From the NCBI GenBank assembly GCA_029953675.1, contig JAMWBK010000006.1:1488001-1552000 (forward strand): a stretch of 64,000 nucleotides of DNA, given 5' to 3'. Position numbers and translations under genes: made by a program. The stretch is from Rhodosorus marinus CCMP1338. Lineage: Eukaryota > Plantae > Rhodophyta. The first letter of the stretch is position 1, and every line of letters starts with the position of its first letter. The notes beneath the pieces are model-generated. The model did no database searches. It was not told the DNA's origin and saw nothing but the letters and a program-made list of their open reading frames with translations. Shown piece by piece: positions 1 through 64,000 of the stretch.

Positions 1-470
1 TGTCGCAGCACGCAAAGCTGACGTACAACTATTTTAAACGGACGAACTCTTTTAAGCTTGCGGGCGAGTTTACTGGCCTGGTCATCCGGTCTTCGATCGT
101 TCGCAATGACACCTCACGAATGTCCTCCACACGTTCATCGCCAGTATGGACTGTAGTTAGCGTGGGAAGGACACGGCCATGTGTGTGCATAGTCAACTGC
201 AAGGGTTTCCTTCCTCCACGGGTTGGTCCACTATGATGAGGAGTTACGGACTGGATGTACAGTGTCTCAGTTCGTCTCAGACATACGTACACGTGACGAG
301 GACGACAGCATCTATCTACTATCTACTAGTCCTCTGCACTTGTGCTAAGCTTCTAAACAATCTCTTATTTCATTTAATTTGTACATGCTATTTGCTCTTC
401 AGCTTCTCCCATCTCGGCAACGATAAAATATAATAGTTTCTCCTTCAGGAATCAGTTGAACTTCGCCCCT

Positions 471-1972
471 TCAAGCGAGCACGACCGGTTCCTTCACTTG
501 CTCGATAGTAGCTACAGCAGTAGCGCCCGGGTTGTTGCTCGAACTCCCATGGCCCTTTGCTGATTGCGTGCAAGTACTACTCCCAGCAGCCTGATCCCTT
601 GCAACGTCACGTGCGACATCCTCAGTTATTTCTACTTCCTTGCTCTTGACATCGGAACTCGAGTCAGTGTCCACTGCCTCAAGTCGTCTTTCTTCCGAAC
701 GCACGTGCGCGGATACACTTGAAGCCGATGCTGTAGAAGATGAAGGCCCAGCACCTCCTCGGTCTTCCAGTTTTATGTTCTTCTTGTCGTTCATCTTGTC
801 GTTGGGAGGTAAATAAGGTTCATTCTTAATAACGGAGGCCGGATCCCACACATCCCCGGTCGGTAATTTCTCAGAGGAGTACGGGCTTCCCCAAGAGAGT
901 TCAACAGGTAGACGGTTAGGCGCGCTAGGATGCACATCCATGAACGGAAGGAACAAGCCAAAGAGAAGAACGAACATGAACATCACGCGCATATTGCCGC
1001 CTCCGGCGCCGGTATCTGCCACTGCCGGTCGCGGTGTGATCGGCGTGATCAAACCCTAAAATAGTCAATTAGAGTTGGAGAAGATGAGCCACCTATTTGA
1101 AGACCAGAATAGCAAACGACTGATTGAGAATTATTTCCCTCATCGTTTACCTGGAAGACCTCCGACAGGAAAACTGGCCCAATATCAAGGCCAGTACCCT
1201 TCTGAATCTCTTCCGGGTCGCTCTCCGATGGTAGTGTTGACGGCGCTGGAGATCCTCCAGACACGGATACTTGTTCCCTTAGTCCCGCGACCTCAGCACG
1301 AAGTTTCGCCAATTCATCCTTCAAGTCTCCGTTCTGCTTCTGAACTTCGTCCCTCACGTTCTCAGACTTCAGCAACGCAGCTTCAAGCTCTTTCGTGTAA
1401 ACACGACGACGGATACGAGAAATGTACGCAGTCTTCCGGTTCTTCTTAAGCCGTTCCTCATGCTTCGAGCTCTCGGTCTTCTGACGCTTGCCGTCGCTGC
1501 TCTGTTCCTCATTTACGCCCTCCTCAGCAGCACGCTTCCTATCGCGCTGCTGGGAAGATGCCGTCGCGGCCTGTTGGGCCTTCTTCTTCGCAGACTCAAT
1601 GGCATACCGCCCGCTGCTACTTCCTTTAGGTAGGGGTTGCGCAGCGTCATCGCCACTGTCATCCCATGAGTGCTCCGTCGCTGTCATGTTCTCAACCACG
1701 GGTGTCGACTCGACTGCAGCCGATACTTTCAGATTGGCCGCCTTGACAGCAGGCCGGGCTTCAGAAGAGGCAGCAGTTGTTGACGAAGGCAAGCTGTACG
1801 GGTTGTTCTCTTCAAAGCTGACTTTGAAAAGCTCATCAGGGAAAAGAAGCTCGTTGTCTTCGACGTTCATATAGGGGCCTTCTTCAATTGGCTCAAGGCT
1901 CGGGAAGCTATCCGAAAGTTCCTTCAAATCCACCTCCAAATCCCCCTGCTTCGAATAGTTCTCAAACATCAT
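471..1972 (-). CDS. Membrane-tethered bZIP transcription factor, ~468 aa; exons 1972-1151 and 1055-471
   Basis: Basic region and zipper ERLKKNRKTAYISRIRRRVYTKELEAALLKSENVRDEVQKQNGDLKDELAKLRAEVAGLREQV. Phase-0 intron CAG|gtaaac...ttttag|GGT (1150-1056) joins the two listed ORFs. Hydrophobic segment VMFMFVLLFGLFLPFM follows the zipper. First in-frame ATG is at 1972; the ORF-track start at 2032 is GTG. Confidence 0.85.
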
Positions 1973-3615
1973 CTTGGCGTTTCCGTTTCCTCCTCGATTT
2001 TCAATAGAGCTTCCAAAGTCTACGCCCTCCACACGCGAAGGATTTCCCCCTCCTACGAGAGCAACACCTCAAAGCGCTGCCCCAGATATAGACAAGAATA
2101 CCACTACTGTCCTCCCGAGGTCGACTCGTTAGATGCGACAACACCCAACCGCTACCTATACACTTTCCGTATTTCTCAGGTAAAAAACCCTCAGAAAATT
2201 CAATAACAGCAAGACTCCAACCTCTCCCACTCATGGCCAGCCTTCTTTCCCAATAAGTAAGTACGTTCGAGGGGTGCTGTCGTTGAGGTGACCAACCACC
2301 CTCAATCAAGATATATTTTTAATGACTGAAGAAGTCACGTTTTTAGAAAACACGCCATCTAAAATATTCAAAATAAGCGAAATACAATGACTGACATTGC
2401 GATTGACTTCCCCGAAGTTAGCCTAATCGCTAAAACCCTTCAAGCTCGGATTGTCGGGGGACATTTCACGTATTCCCTGGGGTGTGGAGAAATCCGTTTC
2501 TGGACAAATATATTGTATTAGGGTAATTTATACGTGCGTATAGAAGTTGAACGGAGTGGCCAATGGGGGGTAGCGGGTGGCTCGGGAGTACCTGCGGAAG
2601 AAGAAAATCTGTGTTTTGAAGTTTTTAAGCGGGGAACCTCAAGAACGCTCTTTTTTCGGACACAGAAGCTGCTGGAAGCGTAAAATATTCATTTTAGATG
2701 TTTTCCGAAATTTTTTTTTTTGGCTTCTTGAGGGGTTCTTGTATCCTGAATTTTCCTCAAAAAAGGGGTCCAACAAAAAAGGAGGAAAGCTAGGAGAAAG
2801 GCTTCCAAATTATTCTGAAAACATGTGATAGGCTGAAGACTATTTTTTTATGTTTCGAGAAGCTTCAGTCGAAAAAGTCTCTAGAATAAAGCAGAACGTG
2901 AATCTTTGTTCGTGAGCCATGCGAAAAATTAAATAAATAAATTGACAGCGCCTTTTTTTGTTGGAAAACCCTGAAGAAAAGAAAGCTATCTTGATCGAAT
3001 AATTAATCAAAAGTTTAGTGCCGGATGTACTGAATTCACAAATTTATGATGCAAAAACAGAATTTCTTCATAAAAGGGACGCATTTTTTAAATTTTTTTG
3101 GACATGGGCTTTAGACATGAAAACTCAGCGATTCCTGCGGAATATCCAGGACAGCACCCTCTCTGTCGGGTCGCATTACCCGCTCCCAAGGATGCATGAG
3201 TTTGCACGGCCATCGGTAGTAGAATTGGACGAAAGATTCCGAAGACAAGCTGTCCCCCACACATTATGTGTTTTGGAACAAATTTTAAGTAGGAGTATTC
3301 ATTTTACGTCTCAAACGGTGGAGACGTCACAATTCACGAGCAGATATGACAACAGCACAAAGTCGTCAAAAGACTCCGGAAAATGACTGACGGCCCTTGC
3401 TGGCATAAAGTAAACTTACATTCGTCAAATATCTTCTCTCAAGGTAAAAGGATAGGAATTCAGAGCCTTAGTATTATGAATGTGAGAAATGTTAGAGGCT
3501 TGATTTGCTTTATCGGGACGTATAACTTCAAATGACCTGCCGGTTGGGTTTGGAATTGAGTGATGCTGGATTCTACTCAAAAAAATCTGGGATGCTGTCC
3601 GCGAGGTTTTTGACT

Positions 3616-5895
3616 TCAGAGCGTCCGTTTCATATATCTGATATTATCCCTACTTGAATGCACTTTTTGTGACTTTTTAGGGGCTGTCGACTTGCGCCGG
3701 CTGCCCCCGCTTACAAAGTCGACAGTAGTTTTGAAAAGACAGCACTGGGTGGGTGCCGACACTACGCCCCTTACAAGTTTTGCGGCAGGATCCGCACAAA
3801 ACAAGTGCGTTACGCAGAGCTGGTGTTTTCCCACAACTGAGTCGAGGCTGTCGATTTTGGCTGGGGCTTCTTTGAACAGACGGATTGTCTTGAATTGAGG
3901 TAGACAACTACGCTCCCCATTCCAATGAATGAATCTCACTCGTACCAGCACTTGATCCGCCCCGATTGATGACTGCTGTTATAGCTGACCGACAGACCCT
4001 CTATGACGGCTTGGGAATGGATGTGTGTATGCATGATTGCAGCTGGGCGTCAACACTAGAATTGAATTGCTTTATAGAGACAACAAGTGCTTTTTCTCAG
4101 CATGCTGGAATTGATGCACCTTCTAATTTGTGGCTGACGTGGTCGGGGGAGATCGGCCTTTAGAAAGACGTAACGGCCAGGAGTAAGATTTAGTCACTTA
4201 CGGTAATAAGTCTTAACAATTGTGTCGCATTTACAACAGCGCGCAACAACAGACTCACGCAGCTGTACAGCCGCATAGACTGGCCAACAAAGTGAGCTAG
4301 TGTGTTTGACCTTGGCCTGTGTGCTTGCGTACTTTGGTACGGATCCAGTGCTTCCTATCACAATGATACTTCATCCGCTCCGAGTGTTGAGTGCTGCTAT
4401 AGCTCACCGACAAACCACCTCCACCGCGATCGTCCACGCGCCCCCATGCATCGGCCGATAATACTTACAAAGTTCTGCAATGTGTTTTCCTGCTCAGCTT
4501 GCCAGTAGGTGTGTTGGCTAAAACTGCCTGTGCACTTTCGTACGCTTTTGCAGTTTTCGCGAGTTTAGATCTGGGGCTGTCGTTTTGCCAGCTCATTGCT
4601 CTGTGCATGGGATACTGGAGACATCCAACTGCGAAGTGGACTGGGATATCTTCCGTTGAGACAGCGCGGTCTCCCGCGGCCAACTCATTGGCACGGGGGA
4701 TAAAATGCTTCGGTATTGTCCAGCAAACATTGCCCTAGTCCTGTCACTGCTCCCTTCTTCACACGTTAGATGATGTGTCCCTGGAATACCTTGCCCAGCG
4801 CTTATTCAAACATGGCAAAGATGGTAAGCGAACTATCAGCGTGTGGGTGCTCCTCGACGAACCCTGTTAGCACTTCCCAGACCAAAAAAAGACAGTTACA
4901 TAACTACTTCTAGACTCCCCTTCGCACAAAAATTTAGCTAATACAACACATCCCTCCTAAACTCCTAATACGCTTAATTATGACTTTCTTTATGACTTGT
5001 TACATCCAAACCATGACCCATAGCATTGTTTTTGGACCAAAAAAGCTGGCCAGAAGAATACAGCTCGACGTTAAAGGGCAGCGGACAAGAGGTGTCAAGG
5101 GTATTGACCTTAATGGCGGAAGGCAATACCACCAATAGTTGCCACATGGTGAACTACCTTGATGCCAATCAGAAAGGGGATTCTATCGTGCTGGATGTGG
5201 TTGAGGAGTCGTTTGAGCATGCTCATTTTCTTTTCGAAGAGATGCGATAGAATCTCTCTGCTCTTCATCGAACCTGCAAAAGCTGCAGCAGCCTCGTAGA
5301 ATCTCTTCCCTCCCCGAACAGATTCATCCAAATTCATGATTCTGCAAATCAAGAATCCATCAACAAGCAAAACTTGCACTCCCTTCACCTCCTCAAGATC
5401 CGTCAACACGCGTCAAGCTCCTGCTCGCAAACGTTGGCGGAGGAAAGATTCCTCACCTAGTCTTTCCGCGTCCATGCGATACCGATTTCTAAAAGCCCAC
5501 GAGAGGGGGGGTTTTAGTTTCCTACTTATTTTAGCTACCTCTGGCGCTACAATCTGCGGTCGGCACCGACATTAATCATCACCATGCGTTCATGCAGAGC
5601 CTAAATACCCCGCGGAGCGCGAAAGAGCGGTGCTTTTGACACAACTAAGCACCATTAGAGCGCCATCGCGTCAGAGACTGCTCTGCGTGGAGGCGGTCAA
5701 CATGGCCGGGATCTTCTAGTAAAGACACCACGAACCACTGTCTAAAAGAACAAAGAACTCGATACTGAGCAGCACAAACCGATGAGACAGGGCCGAGTCG
5801 CGAAAGGTAGGATCAGTCATCGCCTCAAACTGAAGTCGCTCCTTCAGTTGCGGCGCTCGGCGAATTTCTTCATCTAAACTTGTCCTCCAAAACAT
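3616..5895 (-). CDS. Probable multi-exon gene(s) of unknown function; exon structure unresolved
   Basis: Chain of open segments with GT/AG-like boundaries (MFWRTSLDEEIRRAPQ..., ...VQVLLVDGFLICRIMNLDESVRGG..., ...ELCKYYRPMHGGAWTIAVEVVCR, ...CLPQFKTIRLFKEAP...). No family recognised. Confidence 0.3.
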
Positions 5896-6640
5896 TTCAG
5901 GAAGCGCAGCTCACCCACCCCCCCCACTTGGACTTATGATATATAGTTAATTTAAGTTGAATAATTCATTTTATGGATCATAAATTGATTTTCTACTCCC
6001 ACTTTTTGTCTTAGTTTTCATGCTCTCAGGCTTGTTGTCTGACTATACAATGATGAGGTTGTACTACTAGAAGTATGTGTGTTTTAGTGAACATGTGAAC
6101 GTTGACCTCCTACTGCAGTCCTTTGATTCCTGTCCGATCTCCATATTGCTTCCTTTGGCCCGTGCAAAACTTTGAGAAGCGGATGCAGAAGGAGTGCGAA
6201 GTATCTCTTCGCTTTCTCCCAGCTTGGATTTCTCCTCTAAGATCGTGTCGGAGATCGGGATCAAGATGTGCTGAAATATCGAACTCATCAACATCTTCTG
6301 GTACAGAATTTGTTTTCAAGTCTTCCTTTCCTGCTTCCTTTCTGGGAGCTGGTGAAACCGTTGTTTTTGCCCGGTTCGCATTGACTCTACCTCAAAAGTT
6401 TCAATCCTGTACGCAGTCGAATGTTCATCATCATCCATTTATTCAGAGCCTAAGCACCCCGTTTGTTCCACGAGTTTCTGCTCAAAACTCTTAGGGAAGC
6501 GGGTAGGTCTCATAGACTATGTATGGTATTGTGAATTTTAATTTAATAATTCATTATATCGATCGGGCGATGGTTTTTCTTCATAGAACGAGTGTACTTC
6601 AAATTTAGGCCTCTATTTTATAAACAAAAAACAACACAAA

Positions 6641-6764
6641 CATAGGGCATGAATTAAAAATATATCTACGACATACGGCAATGACATAGTATTAAAAAAT
6701 GGCCCTATGGCCCTATGAAAATGGTTCAGAATCGAGGGGTATTCCTAGATCCTCTGGCCCTATG
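6641..6764. promoter_or_regulatory. Cluster of (TG)GCCCTATG motifs upstream of RPB9
   Basis: TGGCCCTATG at 6700-6709 and 6755-6764, an overlapping GGCCCTATG at 6709-6717, and an inverted CATAGGGC at 6641-6648, all in AT-rich intergenic DNA. Confidence 0.4.
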
Positions 6765-6977
6765 CCCCATTCCCACCTTATTAGTAATCTAAATACAGTA
6801 CTATAGAAAGAATGGTGCTACTAATCATTACTATATTGGTTTCCGGGAGGAGGAGCTGATAGGGCTTGGGGATTGGGGAGGGCGAAGGGGACATTGAAGA
6901 GGACTAAGGCAAGCGTGTGAACGCTCCTGTTTTGTTCGATTTAGTTTACTTGTAAACTAAACGCTATTATTTAAAGG

Positions 6978-7609
6978 ATGGGTGTGAAGTTCTGCGGTGA
7001 ATGGTACGTTTGATGGTTTGCTATCAACTGGAGTTCTTAATTTGTTTCCCCAACTTAAGGGACAGGGGTTCGGGATTTCTGTTATGTTCAACTCAATGTT
7101 GGGGAACTTTTTTTTCTGTGTTTGTTTCTTTCCTTGACTGACCGTTTCTGTTTTTTGCTTTCATCTGAGCAGCAGCAATATGCTGTACCCGATGGAGGAT
7201 AAGGCTTTGAGGAGAAGCACGAAGCAGCGGAGCTTGATATATTCTTGCCGAAGCTGTGGAAACAAGGAAGCGGTTACGGATTTGAGTGAGCCTGTTTATA
7301 GACATGTCATTGCTCATCAAGCAAGGTATGTGGTGACCTTGGAAAACTTTGAGGAGAGAATCGTGGGTGGATTAGGTCAAGTCTAAGCGATGAATATTTT
7401 CTGTTGATGATTCAAGTGAGGTAACTCAGGAGACTTATGACGTCACTGCTGATCCAACGCTGCCGAGAACTTACGAAACGGCCTGTAGGAACTGCGGTCA
7501 CAAAGAAGCTGTGTATTTTCAAGTACCTGTGGGCAAGAATGATGATATGCTTGTGCTCCACTTTGTCTGTGTCAACTGTCGCGAGAATTGGTTCTCCAGT
7601 GACGACTAG
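6978..7609 (+). CDS. RPB9: RNA polymerase II subunit RPB9, 123 aa; join(6978-7003,7173-7325,7417-7609)
   Basis: Spliced protein MGVKFCGECSNMLYPMEDK...YSCRSCGNKE...DVTADPTLPRTYETACRNCGHKEAVYFQ...LHFVCVNCRENW. Two zinc ribbons and the DPTLPRT motif; both introns GT-AG with consistent phases. Confidence 0.95.
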
Positions 7610-8383
7610 CTCGGTTAACGCGCCCAGCTTACATGAAGTTTCAGTTGAAGAACGCTCTGATCTAAATAAGGGGGCCCCGTACTGATCATTTCTCTAACTG
7701 CGTAACTTAGAAGAATGCATTTCATTAGTCAACACTTGCGGACATGCCGAGGAAGCAGTGTTCTAAACCTAAATGTAGGTTCAAGTACATACACCTTTCC
7801 CTGTCATATGAAATCAAAGACCCTTTACTACAGTCTGTTTACAGCAAGGCTTTGCAGAGTTCATCCGAACCAATTTTCCAGCAATGACCTACCCATAGAT
7901 GATCGATACTGCGACGAGAATCCTGAAGCTCAGCCGCGGTGAGAGCCACCGACGAGCTTCGCGAATTCTACTGAAGACATCGTTCGATTTCTACGCACCC
8001 TTTTGACGAACGTAGAACCTAGAAGCTCGCTCAGGCTATCTGCTGGTCTCGAAGCTTCACACACAACACCGTTCCGAAGTTCATCGTCGCTCAGAGCTGC
8101 GGATCGGAGTGACAGCAAAGCGCAGTGCACATGTTTTTCGTTTCCCTTCGTCGCAAACACTCATGGAACGGTTGCGGAAAGGCGGCAAGCAAATGGACTA
8201 CCTATCACAAAATGTTTGTTCTTTATTATCTCAGAAAGTAAGGAAAATCAAGAGGGAAAAAGGGGGTTAGAAAGGTCCTTGTCACTCTCTTTTTTCTTTG
8301 TTCGCTGTCTTTTCGAACGTTTCGATCACGATTATTTCAAAAGCTTATGCCTCTGGAGGTCTTCAGCACCCCGACTGGGTCAT

Positions 8384-10294
8384 CTACTTTGCGGCCTTCT
8401 TTTTCCCAAACGGATTAAAGAAACCCTTTCCTTTGTCTTGAGAGTCTTCGTGCAGCTCCGCAAGCTTCAGGACAAGCTCCTTCTCCTTCGCAGTTATGTT
8501 GGTAGGGATCTTCACCTAAAAAAGTTTTGAAACAAATTGAGGAAGAAAGAAGGGTGGAAAATTAAGGCAAACTCCGTAGCACCTCTTCAACAGTTCTTGA
8601 ACGCCAAACGACTCAAAGCGCCGTAACAAGCTCGACAATTTCTTTGCCGTGTGGGTAGATGCAATTGCGCCAAAGGACTTCTCAACAAGTTTTTTTGCCA
8701 ACAGAATCTTACCTCAATCGTGACAATGTGGTCTCCCCTGGATGTCGGTTGCCCAAGTTTTGGAATACCCTTTGAGGAAATTCTAAGCTGTCTTCCGGGC
8801 TGCGTACCAGCAGGGACAGCCAACAGGACCTCCCCGTCGATGGTCATTACAGGCAACTTTTTTCCCAGAATAGCGTCCGTGTAGGAAACTGGCAAACTGG
8901 TATACACTGTTTGTCCCTCGCGTTTGAAGACAGAATCCTGCTTGACATTCAAAACAACGTACAAATCACCCGGAGGTCCAGATCGGAGTCCAGCATCTCC
9001 CTCGCCGCGAACTCTGAGCCGAGAGCCCGTGTCGACGCCAGCAGGGACGGTGATTACGACCTGTTTAGATTCCTGCACTCGGCCACGACCACCACAGTTA
9101 CCGCAGTACTCTTCAACGATTTCTCCGGTTCCGCGGCATTCAGGGCAGGTGGATTGCTGCTGGAAAGACCCTAGCGGCGTTCGTGCAACCTATATACGTA
9201 GCACAGAAATCATGCAAATTTAGGGCGTCACGTTGATAGGAGATTGCACTCTTTGGTTTGAAGTTGCGCATACCGTAACAACCACACCGTTCCCACTGCA
9301 AGTATTGCACGTTCTGGGTTTGACCCCAGGCTTCACACCAGTCCCAGAGCACGTATTGCATCCCTCTAAATGAGTAAAAGTAATTCTTTGCTCTCCTCCA
9401 AAAGCGGCCTTCTTAAAGTCAATGTCCACCGCAAGCCGCAGATCTTCACCTGCAGAAGGTCCGCTGCGACGACGGCGAGGTCCTCCCCCTGCAGCAGCCG
9501 CATTCCCGCCAAAGAACGTCTCGAAAATGTCCCCGATCCCACCAAAATCGCTGAAGTCTGAGAATCCTGGTTGTCCCGCACCTCCTACACATAGACGAGA
9601 TACCCGAGGTCAGGAAATCTTTTCCTCGTCTTGGATGGATGAACAGCGGAACTCGCAAACCGCGTTCCCAGTGTATAATCGCTGGTCCTACCTGATACCC
9701 CGGCTTCCCCAAACTGATCATACATTTTCCGTTTCTGGGGATCGGACAATACCTCGTATGCTCTTGTGCATTCCTGAAATTTTTCCTTTGCGCCGTCTGA
9801 CTGATTGACGTCTGGGTGGTACTGACGAGCCATTTTTCTGTACGCAGTCTTCAGCTCCTTTTCGCTGGCAGACCTTCCGACTCCGAGAACGTTATAGTAA
9901 TCCTGATCACATCGAAACCGGGCGATCTCAGTACTTCGCGACGTATTTCAAAACCCAGGCAAGCAGTCATCCAACTAGACGACGCGATTGACGCTAAAAC
10001 AACTCACAACGTCCATGCGGACTTCCCGTCGAACTCCATCCCGGCGGAACTTTGGCAACTGAGCTCGTGGCGCCTGTCCCACGGCTTTCCCATAAAAATC
10101 GCTCCGCTCACAGCACGTCGATCGGCCCTACGTCGTCCCCCCCCAAAGAAAAGCATCGACCAAACAATCAAAGGATGTCAGTCCCACGAGACATAAACCC
10201 CCCAAAAAAACTAATCTCCCCAGTTCGATGCAAATACACGTACCTTTAGGCCTCCTGAAAATCCACTCAACGGTACAAACCCAACCGCATCCAT
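8384..10294 (-). CDS. dnaJ: Plastid-targeted type I DnaJ/Hsp40 co-chaperone, 433 aa; exons 10294-10244, 10127-10008, 9902-9692, 9584-9274, 9189-8713, 8515-8384
   Basis: J domain DYYNVLGV...YHPDVN, G/F region, four CxxCxGxG zinc motifs, C-terminal domain ([17 protein letters not shown]...GDLYVVL...RGDHIVTI). Transit peptide [17 protein letters not shown]. All five introns GT-AG and phase-consistent. Confidence 0.95.
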
Positions 10295-13028
10295 CCCCTC
10301 TTAACCTTAACCTCACACCAACCAAAAATATACAAACAACAAACACACACTCCCCCCCCCCCAACCCCGGTCCCTCCCAACAAAGAAAACCAGATAACCC
10401 CAAGCAGCTCACTCTTTCATCCAAAGCAAACTAAAACCAAAATCAAACCCACTACCATGACCTCCCTCATCTCCTTCCTCTCTCACAAGCCTCCTTACCC
10501 GGTCCATCTCCTCATCCCGTCCATCCTCATCCCACTACGCCATCACCTACCCACACCCACCCTCCACAAACCCCAAAACAAACAGCTCCAGCAAAAAAAA
10601 ATAAATTTTCCAACCACAACAAAATCTCTTCCCCTTCCTCCCCCCTCTCTCTTTCTTTACCCAAAACATCTTAAAAACTAACAAAAAATCATCTATTCCC
10701 GTCCGTCCGAAACGCGAAAAAAGCCACTATTTTCCTTTCCGTTTTCAAAAAATTATAAACTTTCAAATAATCCAGACTCAATCTCCGATATTAAAAAAAG
10801 GGACATTGTCACAATTTTTCTTTTCTTTTTCTTTTTTTCGTGCTTGCAATGCCCTTTTTGTCTACCGCGGCGGTGGTCCATAATGGCAGGAATCTAATGG
10901 TTCTGAATGGGGGGGAAGGCGGAGGGGGCACCAGCGAAGCTTCTCCGATTTTTTGGTGGTTGATCATGCTGAAGGCTTGGTAGATAGATGGATATAAATA
11001 TATTGATTTTTAAAAAATGAAGATACGTCTAGAAGAAATAAAATAGTTATGTTTTGCCTAGAAATAATGTTTTTATTGGAAACGGTTTAGAATATTTGAA
11101 TTATTTGGGAGTTTTAGATAGTGAATAGATGATTATTTTAGGTGGTCTATCTGTGAGTTTGGAACCGCGATGTTGTCCCCGCGCAGGCACGTGGGGAAAG
11201 GCGAGAGGGAGGAGGGGAAGGGGGGGTTGTATCCTTAAGCAATGCAAGTAAACATTGTTATTTTTATTGTAATTGAGGAATCTGGATGACAATGCGTTCG
11301 GCGGACAATATTTCACCCCTATTGCCCCTGTGTTGGGAACTTCCATCCCGTAGGGACGAATCGATAGGGGAGGAGAGGTTGATGGGCGACGTGCGGGGAA
11401 CGCTGTTTGCTCGAGAAATTTAGAAAATATTATATTTCTACGTACCTGTTGTAATATAAATATACAATTTATCCATCTGTCTCCACCTTGGCCAGTTGCA
11501 ACTATTCAGTGGCATCTCTTCGTTGATTTAGAAGCGTCAATTTACAACCTCTGGATATATAATATGAATACAAAAAGGGAGTTGATGTACGTACTCGATG
11601 ATGATTCGCAATAAGAAAATTCACGCCGGTGAGTACCTCTTGATGAAAACGAATAAAAAAAAATCCGGATTTTGCTTTTGCCTAAATTTTTCTCCCATTT
11701 TGAATGGGGCGGTTGGGGGATGGAACACTTCGAACCCCCCCCAGCTCCCCCGTTTTCAATGCAGAAAGCTTTTCAACAGGCAATTCTTGTGGCTGATGGA
11801 TAGCCCACCCTGAAGTACGAACTGGATAGGGCTAAAACAATTCTTCAAAATGGGAAGAAATATGTCGCCTCTAGTACTCCGTTGAATAAGGCATGTATTT
11901 AGATCCTCAAGCAAAATCTAGAAAATACTGTTGGAAATTGGCGGTAAAGGGTTAATATTTTACTCATATTGGATTTATTGTTTCTTGGCCGAATTTGGAG
12001 GGGTAGGATAATTCCATCCTGAGCAAAATCTGAAGTAAATGATTGCCCCAGACCGGTGGCACGACCTTAACTCTGCCATGACATGTCTAAATCAAGGTTT
12101 CCATAACTTTTTGGAAATTTTTGGGATGTCATAGAAGGGAAGTAATACTACAAAAGGGAGACTGCTGACTGACTGTAGACAGGCCATGACCATGATTTGG
12201 GCGCAAGCGATTGCATGCCGGAAGACTCTGCGCAGAAGAGTGGAAGAGAGCAGCCACGGAGGAAATCGGCTCGCTTACTAGAAGCGATATAGAAACTTTT
12301 TCGAAAGAAAAGGGATGTTAGAATACTTCTTCTTGGGTTCAACTCCTATGATGTTGCACAGGAGCTGGCATTTGTCAATGCTAGAAGTCGTAGGCTTCCA
12401 TACTATAGCCATTCTTCGACAGCTACCTACCATAGCGGAACACTAACACCTTCAAGGCGCTCTGTAAACCCGAACTCGCAGTCCAGCTTTCATGCCGCGT
12501 TTGAATCTCCGGGAAACAGGCGGTGATCAGCGCGATCCCTCTGACCGCTTGCCTTGTATATGCTCAGCATTCCTTCGCCTGAAGATGCGATTTAGTAGGG
12601 CGCTTGCGCTATGCAGGTGTTGCTCTCTGTCAAGGGCTGTCACCGGTCGGAGAAACAAGATGGAAAACTGAAGGAATAATCTAAATGCCAATTGACAATC
12701 TCCAAAAGGTCATTATTTGCCCTTTCCATCAATTCTCACAAGTTCAGCTGGGTCTTCTTGTGAACCCCGCCTGCCCCACTAGTTCAGTTTTCACTTTGCC
12801 CGTGTAAGACTGTGGGGCAGATCGCGGCTTCGAGTTCAGCTGGTTGTTGATGGCACTTCTTGTGAATCCTTGTTCACAGAAGACGATCTTTTACTGCGTC
12901 CTTAAAAGTATTCCTGTACAAAGTCATTCAAGTTAAAAAAAGACAACAGCCTGCAGAACCAGGTCTGAAACGATAGAAGTGCTTTGGGAAACGGCAATCT
13001 CAGTCCGTGGATCACAGGCGGGAGGGAC

Positions 13029-14009
13029 TTAGCGCCACAATCTTCTCCACCAGCTCTCGCTTTTTGGGTTCTCAGGCTCGTCTTCTATCGAAGGCAGGGA
13101 GGGCCTGGCCCTACCACCTCCTAGCATCGAGCTGAATGTCCGTTGCTGGTTACTGTTCACATGCGGTTAGTTTCAGAAGATCAGACAATTTTCTCAACTT
13201 GCCGTTTTGAATTTCACGCGTACCTCTCAGACCCATCCGGAAGCTGGCGTGTGACAACCTCGGTCCCTGTAGATGGGTCTCTACGTCGAATTTCCACCTC
13301 TTCTGGTCCGTCGCCATTTCTTGACCGCCTCTCCTCATACATTTGGCCATCCGGTCCATAGTAGCTTTTGCTAGAAAAAGAGTAGGTTTGAGTTGACCCG
13401 CCTTGTCTCCCTTCCTCAGTAAATTCACCGAACGGGATTCCATGGCTTGAGAAAACGTCACGATCATCAGCTCCGGCTGCAAACAAGAAAGGTGTTGTTC
13501 ATCCATCAGCAACAGCAAATCTGATATGAAGCGTGTTCTAGGATGGCTTCCATTCGTACCGAAGAAGCCGTTAAACAACCTGTCAAACATGCCGTCCATT
13601 TCCGCGTTAGGATCATTGCCCCTGCGCGAGAACCCTGAAAACGATTTCTCAATCTCGTCTGTTACATTCGAAGAAGAACGAGAGTATAGCGCAATCACCC
13701 AGTAAGCAAGAAGACCCTCAAAATGTCAAAATCAGGCGCAATCCACGCACACACACACACACACATCCCACTCGCCAAAGGAGGAGAACTCTTACCAAAC
13801 AAGCTCCGGAACCCTCGAGAATCATCCATACCGAAAGGACTCATCCTCCTCTCATATTCCCTCTCCACACGATCATCCCCAGGCAAAATCTCTCTACCCG
13901 TGCGCCTCTCATCTCCCCCCTTCGGAGTCACCTCGGACGTAAACCCATGCGACGGCACCCCACTCGTGTCATCATAGAACTCGATTCCTTCCGTATCTAG
14001 TCCCTCCAT
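13029..14009 (-). CDS. HAX1/MLF-like protein, 222 aa; exons 14009-13796, 13658-13560, 13476-13224, 13131-13029
   Basis: Four phase-consistent GT-AG exons. F/G/D-rich disordered N-half, then TYSFSSKSYYGPDGQMYEERRSRNGDGPEEVEIRRRD, resembling the HAX1 motif (...KPDGIVEERRTV...) and MLF, and an amphipathic end SWWRRLWR. Family call is by eye. Confidence 0.65.
13748..13765. repeat. (CA)9 microsatellite in intron 1 of the HAX1/MLF-like gene
   Basis: cacacacacacacacaca read directly. Confidence 0.9.
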
Positions 14010-15118
14010 CAATTCCTTTCTACAAAACAAAAAACAAAACCACGAAACCCCTAAAATCCCTCCTTAAACCTCTAAAACCTCGTAAAAGGCACCAGAAAAA
14101 AATATATCCCCTTCTCCTTACCCCATTTCCTACCCTCCCTCCCTTTACCTCCCCCTCCCCCACGTTCCTCAGCTCCCACAGCCCTTTCAGCCGTTTATAT
14201 ACACAGCCCGAGAGAAAGCTGGCCAGTTTCCGGAAAAGCGAAAAAAAATTCCGTATTGGTCAAAACAGTATTTTAAGGACAGCTGTCCAGGAAAAGACAT
14301 TAAGTCAAAATATGAATCAATAACGATTGATATCTGACATGGTTTGTGTTTGTGCGAAACTCATTGTGAAACTCATTTGAGCATTGGCATTCCCGAGCTT
14401 GGGCGATATCAGCGCGGGCTTAGGTTGCAAATTCTAGAAGGCTGGAGTGACCCCTACCCTCTAGGAGTAGGCTGATCGTCCCCACCCCCATCGGAATCTT
14501 CTGAATGGTAAGGGTTGTGAGTCTGGTCGGATCTGCAGGTGGTGTTGTATCGTTGGGTGAAGGGACATGGTCAATGGGAGTGGCGTGATAAATGAACTTC
14601 CAGCTCCCTGAACTGGATGAGTTGATATTCTAAATTCAGGGGATATGCGAAAAGTCAAACCCACTCCGAGCGTCTCGAGTCCACCCACCTGCTTTTAAGG
14701 TGACGGGAAATCACAACGGATGCCGTTGGTATCGGTTAGGCTGAGTCTGCTTCTCATGTTTACAGGATCCTCTAGAGCTGTGTCAACCCCATAACTCCGC
14801 AAGCTGCAGTAGCATCATTGATTACTGGCCTGCGCAACCTCAAAAATGATTTGATCGGAATTTGCTTGGAATTTTGTCGGAGTGATTGTAAGAGTCATCT
14901 CTAGATCAGTCAATAAATGGATAGGGATATCAGTTTTTCCGTTTCATGTAGGGATTGTTTTTAAAATTGATTGTTTTGATATATGACGCTTAACCCCGTG
15001 TATGTCAACCCTTGCGTTTTTGCAAAGCTCCTTTCACTGTTATCTACATGTCAATGTGTCCATATACTACATACACTAGGGCTTCGTAAGCTAACTCCTT
15101 TTTGGAAATACAAAACGA

Positions 15119-18100
15119 TTAGATATTCGCTCGTAACTGATCCAAGACCTGGTCTTTCTTGTTTCCGCGTGTTCTGAGCTGAACCCTGATCTCGTGCCGT
15201 GTATCGGCAGGGAGAGGCTCCCGCGGATTTACTCGAATGAGTACGCCAGCAGCTTTCCTGCTTGCTGGTACTCGTCGTATAACCCTGTGGAGCCTCTCGC
15301 CTGTTTCGCGGTCGTGAACTGATGCATAGATGTTTGAGCGTTCGGCTGCTCGGTATTTAACGCGCAGCTCAATCGGTTCTCCCCTTCGCACTGGTGTTAC
15401 AATCGATACAGCCGAGAGCCTATTCCGCGTCACAGATGATACAGATGATGGGACCTCGCTCCTTGGTCGAGCTTGAACGACATGCTTGGCAAACGCCACT
15501 GCTTTGCTTCTGTGTTCACCACGTGGCCTCAGGTCGAGATTGAGTACATGGGGAAGTTCGCGGAGAGCCTCCTTCCCTTTCCTCGGTATAACAACTGAGA
15601 CGCTTCCTTTCCCTTTCCGCACAGGAACGACGAACCCGTCGAGATGATTGTACGGTCCCAGTTGCCTAAAATTCACACGGACATCGGCCGCGAACGGTGC
15701 TGAATATTCCATATCGAACACGAACGTCCCAACAGTTGGAACATGCCTGGGCGCGGAAGCGAACCGCAAGTAGGAATCCAAATTGTTCTCTACATAACGT
15801 GCAACAAATGTCCTCCCATCCCCATCCTCCGATTTGACCGTCTGTACGTGGTCACCACCGTGATCCCATCGATCAAAGTAAAGACCGTTGGCAGTCTCAG
15901 GCGCGAAGACTTGTACTTCAGAGCCAACCACAACCAGCTGTTGATATGGAGCTGGAGCACTATATCCATTGAGTGCCAATTGAATCCCTGGGGGATCAGA
16001 CTCGAATCTGAAAGGTACCTTTCTCGTCCCTATATATCTCTCCGTAGTGCCAATCTGGCCGTCGTAGTCGACTATGAGCCTCAGTTGGTACGCAAAGTTG
16101 TCCAAATGATCCAGCGCATCAACGGAACCGCTCATTTGGCCTCGGAATGAATACTCGATGTGATCATGACATTCGTTATCGTCATTGTAGACGCAGTGAA
16201 GAATCATGTACTCCCACCGAAACGCGGACTCTGGCACGACGTCTCCGTTAGACAGTGTCGCTCGCCCACTGAAATTGATCGTTTCTCCAACCGCCACCAG
16301 CCTTCCTTCTGCTGGCTCGAGGATCTCTGCGTTGATTGTGTAGCCATTCTCCTCAGTGGTGAAGACCACCCTGTAGTTCTCCTCCATCAAGTTTCCAGCG
16401 ATATCTCTAATGCCTCCAGCTCCGCCTTCGATGACAACGGCATACTGAGTTCCATGGTCAAATTCCGCGGTAATCCTCAATCCCAGTCCCGCAGAGTATG
16501 TGTAGTCAAAGGGCAATCTGTCCCCACCAATGGCACGAATATAGACGCCCCCTGCGATCGTGCTAGGATCCAATGGCTCCGAAAGCGTCACAAGGACAGG
16601 CGTGGTGATTGGCACATCCGTGCTCCCAGAGGCAGGAGTGACCGACTCCACCGTCGGTGGCGTCTGGTCTACAGCACCACCAGTTGTTTGAAACTCCCAA
16701 TTGAGATTACCTGGTTGGGTGTTCCCGTCCAAGTCTCTAATTCCATCTGCGCCTCCCTGAACGACCACTCTGAACCGACTGTTGCTAGGCAACGGTGTCG
16801 ATGGTTCTACTCTGAACGTGCGTGAGGCGAACGATAGTGAAACCTCAGCTGGAATCACCCCGCCTCCGCCAACATTAACGAGTTGGATTCTACCGGCGAC
16901 TTCGGCAACAGTCTTTGAGAACCTTCCGGATATGGTCAACCCGTCCTCGGCACTAACCGCTTCTCCCGGCGGAGGGAACTGCTGATCAAGAGTGATGGGG
17001 CTGTCATCCCTTGTATACGTGCACCTCGCCAGATCACCAATTCCACGCACGTTAATCCAGTAGAGGGAGTTATCAGGCCCAACCTTGAATTGAACTGGCG
17101 ATTCAAGGATGTCGATCCTCTCAAGATCCTGCACTCGCTCGTCTTGCTCATTCAGCCGCAAGAATCCGATCCAGCGTCTAGCCTGATCCGCGTAGATCAC
17201 CACGTTCCTATACCTGAAAGGCCAACCTGGGATATCGATCTTGCCACCCACCATCGAGGAACTTGTACCCTCACCATGGTCCCACCAAACGACTGGTCGC
17301 TCATGCTCGCTATCAGGCAGTCTCCTGCACTCTGCATCGTTTTGGTATTCGTGTCTTCTGAGCGTCGATTCCCAGCATGGCCAGCCCATATTCCTACCGC
17401 GCTTGATGACCGACATTTCCTCTTGGGTCAGCCACTGGGTGTCACCGGCGTACACGTGGTCCTCATTGTCCGGGTTAACGTGTAGTTTGAACACATTTCG
17501 TATTCCAAAGGCGTACATCTTGGAGTCCCTTGAGTTAACATCTCCGTTGTACCAAGGATTCGTTGGCAGGCCGCGTCCTTCTTGGTCGATGAGCAAAATC
17601 TTGCCGTTGTACGTCCCAAACTGCTGTGATCGAAGCGCCACTGGGCTGATAATTGCAATCGCTCCATCGCCAACAGCGACGTAGATTGTACCATCCGATC
17701 GAAACGTTAGTGCTCCGCCCACGTGACTCTTCCCTTCCGCGCCAATGCAGTCGGAGTCCGGACCAAAGGCCGCACATCCAGACCCGTTCAGACTCCCAAG
17801 GATCGTCCTGCGAGTTCCGACCTGCTCGTGCAATCCATTCGGGGCTATCCTAACCTTCATGACTCGGGAGGTCTTCTGTCCTTCGTAAGCTGCAGGTCTG
17901 GTGTCGTGTTCGAAAACCAGGAAGAAGTAGACCCAAGGGTTTTCGGCATAGTCAGGTGGAATAGCAATGCTCATTAGGCCACGATCGTGGAACGTATTGA
18001 TCATCAGGGAGACATCAATGAATGGTGTGTCCCGAAGACGACGATTCTCCACAGTATGTACGATACCGTAGTTTTCCGCTACAATCAGGGTTCCGTCCGG

Positions 18101-18724
18101 AAGAAACAAAAAGTCAACAGGTCGATTGATTGGGTCCAAAACCCATCGCTCTGTTCTAAACCCAGTAGGCCATGTGGGTGACAGAACAGGACGTTCTGCG
18201 CGGTTCTCCAGGCTCGGACGGTCGGATTCAGTCATGTCCGTAGTAGTCTCCCAGACCATCTGATCGGTCTCGCTGTGAAAGCAACCCCTTCTCTGGTCCT
18301 TGGCCATTTGATGCATCTTTAGGATATCTTGATCAGTTTCGTCTTCGGTAGGAAAGCATAGTCCCTCTTGAATAAGCCTATGGGCTAGAGGCTCCCCAGT
18401 TCTATCGTATGCCCTCCTAATGCACCCTTTTGGGTGGTGCATAATACGGTCATGCTCCGGTTCATCCAAATATACGCCTGCAGAGTGCACCAGGGAATGA
18501 AGCCGCATCCTTGCAGCGTGTCCACATGGCGAATTTCGGTCGGGAGCAGTCCATCCTAGCAACTGTATGAACTCCCTGTCGGTTTCGTTGTACTGATCAT
18601 TTCTCACCAGAATACTACCTGAGAACGCGTCGAAGTTCCTCGGTGCTGGGTAAAGTGCGAGCGCTGTTGACAGCCAGCAAGCGAGCGCGGCGAATGCGAT
18701 GTACAAATACACTTTTCCACACAT
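15119..18724 (-). CDS. Secreted multidomain GSDH/PQQ-type sugar dehydrogenase-like protein, paralogue 1 (1201 aa, intronless)
   Basis: Signal peptide MCGKVYLYIAFAALACWLSTALA (ATG 18724; upstream track start is TTG). SNase-like segment IQLLGWTAPD...PCGHAARMRL...RRGCF. Propeller motifs DRGLMSIA, SHVGGALTFRSDGTIYVAVGD, YAFGIRNV, GRNMGWPCWE. Two Big_5-like Ig domains (DQTPPTVESVTP...LSEPLD...DIAGN), a PKD-like domain, one SDPPG repeat and two LRPRG-type C-terminal modules. Confidence 0.9.
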   Translation of the reverse strand: MCGKVYLYIAFAALACWLSTALALYPAPRNFDAFSGSILVRNDQYNETDREFIQLLGWTAPDRNSPCGHAARMRLHSLVHSAGVYLDEPEHDRIMHHPKGCIRRAYDRTGEPLAHRLIQEGLCFPTEDETDQDILKMHQMAKDQRRGCFHSETDQMVWETTTDMTESDRPSLENRAERPVLSPTWPTGFRTERWVLDPINRPVDFLFLPDGTLIVAENYGIVHTVENRRLRDTPFIDVSLMINTFHDRGLMSIAIPPDYAENPWVYFFLVFEHDTRPAAYEGQKTSRVMKVRIAPNGLHEQVGTRRTILGSLNGSGCAAFGPDSDCIGAEGKSHVGGALTFRSDGTIYVAVGDGAIAIISPVALRSQQFGTYNGKILLIDQEGRGLPTNPWYNGDVNSRDSKMYAFGIRNVFKLHVNPDNEDHVYAGDTQWLTQEEMSVIKRGRNMGWPCWESTLRRHEYQNDAECRRLPDSEHERPVVWWDHGEGTSSSMVGGKIDIPGWPFRYRNVVIYADQARRWIGFLRLNEQDERVQDLERIDILESPVQFKVGPDNSLYWINVRGIGDLARCTYTRDDSPITLDQQFPPPGEAVSAEDGLTISGRFSKTVAEVAGRIQLVNVGGGGVIPAEVSLSFASRTFRVEPSTPLPSNSRFRVVVQGGADGIRDLDGNTQPGNLNWEFQTTGGAVDQTPPTVESVTPASGSTDVPITTPVLVTLSEPLDPSTIAGGVYIRAIGGDRLPFDYTYSAGLGLRITAEFDHGTQYAVVIEGGAGGIRDIAGNLMEENYRVVFTTEENGYTINAEILEPAEGRLVAVGETINFSGRATLSNGDVVPESAFRWEYMILHCVYNDDNECHDHIEYSFRGQMSGSVDALDHLDNFAYQLRLIVDYDGQIGTTERYIGTRKVPFRFESDPPGIQLALNGYSAPAPYQQLVVVGSEVQVFAPETANGLYFDRWDHGGDHVQTVKSEDGDGRTFVARYVENNLDSYLRFASAPRHVPTVGTFVFDMEYSAPFAADVRVNFRQLGPYNHLDGFVVPVRKGKGSVSVVIPRKGKEALRELPHVLNLDLRPRGEHRSKAVAFAKHVVQARPRSEVPSSVSSVTRNRLSAVSIVTPVRRGEPIELRVKYRAAERSNIYASVHDRETGERLHRVIRRVPASRKAAGVLIRVNPREPLPADTRHEIRVQLRTRGNKKDQVLDQLRANI

Positions 18725-21700
18725 AGTTAGTCCGGTATTCCCTCCTCCGTCCTCGAAAACAGATCCCTCTTCCAACGCTGCACCTTCTACAACAGTTGCT
18801 TTTCGCTTGGCCACCCACAAAAGCCCTCACGACGTTCCGTCAAATACCTCAACAGAGGATGATGTGCTGCGGTAACTACTTGTATTTCTCTTACTGCCCC
18901 AGTCTGACTCGTTCAAAACAAAATCAAACCCTCTTCGCTGACAACGTCCATTGCGAAGATATTCGCTACCCACGGTATAAAGTTGTTGATTCTCTGGATA
19001 GCAATTCGTCACGGTCTGGTGTATGGGAGCTTATGTTAACTGCAACAACGAAATTTCAGAAACGTCTAATTGCAACCCCGCGCCAGAGCTTTCCTCGGCG
19101 TGTATCCCATGTGCAAGCAGAATTCCGCAGACGAGGATGTATCAGTTTGCCTATAGATTTTGTCTCGTGACCCCTATGGAAACGTTCGTGGATGATCACT
19201 GGGGCAATTCGCGACTGATTTCGTTTTGAAACAATTAAGCGCGAGCCGTATCACTGGTCAATCCCCTCCGCTAAATTTGGAAAAGAAAAGCCTCTTCTGT
19301 TCAACACCCCGGAGTAGACGTACAACGATGAAAAAAAGCCAAGGGGTTGATATTTGGTGGAACAAAAACCCCCCAAGAAATCCCTAGGGATTCTGTTTCA
19401 CTCAGTGCCGAGACCAGAGCCACCGTTTGCTCACAAACGCTGAACTCTAGTGGGTAAAAGAATCCGATTTTCCCAGGAGACCCATGGGAAGAGGGGGGGT
19501 AGTAGAGACTTCCCAAGGCAGGGTTTTAGGCTCACAAATCCTTCAAAATTGAGACAATGTAGAAAAGGAACAAAACTCCACCAGCGGAAGAGCATTCAGA
19601 GGGAGGTTCTCTCGCTTGCTCTAAATCTCACACACACACCCCCTAAGTCCGCGAGTCCTGATTTTCATTCAGCATTTTCCGATCTGGCTTTCCGACCGAG
19701 GGAGTCGATACATATCAGGGTCTTCATTTTTCTTAATTGAACGGACGTTACCAGCTCAAGCTCACTCCGACTGCTGCTGAACCCCATACACCCTTCCTAA
19801 CCACGACAATAAACCCAATGTCCGGATGAAAAACCATCCCACAAACAACAAAAAAAATAAATCCCGCAACATCCATCCGCTCTCAAGATATCTAACTTTC
19901 AATATAATTTGACCACTTCCTGACTGTTCCTAATGTATCAGAAACGCAGGAAAGCTCGGAAGGTCAATGGATTCGGCCAGTACCGCATTTTTAATGGGTA
20001 GGGGGTGGGGTTAGGGGGAGCGAAACCGAAAAAATGATCAATATCCTGACCAACAAATGGGACAGAATAAGTGATTGGAAGTTAAGAAATCTTCCATTTG
20101 AGTATACATTATTCGATAATACATGCAGTTTTGATAGGTATTGATTGTACTTAACAATAATAACTCCTTATGATTGGTTATTGTTGATAATGATTGGATT
20201 AGTCTAAATTATTAATTAATACAATTTTGTCCCGTTTACAATAGGAGTTGCTCAATCACCTCACCACCTCCCCTAACACCCACCCCCCAACAACCCCTAC
20301 CATTTTTCGAATAATTATTGTTTCAGCTGCAAAAAAAAGAGGATACGTGCAGCGATTCCTGCCCCCTCCCAGACCCTGAACACCCAACACAAGGAAAACA
20401 GTAAATCTATTTTCATAAGACGTTAAAATATATTTTTTTTGGTCGGAATCTTCGTTTGTATTGTCAGTATTTCGTGTGTATGTTTTTTTTTGTTTTTTTT
20501 TCGTGTTCTGTCTTTGGTCGGGGTTTTATTATTAATATTCTTCTTTTTGGGTGTTTATTAGTTCTTGGAAAATATATGTTAAAAAGGTCTATTTTTGACA
20601 AATGGGGTGTGAATTGAGCGTTTTATCCTCCCAATTCGGATTTGAGGTGTTCGTTGGCGGTTTGTTGTTTTATATGATGGTTTATCGGGTAGAAATTTAA
20701 CTCGTTCTTAGTTTTGGGTTTGTGAAAGTATTCAATATATATGGTATAGAGCATGTTTGGTGATTTATCGATAAATAATTTATAATATACATGGGTGATA
20801 ATTGAGAGGTATGTGTTGTGAATTCTTCCGGTTCGTGAAGGAAGAATGCTGATTTTTCAGCGTGGGCAGCTTGTTTTTCTTTGGTTTGGTGGTGGGTTCC
20901 GGGACGTTTGTGATCATAAAAAACTTCCAAGTGCTGGAATTCGAGAGGGGGCTACTGAGAGTCAGTGACTTGAGTCAAGGGATGAATCTGGCTTGAGCTT
21001 GCAAGGGAGAAATGGAACGGTTTAGGGTGCGGTAAAACCCTCCGCGGTGCTAAGCGGTAAACACTGATTGACCTCTTTGACCTCCGAGCGCTCCAGTCGA
21101 CAGTTGCTCAACGATGAAGCCAATGAAAATGAGGTTTCGGTGAAAAGGAGTGGACGAGGTGAGGACCTTGCGAGAATTTCCCTCTCGAATACATTAAATT
21201 GACCGTCATGAGATGACCTGGGGATTCTCGTTTGGCCAATTGAAGATCCTCTCCTGGATCCGATGAAATTTTATGATTGCTTCTCTAACGAAAATTGGCT
21301 CCGGGGAGATAGGGTCCCCCATTCTATTGGTTTCATCGCTGGGAGCGGCACAAGGTCAATCACTTCTGCACGCTGAATTCCTCTCTCCGACGGGGCTGAC
21401 CTCCTGCTCCATGTGGTCAACAACCACACGAATGCTTCCCCTGGACAATAGGACCAGAGTTCACCTAAGATCAGAGCTCTCCATGGCCCCCCCCGAAAGG
21501 TTACTAACACTGAAAACAAACAAGTTTACGCTGCACGAGGAATAGTCCGTCCCAATCTAAGGTACGCCTGTGAACGTCTTCCTTGGAGATTAGGAAACAA
21601 AACGCCGGTTGACCCTGTAAGTCAAGCAGGCAACCCCGTCATTCTCTCATCTCTCATCCTCTCTCAAAGCTCAATTGAATTATAAATACAATTAGACGAG

Positions 21701-23174
21701 ATCAAAACGAGGATGGAAGTTTTTATCTAATTTACAGACCAGAACAAATTCAGTGCATAACCCTTTTTCATTTTTTATTTTATTTTGAATCCTAGGAAAC
21801 GTGGAGAACGAATAGCTCTCTTTGTGACACGGAGTGGTCGATTTAACCAATAGATGTTGAACTATAAGCTATTGTTTTTTGAATATTTACCACCAACGGG
21901 ATATATTCGTTTATTTTAAAAACAAATAGATGGAGCGGAAATATGCTTCTTGTTTGGTAATTTAACTAGAGCTGAATTCGCTTTCATGCTCAAAAAGAAA
22001 ATGTGGTCTAAACTAAACGCAAAACATTAATATTAGAAAAAGGTGCAAAAAAGGATCCTCAAACGTTCGAGCAACTGATTGCACATGAGGAAGTTGGTTC
22101 TGGCAGGTGTTCTTCTTATGGTTTGGATGAAGAAGCCATGCACGTTTGCGCAGAGCACCTACGGTGTTGCCAACCTGAACCCGAAAGATTGGCAACCAGC
22201 GGAAAGTCCATAGGGATATCAACTTGTTATGTTTTGGCCTTCATAGTTTATGTCCTTCAGATCAACAGCTCCTATTAGCACAACAACTTTTTGACAGATA
22301 AAGATCGAGAGAGTGAAACAGGTATAAATTCAACTGCGGGAATTCGGTGCGTCATGGAGAGGATATAGCTCGCGATAGTCCACCACGACTGACGTCCTTT
22401 TTCGGTTTAAAGTGGCAGGAAAGGTTTCATTTTCGACCGAACTTAGGAGCGCTTGAAGCTCCTTTTTATCCTTCTCTTCTCGTTGAATTTGATCGATCTC
22501 TTGTAGAGTTAAACTGGCGATTCTAACCCTTCTGTCTTGCGCGACCAAGGGGAAGCTGGTAGAATAGATATCGTACGTAAAGAAAGACAGTGTTAGTAGA
22601 CACCAGGATGGAGAAATCAATTTTCAATAGGCCACACGCCAGCAGCGTGAATCCTCTTTTGTGGCGCTGAGCGCTTCTGGTTCGGAGCTGTTTGCCATTG
22701 CAACGAAGGACGTATTCTCTATGTTCACGGAGCATGGAAAGTATAAGGAGCTCCCGCAGACATAGTGGATACCTCCCTAGCCTCCCATTGCGGCCGAAAA
22801 AAAAACCGACTGATCAAGAGTGTGTGTAGGGCTGGGTTCGGAAATCTCGCACGTCGAGGTTCCGGAGTTTCAAACGTAGTCTTCTTGAAGATATAGCACG
22901 CTTTTTGAGGGTTGAGGTTACTGACTACTGCTGTTAGCTTTGGTGCTTTGGTACTACGGCCTGGACCCAGTGTGAAGGAAGCAAGCTCTTGAAGCGGGGC
23001 AGAGCAGGGGTAAAGGGTCAATTCGAAAGATCCTCTAAGAGATGTATCCTTCGATGTTAAGCTTCCTCTTGCTCTGCTTGAAACTGCAAGCTCGACATAG
23101 TAGGTCCTGCAGAGTTCAACTAGCTTGTTGTTGTATACCGACTTGTTCGTTTTATCTCCCTTTTGAACACGTCT

Positions 23175-26100
23175 TTAAGCGGGTACATATTGAGCTACGA
23201 ACGTTTGCGTCTCTTCAGTTTTCACAACGGTTTTCCTCATCCTACCACCCTCGGCCCATTGATCAAACTTCAGATTATTTAGATGCTGCCATCCGTAAAT
23301 CTTCATCTCTGACCCAATTTCGGCATAGCTTTCGGCTGGAGTCGTCACATTCTCCCAGTTGAACATAATATCCAGGCCACTAGGTATGCTCTGCAAGATG
23401 ACTTTGTTGCTGTAGATCGCTTTAAACGTTTGAGATATTTCGGTCGCCGTGACCTCCCTCTCCCGTGTTGATACGCCATCCTCCCATCGGCTAAATCTTA
23501 ATTCTTCCAGAGACTGTGGGGCAGTTACTGTCGCAATATTGCCAACTGTCATATACGTGACGAAAGGCGTCGCTTTCTTCACCTGACTATTATTCCCTTT
23601 CGTGAAAGTCAACACCAGCCCTTCAGGTTGGCTCGTAACTGTTATTGGAACCCCGCTAGCGACAGCCTTGTAAACCGCGGTGTACGTAAGCTGGCTCCGA
23701 CGAACCAGAATGGTGGTAATCCTTTCTTTGTTTGGGTATTCCTTCCAGTGGGAAAACTCGAGGATATCACTATTTTCCATGGGCTTAGGCTCCAATCTCA
23801 AATATTGCCCAACAGGGTGATACATAGTGACAGGCGTCGTATACGTATCCGCATTAATCCGCACCACTAGGCCAGGTGGATCACTTGTAATAGTTCTCTT
23901 CGCACCGTAAACTGCTGTAACTTTCTGTGGACCGTTCATCTCAACGAGCTTCACGCGATTGAGGTCTCCATCACTCCATTTCAAAAACTTCAATTCGCCT
24001 GAAAACTCTGGAGCTGTCAACTCCACAGTTTCCGCCTCTTCAAAAGCCCATGTGTAGGGGGTTTCACCGCCTTTGCCCTTCGCTTGTATCTTCACGTACC
24101 AAGGGGAGCTGTTTACCTCCAGTTCGTATCCATATACACATGTGAACGTTCTCGTTTGAGTAGCAACAATCTGCCTCTCTCGATCCCCTCCGTCCTCCAT
24201 CCATTTCACCCAAACCATACCATTTGATTTGCGAGCGCAAGAGATGGCCGTGACGCTCCCAGTCTGTTGTTCGACAGTGAACGGCGCGGCTTGTGTTTCG
24301 TCGTTCACTGTCACAGGAGCGCCGTTGGGTTGGCTCTCTATCACGAGTGTAACTATTTGGCTAGCCTCCGCAAACAATGCGCGGAAGGAGAGTGGCGTGT
24401 GCCCAACGGTGATCCATCTAATTCGGGTAGTTACACCATCCAGCCAGCCCTGGAAAACTAGACCTTTCGATGTCGCGGGTGCTGCAATCTGAATGCGAGC
24501 TCCGACCTCTACAACTTTTCCGAACGGGGCAATCGCACCTTTTCTGTCTAATGTTGCCCTTATTCCAGTTGGACTTGTTTCCATGGAATAGAGAACTCCA
24601 TAAACTGCTTTGAAGGTCGTCGCCCGTTCGGCTGTAACCTGTTTTTCCCGTTGCCCTCCTTCTGCCCACTTCATGAAGGTCATAGGCCCCGCTCCGTCAG
24701 GAGCGTATAGCAGTACAGGAGAAAATCGTACAACTTTCTCGGTAAATGGTGTCGTCCTCAAGACTCCATTCAAAGCTAGCGGTAGTCCGGGGGGTTGACT
24801 TTCAAGGGTAAATAACGCACGCCAAGTTTTGACGGTTGCAAAGGCTTGTCCAATTTGATTGTTGTACACCGCGAACAAGCCCACCTCGTAGAAAAAGTTG
24901 TCGAAGTGGAAAGGCGCTACGATGCTGCCCTCTGATACCCCTTCCTTGTAATACTCCACGTGATCATGGCAGGTAGGATCCTCAGTAAAAGGGCAATGCT
25001 TGATTAGAATCTGCCATCGCAGATATGAGCTCGAAATCTCGTATCCCTCTGCGTCAAACGCTCTTCCTTTGAAGTTGATCGTGTCTCCGACGGTAATTGT
25101 TTCTCCATGTGTTGGGGAGAGAATCTCCGCTACAACTGTAGCTCCTCGCTCTTCAGTGGTGAATGACCAAGAATACTCGCTTGCAAGGCGGTTTCCAGCT
25201 AGATCACTGATGCCAGCAGCCCCCCCAAGCACCGTCACCGTGAAGCGTGTGCCGTAGAATAGGTCATCTTGTAATTTGAGTTGCCGAGAACTATCAACCC
25301 ATCTGAAATTCTGCATCGGAAAAACAAAGCCACTTTCCGTGACTACGGTGATCTTGTCAAGGATGTCAGTTACGTCAATCTCTTCGCTGAACTCGATTGT
25401 GATGGACTTCGACTGACTAGCGCCGGTCTCATCCGAAGCTGGAAGCGTCCGCACAATAGTAGGCGGGGTAGTATCCGAGCTCGAGGTTAGTCGGAACAGG
25501 GTAACGATGTCGTTCTCCAGCACGTTGTTGTCAAGATCAAGCACCCCTGAGGGCCCACCCTTGATGACAAGCCAGAAGTCTCGGTCTTCAATCAGGGTTA
25601 CAGTTGGCTTAACTATAAACGTCCTCCTCTCATAGTCAAACTCCAAATTGGTGGCAACGACACCGCCGGTGTCGTTTCTTATAAATACAGTTTCGCTGGT
25701 GACTGTGTCAGGCTCCACTGACTTGCTAAAGATGCCGGATATCTCATCGAAGTTTGAAGATGAGACTTGTTCGCCATCGTTTGGATTCACAGCCTCCAAT
25801 ACGAGAGGAGTGATATCGGCCTCGTAGGTGACTCTCAGAATAGTCCCCGCGTTATACACGCTGACAACATAAAGTGCATTGTCTAATCCAGCCTTTACTT
25901 GAACCGGATTAACGTCCGTGAGCTGCCAGCGCTCGACATCTTTGACAAACACATCATTTTCATCAAGTTCAGCGAAGCCGATCCATCCGGCGGCGTGGTC
26001 TGCGTAAATCAATCGATCATAGTATCGCCTCGGGAAGTTTCCGATTCGAATTCGCTCACCGGCCATTGACGAGTGAGTTGAACTCTCGTGTGGCCAGGCA

Positions 26101-27674
26101 ATTATAGGCTTAGCATGTGAGGCTACATCAAAGCTCTCACACTCCGGATTATTGTACCATTGCGTGTTTTTCACATCCGACTCGAAACAAGGCCATCCGT
26201 GGTTGTTCCCTTTCCTCAGAACGCTGATTTCCTCCTTTTTATTCCACTGCGTATCTCCAAAGTAGAACGTAAAGCCGTCCAATGGGCTGCGGTGCAGATG
26301 TAGTACGTTCCGTATGCCGTAGGCGTATATTTTTGATAATTTATGGATAGGGTTTCCGGTATACCACGGATTGTCTTCTACGCCAAGACCGAGAGATCCT
26401 TCTGCTGTAGAGACGCGGATAACTTTCCCGCTGTAGGTGTTTGATCGCTGGGCCTTTAGGGCGTCTTCCTTTATCCATGAAAACCCACCATCACCAACTG
26501 CGACCAAAAGATTTTTCAACTCGTCGAAGTTGATTCCCCCACCCACATGACTCCTGCCCGCTGCACCCAGGCAATCTGCGTGCGGGTCATTGCCATCAAT
26601 AGTATCGCACCCATAACCAGACCGCGTGCCCACAACTACCTCGCGCGTTTCAGGGAGTTCTTCCTTACCGTCCGCGCTAAGCTTCACGCGCATCACGCGA
26701 GCTGTGCGGGCCGACTTGTAAGTCGCAGGGTCACTGCTGTGCTCATATACTAGGTAGACGTAGACCAGAGAGTCTTCGTCAAAGCTTGGCGAGAGTTTCA
26801 TAGACATTACACCTCGGTCGTTGTAGTTGTTCACAAAAGTCCGCCAGTCCAATACAGAACCTCCTACTACCTTTCCGTCAGACGCAAGTCGAAACAATCG
26901 CCCTTCGTTGAGTGCTACGTAGATAACGCCTGGTGACGCAAACTCGATATCAACCGGCCTAAAAAGGAAGCCAGACGTCCACTCTTCAACCTTAAAACCA
27001 GTTGGGAATTCCTCGAGAAGATCAGTAGCACGACCAGCAGCGTTGACTTTCACGTGACTTGTTTCTCCACTGCTTCCTTCCGATGCCGCCCTAGTCTTGT
27101 CTCCATTAAACCTATATCGCAATTCGTCATTTTTATCGCTTATTGTCGTGAATTCCTCTCGGTCAACTGCCTTGTTTGTCCTCCAATAGCAGCCTCTTCC
27201 CTCAGCGCGCATTTTCTCGTTGAGAGCCGCCAGTATTGCGTCGTTCTTACAGCTTTCCCCAAGCCCGGCGAGCCCGGACTTAATCATACTCCTTACAATT
27301 CCACGCACTTGCTGAGACAAAAGCACCTCTCGTTCGGTGCCTGGGCCACTGCATACCTTCAACCTCACCCTTTCTCCCGTGAGAAGCTGATGTAGTTTCA
27401 ACCTCGCTGCCAGACCACATGGATGGTTCCTGTAAATCGTTTCAATACAGGGAATACGCAGCAGCTCATTGTTCAGATTATTTACTGTGACGTTAGCCCC
27501 TATGGCTCTTCCCACCAGCATGCCATCGTAGGCAAACCAATCCCTGTACACATGCACATCACGAGTACAATCTTTCCTCTCTTTTCCATGAACTCCATCT
27601 ATCCCAAATAATACACAGAATGCGAGAAGAACCAAAAGACTCTGCGCCAGGGGCCCTCTTATTCTAACCTCCAT
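23175..27674 (-). CDS. Secreted multidomain GSDH/PQQ-type sugar dehydrogenase-like protein, paralogue 2 (1499 aa, intronless, seven C-terminal repeats)
   Basis: Signal peptide MEVRIRGPLAQSLLVLLAFCVLFGIDGVHG. SNase-like RNHPCGLAARLKLHQLL...GRGCYW. SHVGGGINFD...VAVGD, YAYGIRNV, NNHGWPCFE. Two Big_5-like domains, a PKD-like HCPFTEDPTCHDH, and seven ~75-aa S[QD]P[PN]G...W.[DE]G..R repeats. Confidence 0.9.
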   Translation of the reverse strand: MEVRIRGPLAQSLLVLLAFCVLFGIDGVHGKERKDCTRDVHVYRDWFAYDGMLVGRAIGANVTVNNLNNELLRIPCIETIYRNHPCGLAARLKLHQLLTGERVRLKVCSGPGTEREVLLSQQVRGIVRSMIKSGLAGLGESCKNDAILAALNEKMRAEGRGCYWRTNKAVDREEFTTISDKNDELRYRFNGDKTRAASEGSSGETSHVKVNAAGRATDLLEEFPTGFKVEEWTSGFLFRPVDIEFASPGVIYVALNEGRLFRLASDGKVVGGSVLDWRTFVNNYNDRGVMSMKLSPSFDEDSLVYVYLVYEHSSDPATYKSARTARVMRVKLSADGKEELPETREVVVGTRSGYGCDTIDGNDPHADCLGAAGRSHVGGGINFDELKNLLVAVGDGGFSWIKEDALKAQRSNTYSGKVIRVSTAEGSLGLGVEDNPWYTGNPIHKLSKIYAYGIRNVLHLHRSPLDGFTFYFGDTQWNKKEEISVLRKGNNHGWPCFESDVKNTQWYNNPECESFDVASHAKPIIAWPHESSTHSSMAGERIRIGNFPRRYYDRLIYADHAAGWIGFAELDENDVFVKDVERWQLTDVNPVQVKAGLDNALYVVSVYNAGTILRVTYEADITPLVLEAVNPNDGEQVSSSNFDEISGIFSKSVEPDTVTSETVFIRNDTGGVVATNLEFDYERRTFIVKPTVTLIEDRDFWLVIKGGPSGVLDLDNNVLENDIVTLFRLTSSSDTTPPTIVRTLPASDETGASQSKSITIEFSEEIDVTDILDKITVVTESGFVFPMQNFRWVDSSRQLKLQDDLFYGTRFTVTVLGGAAGISDLAGNRLASEYSWSFTTEERGATVVAEILSPTHGETITVGDTINFKGRAFDAEGYEISSSYLRWQILIKHCPFTEDPTCHDHVEYYKEGVSEGSIVAPFHFDNFFYEVGLFAVYNNQIGQAFATVKTWRALFTLESQPPGLPLALNGVLRTTPFTEKVVRFSPVLLYAPDGAGPMTFMKWAEGGQREKQVTAERATTFKAVYGVLYSMETSPTGIRATLDRKGAIAPFGKVVEVGARIQIAAPATSKGLVFQGWLDGVTTRIRWITVGHTPLSFRALFAEASQIVTLVIESQPNGAPVTVNDETQAAPFTVEQQTGSVTAISCARKSNGMVWVKWMEDGGDRERQIVATQTRTFTCVYGYELEVNSSPWYVKIQAKGKGGETPYTWAFEEAETVELTAPEFSGELKFLKWSDGDLNRVKLVEMNGPQKVTAVYGAKRTITSDPPGLVVRINADTYTTPVTMYHPVGQYLRLEPKPMENSDILEFSHWKEYPNKERITTILVRRSQLTYTAVYKAVASGVPITVTSQPEGLVLTFTKGNNSQVKKATPFVTYMTVGNIATVTAPQSLEELRFSRWEDGVSTREREVTATEISQTFKAIYSNKVILQSIPSGLDIMFNWENVTTPAESYAEIGSEMKIYGWQHLNNLKFDQWAEGGRMRKTVVKTEETQTFVAQYVPA

Positions 27675-30600
27675 AGCTCACTAAATTTCACACCTAGAGC
27701 ACCGCTATAGGCACCCTTTCGGAATGTCAACTGCCACCTCACAAAACACACCCTGCCCCAAAAAGAGAAAGCGATACTCAATCTTCTCTCGAAATCTCCA
27801 AATCGCTGCAATCTAACCCTCAAGGCATCGGTCTCATTTCCGGTAAGCCCAATCGACCATCCTACAACCCAGCAACACAAACTTACACAAATCCCCCACA
27901 CACACGCGCCCCACGACCTTGATAAAAAAACAAAAGTTAAAATTGAGAAATGAAACTGCCAAAATCAAGCCCTCCCCTTCCCCCAAGAGACCCACACACA
28001 ACCCTTCATCCATCCACCCTCCTCATCCCCCTCCATGATCCCCCTCCGACAGATATGCTCCGTGACCGGAGCCTTTACATCCAAGACGAAGGAAAGGCCC
28101 AAAACGTTTAAAAAAAACACGAGCACAGAAAGCGGAAGAGCTATCTAAACAATAGCACAAGGGCCTTTCACCACCTCCAACCCCACTCTCACCCACATCA
28201 TCACACAAAGAAAAAAAATTCCATCCTAAACACCAAAAAAAAGACGCAAAAAGCTCAGTGAGGAAGAGGAAGAAGAAAGAGAGAAACGTACGAGAAAAAC
28301 CAGAAAAAGAAATCTCGAAAAGAAAGGAAAAAAAGGGTCAATCAAACAAACCCGAATTAAAAGCATTTTCTTTCTTTTTGACTTTCAAACCCCCTTTCTT
28401 TCCTTTTTTTGATGTTAAAATAGCTGCGGAATTGAGTGATTACATTAAGCGCATCCTGTCCACCGTTTATGATTGGTCGAAAATCTTCCAAAAATAAAAA
28501 CGTTTTTCAACTATTTTAGATATTGTGGAAATTCTGGTCTTCCAGATGTGATATAGATATGGTCTCGAACTTCTTTTTCAGTGCAAAAAAAGAAAAAAGG
28601 CGGCTGCTGCACCAAAGGAGCACTAATATTAGACACCAACTTTTTTGTATTGCATTTTTCCAGGGTTTTCAGAAAAGGGGGCCGGGGGGAGGTAAGTTAG
28701 ATTTTCGTCCGTGGTTAATAATGTACTTGGGTTTTTAGATATTTTTATATGCGTAGTAGTAAAAAAAAAGTTTTTTTGAGAGTCCACGAACACCCCCATT
28801 TATAATATTTCGCGAAAACAAAAGTAGTAAAATGTCGTTTCCAAATAAAGGCGGAAAAACAAAACCCTCATGACACAAACGCGAATTTTCTCGATTTCAG
28901 AAGCCCCTGTTTTTTACAAATGAAAAAAAAACTGATTGAAGGTGGAATTTCTTGTGTTGTATTGGCCGAAGAAAATAGATGGGTCCGTTCCGTTCCCCTT
29001 CCCCCCTTCCCCCCCGATTTTGATATCACAAAAAGGCCTCTATAAACGTGTGTTGATAACGCTCATGTGTAAGAATTTTTAGGGGTTTTGAGGGGGGGTG
29101 ACGCTGAGCCGAAGTATCGGTATTTTAATTTCAAAATTCAAGCATTCGATTTGCAAAGTGTTTACGATGAGCGTAAAATTGAATCCTACGAAATGTTTCT
29201 ATTATTCATTTTTTCTTCCTCAACGGTTTTCTGTGTCAGGGGGGTCTCGTGGAATTCCGGAAGGCATTGAATTTTACATTAACTTTTGGACAATCGGGAA
29301 TCCAAACCGCAGCAGTCCGTCCTCGTTTTCAGAATCGCGACAAAAAAAAAATAAAGGGCGGGGGAAGATTGGTCACTACTGATAATCCGTGAATTGGCGG
29401 ATAATCATTGGACAGGGTGTTTTATCAGCAGATGGAGTGCAGTGCTCTTGGCGAGTCTCTGACTCTTAGCAAAATGGACACTAAGGTTGCCGTGTGGTCC
29501 TCAAACGACGATTTTATGGTGCAGAAAAGAGTGTCCGCTTTTCTCGCGAAGGCTCGTGATGGAACTGTTGTCTTCTGAACCTTTCCAGGGCACCTGCAGA
29601 TGATCGTGTGGGGTCCATGGCAGATTGTACTAGGCGCTTGATGGCCGGGAGCTCCGGGGATTTGAGGGAGGTAGAAGAGCAGGTCTTCGGAAAGGCAGCG
29701 ATCCACTACTAGCCCCGCAGGCGATAAGGTGGCAGGCGAGCTGCTTGAATCCGTGCACCCCACCTCTCCCGCCGGCAGATTCGAACCCGATATACCTAGA
29801 GACAAAAGTCGGGAAAAAATAGATGCCATCAACAAAATATCATCAAGAACTTGTCTCTGGATAAGCGATGACGATGAGATTCGGAAACGAGGCCGACTTG
29901 AGCAAAGTGCAGCGCCTGACGAGAGATTGGAAGTACAAGAAAAATGGAGATCGGCTATTTTGAGCGAACGAAGATTGGCTACTGGGAACACACTTTTGGA
30001 ACCCTTTCTTTTTTCAGTCGCTCATGACCGTGGATTGCCCACCTCACCAAGGAAGCTCCTCCCAACTACTTTTTCAGCAACCTCCCCGACACCTTAAAAT
30101 GGGTACCACCTCCCCTCACCACCCTCAAATGGTCACTCCTCCATTTATTCGTTCTTTTTTTCAAAACAAACCCGAACCTCGAGCGTTGAGTACGATACGA
30201 GCCCTCATTTATTCCCCCAACTCAGGCAGAGACCACTCCCCGCACGGTGCCCCCCAAATACACACGCCAAACCCATTTAGAATGCGATTTTCGGTGCCGA
30301 CGAAGCTCCACATAATTCTATTAAAATCAACGCTTCCTTCCTATTTACAGAAACTCAAAATAAACAAAGAAATATTCAGCATTTTCCAAATCGGTTGAAG
30401 ACGATCAACCCCTTCGGGACTGAGTTCCTTTCCTTGGGAAAAGCAATAATATGGGAGAATTGTCAAAGAAAACATTCGCACCACGGGGGGGGGGGGAGGC
30501 GGGGGATGAGTGAATTGTCTTAATATCATATTTCTACGTTTTAATTGGTGATTCGTGTATTTTTGATTGATGGAGATTGAGTTCTCGAAAAGGAGTTGGT

Positions 30601-31689
30601 CAAATCAATTTTTGGTTTTTGGTATTATTTAGATGGTATAGTAGAAGTGAGCGATTTCCCATGCTATTGGGTCTTTTTGACTGAGACCAGGCCAGAGTGG
30701 GGGAGGGAGGGGCCGATCCTCGTGAGAAGCGGCAACTAGATCAAACAAGGGCCTACGTGAGAGGAATGCAATTGTTGCCATACCGCTGAACTCGATTACG
30801 ATGGATTTTTACATAGGGGTCAACTCTTTGTTGGGTTTTAGATCGAACGACCCGAGTGGGTACACACCTGATGCGACTGTCTCTGTGCAGTAGTTACGGT
30901 CAGCCTTGTGCCACCCTGGAGTCAGACTTTAGGTGGGCGATATTGTATCGCCCACTCGCACTTTAGATGAAGCGTTTTAGAATGCGTAGAACCTGTCGGC
31001 AACTTTTTCACTCCAGGTACTGCTTAGAATAGCAGTTCCAGTATCGAAACCCCCTTTTGTCCTATCCGTACTTGCGGTTCGTTCTTCGTAACTCCCACAG
31101 GCTATTGGGCGCCTCCATTATTAACTTTGGAAAATCACAAAACCTCCCAACTATTATTGAAATACTCTAAAGAAATCAATCAACGTCTACGTGGCGTTTG
31201 TGAAACTGAGCTACTGAGGATCATGAAAACCCTGCTCGTTTGCGCTCGCTTGGAAGAAATGGCCCTCCCTGCAAGGTTTGGTAAGAATTGGGGCTTTGTG
31301 TTTAGCGGAAAGAGTCCAACGTCTGGGTCGAGATGGATGCGAGCACAAGCTCTTGGCTGACGTGCGGGTTGAGAAAACGAATGTGATATGACGCTCCTTT
31401 GTCACGTTTGCATGGATCTCTTTCCGCTCCGCAGGGTAGATAGGCTCTGCAAAAAAATAAATTGTTGTTCTTGATCAACACCCACATCAGCGTGTACTCA
31501 GATGAACACCCATCTTGCGAAACTTGTGTTGGTCTTTCACGTGTTTATGACTTTTACCCAGCTCATTGATCATTGGATCGGTGCCTGCCTAGGTCATTGA
31601 ACGTCGACTACCTTGCACTAGCTTACGGTGAGCAGTAGAGCGGTACTCCGTTTCAAGAGATCGCGAGGCGCAAGACTCAAAAGTTCTCG

Positions 31690-32459
31690 TTTTATCGTCA
31701 GAACAATGACCTGCGCGTGTCGAAGAACAATGGGCGAAGAGCAAACATTATCTCCAACGCCACATGGAGTCTCAAAGTGCTCCGTTGTGATCCAATGTAT
31801 ATGAAAGTCATGCCAAATCGGCCTTTTGCGGATATGAAAATTCGATTCGACTGCTGGGTGTGTCCTTGTCGATCCTTTTCGGCCACGAAGTCAGCGCGGT
31901 ACCACGGGGTGGAGACCATGTGCGGGGAAGCAGAGTCGACGGTAAACCATATGACACGCTCGAAAAAGAAGTCCTTAAGACACTAGGCTAGCCTTTTGCG
32001 CAACCTTGTTTTACCATTATTTTTACCTTCTCAACGATATGCTTCCGTACCAAAAAAAACAAAAAGGCCAAGAAAAAAGAGTATTGGACCGTCTGTCCCA
32101 CTTGAGTTTTGGTCACGAAACCATTTGGTGCAGTTTTGCGCCAAATGGTTTCGTGCCGTACTTGGCGGGGTCTCAAGGGGTGGTTGGTACCCCATGAACG
32201 CTCTACATGAGCGCTCCCGAACGGAGTCCATAAAGGGCGAATCTGCGGCCCAAGGCTAACGAAATGCTTCAATCATACGGCTCATAGTTGATGGTGAACA
32301 AATCGGAACTGTGAGCTCATCAGAGCCTCCGCGCAAAATCAACTTTTTCTCCCCACCCAAAACAGTGGCGAAGGTCCATCTTTGTTTCTTAGAAGTTTGG
32401 ACGCGTTTTGACGGTTGGACAACCAGGACCCTGAAGCCTGCTTGTCGGATTTCCCTCAA
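31690..32459 (-). CDS. Probable small intron-containing gene of unknown function
   Basis: Protein-like open segments GPQIRPLWTPFGSAHVERSWGTNHPLRPRQVRHETIWRKTAPNGFVTKTQVGQT and CLKDFFFERVIWFTVDSASPHMVSTPWYRADFVAEKD, separated by an AT-rich intron-like stretch. Boundaries not resolved. Confidence 0.3.
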
Positions 32460-32676
32460 TGCGCTTACAAATTCACCAGTGTGCCCCTAGTAGGGATTCT
32501 CAAACACGAGTCTCTGAACATCACCAGGGCCTCTCTCATCAGTTCTAAAGTTTAGGGCTAACGGTACACTTGTTTTGTTTTTAGTTCCGAAGACCGGATG
32601 CATCTACGCTCGTTATACATTGACTATGTGAATACACACTAACAGCTCCAAAGCCGAGACAGTTAGTTTGTTGAAC

Positions 32677-35600
32677 CTATTGCTCAACAATCATTAGGCG
32701 CAGGTCACGATCTTCAAAGAGACCAGTCTTAGTCTTTAAGACAGCCCTCAGCTCGTACACAAGGCTCGGGTCAAGATTGTTGTAGTTAAGGTTAATCGTC
32801 GCTTGGCCAGGGCCAGGTTTCACAGATATCTTCTTCCTGATGACGGAGTTCTTCCCGAGAGTATGAAGCTCCACAAACAAATCCCGTCCCTGAGCAGCAA
32901 CGACCAGTGCAACCCAGGCGACTTCAACCTTCAGTGGCCCCTGCTTGGGAATAATCGTGCTGCTTCCAAGAATAGTCACGTGATCGTGTTGCTGCACATT
33001 GACTTTGTTGATGACTGTAGCCTTGTTCTGGCTTGCCATAGTGCCACGCGGCCGGATGGCCAGTTGCACATTGTACGGTCCACGTTGCGGGGTCAATCCC
33101 GAGAAATCCAGCGGGCCAATGTCTTCAACACCATAACCCCTGCCTACTTCCTTCTTGGCAACTGCAATTCTGTTCTTCTCCTTGGTCGATTGGATCGTCA
33201 AGAAAATGTCGCTAGGTTCCGAAGCAGCCCAGCTAGTCTTCACGTAGTACGGCCCATCTGCGGAGATCCTGTCTGAATGCGCCTTCCTCACAAATCTCAC
33301 TGAAGACCTTGACGGAATTCCCGGACGGCTAGAAGCGAGCGCAATATAGATAGTACCAGCATACCTGTCAGAAAACTCAGCACCCCTGGGCCTCAAGTCA
33401 ACTCTGACCCTATACGTTTCACCCTCTTTGAGCTGCCCGTAGCCCCTTAGAGTAAGGTCTCGCTTGCCAGAACCTTGAGGAACATTAAAACGTTGATTGA
33501 CGATGGCCCCGCTCTCGGTTGCGACTTGTATGCTCAGAGAAATCTCAGCCGGTGCTGGTGCAGTAAAGGTCACGCTTACTGGAATTCCACCGCTCAACCT
33601 CAAAAACTTTCTCGGATTAGTCACCACAATGTTCCCGCCGGTGGGATTGGGGGTTGGTGGGGCCGGACCGATAGTTGGAGTACCACCACTTGTCTCCTTT
33701 GCGTAGATTGCTCGGTAGGTGGTTGCCTTCAAAATTTTTATATTCTGGATGCGAGGGCCTCCGCCAGCCCACCTGACAAATTTCCACTGATTATTGGGTC
33801 CGTACGTCTCAGGCGCGAATACTTGAGCGTCGGATCCAAGCACAACGAGCTCCGAGAAAGGTGCATTCACTGTGTATCCGGTAAGCGATAAAGGTACACC
33901 GGCTGGCTGACTCTCGAAGTTAAATCTGACCTTCTTTGTTTCCACAAACTGGGATACTTGAACGGTTTCGCCTCTCCAGGTCACGACCATCAAAACCTCG
34001 TAGAAGAAGTTGTCCTCATGTGTCGCAGCCTTAAAGGTTCCGGACCTAGTCCCCTCGGCCTGGCCAGCTGAATGAGTATGGCACGATGGCGGCGTGGTGT
34101 ACGAGCAATGATGGATGAGCAGCTGCCAGCCGAAAGCCTCGCGTGGGATGTTGTTCCCGTTGCGTGTGTCAATAGCTACACCAGCAAAGGGAATGCTGTC
34201 CCCGACTTCAACCTTCAGGGTCTTACTAGGTTTCGTGATGCTGGCATCAATTGAGCTCGGGTTCTTGCCGGTTCTGAACGAGAACTGGAAGTTTTCGGAT
34301 AGCGAATTGCCAGCTAAATCTTTCACACCATTTTTCGCTTTGAAGGCTACGATATACGTAGTCCTGAAGTCGAGATTTGCACCCTTGATCGTGATGGCTC
34401 TCGCACTCGCGTCATACTCCGCTTCCCCTCCATTTACCTCCCCAGCGCCTTTCTTCGATATAGTGTAGCTGCCGCTGACCGTGCTCGCATCAAGTGCCTC
34501 GCTAAAGCGCACTCTAATGTCATCGCTTGGGTCTACATCCTCTTCTTTGTGCTTCGGTCTCGTACTGACAACGGTGGGATCCTTCTTATCGACGGTCGCG
34601 CTGACCGTATAGGTGTAAATCAGATCCTTGTTCAGCACTCCACCGTCCAAGTCTACAACACCTGCTCTGCCACTCTTCACAACGAGGGATACTTTCTCCC
34701 CTGCGGTAAGAGCCTTCGTTACCGTGAGCTCGAAAGATCGCCTCCCGTAGTCAAACTTGTAGTCCGCAGCAATTCTGACGCCCTTCGCGTTCCTAAGGAA
34801 CACGTTCTGTCTAGTTGCGCTGTCGGGCTCAACTGACTTCGTGAACTTTCCATTGAAAACGCTGTTTCTTGTCTTGATCTGAGTCCCTGGGTCGGGTGTG
34901 AGATTGACTTTGACAGGAGTCTTGTCTCTCGTGTAGGTAACCTTTGTCAACTCTCCAATGCCGTATACACTGATAAAGTACAACGAATTATCAGGTCCAG
35001 CACGAACTTGCACAGGCGCAGCACTCACATATACTCGGTCCAGGTCCTCCACCAGTACGTCCTGGTTATTCAACTTCGCAAAACCGATAAACCTGTGCGC
35101 GTTGTCGGCGTAAGTAAGCACATCGTAGTATCGATTCGGCCAGCCTTTGATCGAGATTCTCTCTCCAATCATCACAGCGTATGACTTTCCTTCGAAGTGA
35201 GGGTATTCGATCAGGGGCTCCTTGTGCTTCTTATTGGCTATCAACTTTTTGCATTCATCAGTCTTAGCCCAGAATTTGAGGGGTAAGGTCCCCTCAAAGC
35301 AGGGCCATCCGAAATTCGCTCCAGCAGTGACGACATCAATCTCCTCCATTGAGCTCCATTGCACATCACCGATGTAGAACCGGTTCTTGTTCGTGGTACT
35401 CGGATGGATGTGCAACGGGTTCCGGACTCCAGTTGCATAAATCTTGGACCGGATGTGCTTTCCATTCCCGTCGAAGTAGGGGTTATTCTTGAGACCCTCT
35501 CCCAGAGTGGCCCTCTTCGTTGATATTCTTAGGATCTTTCCACTCAGAGATGTAAGTCGCTGGGCATTGATCGCCGATGGGACAACTGAAGCGAATTCAC

Positions 35601-36711
35601 CATCTCCAACAGTCACGACCAGGTTGTTATCCTCGTCAAAGGCGAGCCCACCGCCGACGTGGCTCTTGTCATTCACTGAAAGGCAGTCCGCATTTTTATT
35701 TGCTTTGAGTGCTTGTTTGCATCCAAACCCTTCCTCCTTTCCGATGACAATCTCCCGAGATTTCTTGTCTTCGCGCTTCCCATTAATAATCATTGTACGA
35801 ACAACTCGTCCAGTTCTCGCCTTCTGGTAGTCGGCAGCTCGCTTCGTATGGTCATATACATGGAAGAAGTACAGATAAGGCTTCTGTTTGTAGTCATTGG
35901 CGATGGCTATCGACATGATTCCACGGTCGTGATAGTCGTTGGTCTCATCCCTCACATCCACTACGTCTTTCTGAATGATCCGCCCCTGCTTACTGAGCCG
36001 GAGGATACGTCCCTCGTTCAGTCCGACAAGGACATTGTCATTAGGCTCGAAAAGGAAATCCACGGGTCTGAACATGACGTCCTTAGAAAACCTCTCCTCT
36101 TCAAATCCAGTTGGCCAGTTGCCCTCGCTAAGGAAGTTCACGCGGGAGGAGACATCAAGTCTCGGTCCCGTGCTAAGCCTAGAGAAGCTACGAATGTGCT
36201 TCACCTCATCGCCACCTCCTCCATAGTATTCCAACTTCACCAGATTCTTGAAGTAACAGTTTTCCATCCCGGCTTCAAACTCCCGTCTCTTGTTAAAGTG
36301 CATATCCACGAGCTCCGAATCCGCAGTCTCATCAGCGCCGGCGAGGTTCCGCCCAATCATTATCTTCGCAATTGCCTTGAGGGAGTCGGAGCTCTTCGCG
36401 ACGAACATGTTCTCCTCCGTATCCCACTCGATTTCCAGATCTCCAATCGCGGGAAGGAGCTGCTCCAACTTCAGTCTCGCGGCTAAGCCGCAAGGTGAGT
36501 TCCGATGAATGACATCCCAGTTCACGAGCTTGATTGTCAGCGTATCCGTGCAGTTCGAGCAGTCCTGCAGAATAGTGTTTCCATTGTACGTCTGAAATGA
36601 GCTATCGATAGTCTGCACTATTGGCTTACCCTCTGCCAATCCCACAAGCAGGCAGCCGACCAAAAAAACCAAAGCTGCGCTCCGTCCGACACGCATCATC
36701 TTTCTTGCCAT
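32677..36711 (-). CDS. Secreted multidomain GSDH/PQQ-type sugar dehydrogenase-like protein, paralogue 3 (1344 aa, intronless, Lys-rich)
   Basis: Signal peptide MARKMMRVGRSAALVFLVGCLLVGLAEG. SNase-like RNSPCGLAARLKLEQLL...MENCYF. SHVGGGLAFDEDNNLVVTVGD, YATGVRNP, GANFGWPCFE. Two Big_5-like domains, a PKD-like HHCSYTTPPSCHTH, one SQPAG repeat, a P/T linker GGTPTIGPAPPTPNPTGG and three [LI]RPRG-type modules. Confidence 0.9.
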   Translation of the reverse strand: MARKMMRVGRSAALVFLVGCLLVGLAEGKPIVQTIDSSFQTYNGNTILQDCSNCTDTLTIKLVNWDVIHRNSPCGLAARLKLEQLLPAIGDLEIEWDTEENMFVAKSSDSLKAIAKIMIGRNLAGADETADSELVDMHFNKRREFEAGMENCYFKNLVKLEYYGGGGDEVKHIRSFSRLSTGPRLDVSSRVNFLSEGNWPTGFEEERFSKDVMFRPVDFLFEPNDNVLVGLNEGRILRLSKQGRIIQKDVVDVRDETNDYHDRGIMSIAIANDYKQKPYLYFFHVYDHTKRAADYQKARTGRVVRTMIINGKREDKKSREIVIGKEEGFGCKQALKANKNADCLSVNDKSHVGGGLAFDEDNNLVVTVGDGEFASVVPSAINAQRLTSLSGKILRISTKRATLGEGLKNNPYFDGNGKHIRSKIYATGVRNPLHIHPSTTNKNRFYIGDVQWSSMEEIDVVTAGANFGWPCFEGTLPLKFWAKTDECKKLIANKKHKEPLIEYPHFEGKSYAVMIGERISIKGWPNRYYDVLTYADNAHRFIGFAKLNNQDVLVEDLDRVYVSAAPVQVRAGPDNSLYFISVYGIGELTKVTYTRDKTPVKVNLTPDPGTQIKTRNSVFNGKFTKSVEPDSATRQNVFLRNAKGVRIAADYKFDYGRRSFELTVTKALTAGEKVSLVVKSGRAGVVDLDGGVLNKDLIYTYTVSATVDKKDPTVVSTRPKHKEEDVDPSDDIRVRFSEALDASTVSGSYTISKKGAGEVNGGEAEYDASARAITIKGANLDFRTTYIVAFKAKNGVKDLAGNSLSENFQFSFRTGKNPSSIDASITKPSKTLKVEVGDSIPFAGVAIDTRNGNNIPREAFGWQLLIHHCSYTTPPSCHTHSAGQAEGTRSGTFKAATHEDNFFYEVLMVVTWRGETVQVSQFVETKKVRFNFESQPAGVPLSLTGYTVNAPFSELVVLGSDAQVFAPETYGPNNQWKFVRWAGGGPRIQNIKILKATTYRAIYAKETSGGTPTIGPAPPTPNPTGGNIVVTNPRKFLRLSGGIPVSVTFTAPAPAEISLSIQVATESGAIVNQRFNVPQGSGKRDLTLRGYGQLKEGETYRVRVDLRPRGAEFSDRYAGTIYIALASSRPGIPSRSSVRFVRKAHSDRISADGPYYVKTSWAASEPSDIFLTIQSTKEKNRIAVAKKEVGRGYGVEDIGPLDFSGLTPQRGPYNVQLAIRPRGTMASQNKATVINKVNVQQHDHVTILGSSTIIPKQGPLKVEVAWVALVVAAQGRDLFVELHTLGKNSVIRKKISVKPGPGQATINLNYNNLDPSLVYELRAVLKTKTGLFEDRDLRLMIVEQ

Positions 36712-39700
36712 GACCTGACGAGCTCTCCTTCAGGCAAACGCAGGCAAACCACAAAACCCAAGTCTCTCCTTATCTCCGTACCGTTCAACCTGATCACTTA
36801 TTCCATCGTTGGGGGCCCTTCTATCCACTTCAAACAGCACCGATGGAGATGACTAGGAGGATGATCAATAGTCCCTTCTCACTAGCACTAAGGCGATAGT
36901 GCAGTGTTCACGTCCTCCTCAGTCTTCGTCCAACACTGCCGTTCGAACATCCCGCCACTGCAAACGCTGATTATAGCTGTTACATTTATAGAGCTGAAAT
37001 GTCCAGAGGCTCTCAACCAGAGATAAGCAGGACAAAACTATCCCCAGAAAGAAAGGTAACCACAGGACGAACAATTCGTATTCTGGCCCGTTGCTACCAA
37101 ATTTCTCACGCCAAATGGGAAAGAATTCGGAAAACGCGATTTACCGATCGGAAACAGTTGAGAAAACTATCCATTGGTAAAACACCAAAAAGAAAAATAA
37201 GATCAAAAACTTAAAAACGAGAGAAAATGGGGAAGAAGGTGGGGGGGGGGAAGGATTATGGCCCGCAGGAACAATTTTCTTCAGCGCAAGTTGCGACATT
37301 TGCCTTCTCTTCCACCAACCGGGTGGGCAGTGAGCTCCACCACATCGGTAAGACCACTCAAAGCAAATGCTCAAGTAAGTGAAAAACATTGGAAAAACAC
37401 CGAAATCGATCTTCTCTTATGTTTTTTGCCGATCTCAGTTTGCCGCCCCGCTCCCCCCCAACCACCCCTCCTTTCCTCTTCGCCTTCTGTTCCCGTTCAA
37501 CTCACCCCCCCAGAGCGGACGGGCGGTCGGAATAGGGTGTCTAGTGTGTCCTGCCGGTTGAGACGGGTTGGGGACACGCTTGACCACGAACGGGCCAGTG
37601 AAAACCCAACCCCACTGATATAATATCAAAATGGATCTGACGTGTTGCGAATGAATACGAAAACTCAAGAAAAGACAAAGTTACGTTACGATTCTGTGTC
37701 CTTATTTGACCCCCTTCTTCTTCTGTGATAGGTGAAATCGAATGTTCCCGACAAGGAGTAACCACTGGACAAAGCCGGATCCAAAGTTGTATTTTTTAAT
37801 ACATGAACGGACGTGAAACTCTATCCAAAAAACTTTTCAAAGAGAGTGTTCAGCGGGAATTGAAAATATTTCAACACAATTCCCTTTTCCGTCTTCTGAC
37901 GGGTAGGAAAATGTTTGCAAAGGATCCTTTACCATGAGCCAGTCCTCGCTCAACTGCCCCCCCCCTCCGCCCCTTTTCACTTTTCATTTCAAATGCACCC
38001 GTTATCGGAAAAGCACAGCGTACGTTTTTCTGCCCTAACACCTGGAAAAACAACGCTTTCTCTATTTGCCATGTAGCGCGGATTTTCATTTCAAACCGGC
38101 GGAGGGGCTGCTGCAACTTTTTAACTTGATCCACATGCAAGTATCCAGTAAACTGCCCATTCTGCTTTTGCACAGTCAATAGCTCCCACCCCTTGTTTCT
38201 GTTCTCAAAATATCCGGAGTTCCAGTACAGTACTTTTCGTTGGGCGGAATGCATATTCAGATAAGTGTCATCAACAAGAACTGATAATGGAGTTGAAGAG
38301 GAACCGAAATAGATTGATTACTGCGTTCTGGCACGTGACGAAAACACTCTGCAATCATATCGTTTATTCTAGTATATTTTCGATTAGATCCGGTCGGTTC
38401 CAATGGGGGGGGGGGGTTGAAAGGACAAGATTGCGCGGGCTTCATCATCCTCAAATGGATTGTCAGGAATTTTGTGTCTCATTTTGGCGAAGTAGCTCCA
38501 GATGTGGTCGATCAATACATCGTCATTGTCTCCAGTCCGCATTCGCGTTGCCCTCCTCTTCCCAAAACAACTGAAATATTTGAAATATCCTTTTCTTCTC
38601 TTTGCTGCCTTTGTCAAGCCAGCGATTTGAGGGGTTTTGTTTGCTAAGCGGGTAGCGAAAAAAAAAGAGCAAAAAACCAAACAAAGCGGCAATGTGAGGC
38701 CACCAACACGGAAGGCGTGGAAGTAACCTAACAAAAGCGAAAAAATTTGTAAGAATATTTGCTCTTCATCGGCATTTGGACCAAAACGTTGTTTAATGCC
38801 AAGGAAGAGGCCGGGTGCGCAAGAGGGGGTGAAGGTGCGGAGGGAAGAATAGAAGGTGAGGGGGGGGGGAGGGGTTTGAAGAGGGAGGGGAGGGGGGGTT
38901 GAATGGTTGCTCAGAAAAAACTTCATAATTTCTCCCTAGCGTCCCTTGTAAAACTCCGGTGTCCCAACATGATCCATTTTTTGCTTACGAATATTGATGT
39001 CCTTCACAGAAAATTTAAGCCATGGTTGGCAGTAGATTTCCTTTTAACTCAGCAAATTCATTGTTGAAATATCGTTGAATTATTGAGAGTGCTTCATTTT
39101 GAAACTCGTTGGTTGGTCAAATCGTGGGTCAATTCATAGGAAAGGAAAGGCCGGGTTTGTTAGCCTTGATGCCTTGTGCGGTGAAGAAAAATAGCCATCT
39201 TTACGCAGAAGAATAGTCTAATTAATGATAGAATACCAAAATCTGTTCTTGTTTGTTCTGAGTTTTTTTATGTTTTAGAGTGGAGACGAGCACGGGTCAA
39301 GTTCTAGGTGCTCAAGGCTCGAGAAGATAGGGTGGATACCGCAGATTTGGAAAGTCTGGAACTGCTCCGGTTGACACGCCACGCCACATCTTCAGTTTCT
39401 CCGTATTCGTGGAATCACTAAAAAAAATTTGAGCCATCCGTTGCTTCGTTGCTTCCAGTGGATGCTGCAGTTCGGTGCATGCCCATATGAAGTTGAGAGG
39501 GAGAGGCTTCCTGGAGCGCGGTTCGTTTGGCAATTTTTGAAGAGCTGAGAACAATTGTGGCTGTGCAGCTGGGTAGGCGAGTACCTAGAGGTAGCTGCCG
39601 CTCCCAATTCCGGTTGTTTGATCGGGATTCGACTTCATTTGGAGGTAGATATAAAGGCCTTGTCGCGATGGCTTCCCTCGGTTCAGTAAAATTCGGTCTT

Positions 39701-39878
39701 TCCTTTGTCGTGGGTATATTTTCGGAACATAGCTACACAAATGCAGCCCTGGAATAGCAGTGCACACACTTTATTGCTGCTTTCTCCACGTAGTATATCA
39801 GATGGGGGATAGTTAAATCGTTACCCGACATCCGTGGCTTTCAGCGGATGTTTGGAGCCTAGACCTGGTGGTGTAAGC

Positions 39879-40029
39879 CCTCGTTCCATACACATTCGAG
39901 AGGGCTGTGCATGTACTTTGTGGCGATGACCTGGTGCCATATACATTCGAGAGGACATGGACTTTGTAGCGATGACCTCGTTCCATGTATATATTCGAGG
40001 AGGGTTGTGCATGGACTTTGTAGCGATCT
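39879..40029. repeat. Imperfect minisatellite, three units of 51, 46 and 54 bp
   Basis: Consensus-like cctcgttccata..cattcgagaggg.tgtgcatggactttgtagcgatga at 39879, 39930 and 39976. Confidence 0.8.
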
Positions 40030-40542
40030 CCCTTCAACCCGCTCTGCTTGTGGTCCTAGTCATGGTGCTGTTTTGGAAAAGGTATCCAGGAAAGAGAAAA
40101 TTCGCGGAAAAGCTATGTCTCTTCGATGTGAGAGCGGGAGTGGCGACCGGCTCAATTTGACCGAGTCGTTCCTAGGGAATTGCAATCCTCCTATATCACC
40201 CGGAATCTTCCCTTCCTGCCGCGCCCATATCTCGAGCGCAGGGATGTCCGCTCTATGAAGAAAGGTTCGTGGGAGACTTTTGGGCGAAACTTGGATCACC
40301 ATCTCTCAAGGGGGCCGCTCCCCCCGCCGTGATCAGGTCTTGAAAAACAAAACATAGCCATTCGGCCAAACTAAAACTAGGCCGAGAGTACTTCAGGTTC
40401 CGCAAATAGTTTCAGCAATGAAAATAATAACAGGCTTCCTGATCAAGTTCTTTATGAAGTTCGTTCATCTTCCCAGGTGGAAAATTAGTTACGCACCATA
40501 GTTTACATGGATGATGATGTTACATGCTTTCTTATTTTTGTA

Positions 40543-40652
40543 AGGGTAGGAGGAGCCGACAGGGTAGGAGGAGCCGACAGGGTAGGAGGAGCCGACAGGG
40601 TAGGAGGAGCCGACAGGGTAGGAGGAGCCGACAGGGTAGGAGGAGCCGACAG
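40543..40652. repeat. Perfect 18-bp tandem repeat x6 (agggtaggaggagccgac)
   Basis: Six identical units 40543-40650 plus 2 nt. Translates to (RVGGAD)n, (GRRSRQ)n, (LSAPPT)n or (CRLLLP)n depending on frame. Confidence 0.95.
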
Positions 40653-42754
40653 TGTGGAGCCAGCGATGAATGGGGATCGATTAGACCGTCCCCTACCAGA
40701 CTTATGAATGTGTAGTGGTCCTCAAACTTTGGGGCATGCATCGACAGGACATTTGTTGAAAATCCAATGCCATAAATCCTTCGGCAGAGGAAATCTGTTC
40801 AATTTTTTATCACCGAACGGAAGCAGGGCATTGGATTGTCACGCGGACTGGTACTGAATTCTTTTCAGAGCTCGAACAGGAACACCCTCATGATGGTCAC
40901 AATGAGGTCAATGCAGCCGCCAGGAGATGGATTGTGCTCGTGTTCCTTTCTTGAACTGTAGCTTCGCGTGTTGAATTTCGGTTTACCTTGATTTCTCTTA
41001 GCAAATGTTTTAGAAACAATGAGCGATGTCTTGGTGGGGTGAAGGCTAGAACTCGACCGAAAGTTGCTGGCCGAGCTTGGTGCCTGGGAATCTGGAAGTC
41101 CATAAGTGAATACTCGAGAGAGGAATCTTCAACTTTCTGCTGCGATAGCTGACTCTCGATTGTGCACCGACAGACCATGCTCGGGTGCGGCCAAACCACC
41201 AATCGCGCTTTGGATTTCTCGAACACCCTCACCCGCTTGGGTCACTCTGATCCCATAGAAAGTCACAGACGCACACACTAAATCGTTCATTCTGCGATCG
41301 CAGTGCATCTGCATGCGCATAGCGAACCCACACTCACCGGCGCATCTGAATACCTACGGCGCCTCCTTCAATGAGACCCAAAACCCGCGTTCACTTTTCG
41401 CCCCTCAAAAAAAAACCAGTCCAAGTTCAGTCATTTTCAACGGATTCAATCATCGTCTCTTCTAAAACATTCGCCACGGTCATTGGATGAAATCTAATGA
41501 AACCCTAAAAGTTTGGAAGGTACTGTTCATTTTTTAATATTTTCAAGGATCCGTCGCCGGAGTTTCATGAAAATATTGATAATATTAGCATTTTATGTTA
41601 AATGTTTTAATTTTAGGTGTAGTCTGATGACGTCAAGAAATAAATTGAAAAACATTATTGCGGAGGCGAGAATAAGCTCCATTGGCGAGTTCCTGGGGAC
41701 CTACGCTTGCGGCAAGATGACGAAGGCGGTGGCAACAGGATGTATTACATAGGGCAAACCCTGCAAAGTGTTTGCCCTATGCTCATGATGTAGTGTTTTC
41801 TCTCCCCCCTGTAAGGCCTTTTTCGGGGGCTTCGTGAACGATTCCTGTCCGCTATCTGCCCAGTACCATAGTTTGGAACAGGAGAGAAGGGCATGATGTA
41901 GAACGCGTTTCACCGGGAACCCTTTCCTTAGCGGGAACTGCTTGGATTTCCGCAGGGAAGGCTTTCGTCCGCCTAGGAAAGCGTTTTTTCCCCTCGTTTA
42001 CATAGTTAACTCTCGCGCTCATGCCCCTGAGGCATGAGCGCGTAATCTGCGGCTTCCGCTGGACCTCAGTGCTTATATTGGGTCCTAAGAAAGACGCGAA
42101 TAGCACTTGAAAAAAAGCAGCAATATAACCTCCGAAACACTCGCAACATGAAGATCGGCCTCTCTTTCGGCAGCTCGCGTCCTCCACAAACGGAAAACCA
42201 CTTGAGCGAAATGAGCAATCGGTCCGCACACAAAAATTGTCGTCATTCGAGGTCTATGCGGATAGCAGGTCCCTGTCCATGCTCAAGTGCAGGGCGGACC
42301 CTGTCCATCGTCATGGTGTTCTCCTCGCACATATTCGGCTTTATTAGCATGTCGCTGAGAAACGCCGAATCAGTCTATCAGGAGTTTGACCGGGTGGAGT
42401 AAACGCTTGTGACGGTGAGGTATTTTCTCCAAAGGCTCCACCATATGAATTTTGACGTGCGCCTTCCATCCTTGCTACAAGCGTCTTATCTGAGGACGCC
42501 AGGAAACAAGCAGCGCCCGAATGAATCATCCGATAGCAGACGTTGGAGTAATCAAATCGCTGAGCTTTGCCGTGCTGTAGCCGTTTGGACTAATTTACTG
42601 GGCCATACTAGGGGAAGTCTAGCACGAGGGTATCTTCACAACTGGTGAGGAAGGTGTGAGCGAGAAATGTTTTGTCGGCTAAAGGTTTTACTTTAGAAAA
42701 ATTCGCAGGTTTTCGAAGGCGGTAACTCATGTATTGACCTGAAACAGAAAAGAA

Positions 42755-43408
42755 ATGGAAAGGTGTTCTTTCATATTGCCAATCGGTGCGACTCATCGAG
42801 CGAGTCGGCGGTTGGTACGGAGGCTGGTTGCTGAGGAAGACGTCAAAGAGCAGCATCAGGAGGTGCTAAACGAAGGTTCAGTGTACAAACCTACGAGGGC
42901 AAGAGCTGTGCTCGCCCTACCAAGGACGATTGTGAAAGAAGCTGAATTCTATTTCAAGTACGCTCGCACTCCAGGTCACCGGGTGCATTCTTTGGGGAGG
43001 GTTTTGTGCTGATTCCCCCGCTGCTGCTCACTTCTGACTCCTTCTTCGCTGACTCTCGCTAGGGAACGGCCTAGGAGACTCCTCACGGCTGGCTCAATTG
43101 CCGTACTCATGGGTTTCTTTGGTGCAACAAGCGCTGCTACGATTATTGGATCTGTCGCTGATTGGGATCCTCTTGCCGCAGGTACGGGGTAGTGAAAAAA
43201 TGCCATTTTGGATGGTCAAGCCGCTAACTAAAGCTCTCACGGTATCTTTTCGTTGTCTAAACAAGCTGTGTTGCTTTTCTGGACCGAGACTTTCACTCGT
43301 ATCTACTACACGTCTGAAACGAAGACGATACCAATGAAGCTGATAAACGCCTTCAAAATCGGGCTAGTTTATGGTATGGCCGTGGAGGCCATGAAGCTGG
43401 GCACATAA
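42755..43408 (+). CDS. Nuclear Ycf20-like (DUF565) thylakoid membrane protein with transit peptide; join(42755-42957,43063-43181,43266-43408)
   Basis: Spliced protein ...FYFKERPRRLLTAGSIAVLMGFFGATSAATIIGSVADWDPLAAAVLLFWTETFTRIYY...KLINAFKIGLVYGMAVEAMKLGT matches the Ycf20 pattern (WD..AA, E...R.YY, N.FK.G..YG...A.KL). Phases consistent. Confidence 0.85.
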
Positions 43409-43449
43409 AGTCCATGTACAAAGGTCTATCGCGAACTGGAGCCTTAAAG

Positions 43450-45215
43450 AATTAATTAGTTTGAGCAATCGAGCAACTGTCCTTTTGTGCTCGCAGAGGA
43501 AGCTTCGCCCTTGCTCCCCCGGTCGGGTAGCTTGGACACTCGCTGGAACAGATTGCATACGGCTCGAGAGGTCGTAGCTGGTGACATTTACGAATCTGAG
43601 CCGCCATTTGAAGCGTTGACGTCCAAACGTGGTTATAGCCTCGGATACTATAAGAACCCGAAGGCCCTTAGAAACTTGGTTCATCGCGATCTCCAAAGTT
43701 TGGCTGTTCGTCGAAGCGAGAAGGTTGGAGATGCTCTGCAGGGGAAAGTTGCTTCTAGATAGGGATGAGCGGTGGAGTAGCTCATCATTACTATAGCTGA
43801 TGTAAAAACACGCTTGTCATGGTCCTCCTCCTGTTGCTGGATGTCCATCTTACCGCGACAGGACTTACCAACTGAGCTCTTTCCCCTTCTCGTCAGCGGC
43901 CAACGCCGAAAAGGGGCGGGTCCTCACAGCGTTCTCAGTATTCCGGGGCCACTGGGGATCACCCATGCCAAAGGAGAGGAGCACCCATCAAAATACAACC
44001 GGGCCGATACACCGGCAGATCTGAACTCTGCGAAGGTTGTCGGATGAAAAACCACGCTCTGTCCACCTCAGAACAGCTTGAGCGTTTGCGCTCTTCCTTT
44101 CAGGGAGAGAGAAAGAGAGAGAGCGCAGAAGGATGGGTATCCAGATTCAGTCATCCTCACTCGCTCTAAAATTCTAAAGCAAAAAGCTCCGCACTGCTAC
44201 CCCTGAGCATGGTTGGTGCAGTCAACAACAGGGAGATATGCTGAAGTTGATTGAAAGATGTACTGGGACAGGCTGTCGTGTTGGTTCGTCTAAGCTGCTC
44301 AGGCACTGAACGCCCGCAGATCAGGAAGGAGAGTAGCACACCAGTAAAAATTTTATCGGTTCACCCTTACTATTTTGTAGTGCTGAAGTTCTTGACAGCC
44401 CCCCAAGTGCTGACCTCTTCGGACCAAAGGCGAACGACCCTGGACTATATCCGAGGGGTACTTGGTGTATGAGTTTTAGAGCGACCGCAAGCAGGAAGCA
44501 GCCCAGCTCTCTTTTCACTTGCGACGTTAATCTCATTTTCATCAAACAGCAGAGCGAGTCCACGGCTGCCTCCTCAAAGCACTGAATTTTTTTTTTCAGA
44601 GAAAAATAACCTGCCCGCATTGGTAGCGCTAGTCGTTCATCATTCCAGCCCAAGCTGGAAACCGCGACCCCTAGAACTGTGGGAGAACTGGGAGAACGCG
44701 AATTTTGGTATCGAGGGAAACCGACCAGTTCCGATCTTCAATGTCAAAGCCCAAGTATTCGTCCAAGAGCGTCTGATCTAGGACTTTCGGGGTGCAAACA
44801 ATTTGTATTCCCCGTGCCAACCAACTCGGATCACTCGCCTCCGGTGCTTCATAAAATTGCATTAGTAGAAAAAAGCTAAAGAGCCTACCAGTGTTTCTGC
44901 CACTCGCGAGGAAGACGCTGCTAAAATCGAAGAGGTTGGGTGATGCTGTGAACGGGTAGTAGATATTTCAGTCCTGGAGAAAGCCTAAGGTGCTGGGGCA
45001 GGGGGGGTGCATTGGGAGGGGTTGGGGTCTAGCGGGGGGCTGAGTAGCAGGATATTCCCTTTGGTATTTCCTTTGAAGAAATTGTCTTTAAGGGCTTTTA
45101 GTGTGAGAGTATCGAACGTTGGGAGTGTGCGCGTGTTTTGCTTTTGTGTGGAGAGGGCCTTCCTTGGTGGGAAGAGGGTCTTGAGAAGGAAGCAAGATGA
45201 AGGTCATAGCGAGAA
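43450..45215 (-). CDS. Probable multi-exon gene of unknown function, head-to-head with RAD23
   Basis: Open protein-like segments with GT/AG borders (…NIYYPFTASPNLFDFSSVFLASGRNT|APEASDPSWLARGIQIVCTPKVLDQTLLDEYLGFDIEDRN…; …SNFPLQSISNLLASTNSQTLEIAMNQVSKG…). Full model and start not resolved. Confidence 0.3.
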
Positions 45216-46909
45216 CGTTAGCAAAAGTTGAGCATCCGGTGGAGGTCGAGGAAGGGAAAACGGTATGTGAAGAAGGACAAAATGAGGCTGACTTGAGTTT
45301 GCTTGTTTTGTTTTTTGTCTTTGTTTTTTGTTTGTTTCTGTGATAGACGCTTGTGTCGGTTTCCCGTTTCTGACGAGATTTATGCTCTGTTTGTAGGTAG
45401 CGGACCTTAAGGATAAAGTGGGAGAAAAGCTTGGATATGAGAACCCAAGAAATTGCACTTTGATTTCCAAAGGGGCGATTTTGAAGAATGAGAGCATGTT
45501 ATCTGAGGCAAATATCGTGGATGGAGGTTTCGTGGTTGTCATGCCGCCGAAGGCGGTAAAGAAGGCTGAAAAGAAGGTCGAGTTCATGCTGGGACAAGCT
45601 TCTGAAGAGCCTAAGGGAAAGCCTGATGAGCCCGTCAAGGTTCCGGCACCGGTAGAGACGCCCGAGCAGCAACCAGCTGGTAAGCGCAAGCGATCAACCC
45701 TACTTTTTCCCTCGAGCGGCGTTGCATGTATGCTAAGCTGGTGGTTGCTCTTATACATCCATCGCTGCTAGTACTAGAAGCCAATCCGGACAACCCCTTA
45801 CCGAGCCCCGCTGAGTATGAAGCAACCATCAAGAGTATTTGCGATATGGGTTTCGAAGAGCCGAGCGTTCGTGGCGCAATGCGCGCGGCGTTCAATAACA
45901 AGGATCGGGCAGTCGACTACCTACTTAGTGGCAACTTCGAGACAACCGAGCAGCAAACCACGACCGATGATGTTCAACCAAATACACCAACGTCTACGCG
46001 TTCTACTGAACCAGGCACACCGCCAAACACCGCTCGACGTATGTTTCGTGCTCTAGTTGAACAGACACATTGTGACCACGCTCTTGTGTGAAATCAATTT
46101 CTTAACTGTGTTTACTTCTCTCCACTGGATCAGCTACGCAACCCGCGCCGGCGGTAGCTTCGAACGAGCCTTTTAATATGTTTCAACCTCAGGTATGAAG
46201 AGTTCGAATGCACCACTGTATTCCTCAATCATTTGAAGAAACGTGGAATTTTTCTGACCAGCGTGGCGCATTTCGGTTTTCCCCTCGCACAGCCACGAAC
46301 CCCTACTGAGCCACCTCGAGGAAGCCCGACGGACCTCAACGCCCTAAGCAACCAAGACGCCTTGGACCTGATTAAACTGGCTGCACAGGAGAACATGCAA
46401 CTGCTGGGCGGGTTAATTCCCCGACTTCAAGAGAGCAACCCGGGACTTCTGCAAGAGCTAAGCAGAAACGACTGTCATGATCGACTTCTGGAGCCAATTG
46501 CCCCAGAGCAGGAAGCCCGATTGAGGGGTCTGTTGGTTAGGATAATTGAATCTGCGCTTACAGATCAAGTCGGTGAAATGTCGGAACGTCCAGGCATGGG
46601 CGAATCCGCTCCCCCACCCGGTGAGGCTCCCTAACCAGAGCAGGAAATCATCCCGCCGTCTGCTAACTCACGGTTTCGAATTGTTATGCAGGCGCGCACA
46701 CCGTTCAGCTCAACCAAGAAGAGCAGGCTCAGATCGAGAGACTAAAAAGCCAGTTCACACCCTTCGGAATCCAGACGCACCATATTCTCGAGGCATTTCT
46801 CGTGTGCAGAAGGAACGAAGAAGAAGCCGCGAATTACCTGCAGAACAACTGCTTTGAGCTTCTCGAGGACGCCGAAGAACCCCCAGCTGAGGATACGGGC
46901 AATTCCTAA
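45197..46909 (+). CDS. RAD23: RAD23 ubiquitin receptor / nucleotide excision repair protein (UBL-UBA-STI1-UBA), multi-exon
   Basis: UBL MKVIARTLAKVEHPVEVEEGKT|VADLKDKVGE...LISKGAILKN; UBA1 YEATIKSICDMGFEEPSVRGAMRAAFNNKDRAVDYLLSG; XPC-binding-like LLGGLIPRLQESNPGLLQEL; UBA2 VQLNQEEQAQIERLK...EAFLVCRRNEEEAANYL. Stop TAA at 46907-46909. Confidence 0.92.
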
Positions 46910-47122
46910 GTTCTCTCATTTCGGCGGTTGCGGTCCGAGCGTTATGGATGGGAACCAACATCCGGGTATGAACTACAGATCGCATTTGTTCTCCGCAGCA
47001 CAGAGTGTCGTGTTAAAAGAAAGGATAGGGCATCCCCAAGAATTGACGGTGGGGGGAGTACTGCTGGCAGCACTCTCCAGTCTCGTAGACTCCCAACGCA
47101 GGCACACGAGACGGGGACTTTA

Positions 47123-47152
47123 GCGTGTGTGCGTGTCTGTGTGTGTGTGTGT
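47123..47152. repeat. Imperfect (GT)n microsatellite
   Basis: gcgtgtgtgcgtgtctgtgtgtgtgtgtgt read directly. Confidence 0.8.
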
Positions 47153-47818
47153 TTTTGACTTTAAAAACAATAATGTTGAATCTAAGGAAGAGTGGGAGTT
47201 CCAAGATGAGAAAATTACCTAGGACATTAACAGCTTCATAAAAACGGAGGAAAAAAGAATGGGAATCCATCAGAGAAAGCTCAAGTGGATACGACACAGA
47301 CAAACCCCCCGCATCGACGAGATACCGAGCGTCAAACCTACCCTGAAGCCGTTACATCACGGAGGGAGAAAGATCCAGTGGGAAGCCTAATAGCTAATCA
47401 TATATAAGCACGTTTAAATATCTAGTCTTAAGTTTTGCTAAGATGTATGATTGGTTGTAACAAAGTATTATGTATGTTAATTGGATGAGGAGTAACGATA
47501 TTTTAGATTTTTTATATTACAATGAGGGAGATTCCTGTGGGGAATGCGTTTGCCATTGGCAGTGGGGATGGAAGCTCACAATGCAGAGTTCGTAACGAGG
47601 GCTGTACGGATGGTTTTCAATTTTAGGTTTCTTGAAGTTCTGGACTGTGTTAGATTTCGTTTCTGCTAGGTGTACTCTCGCAATCTCGTAAAGAGTTGTT
47701 TCTTCTTTTTTTGGGGGAGGGGGGGGGGGTTGAGCCCCAGCGCTGAACTGAGCGCAACTTTTAAGGCCAGGGGTGGCCGATAGCGAGTTTTCTTGCTTTC
47801 TTTTCTTCTCTGCTTTCG

Positions 47819-50800
47819 ATGGATAAGACTGTGAAGGAGGCTTTCATTGTGATTGTAGACGTCGGGTTGTTGGATGATAAGGACTCTGAGGTCATCTCAA
47901 AGTCAGCCTTCTCGCTGTTGGTCACTAGAATCTCGCGGTTCAAGAAGCAGGGGGATCTGTATGGTAAGAGAGGGAGGATCTGGACAGAGAAAGCTCGTAG
48001 CTTGTCATGCTCCATTTTTATGTCAGAATATCCGGCTCAGACCTCACCTGCATTACGTAGGTATCGTCAAGATGGGATGTAAACAACCGTCCAACAACCT
48101 TCACGACGAGTACGGCGGATACTCAAACGTTGACGTTGCCCATGAGCTGACAGACCCCGACGTAAAGCATCTACACACTCTCGAGAATCTTATTTCTGAA
48201 AAGGGTTTGTAGTTCAGATCCCCGTTTTCAGGAAGCCATTAAGAACTGATCACTGAGAGCCTCTTGTTGTACACAAAACTCTATTCAACAGGGAAATCAG
48301 ACTACATCGATGCCATTGTTGTTTCAGTAGACCATCTGCTCACTGTGACAAAAGGAAGGAAGGGCATCAAGCCACGGATTGCTCTTTTCTCCAACGGAAG
48401 GTAATTACCTTTCAAACAGATCCGGGTGAAAACAGACTTGTGGCAAAAGCCCTATCGCACGGATATCACTGTGCCCTCGTCGCACTGAGCATGCGGCTTC
48501 CTAGCTTGATCTCGGGGAATTCGCTCCAATCGTCTACGAAGTTCCTTGCACTTATCCGTTGCCTTTACTGGCTTGTGTTTTTCAGGGGCGTCATAACTGA
48601 AGAGGAGCAGCTTGAGAAGGTTATCGGCGGGATGCAATCGAACGGTATTCGCTTTGACCTGTTCTTGGCAGGTTCAGACTACACAGACTGTGTTCGCAAT
48701 GACGGTATTCCGATGGACAAGAGCATGACCGAGAAGCTTTACGAAATCATTCTCAAGAGAACAGACGATGAAACGTACGCGTTCAGTCTCGCTCATTTGA
48801 CCAGTATAGCACAGTCTTGTCAAGGTACTGGCTCACCATCGCCATAGTCTATTGCATGGTGACATCTTGAGCCTCAAACTGGTTGTCTACGCGTGCGTAG
48901 GCACAGTGATGTTCTTGAGCAACCCATCTACTAGGTTCGAACCAGTAGGTCCAAAAGTGAGCAAGTCCGGAGTCAAATTCAAGGGTACCTTCGACATGAC
49001 GACGAAAATCAAGATCCCAGTTCGAATCTTCGGGAGAATTATGCCCGAGAGGCCGCCCACGGCTCTAAAGCTTTCCCTGAAAGAGTCACAGACAACTCAG
49101 AAAGCCGTCCGTGCAAATGTGGAGACCGTGTAAGATCTCCAGCTAGTTGCGAGCGCGGGGCGATAGAGATCAAACAAAAATCACATGTCTCTGAATCGCT
49201 CTCTGGAATACCGATCATTTGACGAAAATAGGTACATTAATGAAGAGTCGGTCAACGTCCAGGACGAGCAACTTATCAAGGGCTACGCGTACGGACCCAA
49301 CTTCTTGCCTGTAAACACGATTGATGCCGTTTCGCTGCAATTTTCGGCACCAAAGAGGTTCTGTCTGTTGAGCGTCGTTCCAAAGCAGTCATTCAACAGA
49401 AGGTTACTTCTTGGTGAGCTTTGTGGATCATTTGTGAGAACGAGACTGCTGGAGGGAACGAGCGATCAGCTAGCCCCGATCTGACGCAGATGTCCCGGCT
49501 ATTTTCTACTCCAGGTCCTGTGGATTCGATGCTTCCGTTCCAAGAAGATGCCGCTGCTTTTAAGGCGTTCGCTGCGGTCTGGAAGGCAACTTTGGACTCC
49601 GACGAAATGCTGATAACGAGGTACTGTTCAGTATCTTGAAGATTCGGTATTGCGTTGACATACCGGGCCTGAGAACCTACTATTTCCACACCTCTAAAGG
49701 TTTGTGAAGAAGGAAGGCTCCAGTCCAGGTCTCACCGCAGCGTGGCCGCATCCAGAGACTGTAATGTTCTGTTTGTCACCCATCCCAACAGCAGAGGACG
49801 TGAGGGATAACTATTTCCTCAACTTCAAAGCACCGACTGAATCGCTTTCCGACGACCAGAGACGCGCTGCAGGTGCATTCTTTGATCGGAAGACCATGAA
49901 GGGTAGGTCCACCAGCCGTGAAAACTGCTTGCAGCTCTTAGGTTTCTCACCTTTATCTTGTTTTGTACAGACTGGACGGACGCTTCCGCGTGGGATGTAT
50001 CCGACGAGGGTAAGTTTTGCATCATAAGAAGGAATTAGGCAACGCGGTGTTTCCATCAAATTGAGAGGAAGCCGTTCCATGCGACTCTCACGACGACAAA
50101 ATTATTAGGATCCAGCAGCGACCTTGGTATTGCATTACCGCCATGGAATGTTGCAAACCCGCTGCTTCGTCATTTCCAGGACTGCATCACATCTCGGGCG
50201 ATTCACGGAGCAGGCTCGGATATGCCGGATCCCTCGCCTTTTGTCAAATCAATGAAGGACCTCACGGACAATCCAGGCGATAGGTAGGAGGACAAGACCA
50301 TCGCCTCATTGAAACAGGGCCTTCGTTGTGAAAGTCTTCTCAAGTGGCAGATTATCCCCTCTCCACCAACGCTCGGTTTGCAGCGATGAAGTGCTTCAGG
50401 TGTTCGGTGAAGTGAAAAGACGTCTACGAAGACAACCGGATTCGGACAGGAAGCGATTTGCCAAAGGAACGAACTACTATTTGGTTCCTGAATTGGACAA
50501 CTTCATGCCAGATTCCAAGCTGGGCGTACCCAAAGAGGTTAGAAACGGAAAATCACTTGCATAGTACCTTTCGGGCACTTTCGCCAGGCTAAACCTGGAA
50601 ATGTCAATATCCTGGCGGCATTCAGGTCGGAGAGATGCATCCTCTGGAAGACTTTAACGCAATGATTAGCTGCAAAACGGAGGACTTGTTTGAGGAGGCA
50701 ATCGCGTCGATGTTCTCAGTTTTTCAACGGCTAATAGGAGCCTCGGTTGATGGCGATCGGTTTGAAAAGGCCACAAGCTGTATCGCAGCTGTGCGAAGAG

Positions 50801-51222
50801 CGTGCCGAGCAAACGACGAGGAGAAACGGTGAGTGACTGTTCTCTGAACACAGAATTTTTTTTGGTGAGCTTAGGCGGCGTTGATTTGCTCTACCCAAAG
50901 GTTCAATGATCTCCTGGACGAGTTCGTAGCAAGCGCCGAAGGTGGCAACAAGAACGCCAAAAGCTACTTGGCACAGGTAGAAACGAAGACATCGGTTGCG
51001 AGCGCCCTTCAGATGCTGATCGTCCTTGAAGGAGACACGGAGCAAACGGCGCCAGAGGTAGTGGAAGGGATGCGGCAGCGCATGATCGCCGTGGCATCGT
51101 TAGAGGATAACGCCGCTTCCAAGAACCCGGACAGGATCGATCCAGTTGCTCACAATGAAGAACCCAAAAACGAAGGATCGGGAGACGACGACCTCGGGGG
51201 GATGATTGATGACATTGTATGA
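47819..51222 (+). CDS. KU80: Ku80 (NHEJ DNA end-binding subunit), many introns
   Basis: vWA start KEAFIVIVDVG; NNLHDEYGGYSNVDV; SDYIDAIVVSVDHL; core LIKGYAYGPNFLPV; C-terminal PK-binding-like domain LEDFNAMIS...FEKATSCIAAVRRAC...FNDLL; terminal GSGDDDLGGMIDDIV. Individual exon borders not all resolved. Confidence 0.9.
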
Positions 51223-51695
51223 AGTCAAATATTTAACTCCTACCGCCCTGAGCAACAGCACAGTAGTGGGACCGAATCGCGCCCTCGCCGAATCAACGCC
51301 ACTAGAATCAGGCCAACACAAGTCGCAAGGCGAAACCAAATTAAGTACATTTTTACACTCGGGGCTTCTGTCCCTTTTGCGGTGGTACGAGAACGTGTCA
51401 TAGGACAGGCCTAGCAGTTGCGAATCATGTTTCTGGATCAGATTCTAGACCAAGTGGTTGCTCCCAACAGAAAATCGAAACAGTCCAACAGAGCAGCGCT
51501 ATTTGACCTTCACGTTTGCCAGCCGCGCGGGTGGTCAACCCTCTGTGTCGAACCCGAACTGCTCAGGCATGATTGCGCCTCCTTTTAGTTTGGACTTGGA
51601 CTGACGTTTGCTGATCTGCAGCACGGGGGATCACGCCATTTCCTTTGTTAATACGGGTCAACAGTTATCGCTTTCTCGGAGGCTAATTGTGGAGG

Positions 51696-52670
51696 TCAGA
51701 GAAGATAATCGGAAATCTGTGCCTCCCTTCCAACGTCTGCGAAATCCCCTTGGAATCGTTTTCGTCTGAATTCTCCAAAGCTTAGTGCTTTGTATTTGCT
51801 GGCTGAGCAGCTTACCGGATCCGTCACGCTTTGAACAACGATGTCCGGTGACGGGTTCCAGAAAAATGCAATCGAAAGCCGGGGATCTGATGTTTCAGTT
51901 TTAACTCTGTGAAGAATTGAGCGGAATCGATCGTCGGAGAGAACCTGCAGCATGTCCGCAACGTTGAAACATAAAGCGTCCTCGACTGGTTTCACGGTCC
52001 GCCAGGCTTTGTCCTCGCGGTCCGAACCATCTCCGTCTCCCGTGTACACCTGAAGACCAGGAACGCCATTTGTAGCAAGCAGAGTGAAGAATCCAGCATC
52101 CGTATGTCTCTGGATCCCCAACGATGTCTCATGTTGTGAAAACTCTTCGACGTAGTAGTTCACTCTACAGAACGATGAGTGCCCTTCGAACAAACTCCGT
52201 ACGCTGTCCCACGGAAGGCCCAAACCGCGAGTGGTCAAGATTTTCGTCAGCTTCCAGCAAAGCTCTTCCACACGAGAAAAATACTCCTCCAAAGATCTCC
52301 TGAACTCCGGCAGCTCCTCAGGCCATCGATTTACGCCATCGACATCAACACCGCAATCCTTCCCGAAATCAAAGGCCTCCTTCGCGTCTCGTTCGTTCTT
52401 CGTCAGCTCGTCATTCATAAATCCCCGTGCATTGTCCTCGGATCTCTTCACCCGCATCTTCACGCCGCTATCAGACTTGAAGAAGCGCTCAGACTCTTCC
52501 CTCCCCTTCGCCAGCAGCTCAACCGGGATCCCATGTCCAACCAACTGCCCACATCCAAACCCTTCACAGGCTTTCACCAGCGCATCGAGCGTTTCAGAGG
52601 CTTCCTCGCCACTTTCATCCACCAGGAGGCATTCAATATTGATCAATGGTAACTCTACGAGCTCGTCCAT
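51696..52670 (-). CDS. 2-oxoglutarate/Fe(II)-dependent oxygenase (DIOX_N + 2OG-FeII_Oxy, IPNS-like), 324 aa, intronless
   Basis: N-terminal ACEGFGCGQLVGHGIP; iron ligands RHTD and HRV; 2OG-binding RLSIAFF; RVNYY. Confidence 0.92.
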   Translation of the reverse strand: MDELVELPLINIECLLVDESGEEASETLDALVKACEGFGCGQLVGHGIPVELLAKGREESERFFKSDSGVKMRVKRSEDNARGFMNDELTKNERDAKEAFDFGKDCGVDVDGVNRWPEELPEFRRSLEEYFSRVEELCWKLTKILTTRGLGLPWDSVRSLFEGHSSFCRVNYYVEEFSQHETSLGIQRHTDAGFFTLLATNGVPGLQVYTGDGDGSDREDKAWRTVKPVEDALCFNVADMLQVLSDDRFRSILHRVKTETSDPRLSIAFFWNPSPDIVVQSVTDPVSCSASKYKALSFGEFRRKRFQGDFADVGREAQISDYLL

Positions 52671-54189
52671 GTTTCTCGTAACAACTCGATGATGACCCTC
52701 CCAACTCCAACGACCCAGACCTCGACCTCAACGAAGAAGAAGAAGATATGTTGATTGTCTCACCCTGAAGCTGACGGCGGAGGGTTTACTTAACCCTCTA
52801 GAGGTTTCAATGCATTGGGAGCTCCTCGAGGCGGACGTTTCTGCAAGCTTCCTACTTGCTTGTCGCTTTGGCCAGTTTCCTCCAGAACAGTTGTCCTGGA
52901 GAGGATTTCTTCTGAAGCCGAACCGTTGACCATGCTCACGGGGAGTCCGAGGTAGCTGATTGTGCGACAGTTCTCTTCGGTGAAATCTGCGGGTTAACAC
53001 ATCCTCGGTTGCAGCTTCCAGAGTTTTTTGAGAAACTGATGTAGGGATGGTGGCTTCGGCTTCCTCTGTTGGGGCTCGGCCGGGCCATATTTTGCTTCCC
53101 CCTTTCTCGGTGACGTTTTCTCCCTCTTTTGCGGGCGATGGGATGAGTTGTATACTTTTGGAAAGGAGTTCATATGGAAAACAAAGGCTGGTGAATACCT
53201 TGCTGCTGCGGACAGAGCTGACGGGAGGAGATGCCAGGGAGAAGGCGAAGAATATTTCATTCGTAATGCGCATCCCCAGTCTTAGGATGTGAATTTGCCC
53301 ACAGCATCTTCGGGAGGTTTGGTCACCACAGACCAGCTCAACCAGCTTGTGTTGACTGGTTCGGTCCTTTTGACAGCCATAGATTAACGAATCCTTTACT
53401 GAGGATCGGCTGCTAAGACTCTGTGGACTGATTTGCTTTTGGAAACCTTCCCATGGTGGCCAAGAAGCGGACTAGGCAACTGCGATAAACCTCTCTTGAC
53501 AGGGAAAAAAAGGGGAGCGAAAATGTGAACTAAAGTGATGGAGCCACGGCGTAGTCTGGAATCTAATTCTACGGCAAAGCAATGCTTCTTTTGTTATGCA
53601 TGCGGCCGAGAAACATCTGATCTCCCAGTATTTCCCTCAGTTGGATTCTAGAACAATGAGATCTCCGTGAAAGGGGTTCGTGTATGTCTAGAGCCCCTTG
53701 TGAGTGTTTACGTTGCGTTGCGGTAGGTAAATGCCGAATCAAGGCTACGGGGGTGACTATGGAAGACTCTCCTGTGGACCACAGAGGTAGATCTCTGACT
53801 TCGCAAACGCCGCGGGACATCTGGCGAGTCTGGAGGACGGACAAGCGAGCAGTGGAAAAACGGAGCGATGCCTTCGAATCAAAGATGTTCACGGGTCTTA
53901 ACGAGATTGGCAAGTGGGCGGCACTGCCACCTGGGGGGGTACCACGTAAAAAGATACGAGTATCAACCTGTGTCTAAAAAGTGTAAAGAGTAAAATAAAG
54001 TATAAAAAGAGTCATTGGATTGGATCGCAAAAGGCTAGCTAGTTCCCAGATGCGCAATAGCGCACCTGCATTTGCATAACCTTTCTAAACATGCCATTTG
54101 CCGTCTGGTGGAGTTCACCGCGCGTCGATGACTCAGGTCCTGACACACGGTTCAGGGTAAGGGACAGATTGTCTTCCAATCTGCATCGG

Positions 54190-54494
54190 TGTGACGTCTC
54201 CACCTTCCAGCAATGTCCGGCTATGCAAAATTATGCTCGGGCTGTGCCAAAATCTCTGGAGGTGCAACACCCTTTTGAGCTTAATCGTTATTGCACATCC
54301 CGATGGAGCAAGAGTATAAGTACGATGGGTAAACTCGATATTCCCAGGTTAGCTGGAGAGAGAAGATAGAGAAGATAGAGAAGAACAAGATAGAATTGGG
54401 ATATATTACCTAATTTGGGAGTAATTAGGGGGGAATAAAATTCGAAATATGGAATAATTTGAGTAATACCCAGCTGGCAGTTGGAGACGTGAAA
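54190..54494 (+). repeat. 5' LTR (305 bp), TGTGACGTCTCCA...TGGAGACGTGAAA
   Basis: Matches 57454-57755 apart from a short indel near the 5' end and two substitutions seen by eye. Confidence 0.93.
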
Positions 54495-54837
54495 TCTGGT
54501 CTCATCGCCATCTTGTGTCATGTTTCCTGCAAATCTCGCGCCATATAAATCCTGCACATCTCGTGTCTAATATATCCTGCACGTCTCGTGATCATCAGTC
54601 TGCCAGCTGTCTCGCCATCCGTGAATGCCAGGTCTCCTACCTCATTCACATTGGTACTCGGGATCGAAAAAATCGGGGGTCACGATTACGTCATCACCCA
54701 CCACGCGCAACTCTCTCGCCATGGTAAGCGCCCTCCTTTTTTTTTTGGCCATAGTGGTCAGGGCTCCACTAGTTCCACCTCATCCGAACCAAAATGGTCA
54801 AAAGCTCATAAACCCTCAGTCACTCCATCAAAAGCTC

Positions 54838-55144
54838 ACCATAACCCTTTGCGTTTTCTACACTCGCAAAAGGAGCTAACCAAAAGACAAGCGAGATATG
54901 TAAATCGCTTACTGCTGTTCTCCTTTGACATCGAGTACAAGAAGGGAACAGAAAATATCGCGGATCCTCTCAGTCGAGGCGCGATCAACCAGATGGCGAT
55001 CTCCAGTATCTTACCCTACGAAGATTGGTCAGGAGCTTACTTGCAAGATCCAGATTTCGCCGCAGTTTACTCTGAAGCAGCAAAGTACGCGGAGCAAGGA
55101 CTTCGTAGAAAGCGGGACATCTTGTACAAACATCATCGCGTTTG
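54838..55144 (+). repeat. 307-bp direct duplicate of pol segment 55810-56116
   Basis: Offset 972 bp; two mismatches seen (54916/55888 and 55101/56073). Confidence 0.92.
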
Positions 55145-55837
55145 AGTGTAGAAAACGCAAAGGGTTATGGTCGGTGCGAAGCACGAAGCGTTGCGCCTCT
55201 ATATATGTCCGCCAGTGTAGTATTGCCAGGGTCAACGCGTATAACTCTCGTTCGTATGTTGAATATTTTTCCTCCGTAGTGGTGAATCGCTGTGAGAAGT
55301 ACGCAATTGGATGTTCTCCATCTTCAAAGGTTTGCAACAACACAGCCCCTACTCCCCGCAGTAGTTGCAAGCAATGTTGGTGTAGTTACGCTTCTGCAGC
55401 GCTTGCGTTCCGGGTTGGTAAATGCGTCCAGACCTAAATTCCGTGGTAGCATAGGGGGAGTTCAACAGTTGCCATCCTACAGCAGGGGCGGAGGCAATGA
55501 ACAGGAACAGATGCACGGCGTTGGACAACACCCCCCACGGAATTTAGGTCTGGACGCATTTACCAACCCGGAACGCAAGCGCTGCAGAAGCGTAACTACA
55601 CCAACATTGCTTGCAACTACTGCGGGGAGTAGGGGCTGTGTTGTTGCAAACCTTTGAAGATGGAGAACATCCAATTGCGTACTTCTCACAGCGATTCACC
55701 ACTACGGAGGAAAAATATTCAACATACGAACGAGAGTTATACGCGTTGACCCTGGCAATACTACACTGGCGGACATGTATAGAGGCGCAACGCTTCGTGC
55801 TTCGCACCGACCATAACCCTTTGCGTTTTCTACACTC
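55144..55837. repeat. 303-bp inverted repeat (55144-55446 / 55535-55837) with an 88-nt loop
   Basis: Arms are reverse complements with one mismatch seen (55204/55777); the ORF track gives mirror translations on both strands. Confidence 0.95.
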
Positions 55838-57458
55838 GCAAAAGGAGCTAACCAAAAGACAAGCGAGATATGTAAATCGCTTACTGCCGTTCTCCTTTGA
55901 CATCGAGTACAAGAAGGGAACAGAAAATATCGCGGATCCTCTCAGTCGAGGCGCGATCAACCAGATGGCGATCTCCAGTATCTTACCCTACGAAGATTGG
56001 TCAGGAGCTTACTTGCAAGATCCAGATTTCGCCGCAGTTTACTCTGAAGCAGCAAAGTACGCGGAGCAAGGATTTCGTAGAAAGCGGGACATCTTGTACA
56101 AACATCATCGCGTTTGTGTGCCGCGGAAATTCGTACCGGACTTGCTGCGGAAACACCACGAAGAGCCAACGGGGGGACATTTTGGCCTTCATAAGACGGT
56201 GAACCTGTTAAAGAGGCGTTATTACTGGCTGACCTTAAGAGACGATGTTCAGTCCCTGATCCGAACCTGTGAAATCTGCCAACGGCAAAAACCACTGAGA
56301 GCTTCTCAGGGATTTCTACAACCACTTCCTGTACCTGAGTCAAAGTTGGAGGACATCACCATGGATTTCATTGTTAGTCTTCCCATGACTAAGTCCGGAG
56401 CTGACGCAATTCTAGTGATTGTTGACCGTTTCTCAAAATACGCGAAATTTATCGCTACAAGGACGGATGCAGACGCTCGTATGACGGCAGAGCTGTTTTT
56501 CGAACACTGGGTGCGTTTTGCAGGCTTACCGCGGACGATAGTCTCCGATCGAGATTCCAAGTTTACCGGGCTCTTTTGGCAGCAACTAATGAGGATGCTT
56601 AAGATCAAGACTCACCTAAGTACGGCCTATCACCCGCAGACGGACGGACAAACAGAGCGGGTCAACCAAACCTTGGAGACTTACCTCCAGTGTAACAGTA
56701 GCCAAGCGTCATGGGACTCTGATCTTCCCATGGCGGAGTTGGTCTACAACACGCAGATTTCGGAGTCTACTAAATATTCGCCCTTCGAACTTCTGTACGG
56801 ACGAAACCCTGAGCTACCGGGAACATTAATAGTACCACGTGCAGAGGAGGCTATCGTTTCTCCCTTACCTGAGGCAGCCGAAGTTCTTCTACGACATCAA
56901 CACGACCAATGCCTGGAGGCACGAAACAACATGCTTTATGCTAAGCAAATCCAGAAGATACGATATGATGCGAGACGGCGTAATCCTGACTTTGCCCCTG
57001 ACGAGCTGGTCTTATTATCGACCAGAAACCTGCCATTGCAAGACCCTAAACCGTTTCGGCCGCGGTACATCGGCCCTTTTCGCATCAAACGGAAGATAAA
57101 TGATGCCGCCTATACGCTAACGTTGCCAGCAGAGATGAAGATACATCCAACGTTCCACGTTTCCCTGCAGAAGAAACTTATGGGAACCCCCGACAACGTT
57201 CAACTCAACATACCCGATTTTGCGGCTGAAGTAACAGGAGGCGAAATCAAATCCGTACTTGGTCATCAGATGAAACCAGAGGGAACCAGCGAATATATGG
57301 TATACTTCGAGGGGGAAACAGTAGCTGATGCTCGATGGATTGCAGCTCACCAGTTGCCACAAACCTCTGCTACAAAAATGCAAATTCGCTACTACATGAA
57401 CTTTCATCGTGCTGCTGAATCTGCCCGACCCCGCGCTTCTTCGGTGCGAGGGATGTGA
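55611..57458 (+). pseudogene. Truncated pol: RNase H (N-terminally deleted), integrase (HHCC, DDE, GPY/F) and chromodomain
   Basis: GVGAVLLQ...IAYFSQ...YERELYAL...TDHNPL; HHEEPTGGHFG...CEICQ; MDFIVSLP, IVSDRD, HPQTDGQTERVN; YIGPFRI...HPTFHVS; chromodomain IKSVLGHQ...EYMVYFEG...ARWI. Confidence 0.92.
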
Positions 57459-57755
57459 CGTCTCCACCTTCCAGCAATGCCCTATGCAAAATTATGCTCG
57501 AGCTGTGCCAAAATCTCTGGAGGTGCAACACCCTTTTGAGCTTAATCGTTATTGCACATCCCGATGGAGCAAGAGTATAAGTACGATGGGTAAACTCGAT
57601 ATTCCCAGGTTAGCTGGAGAGAGAAGATAGAGAAGATAGAGAAGAACAAGATAGAATTGGGATATATTACCTAATTTGGGAGTAATTAGGGTGGAATAAA
57701 ATTCGAAATATGGAATAATTTGAGTAATACCCAGCTGGCAGTTGGAGACGTGAAA
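57454..57755 (+). repeat. 3' LTR (302 bp)
   Basis: Copy of 54190-54494, followed immediately by TSD ATCGG. Confidence 0.93.
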
Positions 57756-59542
57756 ATCGGTTCGGAATTGATCGGTCCCCACCGTTGGCCATTTTCTTAG
57801 TAAAAGCACAAAAACTAAAACATCTAGATCTACGGAGAGGGTTTCTCCTATCTGTTTTGGACCAACTTTTAGAATATTATGGTTAATATCTGTACATCAA
57901 AGGAGTATTCTAGGGTCAAATCTGCCTCGGATATTGTATAAAAAAGTATAAAAAATATAAATAAATGTAAAATTCTCACCACGGTACCACATAAAATTGG
58001 GGTCCCCATCCTTGAGACGGCTGCCATTTGTTGTGTTCAGTCTTCCGGCGTTTAAGACAGGGGGTACACGGTTTCCTTTACCGGACATGAAATCATCCTG
58101 ACTAGTTGATGTTGAGGATTGCTGTATAGGACAGGACAACATACAAGTGTTTGCTGATCGCATGTGCACGCTCAACGGATCTGGTATGCAGTCCGGTATA
58201 GTATTGCCGTCATCGAGCTCAAATACGATGCGTCAACCCTGAAGACCGAATGGGCTGAAAATAGGCTGATTGCCTGGCCAGAGAGCATCCGTTAAGTCGC
58301 TGTAGGTTGGTTTTAACGCGTACGTAACGGCTCCATCTTGACGCGCAAACCCAACTGGTAGGGAAACTACTTCAATACAGCGCGTTGCCGTCGTCGAACT
58401 CGCAAGATATGGATATAGACCTGAAGAGCACGGAATGGATAGAAAACTTAATGATCACCTGACGCTAAGGATATTTGTGCGCGAGATGCACTAAGCGTAC
58501 ATATGCGTTAAGCGCATGGCTGGGTTTGACGACTATAGCGATCCTCAGCGTCAGGAAATCGAGATGTTTTCTATCCATTCCACAACCCAGGTCAGATTCC
58601 TGGAAACTGGAATAGACGCCCGACGGGTCTGATATATAGGCTGCTTTAGCATAGCGTAGTTCGCACTTGCTCAGTATTAAACAATGCAGCAATTGGCGCT
58701 TGTTATGCACAGCACAGATTTCTTCAATAATCTAGACCCAGAACAGTCTTGCTTTAAGACTACGGAAGCTTGCCAGAAAAGCCAGTGCGTGGTGCGAACC
58801 ATTCAGAGACCCCCTTCGGTACGCATCCGGAGCAATTCTCCAGTAGCCTTCCTTCGTGCCGTTGCATGAACCGAGAACTCCCTCCAGATCTCGCGCGGAG
58901 AGGAATCCCGTTTTCCCGTAACCTTACCACCCGCGCTGTTCCCCTCGCCCAAAACGGCTACATCTGAAGCTCCGTTCCCCTAAGCTGTTCCACCTCACTT
59001 CCGATTTCAGTTCCTGGACGCGATGTCCACGGCATGGAATACTAGTTTGAAAACTCAGTAACAGTTGAGGCCGAGCAAACCATTCGCCAATCAGCAGGGT
59101 GCGCAAGATATTTGGGACTCGGAAAACTATGCGAGAGGTTGTCCGAGTACAAACCAAATATCTGAGCATTCCCAAAGCGTTTAATTGACAAGAGCTTTCC
59201 TGAGCTTGAGCGTCTCCCTGCACTCCCGCGTGCGACGATTAACCTCGTCATCCGACCCACAAACGTAGATATTTCGTTCCCATGAGCTGGACTTCGCTTT
59301 CAAGCTCGGTCACTTACTACATGTTGATTCACATTCGCGTCCCGGATGATAAGGTCCAGGTTCGCAGTCAATTGGGAAAGAGGTGCCCTGGATCCAATTC
59401 CGTGATCGGATAAAGGGAGCTGACTTGGACGTTGACAGAACCAAAGTTGAACCAAAGAGGTAATTAGTAGTTGTCCTTGGGCGAGTTTCAGAGTATGCAC
59501 CCACGCTGTCGTGATTCAGCGAGTTCAAGAAGCAACAGATAT

Positions 59543-60210
59543 CTACGAAAAGACTCGCTTAAAAGTTTGCACCGTCCCGAAGCTTTCGTAGTCTGCGTAC
59601 AGCGCAAATCCATAGCACAGAAAGAAGTAAAACTGTAGCGTGTAGAGTATCTGAGCAAAGCGTCAACAGAATCAGTTTCAGAAGCTTTGTGCATGTCATC
59701 GGGCTTCGATTTCGTCTCTGGTAATCAACTCACCCACTTGGCGACTTTCTTAATCTTGAAATCGTGGACGACAAAGAACACCAGCTTGACCAGGTCACCG
59801 AGGAACTGCAACCACATATAGAGACGAAGGTTGGGAGCTGACACAGCACGGCGGCCTTTCAGCAACGCGCGGGCTACGACCACAGCAGAGCTCATCTGGG
59901 GAAGCACAAAGATCATCGATATGATCTCCCGATAGAAAATTCGATCCCCAATGGCCGCAACCATTAAAATTGCAAGGCTAACCAACGCCCAAACTTCGTA
60001 TTTGTACAGAGCAGCACCATAGGGAATCATATTTTCACTGTCCGCCACAGGCGTTTTCGCTGCGTAAATCCATGCCGCAACTTTCAAAAAAGTTTCCAGC
60101 CAACCCAGGAAAGGCCATCGATTCAGCCACCAACCCTCAGGCCGAAGAGGAGATGTCTTCCTAGCAGGAATATACTCTGCAATGAACCCAGAAGCAACAT
60201 AAAAACCCAT
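59543..60210 (-). CDS. Polytopic membrane protein of unknown function, 194 aa; exons 60210-59734 and 59650-59543
   Basis: About five hydrophobic segments; motifs RWPFLGWLETFLK, GDRIFYREIISMIFV, FLGDLVKLVFFVVHDFKIK. Phase-0 intron TGG|gtgagt...ctcag|ATA. Confidence 0.8.
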
Positions 60211-61228
60211 TTCAACCTCCCCAACCTCCCCCCAACACTCAAATCAAACCAAAAAAACCTCGCTCACTAAAACCTAAAAAAAACTCTACAGCTCACCAGA
60301 AAAAACACCACCTCATGCGGGGGGCACAAACGCATACAAAAGTTTCCTAAACCTCTAGCTAAAAGAAAACAGACAGACAGCCCAAATCCCTACGCAGTTT
60401 CATACATTTTCCAGGCCAAGATCGTCCTCAAGATCCTCTTCTTCCTCAACCACTTCCTCCATCCCGCGCCCGATAGAGTGCCAATAAATAAATAAATAAA
60501 TAAAACCTCAACCCCACAGATATCCCAAATCTGGCAAATACCCAACAAGCAAAATAATTATCCATAAATATCCAAATTAAGAATATAACATCCAATAAAA
60601 TTCCCAATAAACATTAGTACAACACAAAAATTCCTATAATCAATTCCTACCTGTCTTTAAAAAAGACAAGTCTTAAACTTAGGCAGTTTTCTGTTTTTAT
60701 TTAGCAGCATTATCTTATTATAGAATCTATTTGTTCTTAATTGAAAAAAACCAGGGAAAATATTGACATATTCCCTAGAATATCTCCCAGATATGATCTG
60801 GGGAGAAAACCTCGTAGTCCTTCTTTTAGGGAGCGTAGCATTTTATGAAATATGATTATTATTTCTCATACGACGATTGATGTGGTTTAGAAAAGAATTT
60901 TGCACAGGATCAAAGGATTTTGTGTCGCTTTTCATGTCATGACGACGACATGTTTTATTAAGAGGGAAATGTCGACGGGAGATTTTTTTCTGTTTTTTGG
61001 GGGAGGCGAATTGTTGCTGAGGTCGTTTTCTATTGAAATGGCTTTTGAGAGGGTTTGGGGTTCACGGAGGAGTTGGGACCTTTGGGAAGGAACAAGAGAA
61101 GGAGTTTAAAATCTGAATGCCTTGGAGTGGTTGACAATTCATACAGTTTCTGTCGTTAAGTTTTGCCTTTCGGGGGAGGAGGAGGAGGCCCATTTTTGAG
61201 TTTTTTTTGAGTATTGGAGGGGTTGGAT

Positions 61229-63084
61229 ATGTCAACTGCGTTCGTTCCGAGCAGTGGCTGGTTTAGACGGCCTAGAGCTTCTGTGGCTCGATGTTCGACT
61301 GCTGGTTCAGAGGATGCTGCTGTTAGATGGAAAAGGGTTAGTGGGAAAAACTCGCGGCCAATTTTCCTAGTGGTCAACGATCGGAATACTGAATTTTTTT
61401 TGTTTTTTCTCACGGCAACTTTTTTTCTTTCTTTTTGCTGGCCTTTCTACGCTTGTGATGTTAAGTTTAACAGTGACTTGAGAAAAACATTCAGGACTCA
61501 AGGATATGCGGCCACAGTGGAAACCGTTCTTGGCAATGACGAGAGCTCCTGTGAGAACTTTAATCAGGTTGTAACGCTCATGGGCAGGGAACAGCTTTCT
61601 GAGCAAGCTCACTCCCTGGCAGAGGAGGCTGCCAGGAGAGGAAAGGCGGACCAGCTCACCTTCCAGCTAGCGATGCGAATCTGTCAAGAACGGCCAGATG
61701 CTCAATCTGCAAAAGCGATCATGGGGGTTGCTCAGTCATTCGAATTCGGAGAAGATCCAAAGCTCGTCAAGGCGTTTCTCAGTAAGTCCCTTCTAACTTG
61801 AGCTAAGTATATCGATAGTGCCTTAAAGCGTTTATCGCATGGCCAAGCCTATGGTTGGCGGAGCCGTCGGTTGACAAAAATGTGCTCATTGGCAAAACAT
61901 CTTGGCCTCTGCGTCTAGATGCCGTGTTCGAGGATGAGGGCATCCAGAGTGCTCAAGAAGAACTCGATTCTCTGGTCCAACGAGGGCTTGGGAAATCCGG
62001 TCTAAATTATGCCGTCGGAACAATGGCCTTACTGTTCTCGGCTACTGACCACTTGAAGGAAGCTGTCAACTTGATAGAAAAGTTTCCAGAGGTTGATCTA
62101 CCTGCACATATTTTTAACACTCTGATAGCGAAAGCGTCACGCTCAAATGATCTTGAAGGGCTTATGGAAACGACATTACAGCTTATGAGGTCCCGCTGCG
62201 TATGTTGGCAGCCGAAGATCTCGCGCTGGAGCACCACGCGCTAATCTTCCGTTTTGGAATCCTTTTGCTTAGGTGAAATCCGACGTCGCCAGCTACAACA
62301 CGTTGCTAAATTCTTTTCACCTTCGGAGGGAATACGAAAAGGTTGAACAGCTCTGGGACCAGATGATACAGCACGGTCCTGAGCCAACCCCAGCGAGCTA
62401 CAATATCATGATAAACTACTACCTGGAAAGGTACGGATGGAGCCAAAGCTCGGGCGTTTTCGAGCAGAGTATGTATAGCTGGCCGGACTCAGCTACTCCT
62501 GTTGTTGCAACTTTACCACACAGGGGCTTGCTTGTAGAAAGTAGGGAGGTGTTTACAGAGATGCAGGACAGAGGAGTCACCCCAGATCGATATACTTTTA
62601 CAGCAATGATCAAAGCGTTTGGTCGGGATAACGAGCCCGAGAGAGCTGTTGAACTACTTCGCGCGATGTCAGGGAGCAGGCTGGGGGCTGACCCAGTGAC
62701 GTACCAGGCAACAATTCACGCCTGCTTGAGCTGCGGAAGAGCTTCCGCAGCTCACGTTATCATGCGCGAGATGCTCGAGAATGGTGAGCGTCGAGGGTAC
62801 CAAAAGCCATCATATCAGAGATGCTGACAGTCAACCAAAAACCTTCCTCCAATCCAGATATTCCTATACGATCGATGATGTGGACGTGGCTGCTTGAAGT
62901 ATACATTGCAAAGTCTGACGAGTTGCGCGCGGTGGAGGTCGCGAAGAAAATGGGCGAGCTTTGCATACTTCCCAAAAGGAGCAACGTCTTGCACATGAAG
63001 AGGGAGATTAACCACCTCGGAGGACTCCAGTCCCTCTCCAGAACACTCGATCGATGGGAAAAAGATACAAGACCAGGCGACTGA
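61229..63084 (+). CDS. Plastid-targeted pentatricopeptide repeat (P-class PPR) protein, multi-exon
   Basis: Transit peptide MSTAFVPSSGWFRRPRASVARCS. PPR units such as ASYNTLLNSFHLRREYEKVEQLWDQMIQHGPEPT, YTFTAMIKAFGRDNEPERAVELLRAMSGSRLGAD and VTYQATIHACLSCGRASAAHVIMREMLEN. Confidence 0.88.
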
Positions 63085-64000
63085 ATTGACTGAACAGAGT
63101 TTCCGCACGTAGCTCCGCTCAGTTTCTCTAGGACCCGTCGAGGCGATCGGAGCCTAGTACCGCTACTAACATCCACTCACACCCAAACTGTTCCAACGGC
63201 AAACGGGGCAAAATACCGTCCTCTTTTTTTACAGAAATGCAACAGACCCAAAACGCACCGGAGCCGCTCCATTCAAAACTACCAATCAAAACAAACGCTT
63301 CTACGTTTCTATTGGTTACTTCATGAAATGATGGACACGTGTAATCCCCTTGTGGACTAAATTCACACCCGTCCCCACTCTAATTATAAGAACTACTTCT
63401 CAAAACTATACCGACGCTAAACCAAATACAAATCCTTCATATGTATCAAACGACATTGATTAAAAGCCTAGAAACAGACCCGCCAAAAAGTCATCATATT
63501 TTACTCCAAAGTTTTACTAAACTTAGAAAATATAGAATCAACCACGCTCCAGACTTGAACCCCGTCGTGAGGGTGCCCGGCAGGGGCTCGTGATAGAGGT
63601 ACTTTTACAAGGAATATAATTCATTAAAAACCCTACCTGGCCCAGTTTTTTTTCCCATAATATTGTCACCAACGATTGCTTGAGTGTCTTCGGTCAATCG
63701 ATCGTTTTCTGAGGTGAGGAAGGAAGTATTGCTTTCTATTGATGGAGAGAGAGTGATGGAATTTTGCTTTTTTTGAAGGATTTTGTGAGGGAGCAAAGGA
63801 ATGCAGTTTTGTGAGGATGGGAAGTGGAGGGAGAGCCCTGGTGGGGAGGACGATAGAGAAGTTGTGAGAGTGAGGTGGGGGCTATTGAAGTCTTTTGGAG
63901 GCTCTTGGTGAGGTTATTAAGTCATTGATTCTGGCTTGGGTTTTGGGCGTTTTGGATTGAGGTGAACAGGTCGTTTTTATATATATATATATTTTTTGAA

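Follow-up and report, generated by a model that had tools for sequence, protein, structure and literature searches.

The window, a 64,000-nucleotide stretch of DNA from a red-algal nuclear genome, encodes three tandem, intronless paralogues (W1, W2 and W3) whose propeller belongs, by its sequence, to the PF07995 superfamily, outside the sGDH/Asd branch of proven PQQ enzymes and within a large, mainly bacterial branch. The fold of this propeller, its residue map, the signature of the branch, the modules shared with bacteria, the monophyly of the algal sequences, their 86-88% identical orthologues and the selection acting on them are established here. With moderate confidence, we favour the reading that the propeller is a module gained by horizontal transfer, secreted and directed at glycans, whose pocket is conserved yet non-canonical; the function of the branch is predicted from sequence and from a structural model.

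Three paralogues and their modules

The paralogues and the modules of W1 are as follows.

15119..18724, minus strand: W1, an intronless coding sequence of 1201 aa from its ATG
18191..18655, minus strand: W1 N-terminal SNase-like (thermonuclease-fold) domain, aa ~56-210
17012..18172, minus strand: W1 six-bladed GSDH-like beta-propeller, aa 217-603 (PF07995, AlphaFold2, Foldseek)
16355..16987, minus strand: W1 two Big_5 bacterial Ig-like domains, aa ~612-822 (PF13205, E=1.6e-26, two stretches)
15791..16342, minus strand: W1 Ig-like module and one B-repeat/PEGA-like unit, aa 827-1010
15122..15790, minus strand: W1 alga-only C-terminal units, aa 1011-1233, each ending L-R-[PT]-R-G
23175..27674, minus strand: W2, 1499 aa
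32677..36711, minus strand: W3, 1344 aa

The annotated start of W1 is the ATG at 18724, and the mechanical ORF extends to 18820. The first-pass annotation had described an sGDH-like propeller in all three paralogues, and its interval 16990-18140, which is about aa 227-611 of the minus-strand ORF 15119-18820, is the W1 propeller. Pfam, AlphaFold2 and Foldseek all agree with that description. The GSDH family PF07995 matches W1 at aa 232-590 (E=5.5e-28), W2 at aa 239-614 (E=1.5e-21) and W3 at aa 216-473 (E=9.9e-24), values that rule out a chance resemblance. An AlphaFold2 model of the W1 propeller, a check that the annotation had proposed, is six-bladed (pLDDT 90.5, pTM 0.91), and its Foldseek matches rank Asd/sGDH first (TMt 0.82-0.85 for Asd-type structures; E ~1e-20 for sGDH), then HHIP, then fungal AA12.

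From its N-terminus, W1 consists of a signal peptide, the SNase-like domain, the propeller, the two Big_5 domains, an Ig-like module with an HC..CH.H motif, a B-repeat-like unit and the alga-only C-terminal units. The SNase-like domain matches Pfam SNase weakly (E=0.17); by iterated search it has 31 relatives in bacteria, and PF00565 SNase occurs in many of these. On direct reading, the DGDT and GIDAP(E) motifs are kept in the bacterial SNase copies but lost in the algal ones, suggesting that the W1 domain is probably a pseudo-nuclease. The Ig-like module, whose W....LHC(x9)CHDH motif lies at 16160-16201 (minus strand), is together with the B-repeat unit 30% identical to aa 587-755 of the bacterial protein P0012 (E=2e-18) and is present in 121 non-algal relatives in an iterated search; the same type of search gave no non-algal match to the C-terminal units. 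The W2 propeller occupies aa 223-618 (25821-27008, minus strand) and is followed at the C-terminus by at least six B-repeat-like units; that of W3 occupies aa 199-594 (34930-36117, minus strand).

A pocket shared with a large branch

The W1 positions that correspond to the sGDH pocket, and those specific to the branch, are the following.

17714..17728, minus strand: S365-H366-V-G-G; His366 is the counterpart of the sGDH catalytic base His144 (profile alignment)
17495..17506, minus strand: G-I-R441-N442, counterparts of sGDH Arg228/Asn229; the next-but-one residue, Phe444, stands at Gln231
17417..17446, minus strand: G-D460-T-Q-W463...E467-E468, the blade-4 B-C loop and a conserved acidic pair (the pair at 17417-17422)
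17369..17386, minus strand: G-W-P-C482-W-E484; Glu484 is branch-specific
17276..17278, minus strand: His515, branch-specific, opposite the sGDH pocket residue Thr348 (alignment to Asd)
17180..17194, minus strand: Y-A-D545-Q-A547; Asp545 is opposite sGDH Ser375 and Ala547 opposite Lys377
17090..17101, minus strand: S574-P575-V576-Q577, the start of blade 6 strand A, opposite sGDH Arg406-Tyr407-Arg408-Asp409

This map comes from high-posterior hmmsearch alignments to Asd/YliI of E. coli (2g8s; profile E=4e-42) and sGDH of Acinetobacter calcoaceticus (1c9u, also 1cq1; E=4e-35 to 1c9u), both of which have the same six-bladed fold as the algal propeller, but only 17-21% identity to it. The base His, Arg-Asn, DNPF, GKILR, [DE]-E and GWP motifs are common to these proteins and the algal propeller. 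All three paralogues carry S-H-V-G-G, G-[IV]-R-N and E-E-x6-G-x-N-x-G-W-P-C-x-E (in W2, SHVGG, GIRN, EEISVLRKGNNHGWPCFE and NPVQ; in W3, SHVGG, GVRN, EEIDVVTAGANFGWPCFE and APVQ); the H-V-G-G..F spacing given earlier is in fact HVGG, three residues and F, a trivial difference. The algal S-H aligns opposite sGDH D143-H144 and R-N opposite R228-N229, bearing out the earlier statement that the equivalents of His144, Arg228 and Asn229 are retained in W1, W2 and W3. The same alignments agree that the Arg406/Arg408 pair is missing: the paralogues have S/N/A-P-V-Q at the R-x-R position, with S/N/A-P/A-V standing opposite R406-Y-R408 of sGDH and S/N/A-P-V opposite R-I-R of Asd.

The caveat that the cofactor pocket is altered was also right, and the loss is wider than had been described. 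Gln231 is replaced by F/L, Gln246-G-P (Gln or His at 246 in sGDH/Asd) by T/V-Q-W, S375-L-K377 by D-x-A, and Thr348 by His; the G-D460-T-Q-W463 loop is the counterpart of E245-Q246-G247-P248 in the Ca2+ site region of sGDH. Consequently all three cationic clamps for the PQQ carboxylates are absent (Lys377 to Ala, Arg406 to S/N/A, Arg408 to Val), including the clamp of the C-7 carboxylate, Lys377 (PMC6881789), while an invariant Asp adjoins the former Lys377 position and an invariant His stands at Thr348. Besides Asp545, His515 and Glu484, the algal propeller has gained two disulfide-type Cys pairs, and unlike sGDH and Asd it sits inside a secreted multi-domain protein of 1200-1500 aa. From their alignment beside sGDH contacts and the DSSP strand topology, D460, H515 and D545 are predicted to line the pocket; where Glu484 lies relative to it is uncertain.

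These features are not peculiar to the alga. The superfamily counts 53,835 representatives (the best 150 all above 397 bits), and the branch occurs at at least 594 loci in Acidobacteriota, Chloroflexota, Planctomycetota, Bacteroidota, Actinomycetota and Thaumarchaeota, as well as in Myxococcota. Among 157 non-algal representatives at 50% identity, drawn from diverse bacteria and archaea, the base His is found in 155, the Arg in 156, the Asn in 155, E484 in 157, Cys482 in 140 and D545 in 155; the H515 position is His in 133 and Arg in 13. The Arg408 position is Val in 134 and Arg in none, and no Lys or Arg was found at any of the three clamp positions among the residues tabulated for this set. 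The near-invariance of this constellation marks a large uncharacterised branch rather than algal decay, with the signature [ST]-H ... R-N-P-[FY] ... G-D-V-G-W ... E-E ... G-W-P-C-x-E-G ... H ... D-[YF] ... G-P-V. Public annotation names the branch proteins PQQ-dependent sugar dehydrogenases, by homology transfer. Bacterial members (Corallococcus, Pyxidicoccus, Longispora, and Anaerolineales and Thermomicrobiales MAGs) are 26-36% identical to the algal propeller, agree with the pocket signature at every position tabulated and combine SNase-like, propeller, Ig (HH..H.H) and Big_5 modules. The algal copies differ at the pocket rim (V-G to T-Q, Y/F546 to Q/H/N/M/I, G574 to S/N/A), have lost the second Arg of RNPFRF, lack the SNase catalytic motifs and the NPCBM, PKD and PA14 modules, and carry the alga-only C-terminal units.

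Possible roles of the pocket

In this branch half of the sGDH site is retained (the base His, the Arg-Asn pair for the quinone oxygens and the acidic metal-loop residue), and the other half has been rebuilt: the Lys and two Arg that clamp the PQQ carboxylates give way to residues that are small or hydrophobic, an aromatic residue and Val/Thr take the place of the two stacking-floor Gln, and an Asp and a His are gained. In the mechanism that we favour, the near-invariant polar pocket would be a working catalytic or ligand site acting on a glycan outside the cell, which in the alga is probably a sulfated or acidic polysaccharide of its own matrix; His366 would serve as acid/base, Arg441/Asn442 and an Asp/Glu-bound divalent metal would hold the substrate, and no PQQ would be seated in the canonical manner. 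As a counterpoint, keeping the base His and the quinone-oxygen Arg-Asn pair is what is expected of a quinone enzyme.

A genuine quinoprotein, in which PQQ or a related o-quinone is held non-canonically, with a metal bridged by Asp460/Asp545/Glu467-468, together with His515, replacing the Lys/Arg clamps, seems to us unlikely. The invariant catalytic His and Arg-Asn that hold PQQ O5/O4 and the acidic residue kept at the metal loop fit it, as do the acid-rich metal sites of proposed lanthanide-type six-bladed PQQ proteins (bioRxiv 10.64898/2026.07.10.737718). The secreted fungal AA12 propellers, which are also eukaryotic, six-bladed and of bacterial ancestry (CcPDH, 6jt5/6jwf; T. reesei, 6h7t), keep the base His and Arg-Asn; CcPDH is PQQ-dependent and binds tightly without several canonical sGDH ligands (PMC4133262, PMC6881789), its carboxylates being held by His539/His560 and backbone amides, not Lys377 (PMC6881789). 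AA12 resembles the algal propeller far less in structure (TM 0.57-0.60, E 1e-9 to 1e-11) and gave no sequence-level PDB match; it retains the last-blade Arg621 and has added Arg273, His539 and His560 (PMC6881789), for which only His515 is a candidate equivalent in the alga, and the algal proteins lack its AA8 cytochrome and CBM1. All proven six-bladed PQQ enzymes have at least one last-blade Arg (sGDH Arg408, CcPDH Arg621; PMC6881789), never seen at that position here, and for a trianionic cofactor the change means three cationic residues fewer and one to two acids more. The NCBIfam sGDH model TIGR03606 gives only 41-45 bits, far under its cut-off of 434. No electron-acceptor domain was found by Pfam in the paralogues, and no cytochrome or cupredoxin partner among the families listed for the branch. 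In addition, the secreted, multi-domain TERTU_3803 of Teredinibacter turnerae has a domain (pf08450-X173) annotated by homology as a PQQ-dependent glucose/sorbosone dehydrogenase, which experimentally showed neither PQQ binding nor glucose dehydrogenase activity (PMC10916295); its Pfam family is SGL (PF08450), not GSDH, and it serves as a caution, not as a homologue.

A non-catalytic, HHIP- or lectin-type propeller, whose pocket or surface binds a glycan (e.g. a sulfated matrix polysaccharide) or another ligand as a structural or adhesive matrix component, is likewise improbable in our estimate. HHIP and HHIP-like proteins are secreted eukaryotic members of the GSDH superfamily and the next-best structural match after the dehydrogenases (TM ~0.6), the matches including heparin-bound HHIP-C (7pgm), in which sulfated glycans are bound. 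Non-enzymatic HHIP lacks the PQQ clamps and yet keeps the "catalytic" His (PMC4133262), so this His is not diagnostic. The algal proteins are long Ig-like/repeat chains with signal peptides, and their bacterial relatives carry modules for glycan binding or adhesion (PKD, NPCBM, PA14, ConA-like, F5/8C, malectin). Yet the HHIP profile match (E ~5e-24) covers the first 243 profile positions only, Frizzled-like and EGF modules are absent from the algal proteins, and no catalytic-type invariant pocket is reported for HHIP. Separate CBM-type modules already provide glycan binding, and about 10 polar pocket residues are near-invariant over many bacterial phyla and some archaea despite quite different partner modules, a pattern more often found at catalytic or cofactor sites than in lectins.

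Origin and retention of the cassette

Full-length homologues come solely from Bangiopsis and Rhodosorus, both red algae, and the 13 algal sequences are monophyletic. This distribution, together with the other ORFs of the window (a bZIP-like ORF, a plant-type 2OG oxygenase and a Ty3/gypsy pol fragment), is consistent with an algal origin. W1 is 100% identical to a 1201-aa database protein (P0001) on a 2.47-Mb contig. The three have orthologues in a related organism: that of W1, on a 4,074-nt, transcript-sized contig, is 87% identical, that of W2 (P0043) 86% and that of W3 (P0041) 88%. The propeller of W1 is 36% identical to bacterial P0012 (E=6e-68), and SNase+GSDH fusions are common in bacteria. 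The SNase-like, propeller and Ig-like cassette thus probably came from bacteria with Chloroflexota- or Actinomycetota-like architectures, in a single entry into a red-algal ancestor; its duplication would predate the separation of the lineages leading to the window's organism, to Bangiopsis and to Rhodosorus, with purifying selection keeping it since.

Bacterial contamination of the assembly, or decaying pseudogenes, would account for the bacterial architecture, the nearest non-algal relatives and the lack of introns, but is highly improbable and effectively refuted by the eukaryotic flanks on the 2.47-Mb contig, three intact ORFs of 1200-1500 codons, orthologues in MMETSP red-algal transcriptomes (and on the 4-kb contig), dN/dS ~0.2 (0.22 for W1, 0.20 for its propeller alone) and C-terminal units exclusive to algae.

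The sequence does not support the proposal that the alga depends on PQQ from bacteria, because every positively charged PQQ-holding residue is absent, a trait of the whole branch, and the kept His is not diagnostic. The cofactor dependence that it likened to that on B12 would not be new in principle, since fungal AA12 enzymes are a precedent for a eukaryote using PQQ that it cannot make (PMC6881810). If the propeller were nonetheless a quinoprotein, secreted algal enzymes would oxidise matrix sugars with PQQ scavenged from associated bacteria.

The tandem propeller genes

The propeller-coding interval 16990-18140 lies within W1, the first of three tandem minus-strand paralogues (W1, W2 and W3) that are 32-37% identical in pairwise comparisons across ~960-1230 aligned residues. 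These genes and the features that flank them are as follows.

15119-18820, minus strand: W1 ORF, 1233 codons, enclosing 16990-18140
23175-27674, minus strand: W2 ORF, 1499 aa
32677-36711, minus strand: W3 ORF, 1344 aa
1049-2032, minus strand: bZIP-like ORF, with a weak bZIP_1 match (E=1.3e-3) that is below the Pfam cut-off
51696-52670, minus strand: intronless 2OG-Fe(II) oxygenase with a plant-type DIOX_N domain (E=5.7e-22 and 4.4e-19)
55611-57458, plus strand: Ty3/gypsy-type retrotransposon pol fragment (RT_RNaseH, Integrase_H2C2, rve, SH3_Tf2-1)

The 64-kb window, which contains just 8 ORFs of at least 200 aa, is eukaryotic DNA. A database protein of 1201 aa, whose start is the ATG at 18724, is 100% identical to W1, and a direct reading of the sequence indicates that each paralogue opens with a hydrophobic, signal-peptide-like N-terminus. 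In a related organism, W1, W2 and W3 each have one orthologue that is 86-88% identical, one of which is found on a 4,074-nt, transcript-sized contig; W1 and its transcript orthologue give a dN/dS of 0.22, or 0.20 for the propeller taken by itself. The identical database protein, the red-algal transcripts, the eukaryotic flanks, and the dN/dS of ~0.2 leave practically no room for contamination or a pseudogene.

All three proteins match the Glucose/Sorbosone dehydrogenase family PF07995 (GSDH; E=5.5e-28 for W1, 1.5e-21 for W2, and 9.9e-24 for W3). The AlphaFold modelling proposed in the first-pass annotation yields a confident six-bladed propeller (pLDDT 90.5, pTM 0.91), whose best PDB matches are structures of the E. 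coli aldose sugar dehydrogenase (Asd) type and of the soluble glucose dehydrogenase (sGDH) of Acinetobacter (E ~1e-21 to 1e-20), with TMt values of 0.82-0.85 to the Asd-type structures 7cdy, 3a9g, 2g8s, and 2ism. Likewise, the profile of an alignment of 17 propellers matches 2g8s (Asd) with E=4e-42 and 1c9u (sGDH) with E=4e-35. Thus, by Pfam, AlphaFold2, and Foldseek, the W1 propeller has the six-bladed GSDH fold of sGDH and Asd. HHIP (TM ~0.6) ranks next in the Foldseek comparison, and the fungal AA12 enzymes, with TM values of 0.57-0.60, rank behind Asd, sGDH, and HHIP and so are not the closest relatives; profile and PDB searches gave no sequence-level match to the AA12 structures 6jt5 or 6h7t. 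HHIP-like propellers, whose ligands are proteins or GAGs, share with the algal ones both the GSDH fold and the absence of PQQ clamps, but their flanking Fz/EGF modules were not found by Pfam in W1, W2, or W3.

A conserved pocket without the sGDH clamp

Pocket residues were assigned by alignment to the contact residues of sGDH and Asd, together with the DSSP strand pattern of the AlphaFold2 model (W1 numbering is used throughout). The motifs that the first-pass annotation had listed, SHVGG...F...GDG, G[IV]RN, and EE-x6-G-x-N-x-GWPC-x-E, are indeed present in the same order in all three paralogues. In the profile alignment, Ser-His366 lies opposite sGDH Asp143-His144 and Arg441-Asn442 lies opposite Arg228-Asn229. 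The general-base His and the Arg/Asn pair, which in sGDH contacts PQQ O5/O4, are therefore kept. The algal clade shows no variation at these three positions, and each is likewise conserved in at least 155 of the 157 representatives from bacteria.

The last-blade change reported in the same annotation is also borne out: the sequence there is SPVQ in W1, NPVQ in W2, and APVQ in W3, with Ser/Asn/Ala-Pro-Val opposite Arg-Ile-Arg of Asd and Arg406-Tyr-Arg408 of sGDH. However, the loss extends beyond this Arg pair, to Lys377, Gln231, and the 245-248 loop. In the alga, Gln231 is replaced by Phe/Leu444, Glu245-Gln246-Gly247-Pro248 by Asp460-Thr/Val461-Gln462-Trp463, Thr348 by His, and Ser375-Leu376-Lys377 by Asp-x-Ala; an invariant Asp is located two residues away from the old Lys377 position. 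By the alignment and the modelled strands, the exchanged residues would hold the same topological places as the sGDH contacts, at the starts of A-strands and the ends of B-strands on the top face.

The active-site Ca2+ of sGDH is held by the backbone carbonyls of residues 247/248. Within the putative metal-loop region of the algal proteins, the acidic Asp460 (opposite Glu245) and Glu467/468 are kept. We take it, after Oubrie et al. 1999, that Arg406 of sGDH pairs with a PQQ carboxylate and that Gln231 and the Gln246-Gly-Pro loop form the stacking and hydrogen-bonding floor. Such a floor (Gln231 plus a Gln(His)246-Gly-Pro loop) is seen in neither the alga nor the bacteria. The cationic clamp is missing as well, since the Lys377, Arg406, and Arg408 positions are occupied by Ala547, Ser/Asn/Ala574, and Val576. 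Lys377 and Arg408 contact the PQQ carboxylates in sGDH (PMC6881789); all three of the cationic residues that pair with them in sGDH are thus replaced.

Run against 1.84 billion representatives, the 17-propeller profile returned 53,835 superfamily members, the best 150 of which all score >397 bits. Conservation was counted over 157 non-algal representatives of the bacterial DVGW/GWPCxEG branch of PF07995, each standing for one 50%-identity cluster.

Table. Residues at pocket positions among the 157 non-algal representatives (sGDH equivalent in brackets)
366 (His144): His 155/157
441 (Arg228): Arg 156/157
442 (Asn229): Asn 155/157
444 (Gln231): Phe or Tyr 147/157
460-463 (Glu245-Pro248): Asp-Val-Gly-Trp, 141/147/151/132 of 157
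467, 468 (acidic pair): Glu 155/157, Glu 148/157
484 (no sGDH equivalent): Glu 157/157
515 (Thr348): His 133/157, Arg 13/157
545 (Ser375): Asp 155/157
546 (Leu376): Tyr or Phe 134/157
547 (Lys377): Ala/Val/Ser/Gly/Thr
574 (Arg406): Gly 97/157
576 (Arg408): Val 134/157

Neither Lys nor Arg is among the residues tabulated at 547, 574, and 576 for these representatives. In 13 algal sequences, S365, H366, R441, N442, D460, W463, E467, E468, C482, E484, H515, D545, A547, V576, and Q577 are invariant. The signature that we derived from the 157 representatives, [ST]H ... RNP[FY] ... GD[VT][GQ]W ... EE ... GWPCxE ... H ... D ... [PA]V, is found in the three paralogues and in ten algal homologues. Members of the branch occupy at least 594 loci, in Acidobacteriota, Chloroflexota, Planctomycetota, Verrucomicrobiota, Bacteroidota, Actinomycetota, and Thaumarchaeota, and are also carried by Myxococcota. 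These counts indicate that the altered pocket is a signature of the branch rather than a product of algal decay. Because the polar constellation is conserved across proteins that are otherwise 25-45% identical, residue conservation argues that the pocket is a working site, and not the PQQ site of sGDH/Asd. In agreement with this, the sole NCBIfam match, to the sGDH model TIGR03606, reaches 41-45 bits, far below the cut-off of 434.55.

Dependence of the propeller on PQQ, which the first-pass annotation had raised as a possibility from the retained His and RN motif, appears unlikely. The residues retained are exactly those that contact the quinone oxygens, and the fungal AA12 enzyme CcSDH/CcPDH is PQQ-dependent despite the absence of several canonical ligands (PMC4133262, PMC6881789), with His539, His560, and backbone amides making the carboxylate contacts in CcPDH (PMC6881789). 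However, a last-blade Arg is present in every structurally proven six-bladed PQQ enzyme (sGDH Arg408, CcPDH Arg621; PMC6881789), and around the trianionic cofactor three positive charges have been lost and one or two negative charges gained. When the nine PQQ ligands of CcPDH (R273, H363, R430, N431, H539, H560, W563, N564, R621; PMC6881789) are compared with the alga via the sGDH equivalences, H363, R430, and N431 are present, but Arg621 is absent. In addition, HHIP, which is not an enzyme, also conserves the 'catalytic' His (PMC4133262), and one domain that bacteria secrete and that bears the annotation PQQ glucose/sorbosone dehydrogenase exhibits neither PQQ binding nor activity (PMC10916295). 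Acid-rich metal sites do occur in proposed lanthanide-type six-bladed PQQ proteins, but this PQQ-6beta class is defined by all nine AA12 PQQ ligands (bioRxiv 10.64898/2026.07.10.737718), and it was rejected as a home for the branch, which does not have the full set.

Partner modules and origin

The N-terminal domain of W1 (18191-18655, aa ~56-210), like the equivalent N-termini of W2 and W3, is a staphylococcal-nuclease (SNase) homologue. Many relatives, from MAGs of Anaerolineales and Actinomycetota and from metagenome contigs, have a PF00565 domain on record, and several of them are named 'glucose/arabinose dehydrogenase/endonuclease YncB'. The bacterial copies keep DGDT and GIDAP(E), together with a GNTxCG...RGCLW Cys pair. 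In the algal copies DGDT and GIDAP(E) are gone, including the Ca2+-ligand and catalytic positions, and these domains are therefore probably pseudo-nucleases.

Pfam finds two Big_5 Ig-like domains in each paralogue. A further Ig-like (Big_7-like) module carries the motif W....[HK]HC-x(5-9)-CH.H (W1 16160-16201, W2 24960-25004, W3 34072-34116). Of ~160 bacterial relatives, 121 have this module together with the propeller; certain copies from bacteria have no Cys pair and retain the histidines (LLHHNSHVH in the relative P0013). A metal site built from the His cluster is one possible role for the module, and a partner to the propeller is another. W2 has at least six tandem B-repeat/PEGA-like units (23175-24800, aa ~955-1499), marked by F..W..GG at aa 1000, 1074, 1155, 1230, 1394, and 1470; W1 and W3 have one each.

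P0012, another bacterial relative, is 36% identical to W1 over the propeller (E=6e-68) and also aligns with the Ig-like HHC..CH.H module plus B-repeat-like unit (E=2e-18) and with Big_5. Across the branch, the SNase-like N-terminus, the Ig-like HH(C..C)H.H module, and Big_5 co-occur: an iterated search of the proteins in hand found the N-terminal domain in 31 non-algal proteins, Big_5 in 26, and the Ig/B-repeat in 121. The same search found the C-terminal units in none. These units (W1 15122-15790, aa 1011-1233; W3 aa ~1030-1344), which have no bacterial counterpart, each close with L-R-P/T-R-G (W1 aa 1097 and 1215; W3 aa 1106, 1219, and 1325) and look like an alga-specific repeat gained after transfer.

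Full-length homologues (35-46% identity) come from red algae only, namely the transcriptomes of Bangiopsis sp. CCMP1999 and Rhodosorus marinus and, from the R. marinus genome, KAJ8902619.1. In a neighbour-joining distance tree, which carries no support values, the 13 algal propellers form one clade on a long stem among the bacterial representatives, and the split between W1-type and W2/W3-type sequences precedes that between Bangiopsis and Rhodosorus. The simplest history would be a single ancient transfer of an SNase-like/propeller/Ig cassette, to be followed by duplication, tandem retention, and gain of the alga-specific C-terminal units; as to the donor phylum, it is the common architecture alone that suggests one. 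On its contig (L002, 2977-8457), P0012, which of the bacterial relatives with the common cassette is the closest, adjoins a Prim-Pol/DUF3987 gene and an HTH regulator, a mobile-element-like setting that might bear on the spread of the cassette. P0013 is surrounded by EPS genes and a GH140-like gene, and neither neighbourhood contains pqq genes or redox partners.

Probable function and significance

The bacterial relatives are secreted multi-domain proteins that bear PKD (25 of 44), NPCBM (11), and PA14 (11) modules, as well as fn3, ConA-like lectin, F5/8 type C, and malectin modules, and in one of them a GT2 glycosyltransferase is part of the fusion. The families listed for these relatives include neither a cytochrome nor a cupredoxin, nor any other domain that accepts electrons. 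Together, these features point to an extracellular, glycan-directed function. A ThuA-GSDH-PKD-CBM6 protein of Cellulosimicrobium cellulans copurifies as a beta-xylosidase/glucosidase (PMC4562250); ThuA fusions were seen neither in seven relatives scanned nor among the listed families.

We somewhat favor the idea that the propeller is catalytic, is directed at glycans, and does not hold PQQ canonically. The retained half-site (the base His, Arg-Asn, and the acidic metal-loop residue), with the addition of Asp545, His515, and aromatics at 444, 463, and 546, would fit acid/base chemistry on a metal-held sugar; the reaction may be that of a hydrolase, lyase, lactonase, or non-canonical oxidoreductase. 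A non-catalytic role, HHIP-like or lectin-like, is improbable: HHIP-C bound to heparin is one of the structural matches, but the strongly invariant polar pocket speaks against a mere scaffold. Early-branching red algae produce copious sulfated mucilage. It is conceivable, but quite doubtful, that the branch is a new extracellular quinoprotein class, with PQQ or another bacterial quinone held by a His- and metal-bridged pocket in place of Lys/Arg clamps, and that an ancient red-algal lineage, having gained it from bacteria, now depends on bacterial PQQ to remodel this sulfated matrix. Were this so, it would be a second vitamin-like algal-bacterial dependency beside B12.

Counts of GSDH-domain genes in red-algal genomes have already been published (PMC12115072), one study notes a 'PQQ-dependent sugar dehydrogenase' in brown algae, where a metabolic versus a signalling role is likewise in doubt (bioRxiv 10.1101/2024.02.19.579948), and the fungal AA12 enzymes have established that eukaryotes use bacterially made PQQ (PMC4133262, PMC6881810). 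Consequently, that algae have such genes, and that a cofactor is scavenged, both have precedents in kind. Within the reach of our searches, two points are undescribed: the membership of the algal genes in a huge bacterial branch whose invariant, clamp-less pocket is its own, and the apparent transfer of the whole SNase-like/propeller/Ig cassette. The family is a clear example of how an ancient multi-domain cassette from bacteria was fixed, tandem-duplicated, and lengthened by alga-specific modules in early-branching red algae. If PQQ is bound, eukaryotic use of this cofactor would widen from fungi to algae, with a testable dependency on the microbiome. By homology, tens of thousands of bacterial proteins and a conserved red-algal family bear the label 'PQQ-dependent sugar dehydrogenase' despite their different, tightly conserved pocket; knowing the ligand of this pocket would set right an annotation in very wide use and could expose a new extracellular carbohydrate-active activity.

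Follow-up and report, generated by a model that had tools for sequence, protein, structure and literature searches.

A degenerate thermonuclease-like domain, probably inherited from bacteria, at the N-terminus of predicted PQQ-type sugar dehydrogenases in the red alga Rhodosorus marinus

The staphylococcal nuclease (SNase) fold is known from secreted thermonucleases (PF00565) and also from the SN domains of Tudor-SN/SND1, in which the fold has been put to non-nucleolytic or binding uses and the canonical catalytic residues are missing. PQQ-type propellers, for their part, occur with accessory domains in the fungal AA12 pyranose dehydrogenase CcPDH, in which a cytochrome b domain, a PQQ propeller and a CBM1 follow one another (PMC4332668, PMC6881789). 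The window analysed here (64,000 nucleotides of Rhodosorus marinus CCMP1338; contig JAMWBK010000006.1, positions 1,488,001 to 1,552,000) contains three genes whose products resemble CcPDH in layout, as secreted eukaryotic propeller proteins flanked by accessory domains; unlike CcPDH, however, the N-terminal accessory domain is a predicted pseudo-nuclease rather than a cytochrome, and it has no haem-binding residues.

The three genes (designated P1, P2 and P3) are intronless and lie in tandem on the minus strand of a nuclear contig, and all features given below are on that strand. They share one layout, in which a signal peptide is followed by an N-terminal domain of approximately 125 amino acids, a GSDH propeller and two Big_5 domains (Pfam detected GSDH and both Big_5 domains in all three proteins; for P1 the values were 5.5e-28 for GSDH and 1.6e-26 for Big_5). 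P1 (15119 to 18724) encodes a protein of 1201 amino acids in which C-terminal beta-sandwich repeats follow the Big_5 domains. The start was placed at the ATG at 18724; the mechanical open reading frame begins further upstream at a TTG (18820), and the ATG is backed by an annotated gene of 1201 amino acids and by a transcript ortholog of 1199 amino acids (P0008). A putative signal peptide, MCGKVYLYIAFAALACWLSTALA, was read from the hydrophobic N-terminus of the sequence (18656 to 18724), and is followed by the SNase-like domain (residues 24-152; 18269 to 18655) and by the six-bladed propeller (17045 to 18127), which is supported by Pfam and Foldseek. P2 (23175 to 27674; 1499 amino acids) is built in the same way at its N-terminus and has additional PEGA-like repeats, and its SNase-like domain (residues 36-166; 27177 to 27569) was aligned with P1 and the family. 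P3 (32677 to 36711; 1344 amino acids) is a further paralog whose SNase-like domain, placed from the alignment (residues 30-158; 36238 to 36624), is the most divergent of the copies. Existing annotation of the three proteins names GSDH and Big_5 only, leaving about 125 residues unexplained. Transcript orthologs of P2 (P0002 and P0003, from R. marinus MMETSP transcripts; 86-87% identity) and of P3 (P0009, from R. marinus MMETSP0011) were also identified. Between Rhodosorus strains the SNase-like domain is 83-91% identical and the propeller 86-91%; this comparison indicates that the domain is under purifying selection and is conserved between strains as much as the propeller.

A reading made from the sequence alone (the sequence-only reading) had proposed that a degenerate thermonuclease domain precedes the GSDH propeller, and this was borne out by both fold and profile homology. 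The AF2 model of the P1 domain (pLDDT 78, pTM 0.74) has the OB-fold beta-barrel followed by three helices that defines the SNase superfamily, with a strand and helix order matching SNase. When the model was compared with the PDB using Foldseek, the best 50 matches were all staphylococcal nuclease (E 1e-6 to 3e-6, probability 1.00, TM 0.62-0.74); the non-SNase fold that would have spoken against the proposal did not appear. A family profile built from seven sequences and run against 1.84 billion proteins gave 68 matches at E<1e-3, among them Pfam-verified SNases at E 1.6e-8 to 1e-3, and SNase was found in 54 of the 55 short matches scanned with Pfam. Alignment of the algal family with canonical SNases using hhalign gave 99.3% (E 1.8e-20, 111 columns) and an HMM of 46 Pfam-verified SNase domains scored P1, P2 and P3 at 50.3, 47.2 and 15.5 bits, both results being inflated because the algal profile had served to retrieve the canonical set; 300 shuffles of each of the three domains reached maxima of 2.9-4.8 bits on the same HMM (4.8 for P3), which places the SNase resemblance well beyond chance.

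The isolated window domains miss the Pfam SNase threshold of 21 bits (14 bits, E 0.072 for P1; zero SNase matches for P2 and P3), a cut-off exceeded by the relatives P0013 (21.1 bits) and L004 (25.1 bits). A sequence-profile search of the PDB with the N-terminal domain returned SND1 as best matches at a non-significant level (E 0.22), and a word-indexed homology search with an alignment of three N-terminal domains returned zero matches, orthologs included, where an exhaustive HMMER search succeeded. The motifs reported by the sequence-only reading are present at the positions it gave: RN[SH]PCG.AAR..L..L at 18521-18538 (P1), 27414-27431 (P2) and 36487-36504 (P3), and a terminal motif, RGCFH, RGCYW or ENCYF, at 18275-18289, 27183-27197 and 36250-36264 respectively. 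The structural model and profile comparisons thus identify the N-terminal domain of P1-P3 as a true SNase (thermonuclease, OB-fold) homologue, which resembles the thermonucleases in fold, in strand and helix order, in profile-level homology and in being secreted, while differing from stand-alone thermonucleases in its fusion to a PQQ-type propeller and its sub-threshold Pfam score. As judged from sequence grouping, there is no specific kinship with SND1, since it is with bacterial modules that the algal domains group; each window protein has one SN-like domain and gave no Pfam match to Tudor, unlike SND1, an intracellular protein that combines four to five SN domains in tandem with a Tudor domain and has neither the disulfide pair nor a propeller.

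A further departure from the thermonucleases lies in the active site, where Ca2+ ligands, catalytic residues and nucleotide-binding tyrosine positions are replaced. D19, D21, R35, D40, E43 and R87 are near-invariant among the catalytically canonical SNase matches; the corresponding positions are S, S, Q, T, D and G in P1, D, M, R, E, Y and R in P2, and N, N, K, D, H and N in P3. None of the three domains therefore has the set of Ca2+ ligands (D21, D40) and catalytic residues (R35, E43, R87) that marks an active thermonuclease. The equivalents of Y85, Y113 and Y115 are replaced or deleted in every algal and bacterial member of the fusion clade described below, and the former catalytic positions differ freely between paralogs, whereas core positions are kept. 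Substitution of the catalytic Arg/Asp/Glu and of the DRYGR motif had been correctly recognised beforehand, and the segment quoted in illustration, QLLGWTAPD, is present in the sequence. Across the three copies all catalytic, Ca2+ and nucleotide-binding positions have been replaced, in each paralog differently, and on this residue comparison the domain is assigned as a pseudo-nuclease that is catalytically dead.

The earlier suggestion that a cysteine pair could form a disulfide was upheld in part. The conserved pair in P1 is Cys67 and Cys148, and the number of cysteines per window domain is always even (4 in P1, 6 in P2 and 4 in P3). The pair behaves as a disulfide would: both cysteines are present in 30 of 59 non-algal relatives, both are missing from 27, and a single one is found in 2, giving both or neither in 57. 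Because the two occur together, they very probably form a disulfide that staples the secreted domain. What did not stand is a particular connection with the dead domain, as carriers of the pair include catalytically intact nucleases. The PC...GC.W pair is common to the window domain and a subclass of catalytically intact thermonucleases, and by this comparison it is an ancestral feature from that subclass and no hallmark of degeneration. Each window copy also has an N-x-T sequon (N46-E-T in P1, N61-V-T in P2 and N53-C-T in P3), which is conserved in the algal copies and absent from the bacterial relatives. The asparagine of N[ST]xCG is the sole polar residue retained across algae and bacteria.

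The propellers scored 77-99 bits with Pfam GSDH (cut-off 25). Foldseek matched the P1 propeller to the PQQ sugar dehydrogenases 3a9g, 2ism and 2g8s (target TM 0.81-0.84), while matches to AA12 structures were far weaker (E 1e-8 to 1e-10). SHVGG and GIRN of the window propellers align with HNGG/HSGG and GHRN of the Asd-type enzymes 3das and 2ism, and H314, R389 and N390 are invariant over the algal and bacterial set, the PQQ-site comparison being one of the His and RN motifs. In having a six-bladed PQQ-type propeller with the catalytic His and RN motif kept, the window proteins are like both CcPDH and Asd/sGDH, and they are predicted, from sequence and model, to be PQQ-type sugar dehydrogenases.

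A search for bacterial SNase+GSDH+Big_5 fusions, proposed by the sequence-only reading as a route to a donor, was successful. The SNase-like module was found directly upstream of GSDH at 15 bacterial loci from Acidobacteriota, Chloroflexota and Actinomycetota MAGs (among them Bryobacterales, Solibacteraceae, Terriglobales and Acidimicrobiales, and the Chloroflexia MAG protein HEX8600601.1, P0041), either fused to it or as two adjacent genes, the adjacent genes mostly having their own signal peptides; the two modules are thus genetically linked in both arrangements. A separate signal peptide precedes the downstream GSDH of three split pairs: L035 (P0070), whose SNase-like gene spans 498-1007 and overlaps by ATGA with the GSDH gene at 1004-2095, and L013 and L015, whose two genes are adjacent. 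L033 was set aside as a clean split form, since its downstream open reading frame has no signal peptide and may belong to a frameshifted fusion, and P0017 and P0043 were rejected as stand-alone SNase-like proteins, both being cut by contig ends. No published description of the SNase-GSDH pairing, of the bacterial clade or of the algal genes was found in the literature.

The bacterial clade has the domain order of the algal genes (signal peptide, SNase-like, GSDH, Big_5), and the N-terminal domain of P1 matches bacterial fusion proteins directly by BLASTP (L001, E 7e-9). The two groups share the N[ST]xCG and GC.W motifs (NTxCG with GC.W in the bacteria), the loss of E43 and propellers that fall in one clade. 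Most bacterial members keep DGDT and the R87 equivalent, have Gly at R35 and Q, M, R, P, S or H at E43, and bacterial loci carry, besides Big_5, additional NPCBM, PA14, fn3 or SLH domains; the algal proteins, in contrast, have neither DGDT nor NPCBM and possess the N-x-T sequon, extra cysteine pairs and different C-terminal repeats. Identity between algal and bacterial proteins is only 29-36%. For the P1 propeller, scores were 189-236 bits with each of the 15 fusion-type propellers and 41-104 bits with non-fusion ones; the association with one propeller subclass (15 of 15) is partly built in, as the loci were found by a single pattern derived from the SNase-like domain. In a neighbour-joining tree of the propellers (100 bootstrap replicates) the algal sequences formed a clade in 100 of 100 replicates and grouped with the fusion-type bacterial sequences in 98 of 100. 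These comparisons indicate a bacterial origin of the fused SNase-like and GSDH architecture, with the bacterial SNase+GSDH+Big_5 fusions as likely donors.

We propose, with a probability of roughly 0.7 for the explanation as a whole, that the domain is a dead SNase module of bacterial origin, duplicated in the alga and retained as a partner of the propeller. In soil bacteria, one gene would already have combined a degenerate SNase-like module with this propeller subclass and Big_5 before it passed to stylonematophycean red algae, and duplication in Rhodosorus would have raised the copy number to four or more, of which three stand in tandem in the window. The algal copies would then have shed the remaining Ca2+ and catalytic residues and acquired the N-glycosylation sequon. 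The module would neither cut nor bind nucleic acid at the old active site, and would instead be a dedicated non-catalytic partner docking on the propeller, where it would either stabilise the propeller or help to build a surface for recognition of extracellular glycans.

The partner role is suggested by the occurrence of the two modules in bacteria both as fusions and as split genes, a Rosetta-stone signal for a joint function of SNase-like module and propeller, and by a two-domain AF2 model (SNase-like domain plus propeller, 580 residues) with a pTM of 0.85. By arithmetic, this pTM implies that the N-terminal domain of approximately 130 residues is confidently placed relative to the propeller of approximately 400, the argument for docking being this calculation on one shallow AF2 run (15 sequences); in the same model the inter-domain residues 140-158 have a pLDDT below 50, which a flexible tether would fit too. 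On these grounds we infer docking and a role in substrate recognition or stability.

The low-confidence segment is also what would be expected if the domain were a freely tethered binder of extracellular DNA or polyanions (such as red-algal sulfated polysaccharides) that anchors or targets the enzyme, close to the role put forward in the sequence-only reading. OB folds bind oligonucleotides and oligosaccharides, and the NPCBM and PA14 modules of the bacterial relatives are carbohydrate-binding, implying an extracellular, glycan-directed setting. Nucleotide-contacting positions, however, have gone alongside the catalytic ones (the equivalents of R35, Y85, R87, Y113 and Y115 are lost), and the only polar residue kept in algae and bacteria alike is the asparagine noted above. 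The P2 domain is basic (net charge +5, pI 9.2), whereas those of P1 (-4) and P3 (-8) are acidic; canonical SNase matches have a median net charge of 0, and charge and pI do not discriminate polyanion binding either way. A separately secreted targeting module would make little sense in the split forms, and the pTM favours a fixed placement on the propeller. The earlier suggestion of a DNA- or polyanion-binding role thus fared poorly; a dedicated propeller partner is more likely, and tethered binding is considered an unlikely alternative.

Less probable still is an N-terminal pro-domain or intramolecular chaperone, which the propeller would need only in order to fold or be secreted and which would later be removed. 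Its N-terminal location ahead of a low-confidence segment and its genetic linkage to the propeller would suit such a role, yet a processing site is not evident, the domain has a conserved sequon and cysteine pairs of its own, as is typical of a mature extracellular domain, and its conservation between strains equals that of the catalytic domain. It is very unlikely that the domain still has hydrolytic activity, as a nuclease or phosphodiesterase with rearranged catalytic residues: P1 retains an acidic residue (D) at the E43 position and an APD motif, P2 retains the R35 and R87 equivalents, and many bacterial members keep DGDT with the R87 equivalent, but each paralog keeps at most two of six key residues with substitutions that differ, unlike a selected active site, D21 has gone from all three window copies, and most bacterial fusion members have lost R35 and E43 in the manner described above. 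Bacterial contamination or misassembly, to which the lack of introns and the bacterial identity of the nearest non-algal relatives might point, can be practically dismissed, given that the genes lie inside a 2.47-Mb nuclear contig of a long-read assembly (PMC10250338) with a fragment of a Ty3-type retroelement and a gene for a plant-type 2OG oxygenase as neighbours, have 83-91% identical orthologs in independent Rhodosorus transcriptomes and a relative in Bangiopsis sp. CCMP1999, share a mere 29-36% identity with bacterial proteins and carry a conserved N-x-T sequon that bacteria do not have.

With the pseudo-nuclease assignment, some 125 previously unexplained residues of red-algal GSDH/Big_5 proteins are now identified, and a previously undescribed bacterial clade is recognised in which degenerate SNase modules appear genetically locked to one propeller subclass, as fusions or two-gene operons. 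The series from active nuclease through partly degenerate to fully dead domain may be useful for studying the re-use of enzyme folds, and in practical terms expression of these dehydrogenases should retain or co-express the N-terminal module. A bolder and distinctly speculative extension would make the disulfide-stapled pseudo-nuclease, whether fused or co-secreted, an obligate accessory subunit for a whole class of extracellular PQQ-type dehydrogenases that is distinct and widespread; it would dock on the propeller and help to form the substrate site or be otherwise needed for activity. Red algae would in that case have obtained the two-component enzyme from bacteria of soil type and put it to use in modifying extracellular glycans of their own; if true, this would give the SNase fold a new function. 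For the alga, the proposed history would amount to the transfer of a complete multidomain extracellular enzyme from bacteria to a red alga, followed by its expansion in tandem.

[quoted passage not shown] Three long intronless ORFs were found head-to-tail within 22 kb of the minus strand: P1 (15119-18724, 1201 aa), P2 (23175-27674, 1499 aa) and P3 (32677-36711, 1344 aa). They share one orientation across 15119-36711, with spacers of about 4.5-5 kb. The mechanical ORF of P1 is 32 codons longer at the 5' end (18725-18820, from a TTG at 18820); its true start is the ATG at 18724, given the annotated gene length and the start of the transcript ortholog P0008. The order is the same in all three: a hydrophobic signal peptide, an unannotated domain of ~125 residues (the N-domain), a PQQ-type sugar dehydrogenase propeller (Pfam GSDH, 77-99 bits), a pair of Big_5 domains and additional beta-sandwich repeats. 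Identity among the three is 41-44% in the propeller, compared to only 24-29% in the N-domain. A fourth paralog (KAJ8902619.1, 1362 aa) is on a different contig, giving at least four in Rhodosorus. After the Big_5 pair, ~200-370 residues past the propeller, P1-P3 carry a conserved domain with the motif W...I.HC.Y....CH.H (in P1, for example, WEYMILHCVYNDDNECHDH), which recurs in the bacterial relatives. The precomputed PF27624 'Porph_assoc' matches of P3, P0004 and P0005 may be to this domain, which could be a metal binder. The window also holds a single-exon 2OG-Fe(II) oxygenase gene (51696-52670, minus strand; DIOX_N and 2OG-FeII_Oxy) and a Ty3/gypsy-type retrotransposon pol fragment (55611-57458, plus strand; an ORF encoding RNase H, the zinc-finger and core domains of integrase, and a Tf2-type SH3).

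The sequence-only reading had placed a degenerate thermonuclease (SNase) OB-fold ahead of the propeller, and the coordinates it gave for P1, P2 and P3 match the unannotated domain. Two of its motifs were located there on the minus strand: RN[SH]PCG (P1 18521-18538, P2 27414-27431, P3 36487-36504) and a terminal motif (RGCFH, 18275-18289; RGCYW, 27183-27197; ENCYF, 36250-36264). Four lines of evidence, namely structure, exhaustive sequence search, profile-profile comparison and individual paralog scores, establish the SNase superfamily fold. The P1 domain as modelled by AlphaFold2 (seven aligned sequences; pLDDT 78, pTM 0.74) has the order strands, helix, two strands, two helices, and its best 50 Foldseek matches in the PDB were all staphylococcal nuclease (E 1.0e-6 to 3.4e-6, probability 1.00, TM 0.62-0.74), which bears out the proposed fold. 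When 1.84 billion representative proteins were searched exhaustively with the family profile (HMMER), 68 matched at E<1e-3, 13 of them long algal-type relatives; Pfam SNase was present in 54 of the 55 short matches scanned. The 13 algal domains aligned with 46 canonical SNases at 99.3% probability (E 1.8e-20, 111 columns), and a canonical SNase HMM scored P1 at 50.3, P2 at 47.2 and P3 at 15.5 bits (shuffled sequences ≤ 4.8 bits), the canonical set in both comparisons having itself been retrieved with the algal profile. The Pfam SNase model gave P1 only 14 bits (cut-off 21) and did not match P2 or P3; two relatives, P0013 and the bacterial locus L004, reached the cut-off. A PDB sequence search with the domain returned SND1 matches only, none significant. 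Tudor-SN/SND1 is a known case of SN domains without catalysis, but the algal domain has no specific relationship to it.

All matches were placed in one alignment and compared at the key positions D19, D21, R35, D40, E43 and R87 (S. aureus nuclease numbering). Canonical SNases keep these six residues almost invariably, and P1-P3 depart from the set, as had been read from the sequence. P1 has S, S, Q, T, D and G, respectively; P2 keeps D19, R35 and R87 and has M at 21, E at 40 and Y at 43; P3 keeps D40 and has N, N, K, H and N at 19, 21, 35, 43 and 87. The equivalents of the nucleotide-holding tyrosines Y85, Y113 and Y115 are also lost. Since the substitutions differ between paralogs while the core positions (DG, PCG.AA, L..L, GL, GC) are retained, the pattern is that of a scaffold kept and an active site abandoned, with catalysis predicted to be lost. 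The domain is not in decay: its identity between Rhodosorus strains (83-91%) is on a par with that of the propeller (86-91%). While it belongs to the SNase superfamily by fold, its residues qualify it as catalytic on no count, and it should not be classed as a thermonuclease.

Among non-algal relatives the two cysteines (of PCG and of GC.W) were both present in 30 proteins and both absent from 27, with a single one in only 2, and carriers include a nuclease subclass with a complete catalytic set (D.DE...PCY...GCKW). Because of this co-occurrence and the presence of the pair in catalytically complete nucleases, it is very probably a disulfide, as had been suggested, and is ancestral rather than an innovation of the dead domain. 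Intact thermonucleases with D.DE in place of DAPE and the PC...GC.W pair include P0018, P0023, P0025, P0027, P0039 and P0045-P0051. This subclass suggests that the dead modules descend from a disulfide-stabilised nuclease lineage. Cysteine numbers in the window domains are always even (P1 4, P2 6, P3 4), and an N-x-T sequon occupies the same hairpin loop in 12 of 13 algal domains and in none of the bacterial relatives (minus strand: P1 N46-E-T, 18584-18592; P2 N61-V-T, 27486-27494; P3 N53-C-T, 36547-36555). Both features would fit passage through the eukaryotic secretory pathway, and the sequon looks like a eukaryote-specific, post-transfer adaptation.

The exhaustive search also yielded bacterial proteins with the same module ahead of GSDH: P0041 (HEX8600601.1, a Chloroflexia MAG), which also carries NPCBM, Big_5 and three copies of SLH, P0053, which carries PA14, and the truncated P0037 and P0071. 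Bacterial donors had been predicted, correctly: a scan covering one genome per species found the pair at 15 bacterial loci, in Acidobacteriota (Bryobacterales, with three copies in one MAG, Solibacteraceae, Terriglobales and Luteitalea), Chloroflexota (including Anaerolineales) and Actinomycetota. Their architecture is SNase-like, GSDH, one to four Big_5 and one to five NPCBM domains, some with fn3 or PA14. The P1 propeller scored 189-236 bits against all 15 propellers paired with the module (fusion-type), compared to 41-104 bits against propellers without it. In a neighbour-joining tree of propellers, algal sequences were monophyletic in 100 of 100 replicates and formed one clade together with the fusion-type bacterial sequences in 98 of 100. 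The P1 N-domain matched bacterial N-domains directly (E 7e-9 to locus L001), and colinearity continues in the region after the propeller. The only non-bacterial members found were from Rhodosorus, Bangiopsis sp. CCMP1999 and a few unplaced transcript-length contigs. The bacterial clade has mostly Gly at R35 and Q, M, R, P, S or H at E43, and usually keeps DGDT and the R87 equivalent, which are also lost in algal copies. The fused architecture originated in bacteria; the simplest reading is that an already fused, partly degenerate bacterial gene would have entered the Stylonematophyceae in one transfer and then duplicated.

The propeller resembles Asd/sGDH-type PQQ dehydrogenases (Foldseek target TM 0.81-0.84), its catalytic His (SHVGG) and RN motif are invariant, and it looks competent. 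Genetic linkage of the module with it extends, in several bacteria, to split forms in adjacent genes: L035 (498-1007 and 1004-2095, with an ATGA overlap; the SNase-like protein is a secreted 169 aa), L013 (5848-6378 and 6315-9833) and L015 (5902-6387 and 6404-11626), in which each gene has its own signal peptide, and L014 (5899-6402 and 6449-7987). Fused and split versions of one pair are classic evidence of joint action, and the two modules are thus likely to act together. A mere targeting tag is disfavoured, since a tag made as a polypeptide of its own could serve no purpose without binding the enzyme. The suggestion that the domain binds extracellular DNA or polyanions found little support: nucleotide-binding residues are lost, net charge is -4 in P1, +5 in P2 and -8 in P3, and, of the polar residues, just the Asn of N[ST]xCG, which adjoins the stapled loop, is conserved across both bacteria and algae; this functional proposal is probably wrong in detail.

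Partnership with the propeller is favoured over an independent nucleic-acid function by the split forms and by a two-domain AlphaFold2 model (580 residues, 15 sequences, pLDDT 83.9, pTM 0.85). The propeller makes up ~69% of the modelled chain, and even if it were perfect the other ordered residues would each need ~0.64 or more for this pTM, which would otherwise be unreachable; by this arithmetic on pTM, rather than from PAE, the N-domain is tentatively placed with confidence relative to the propeller, tentatively because residues 140-158 have pLDDT below 50. We infer that the N-domain would be a non-catalytic, disulfide-stapled accessory module which docks on a secreted PQQ-type sugar dehydrogenase and may stabilise the propeller or help to shape its site for an extracellular glycan.

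A fungal counterpart in modularity is AA12 CcPDH, an extracellular PQQ dehydrogenase with a cytochrome and CBM1 (PMC4332668, PMC6881789); the quoted text mentions no nuclease-like partner. Neither the SNase-GSDH pairing nor the P1-P3 algal genes turned up in the literature searched. The N-domain is a variant of a known fold in an undescribed module pair, and that pair is widespread and reached red algae by horizontal transfer.
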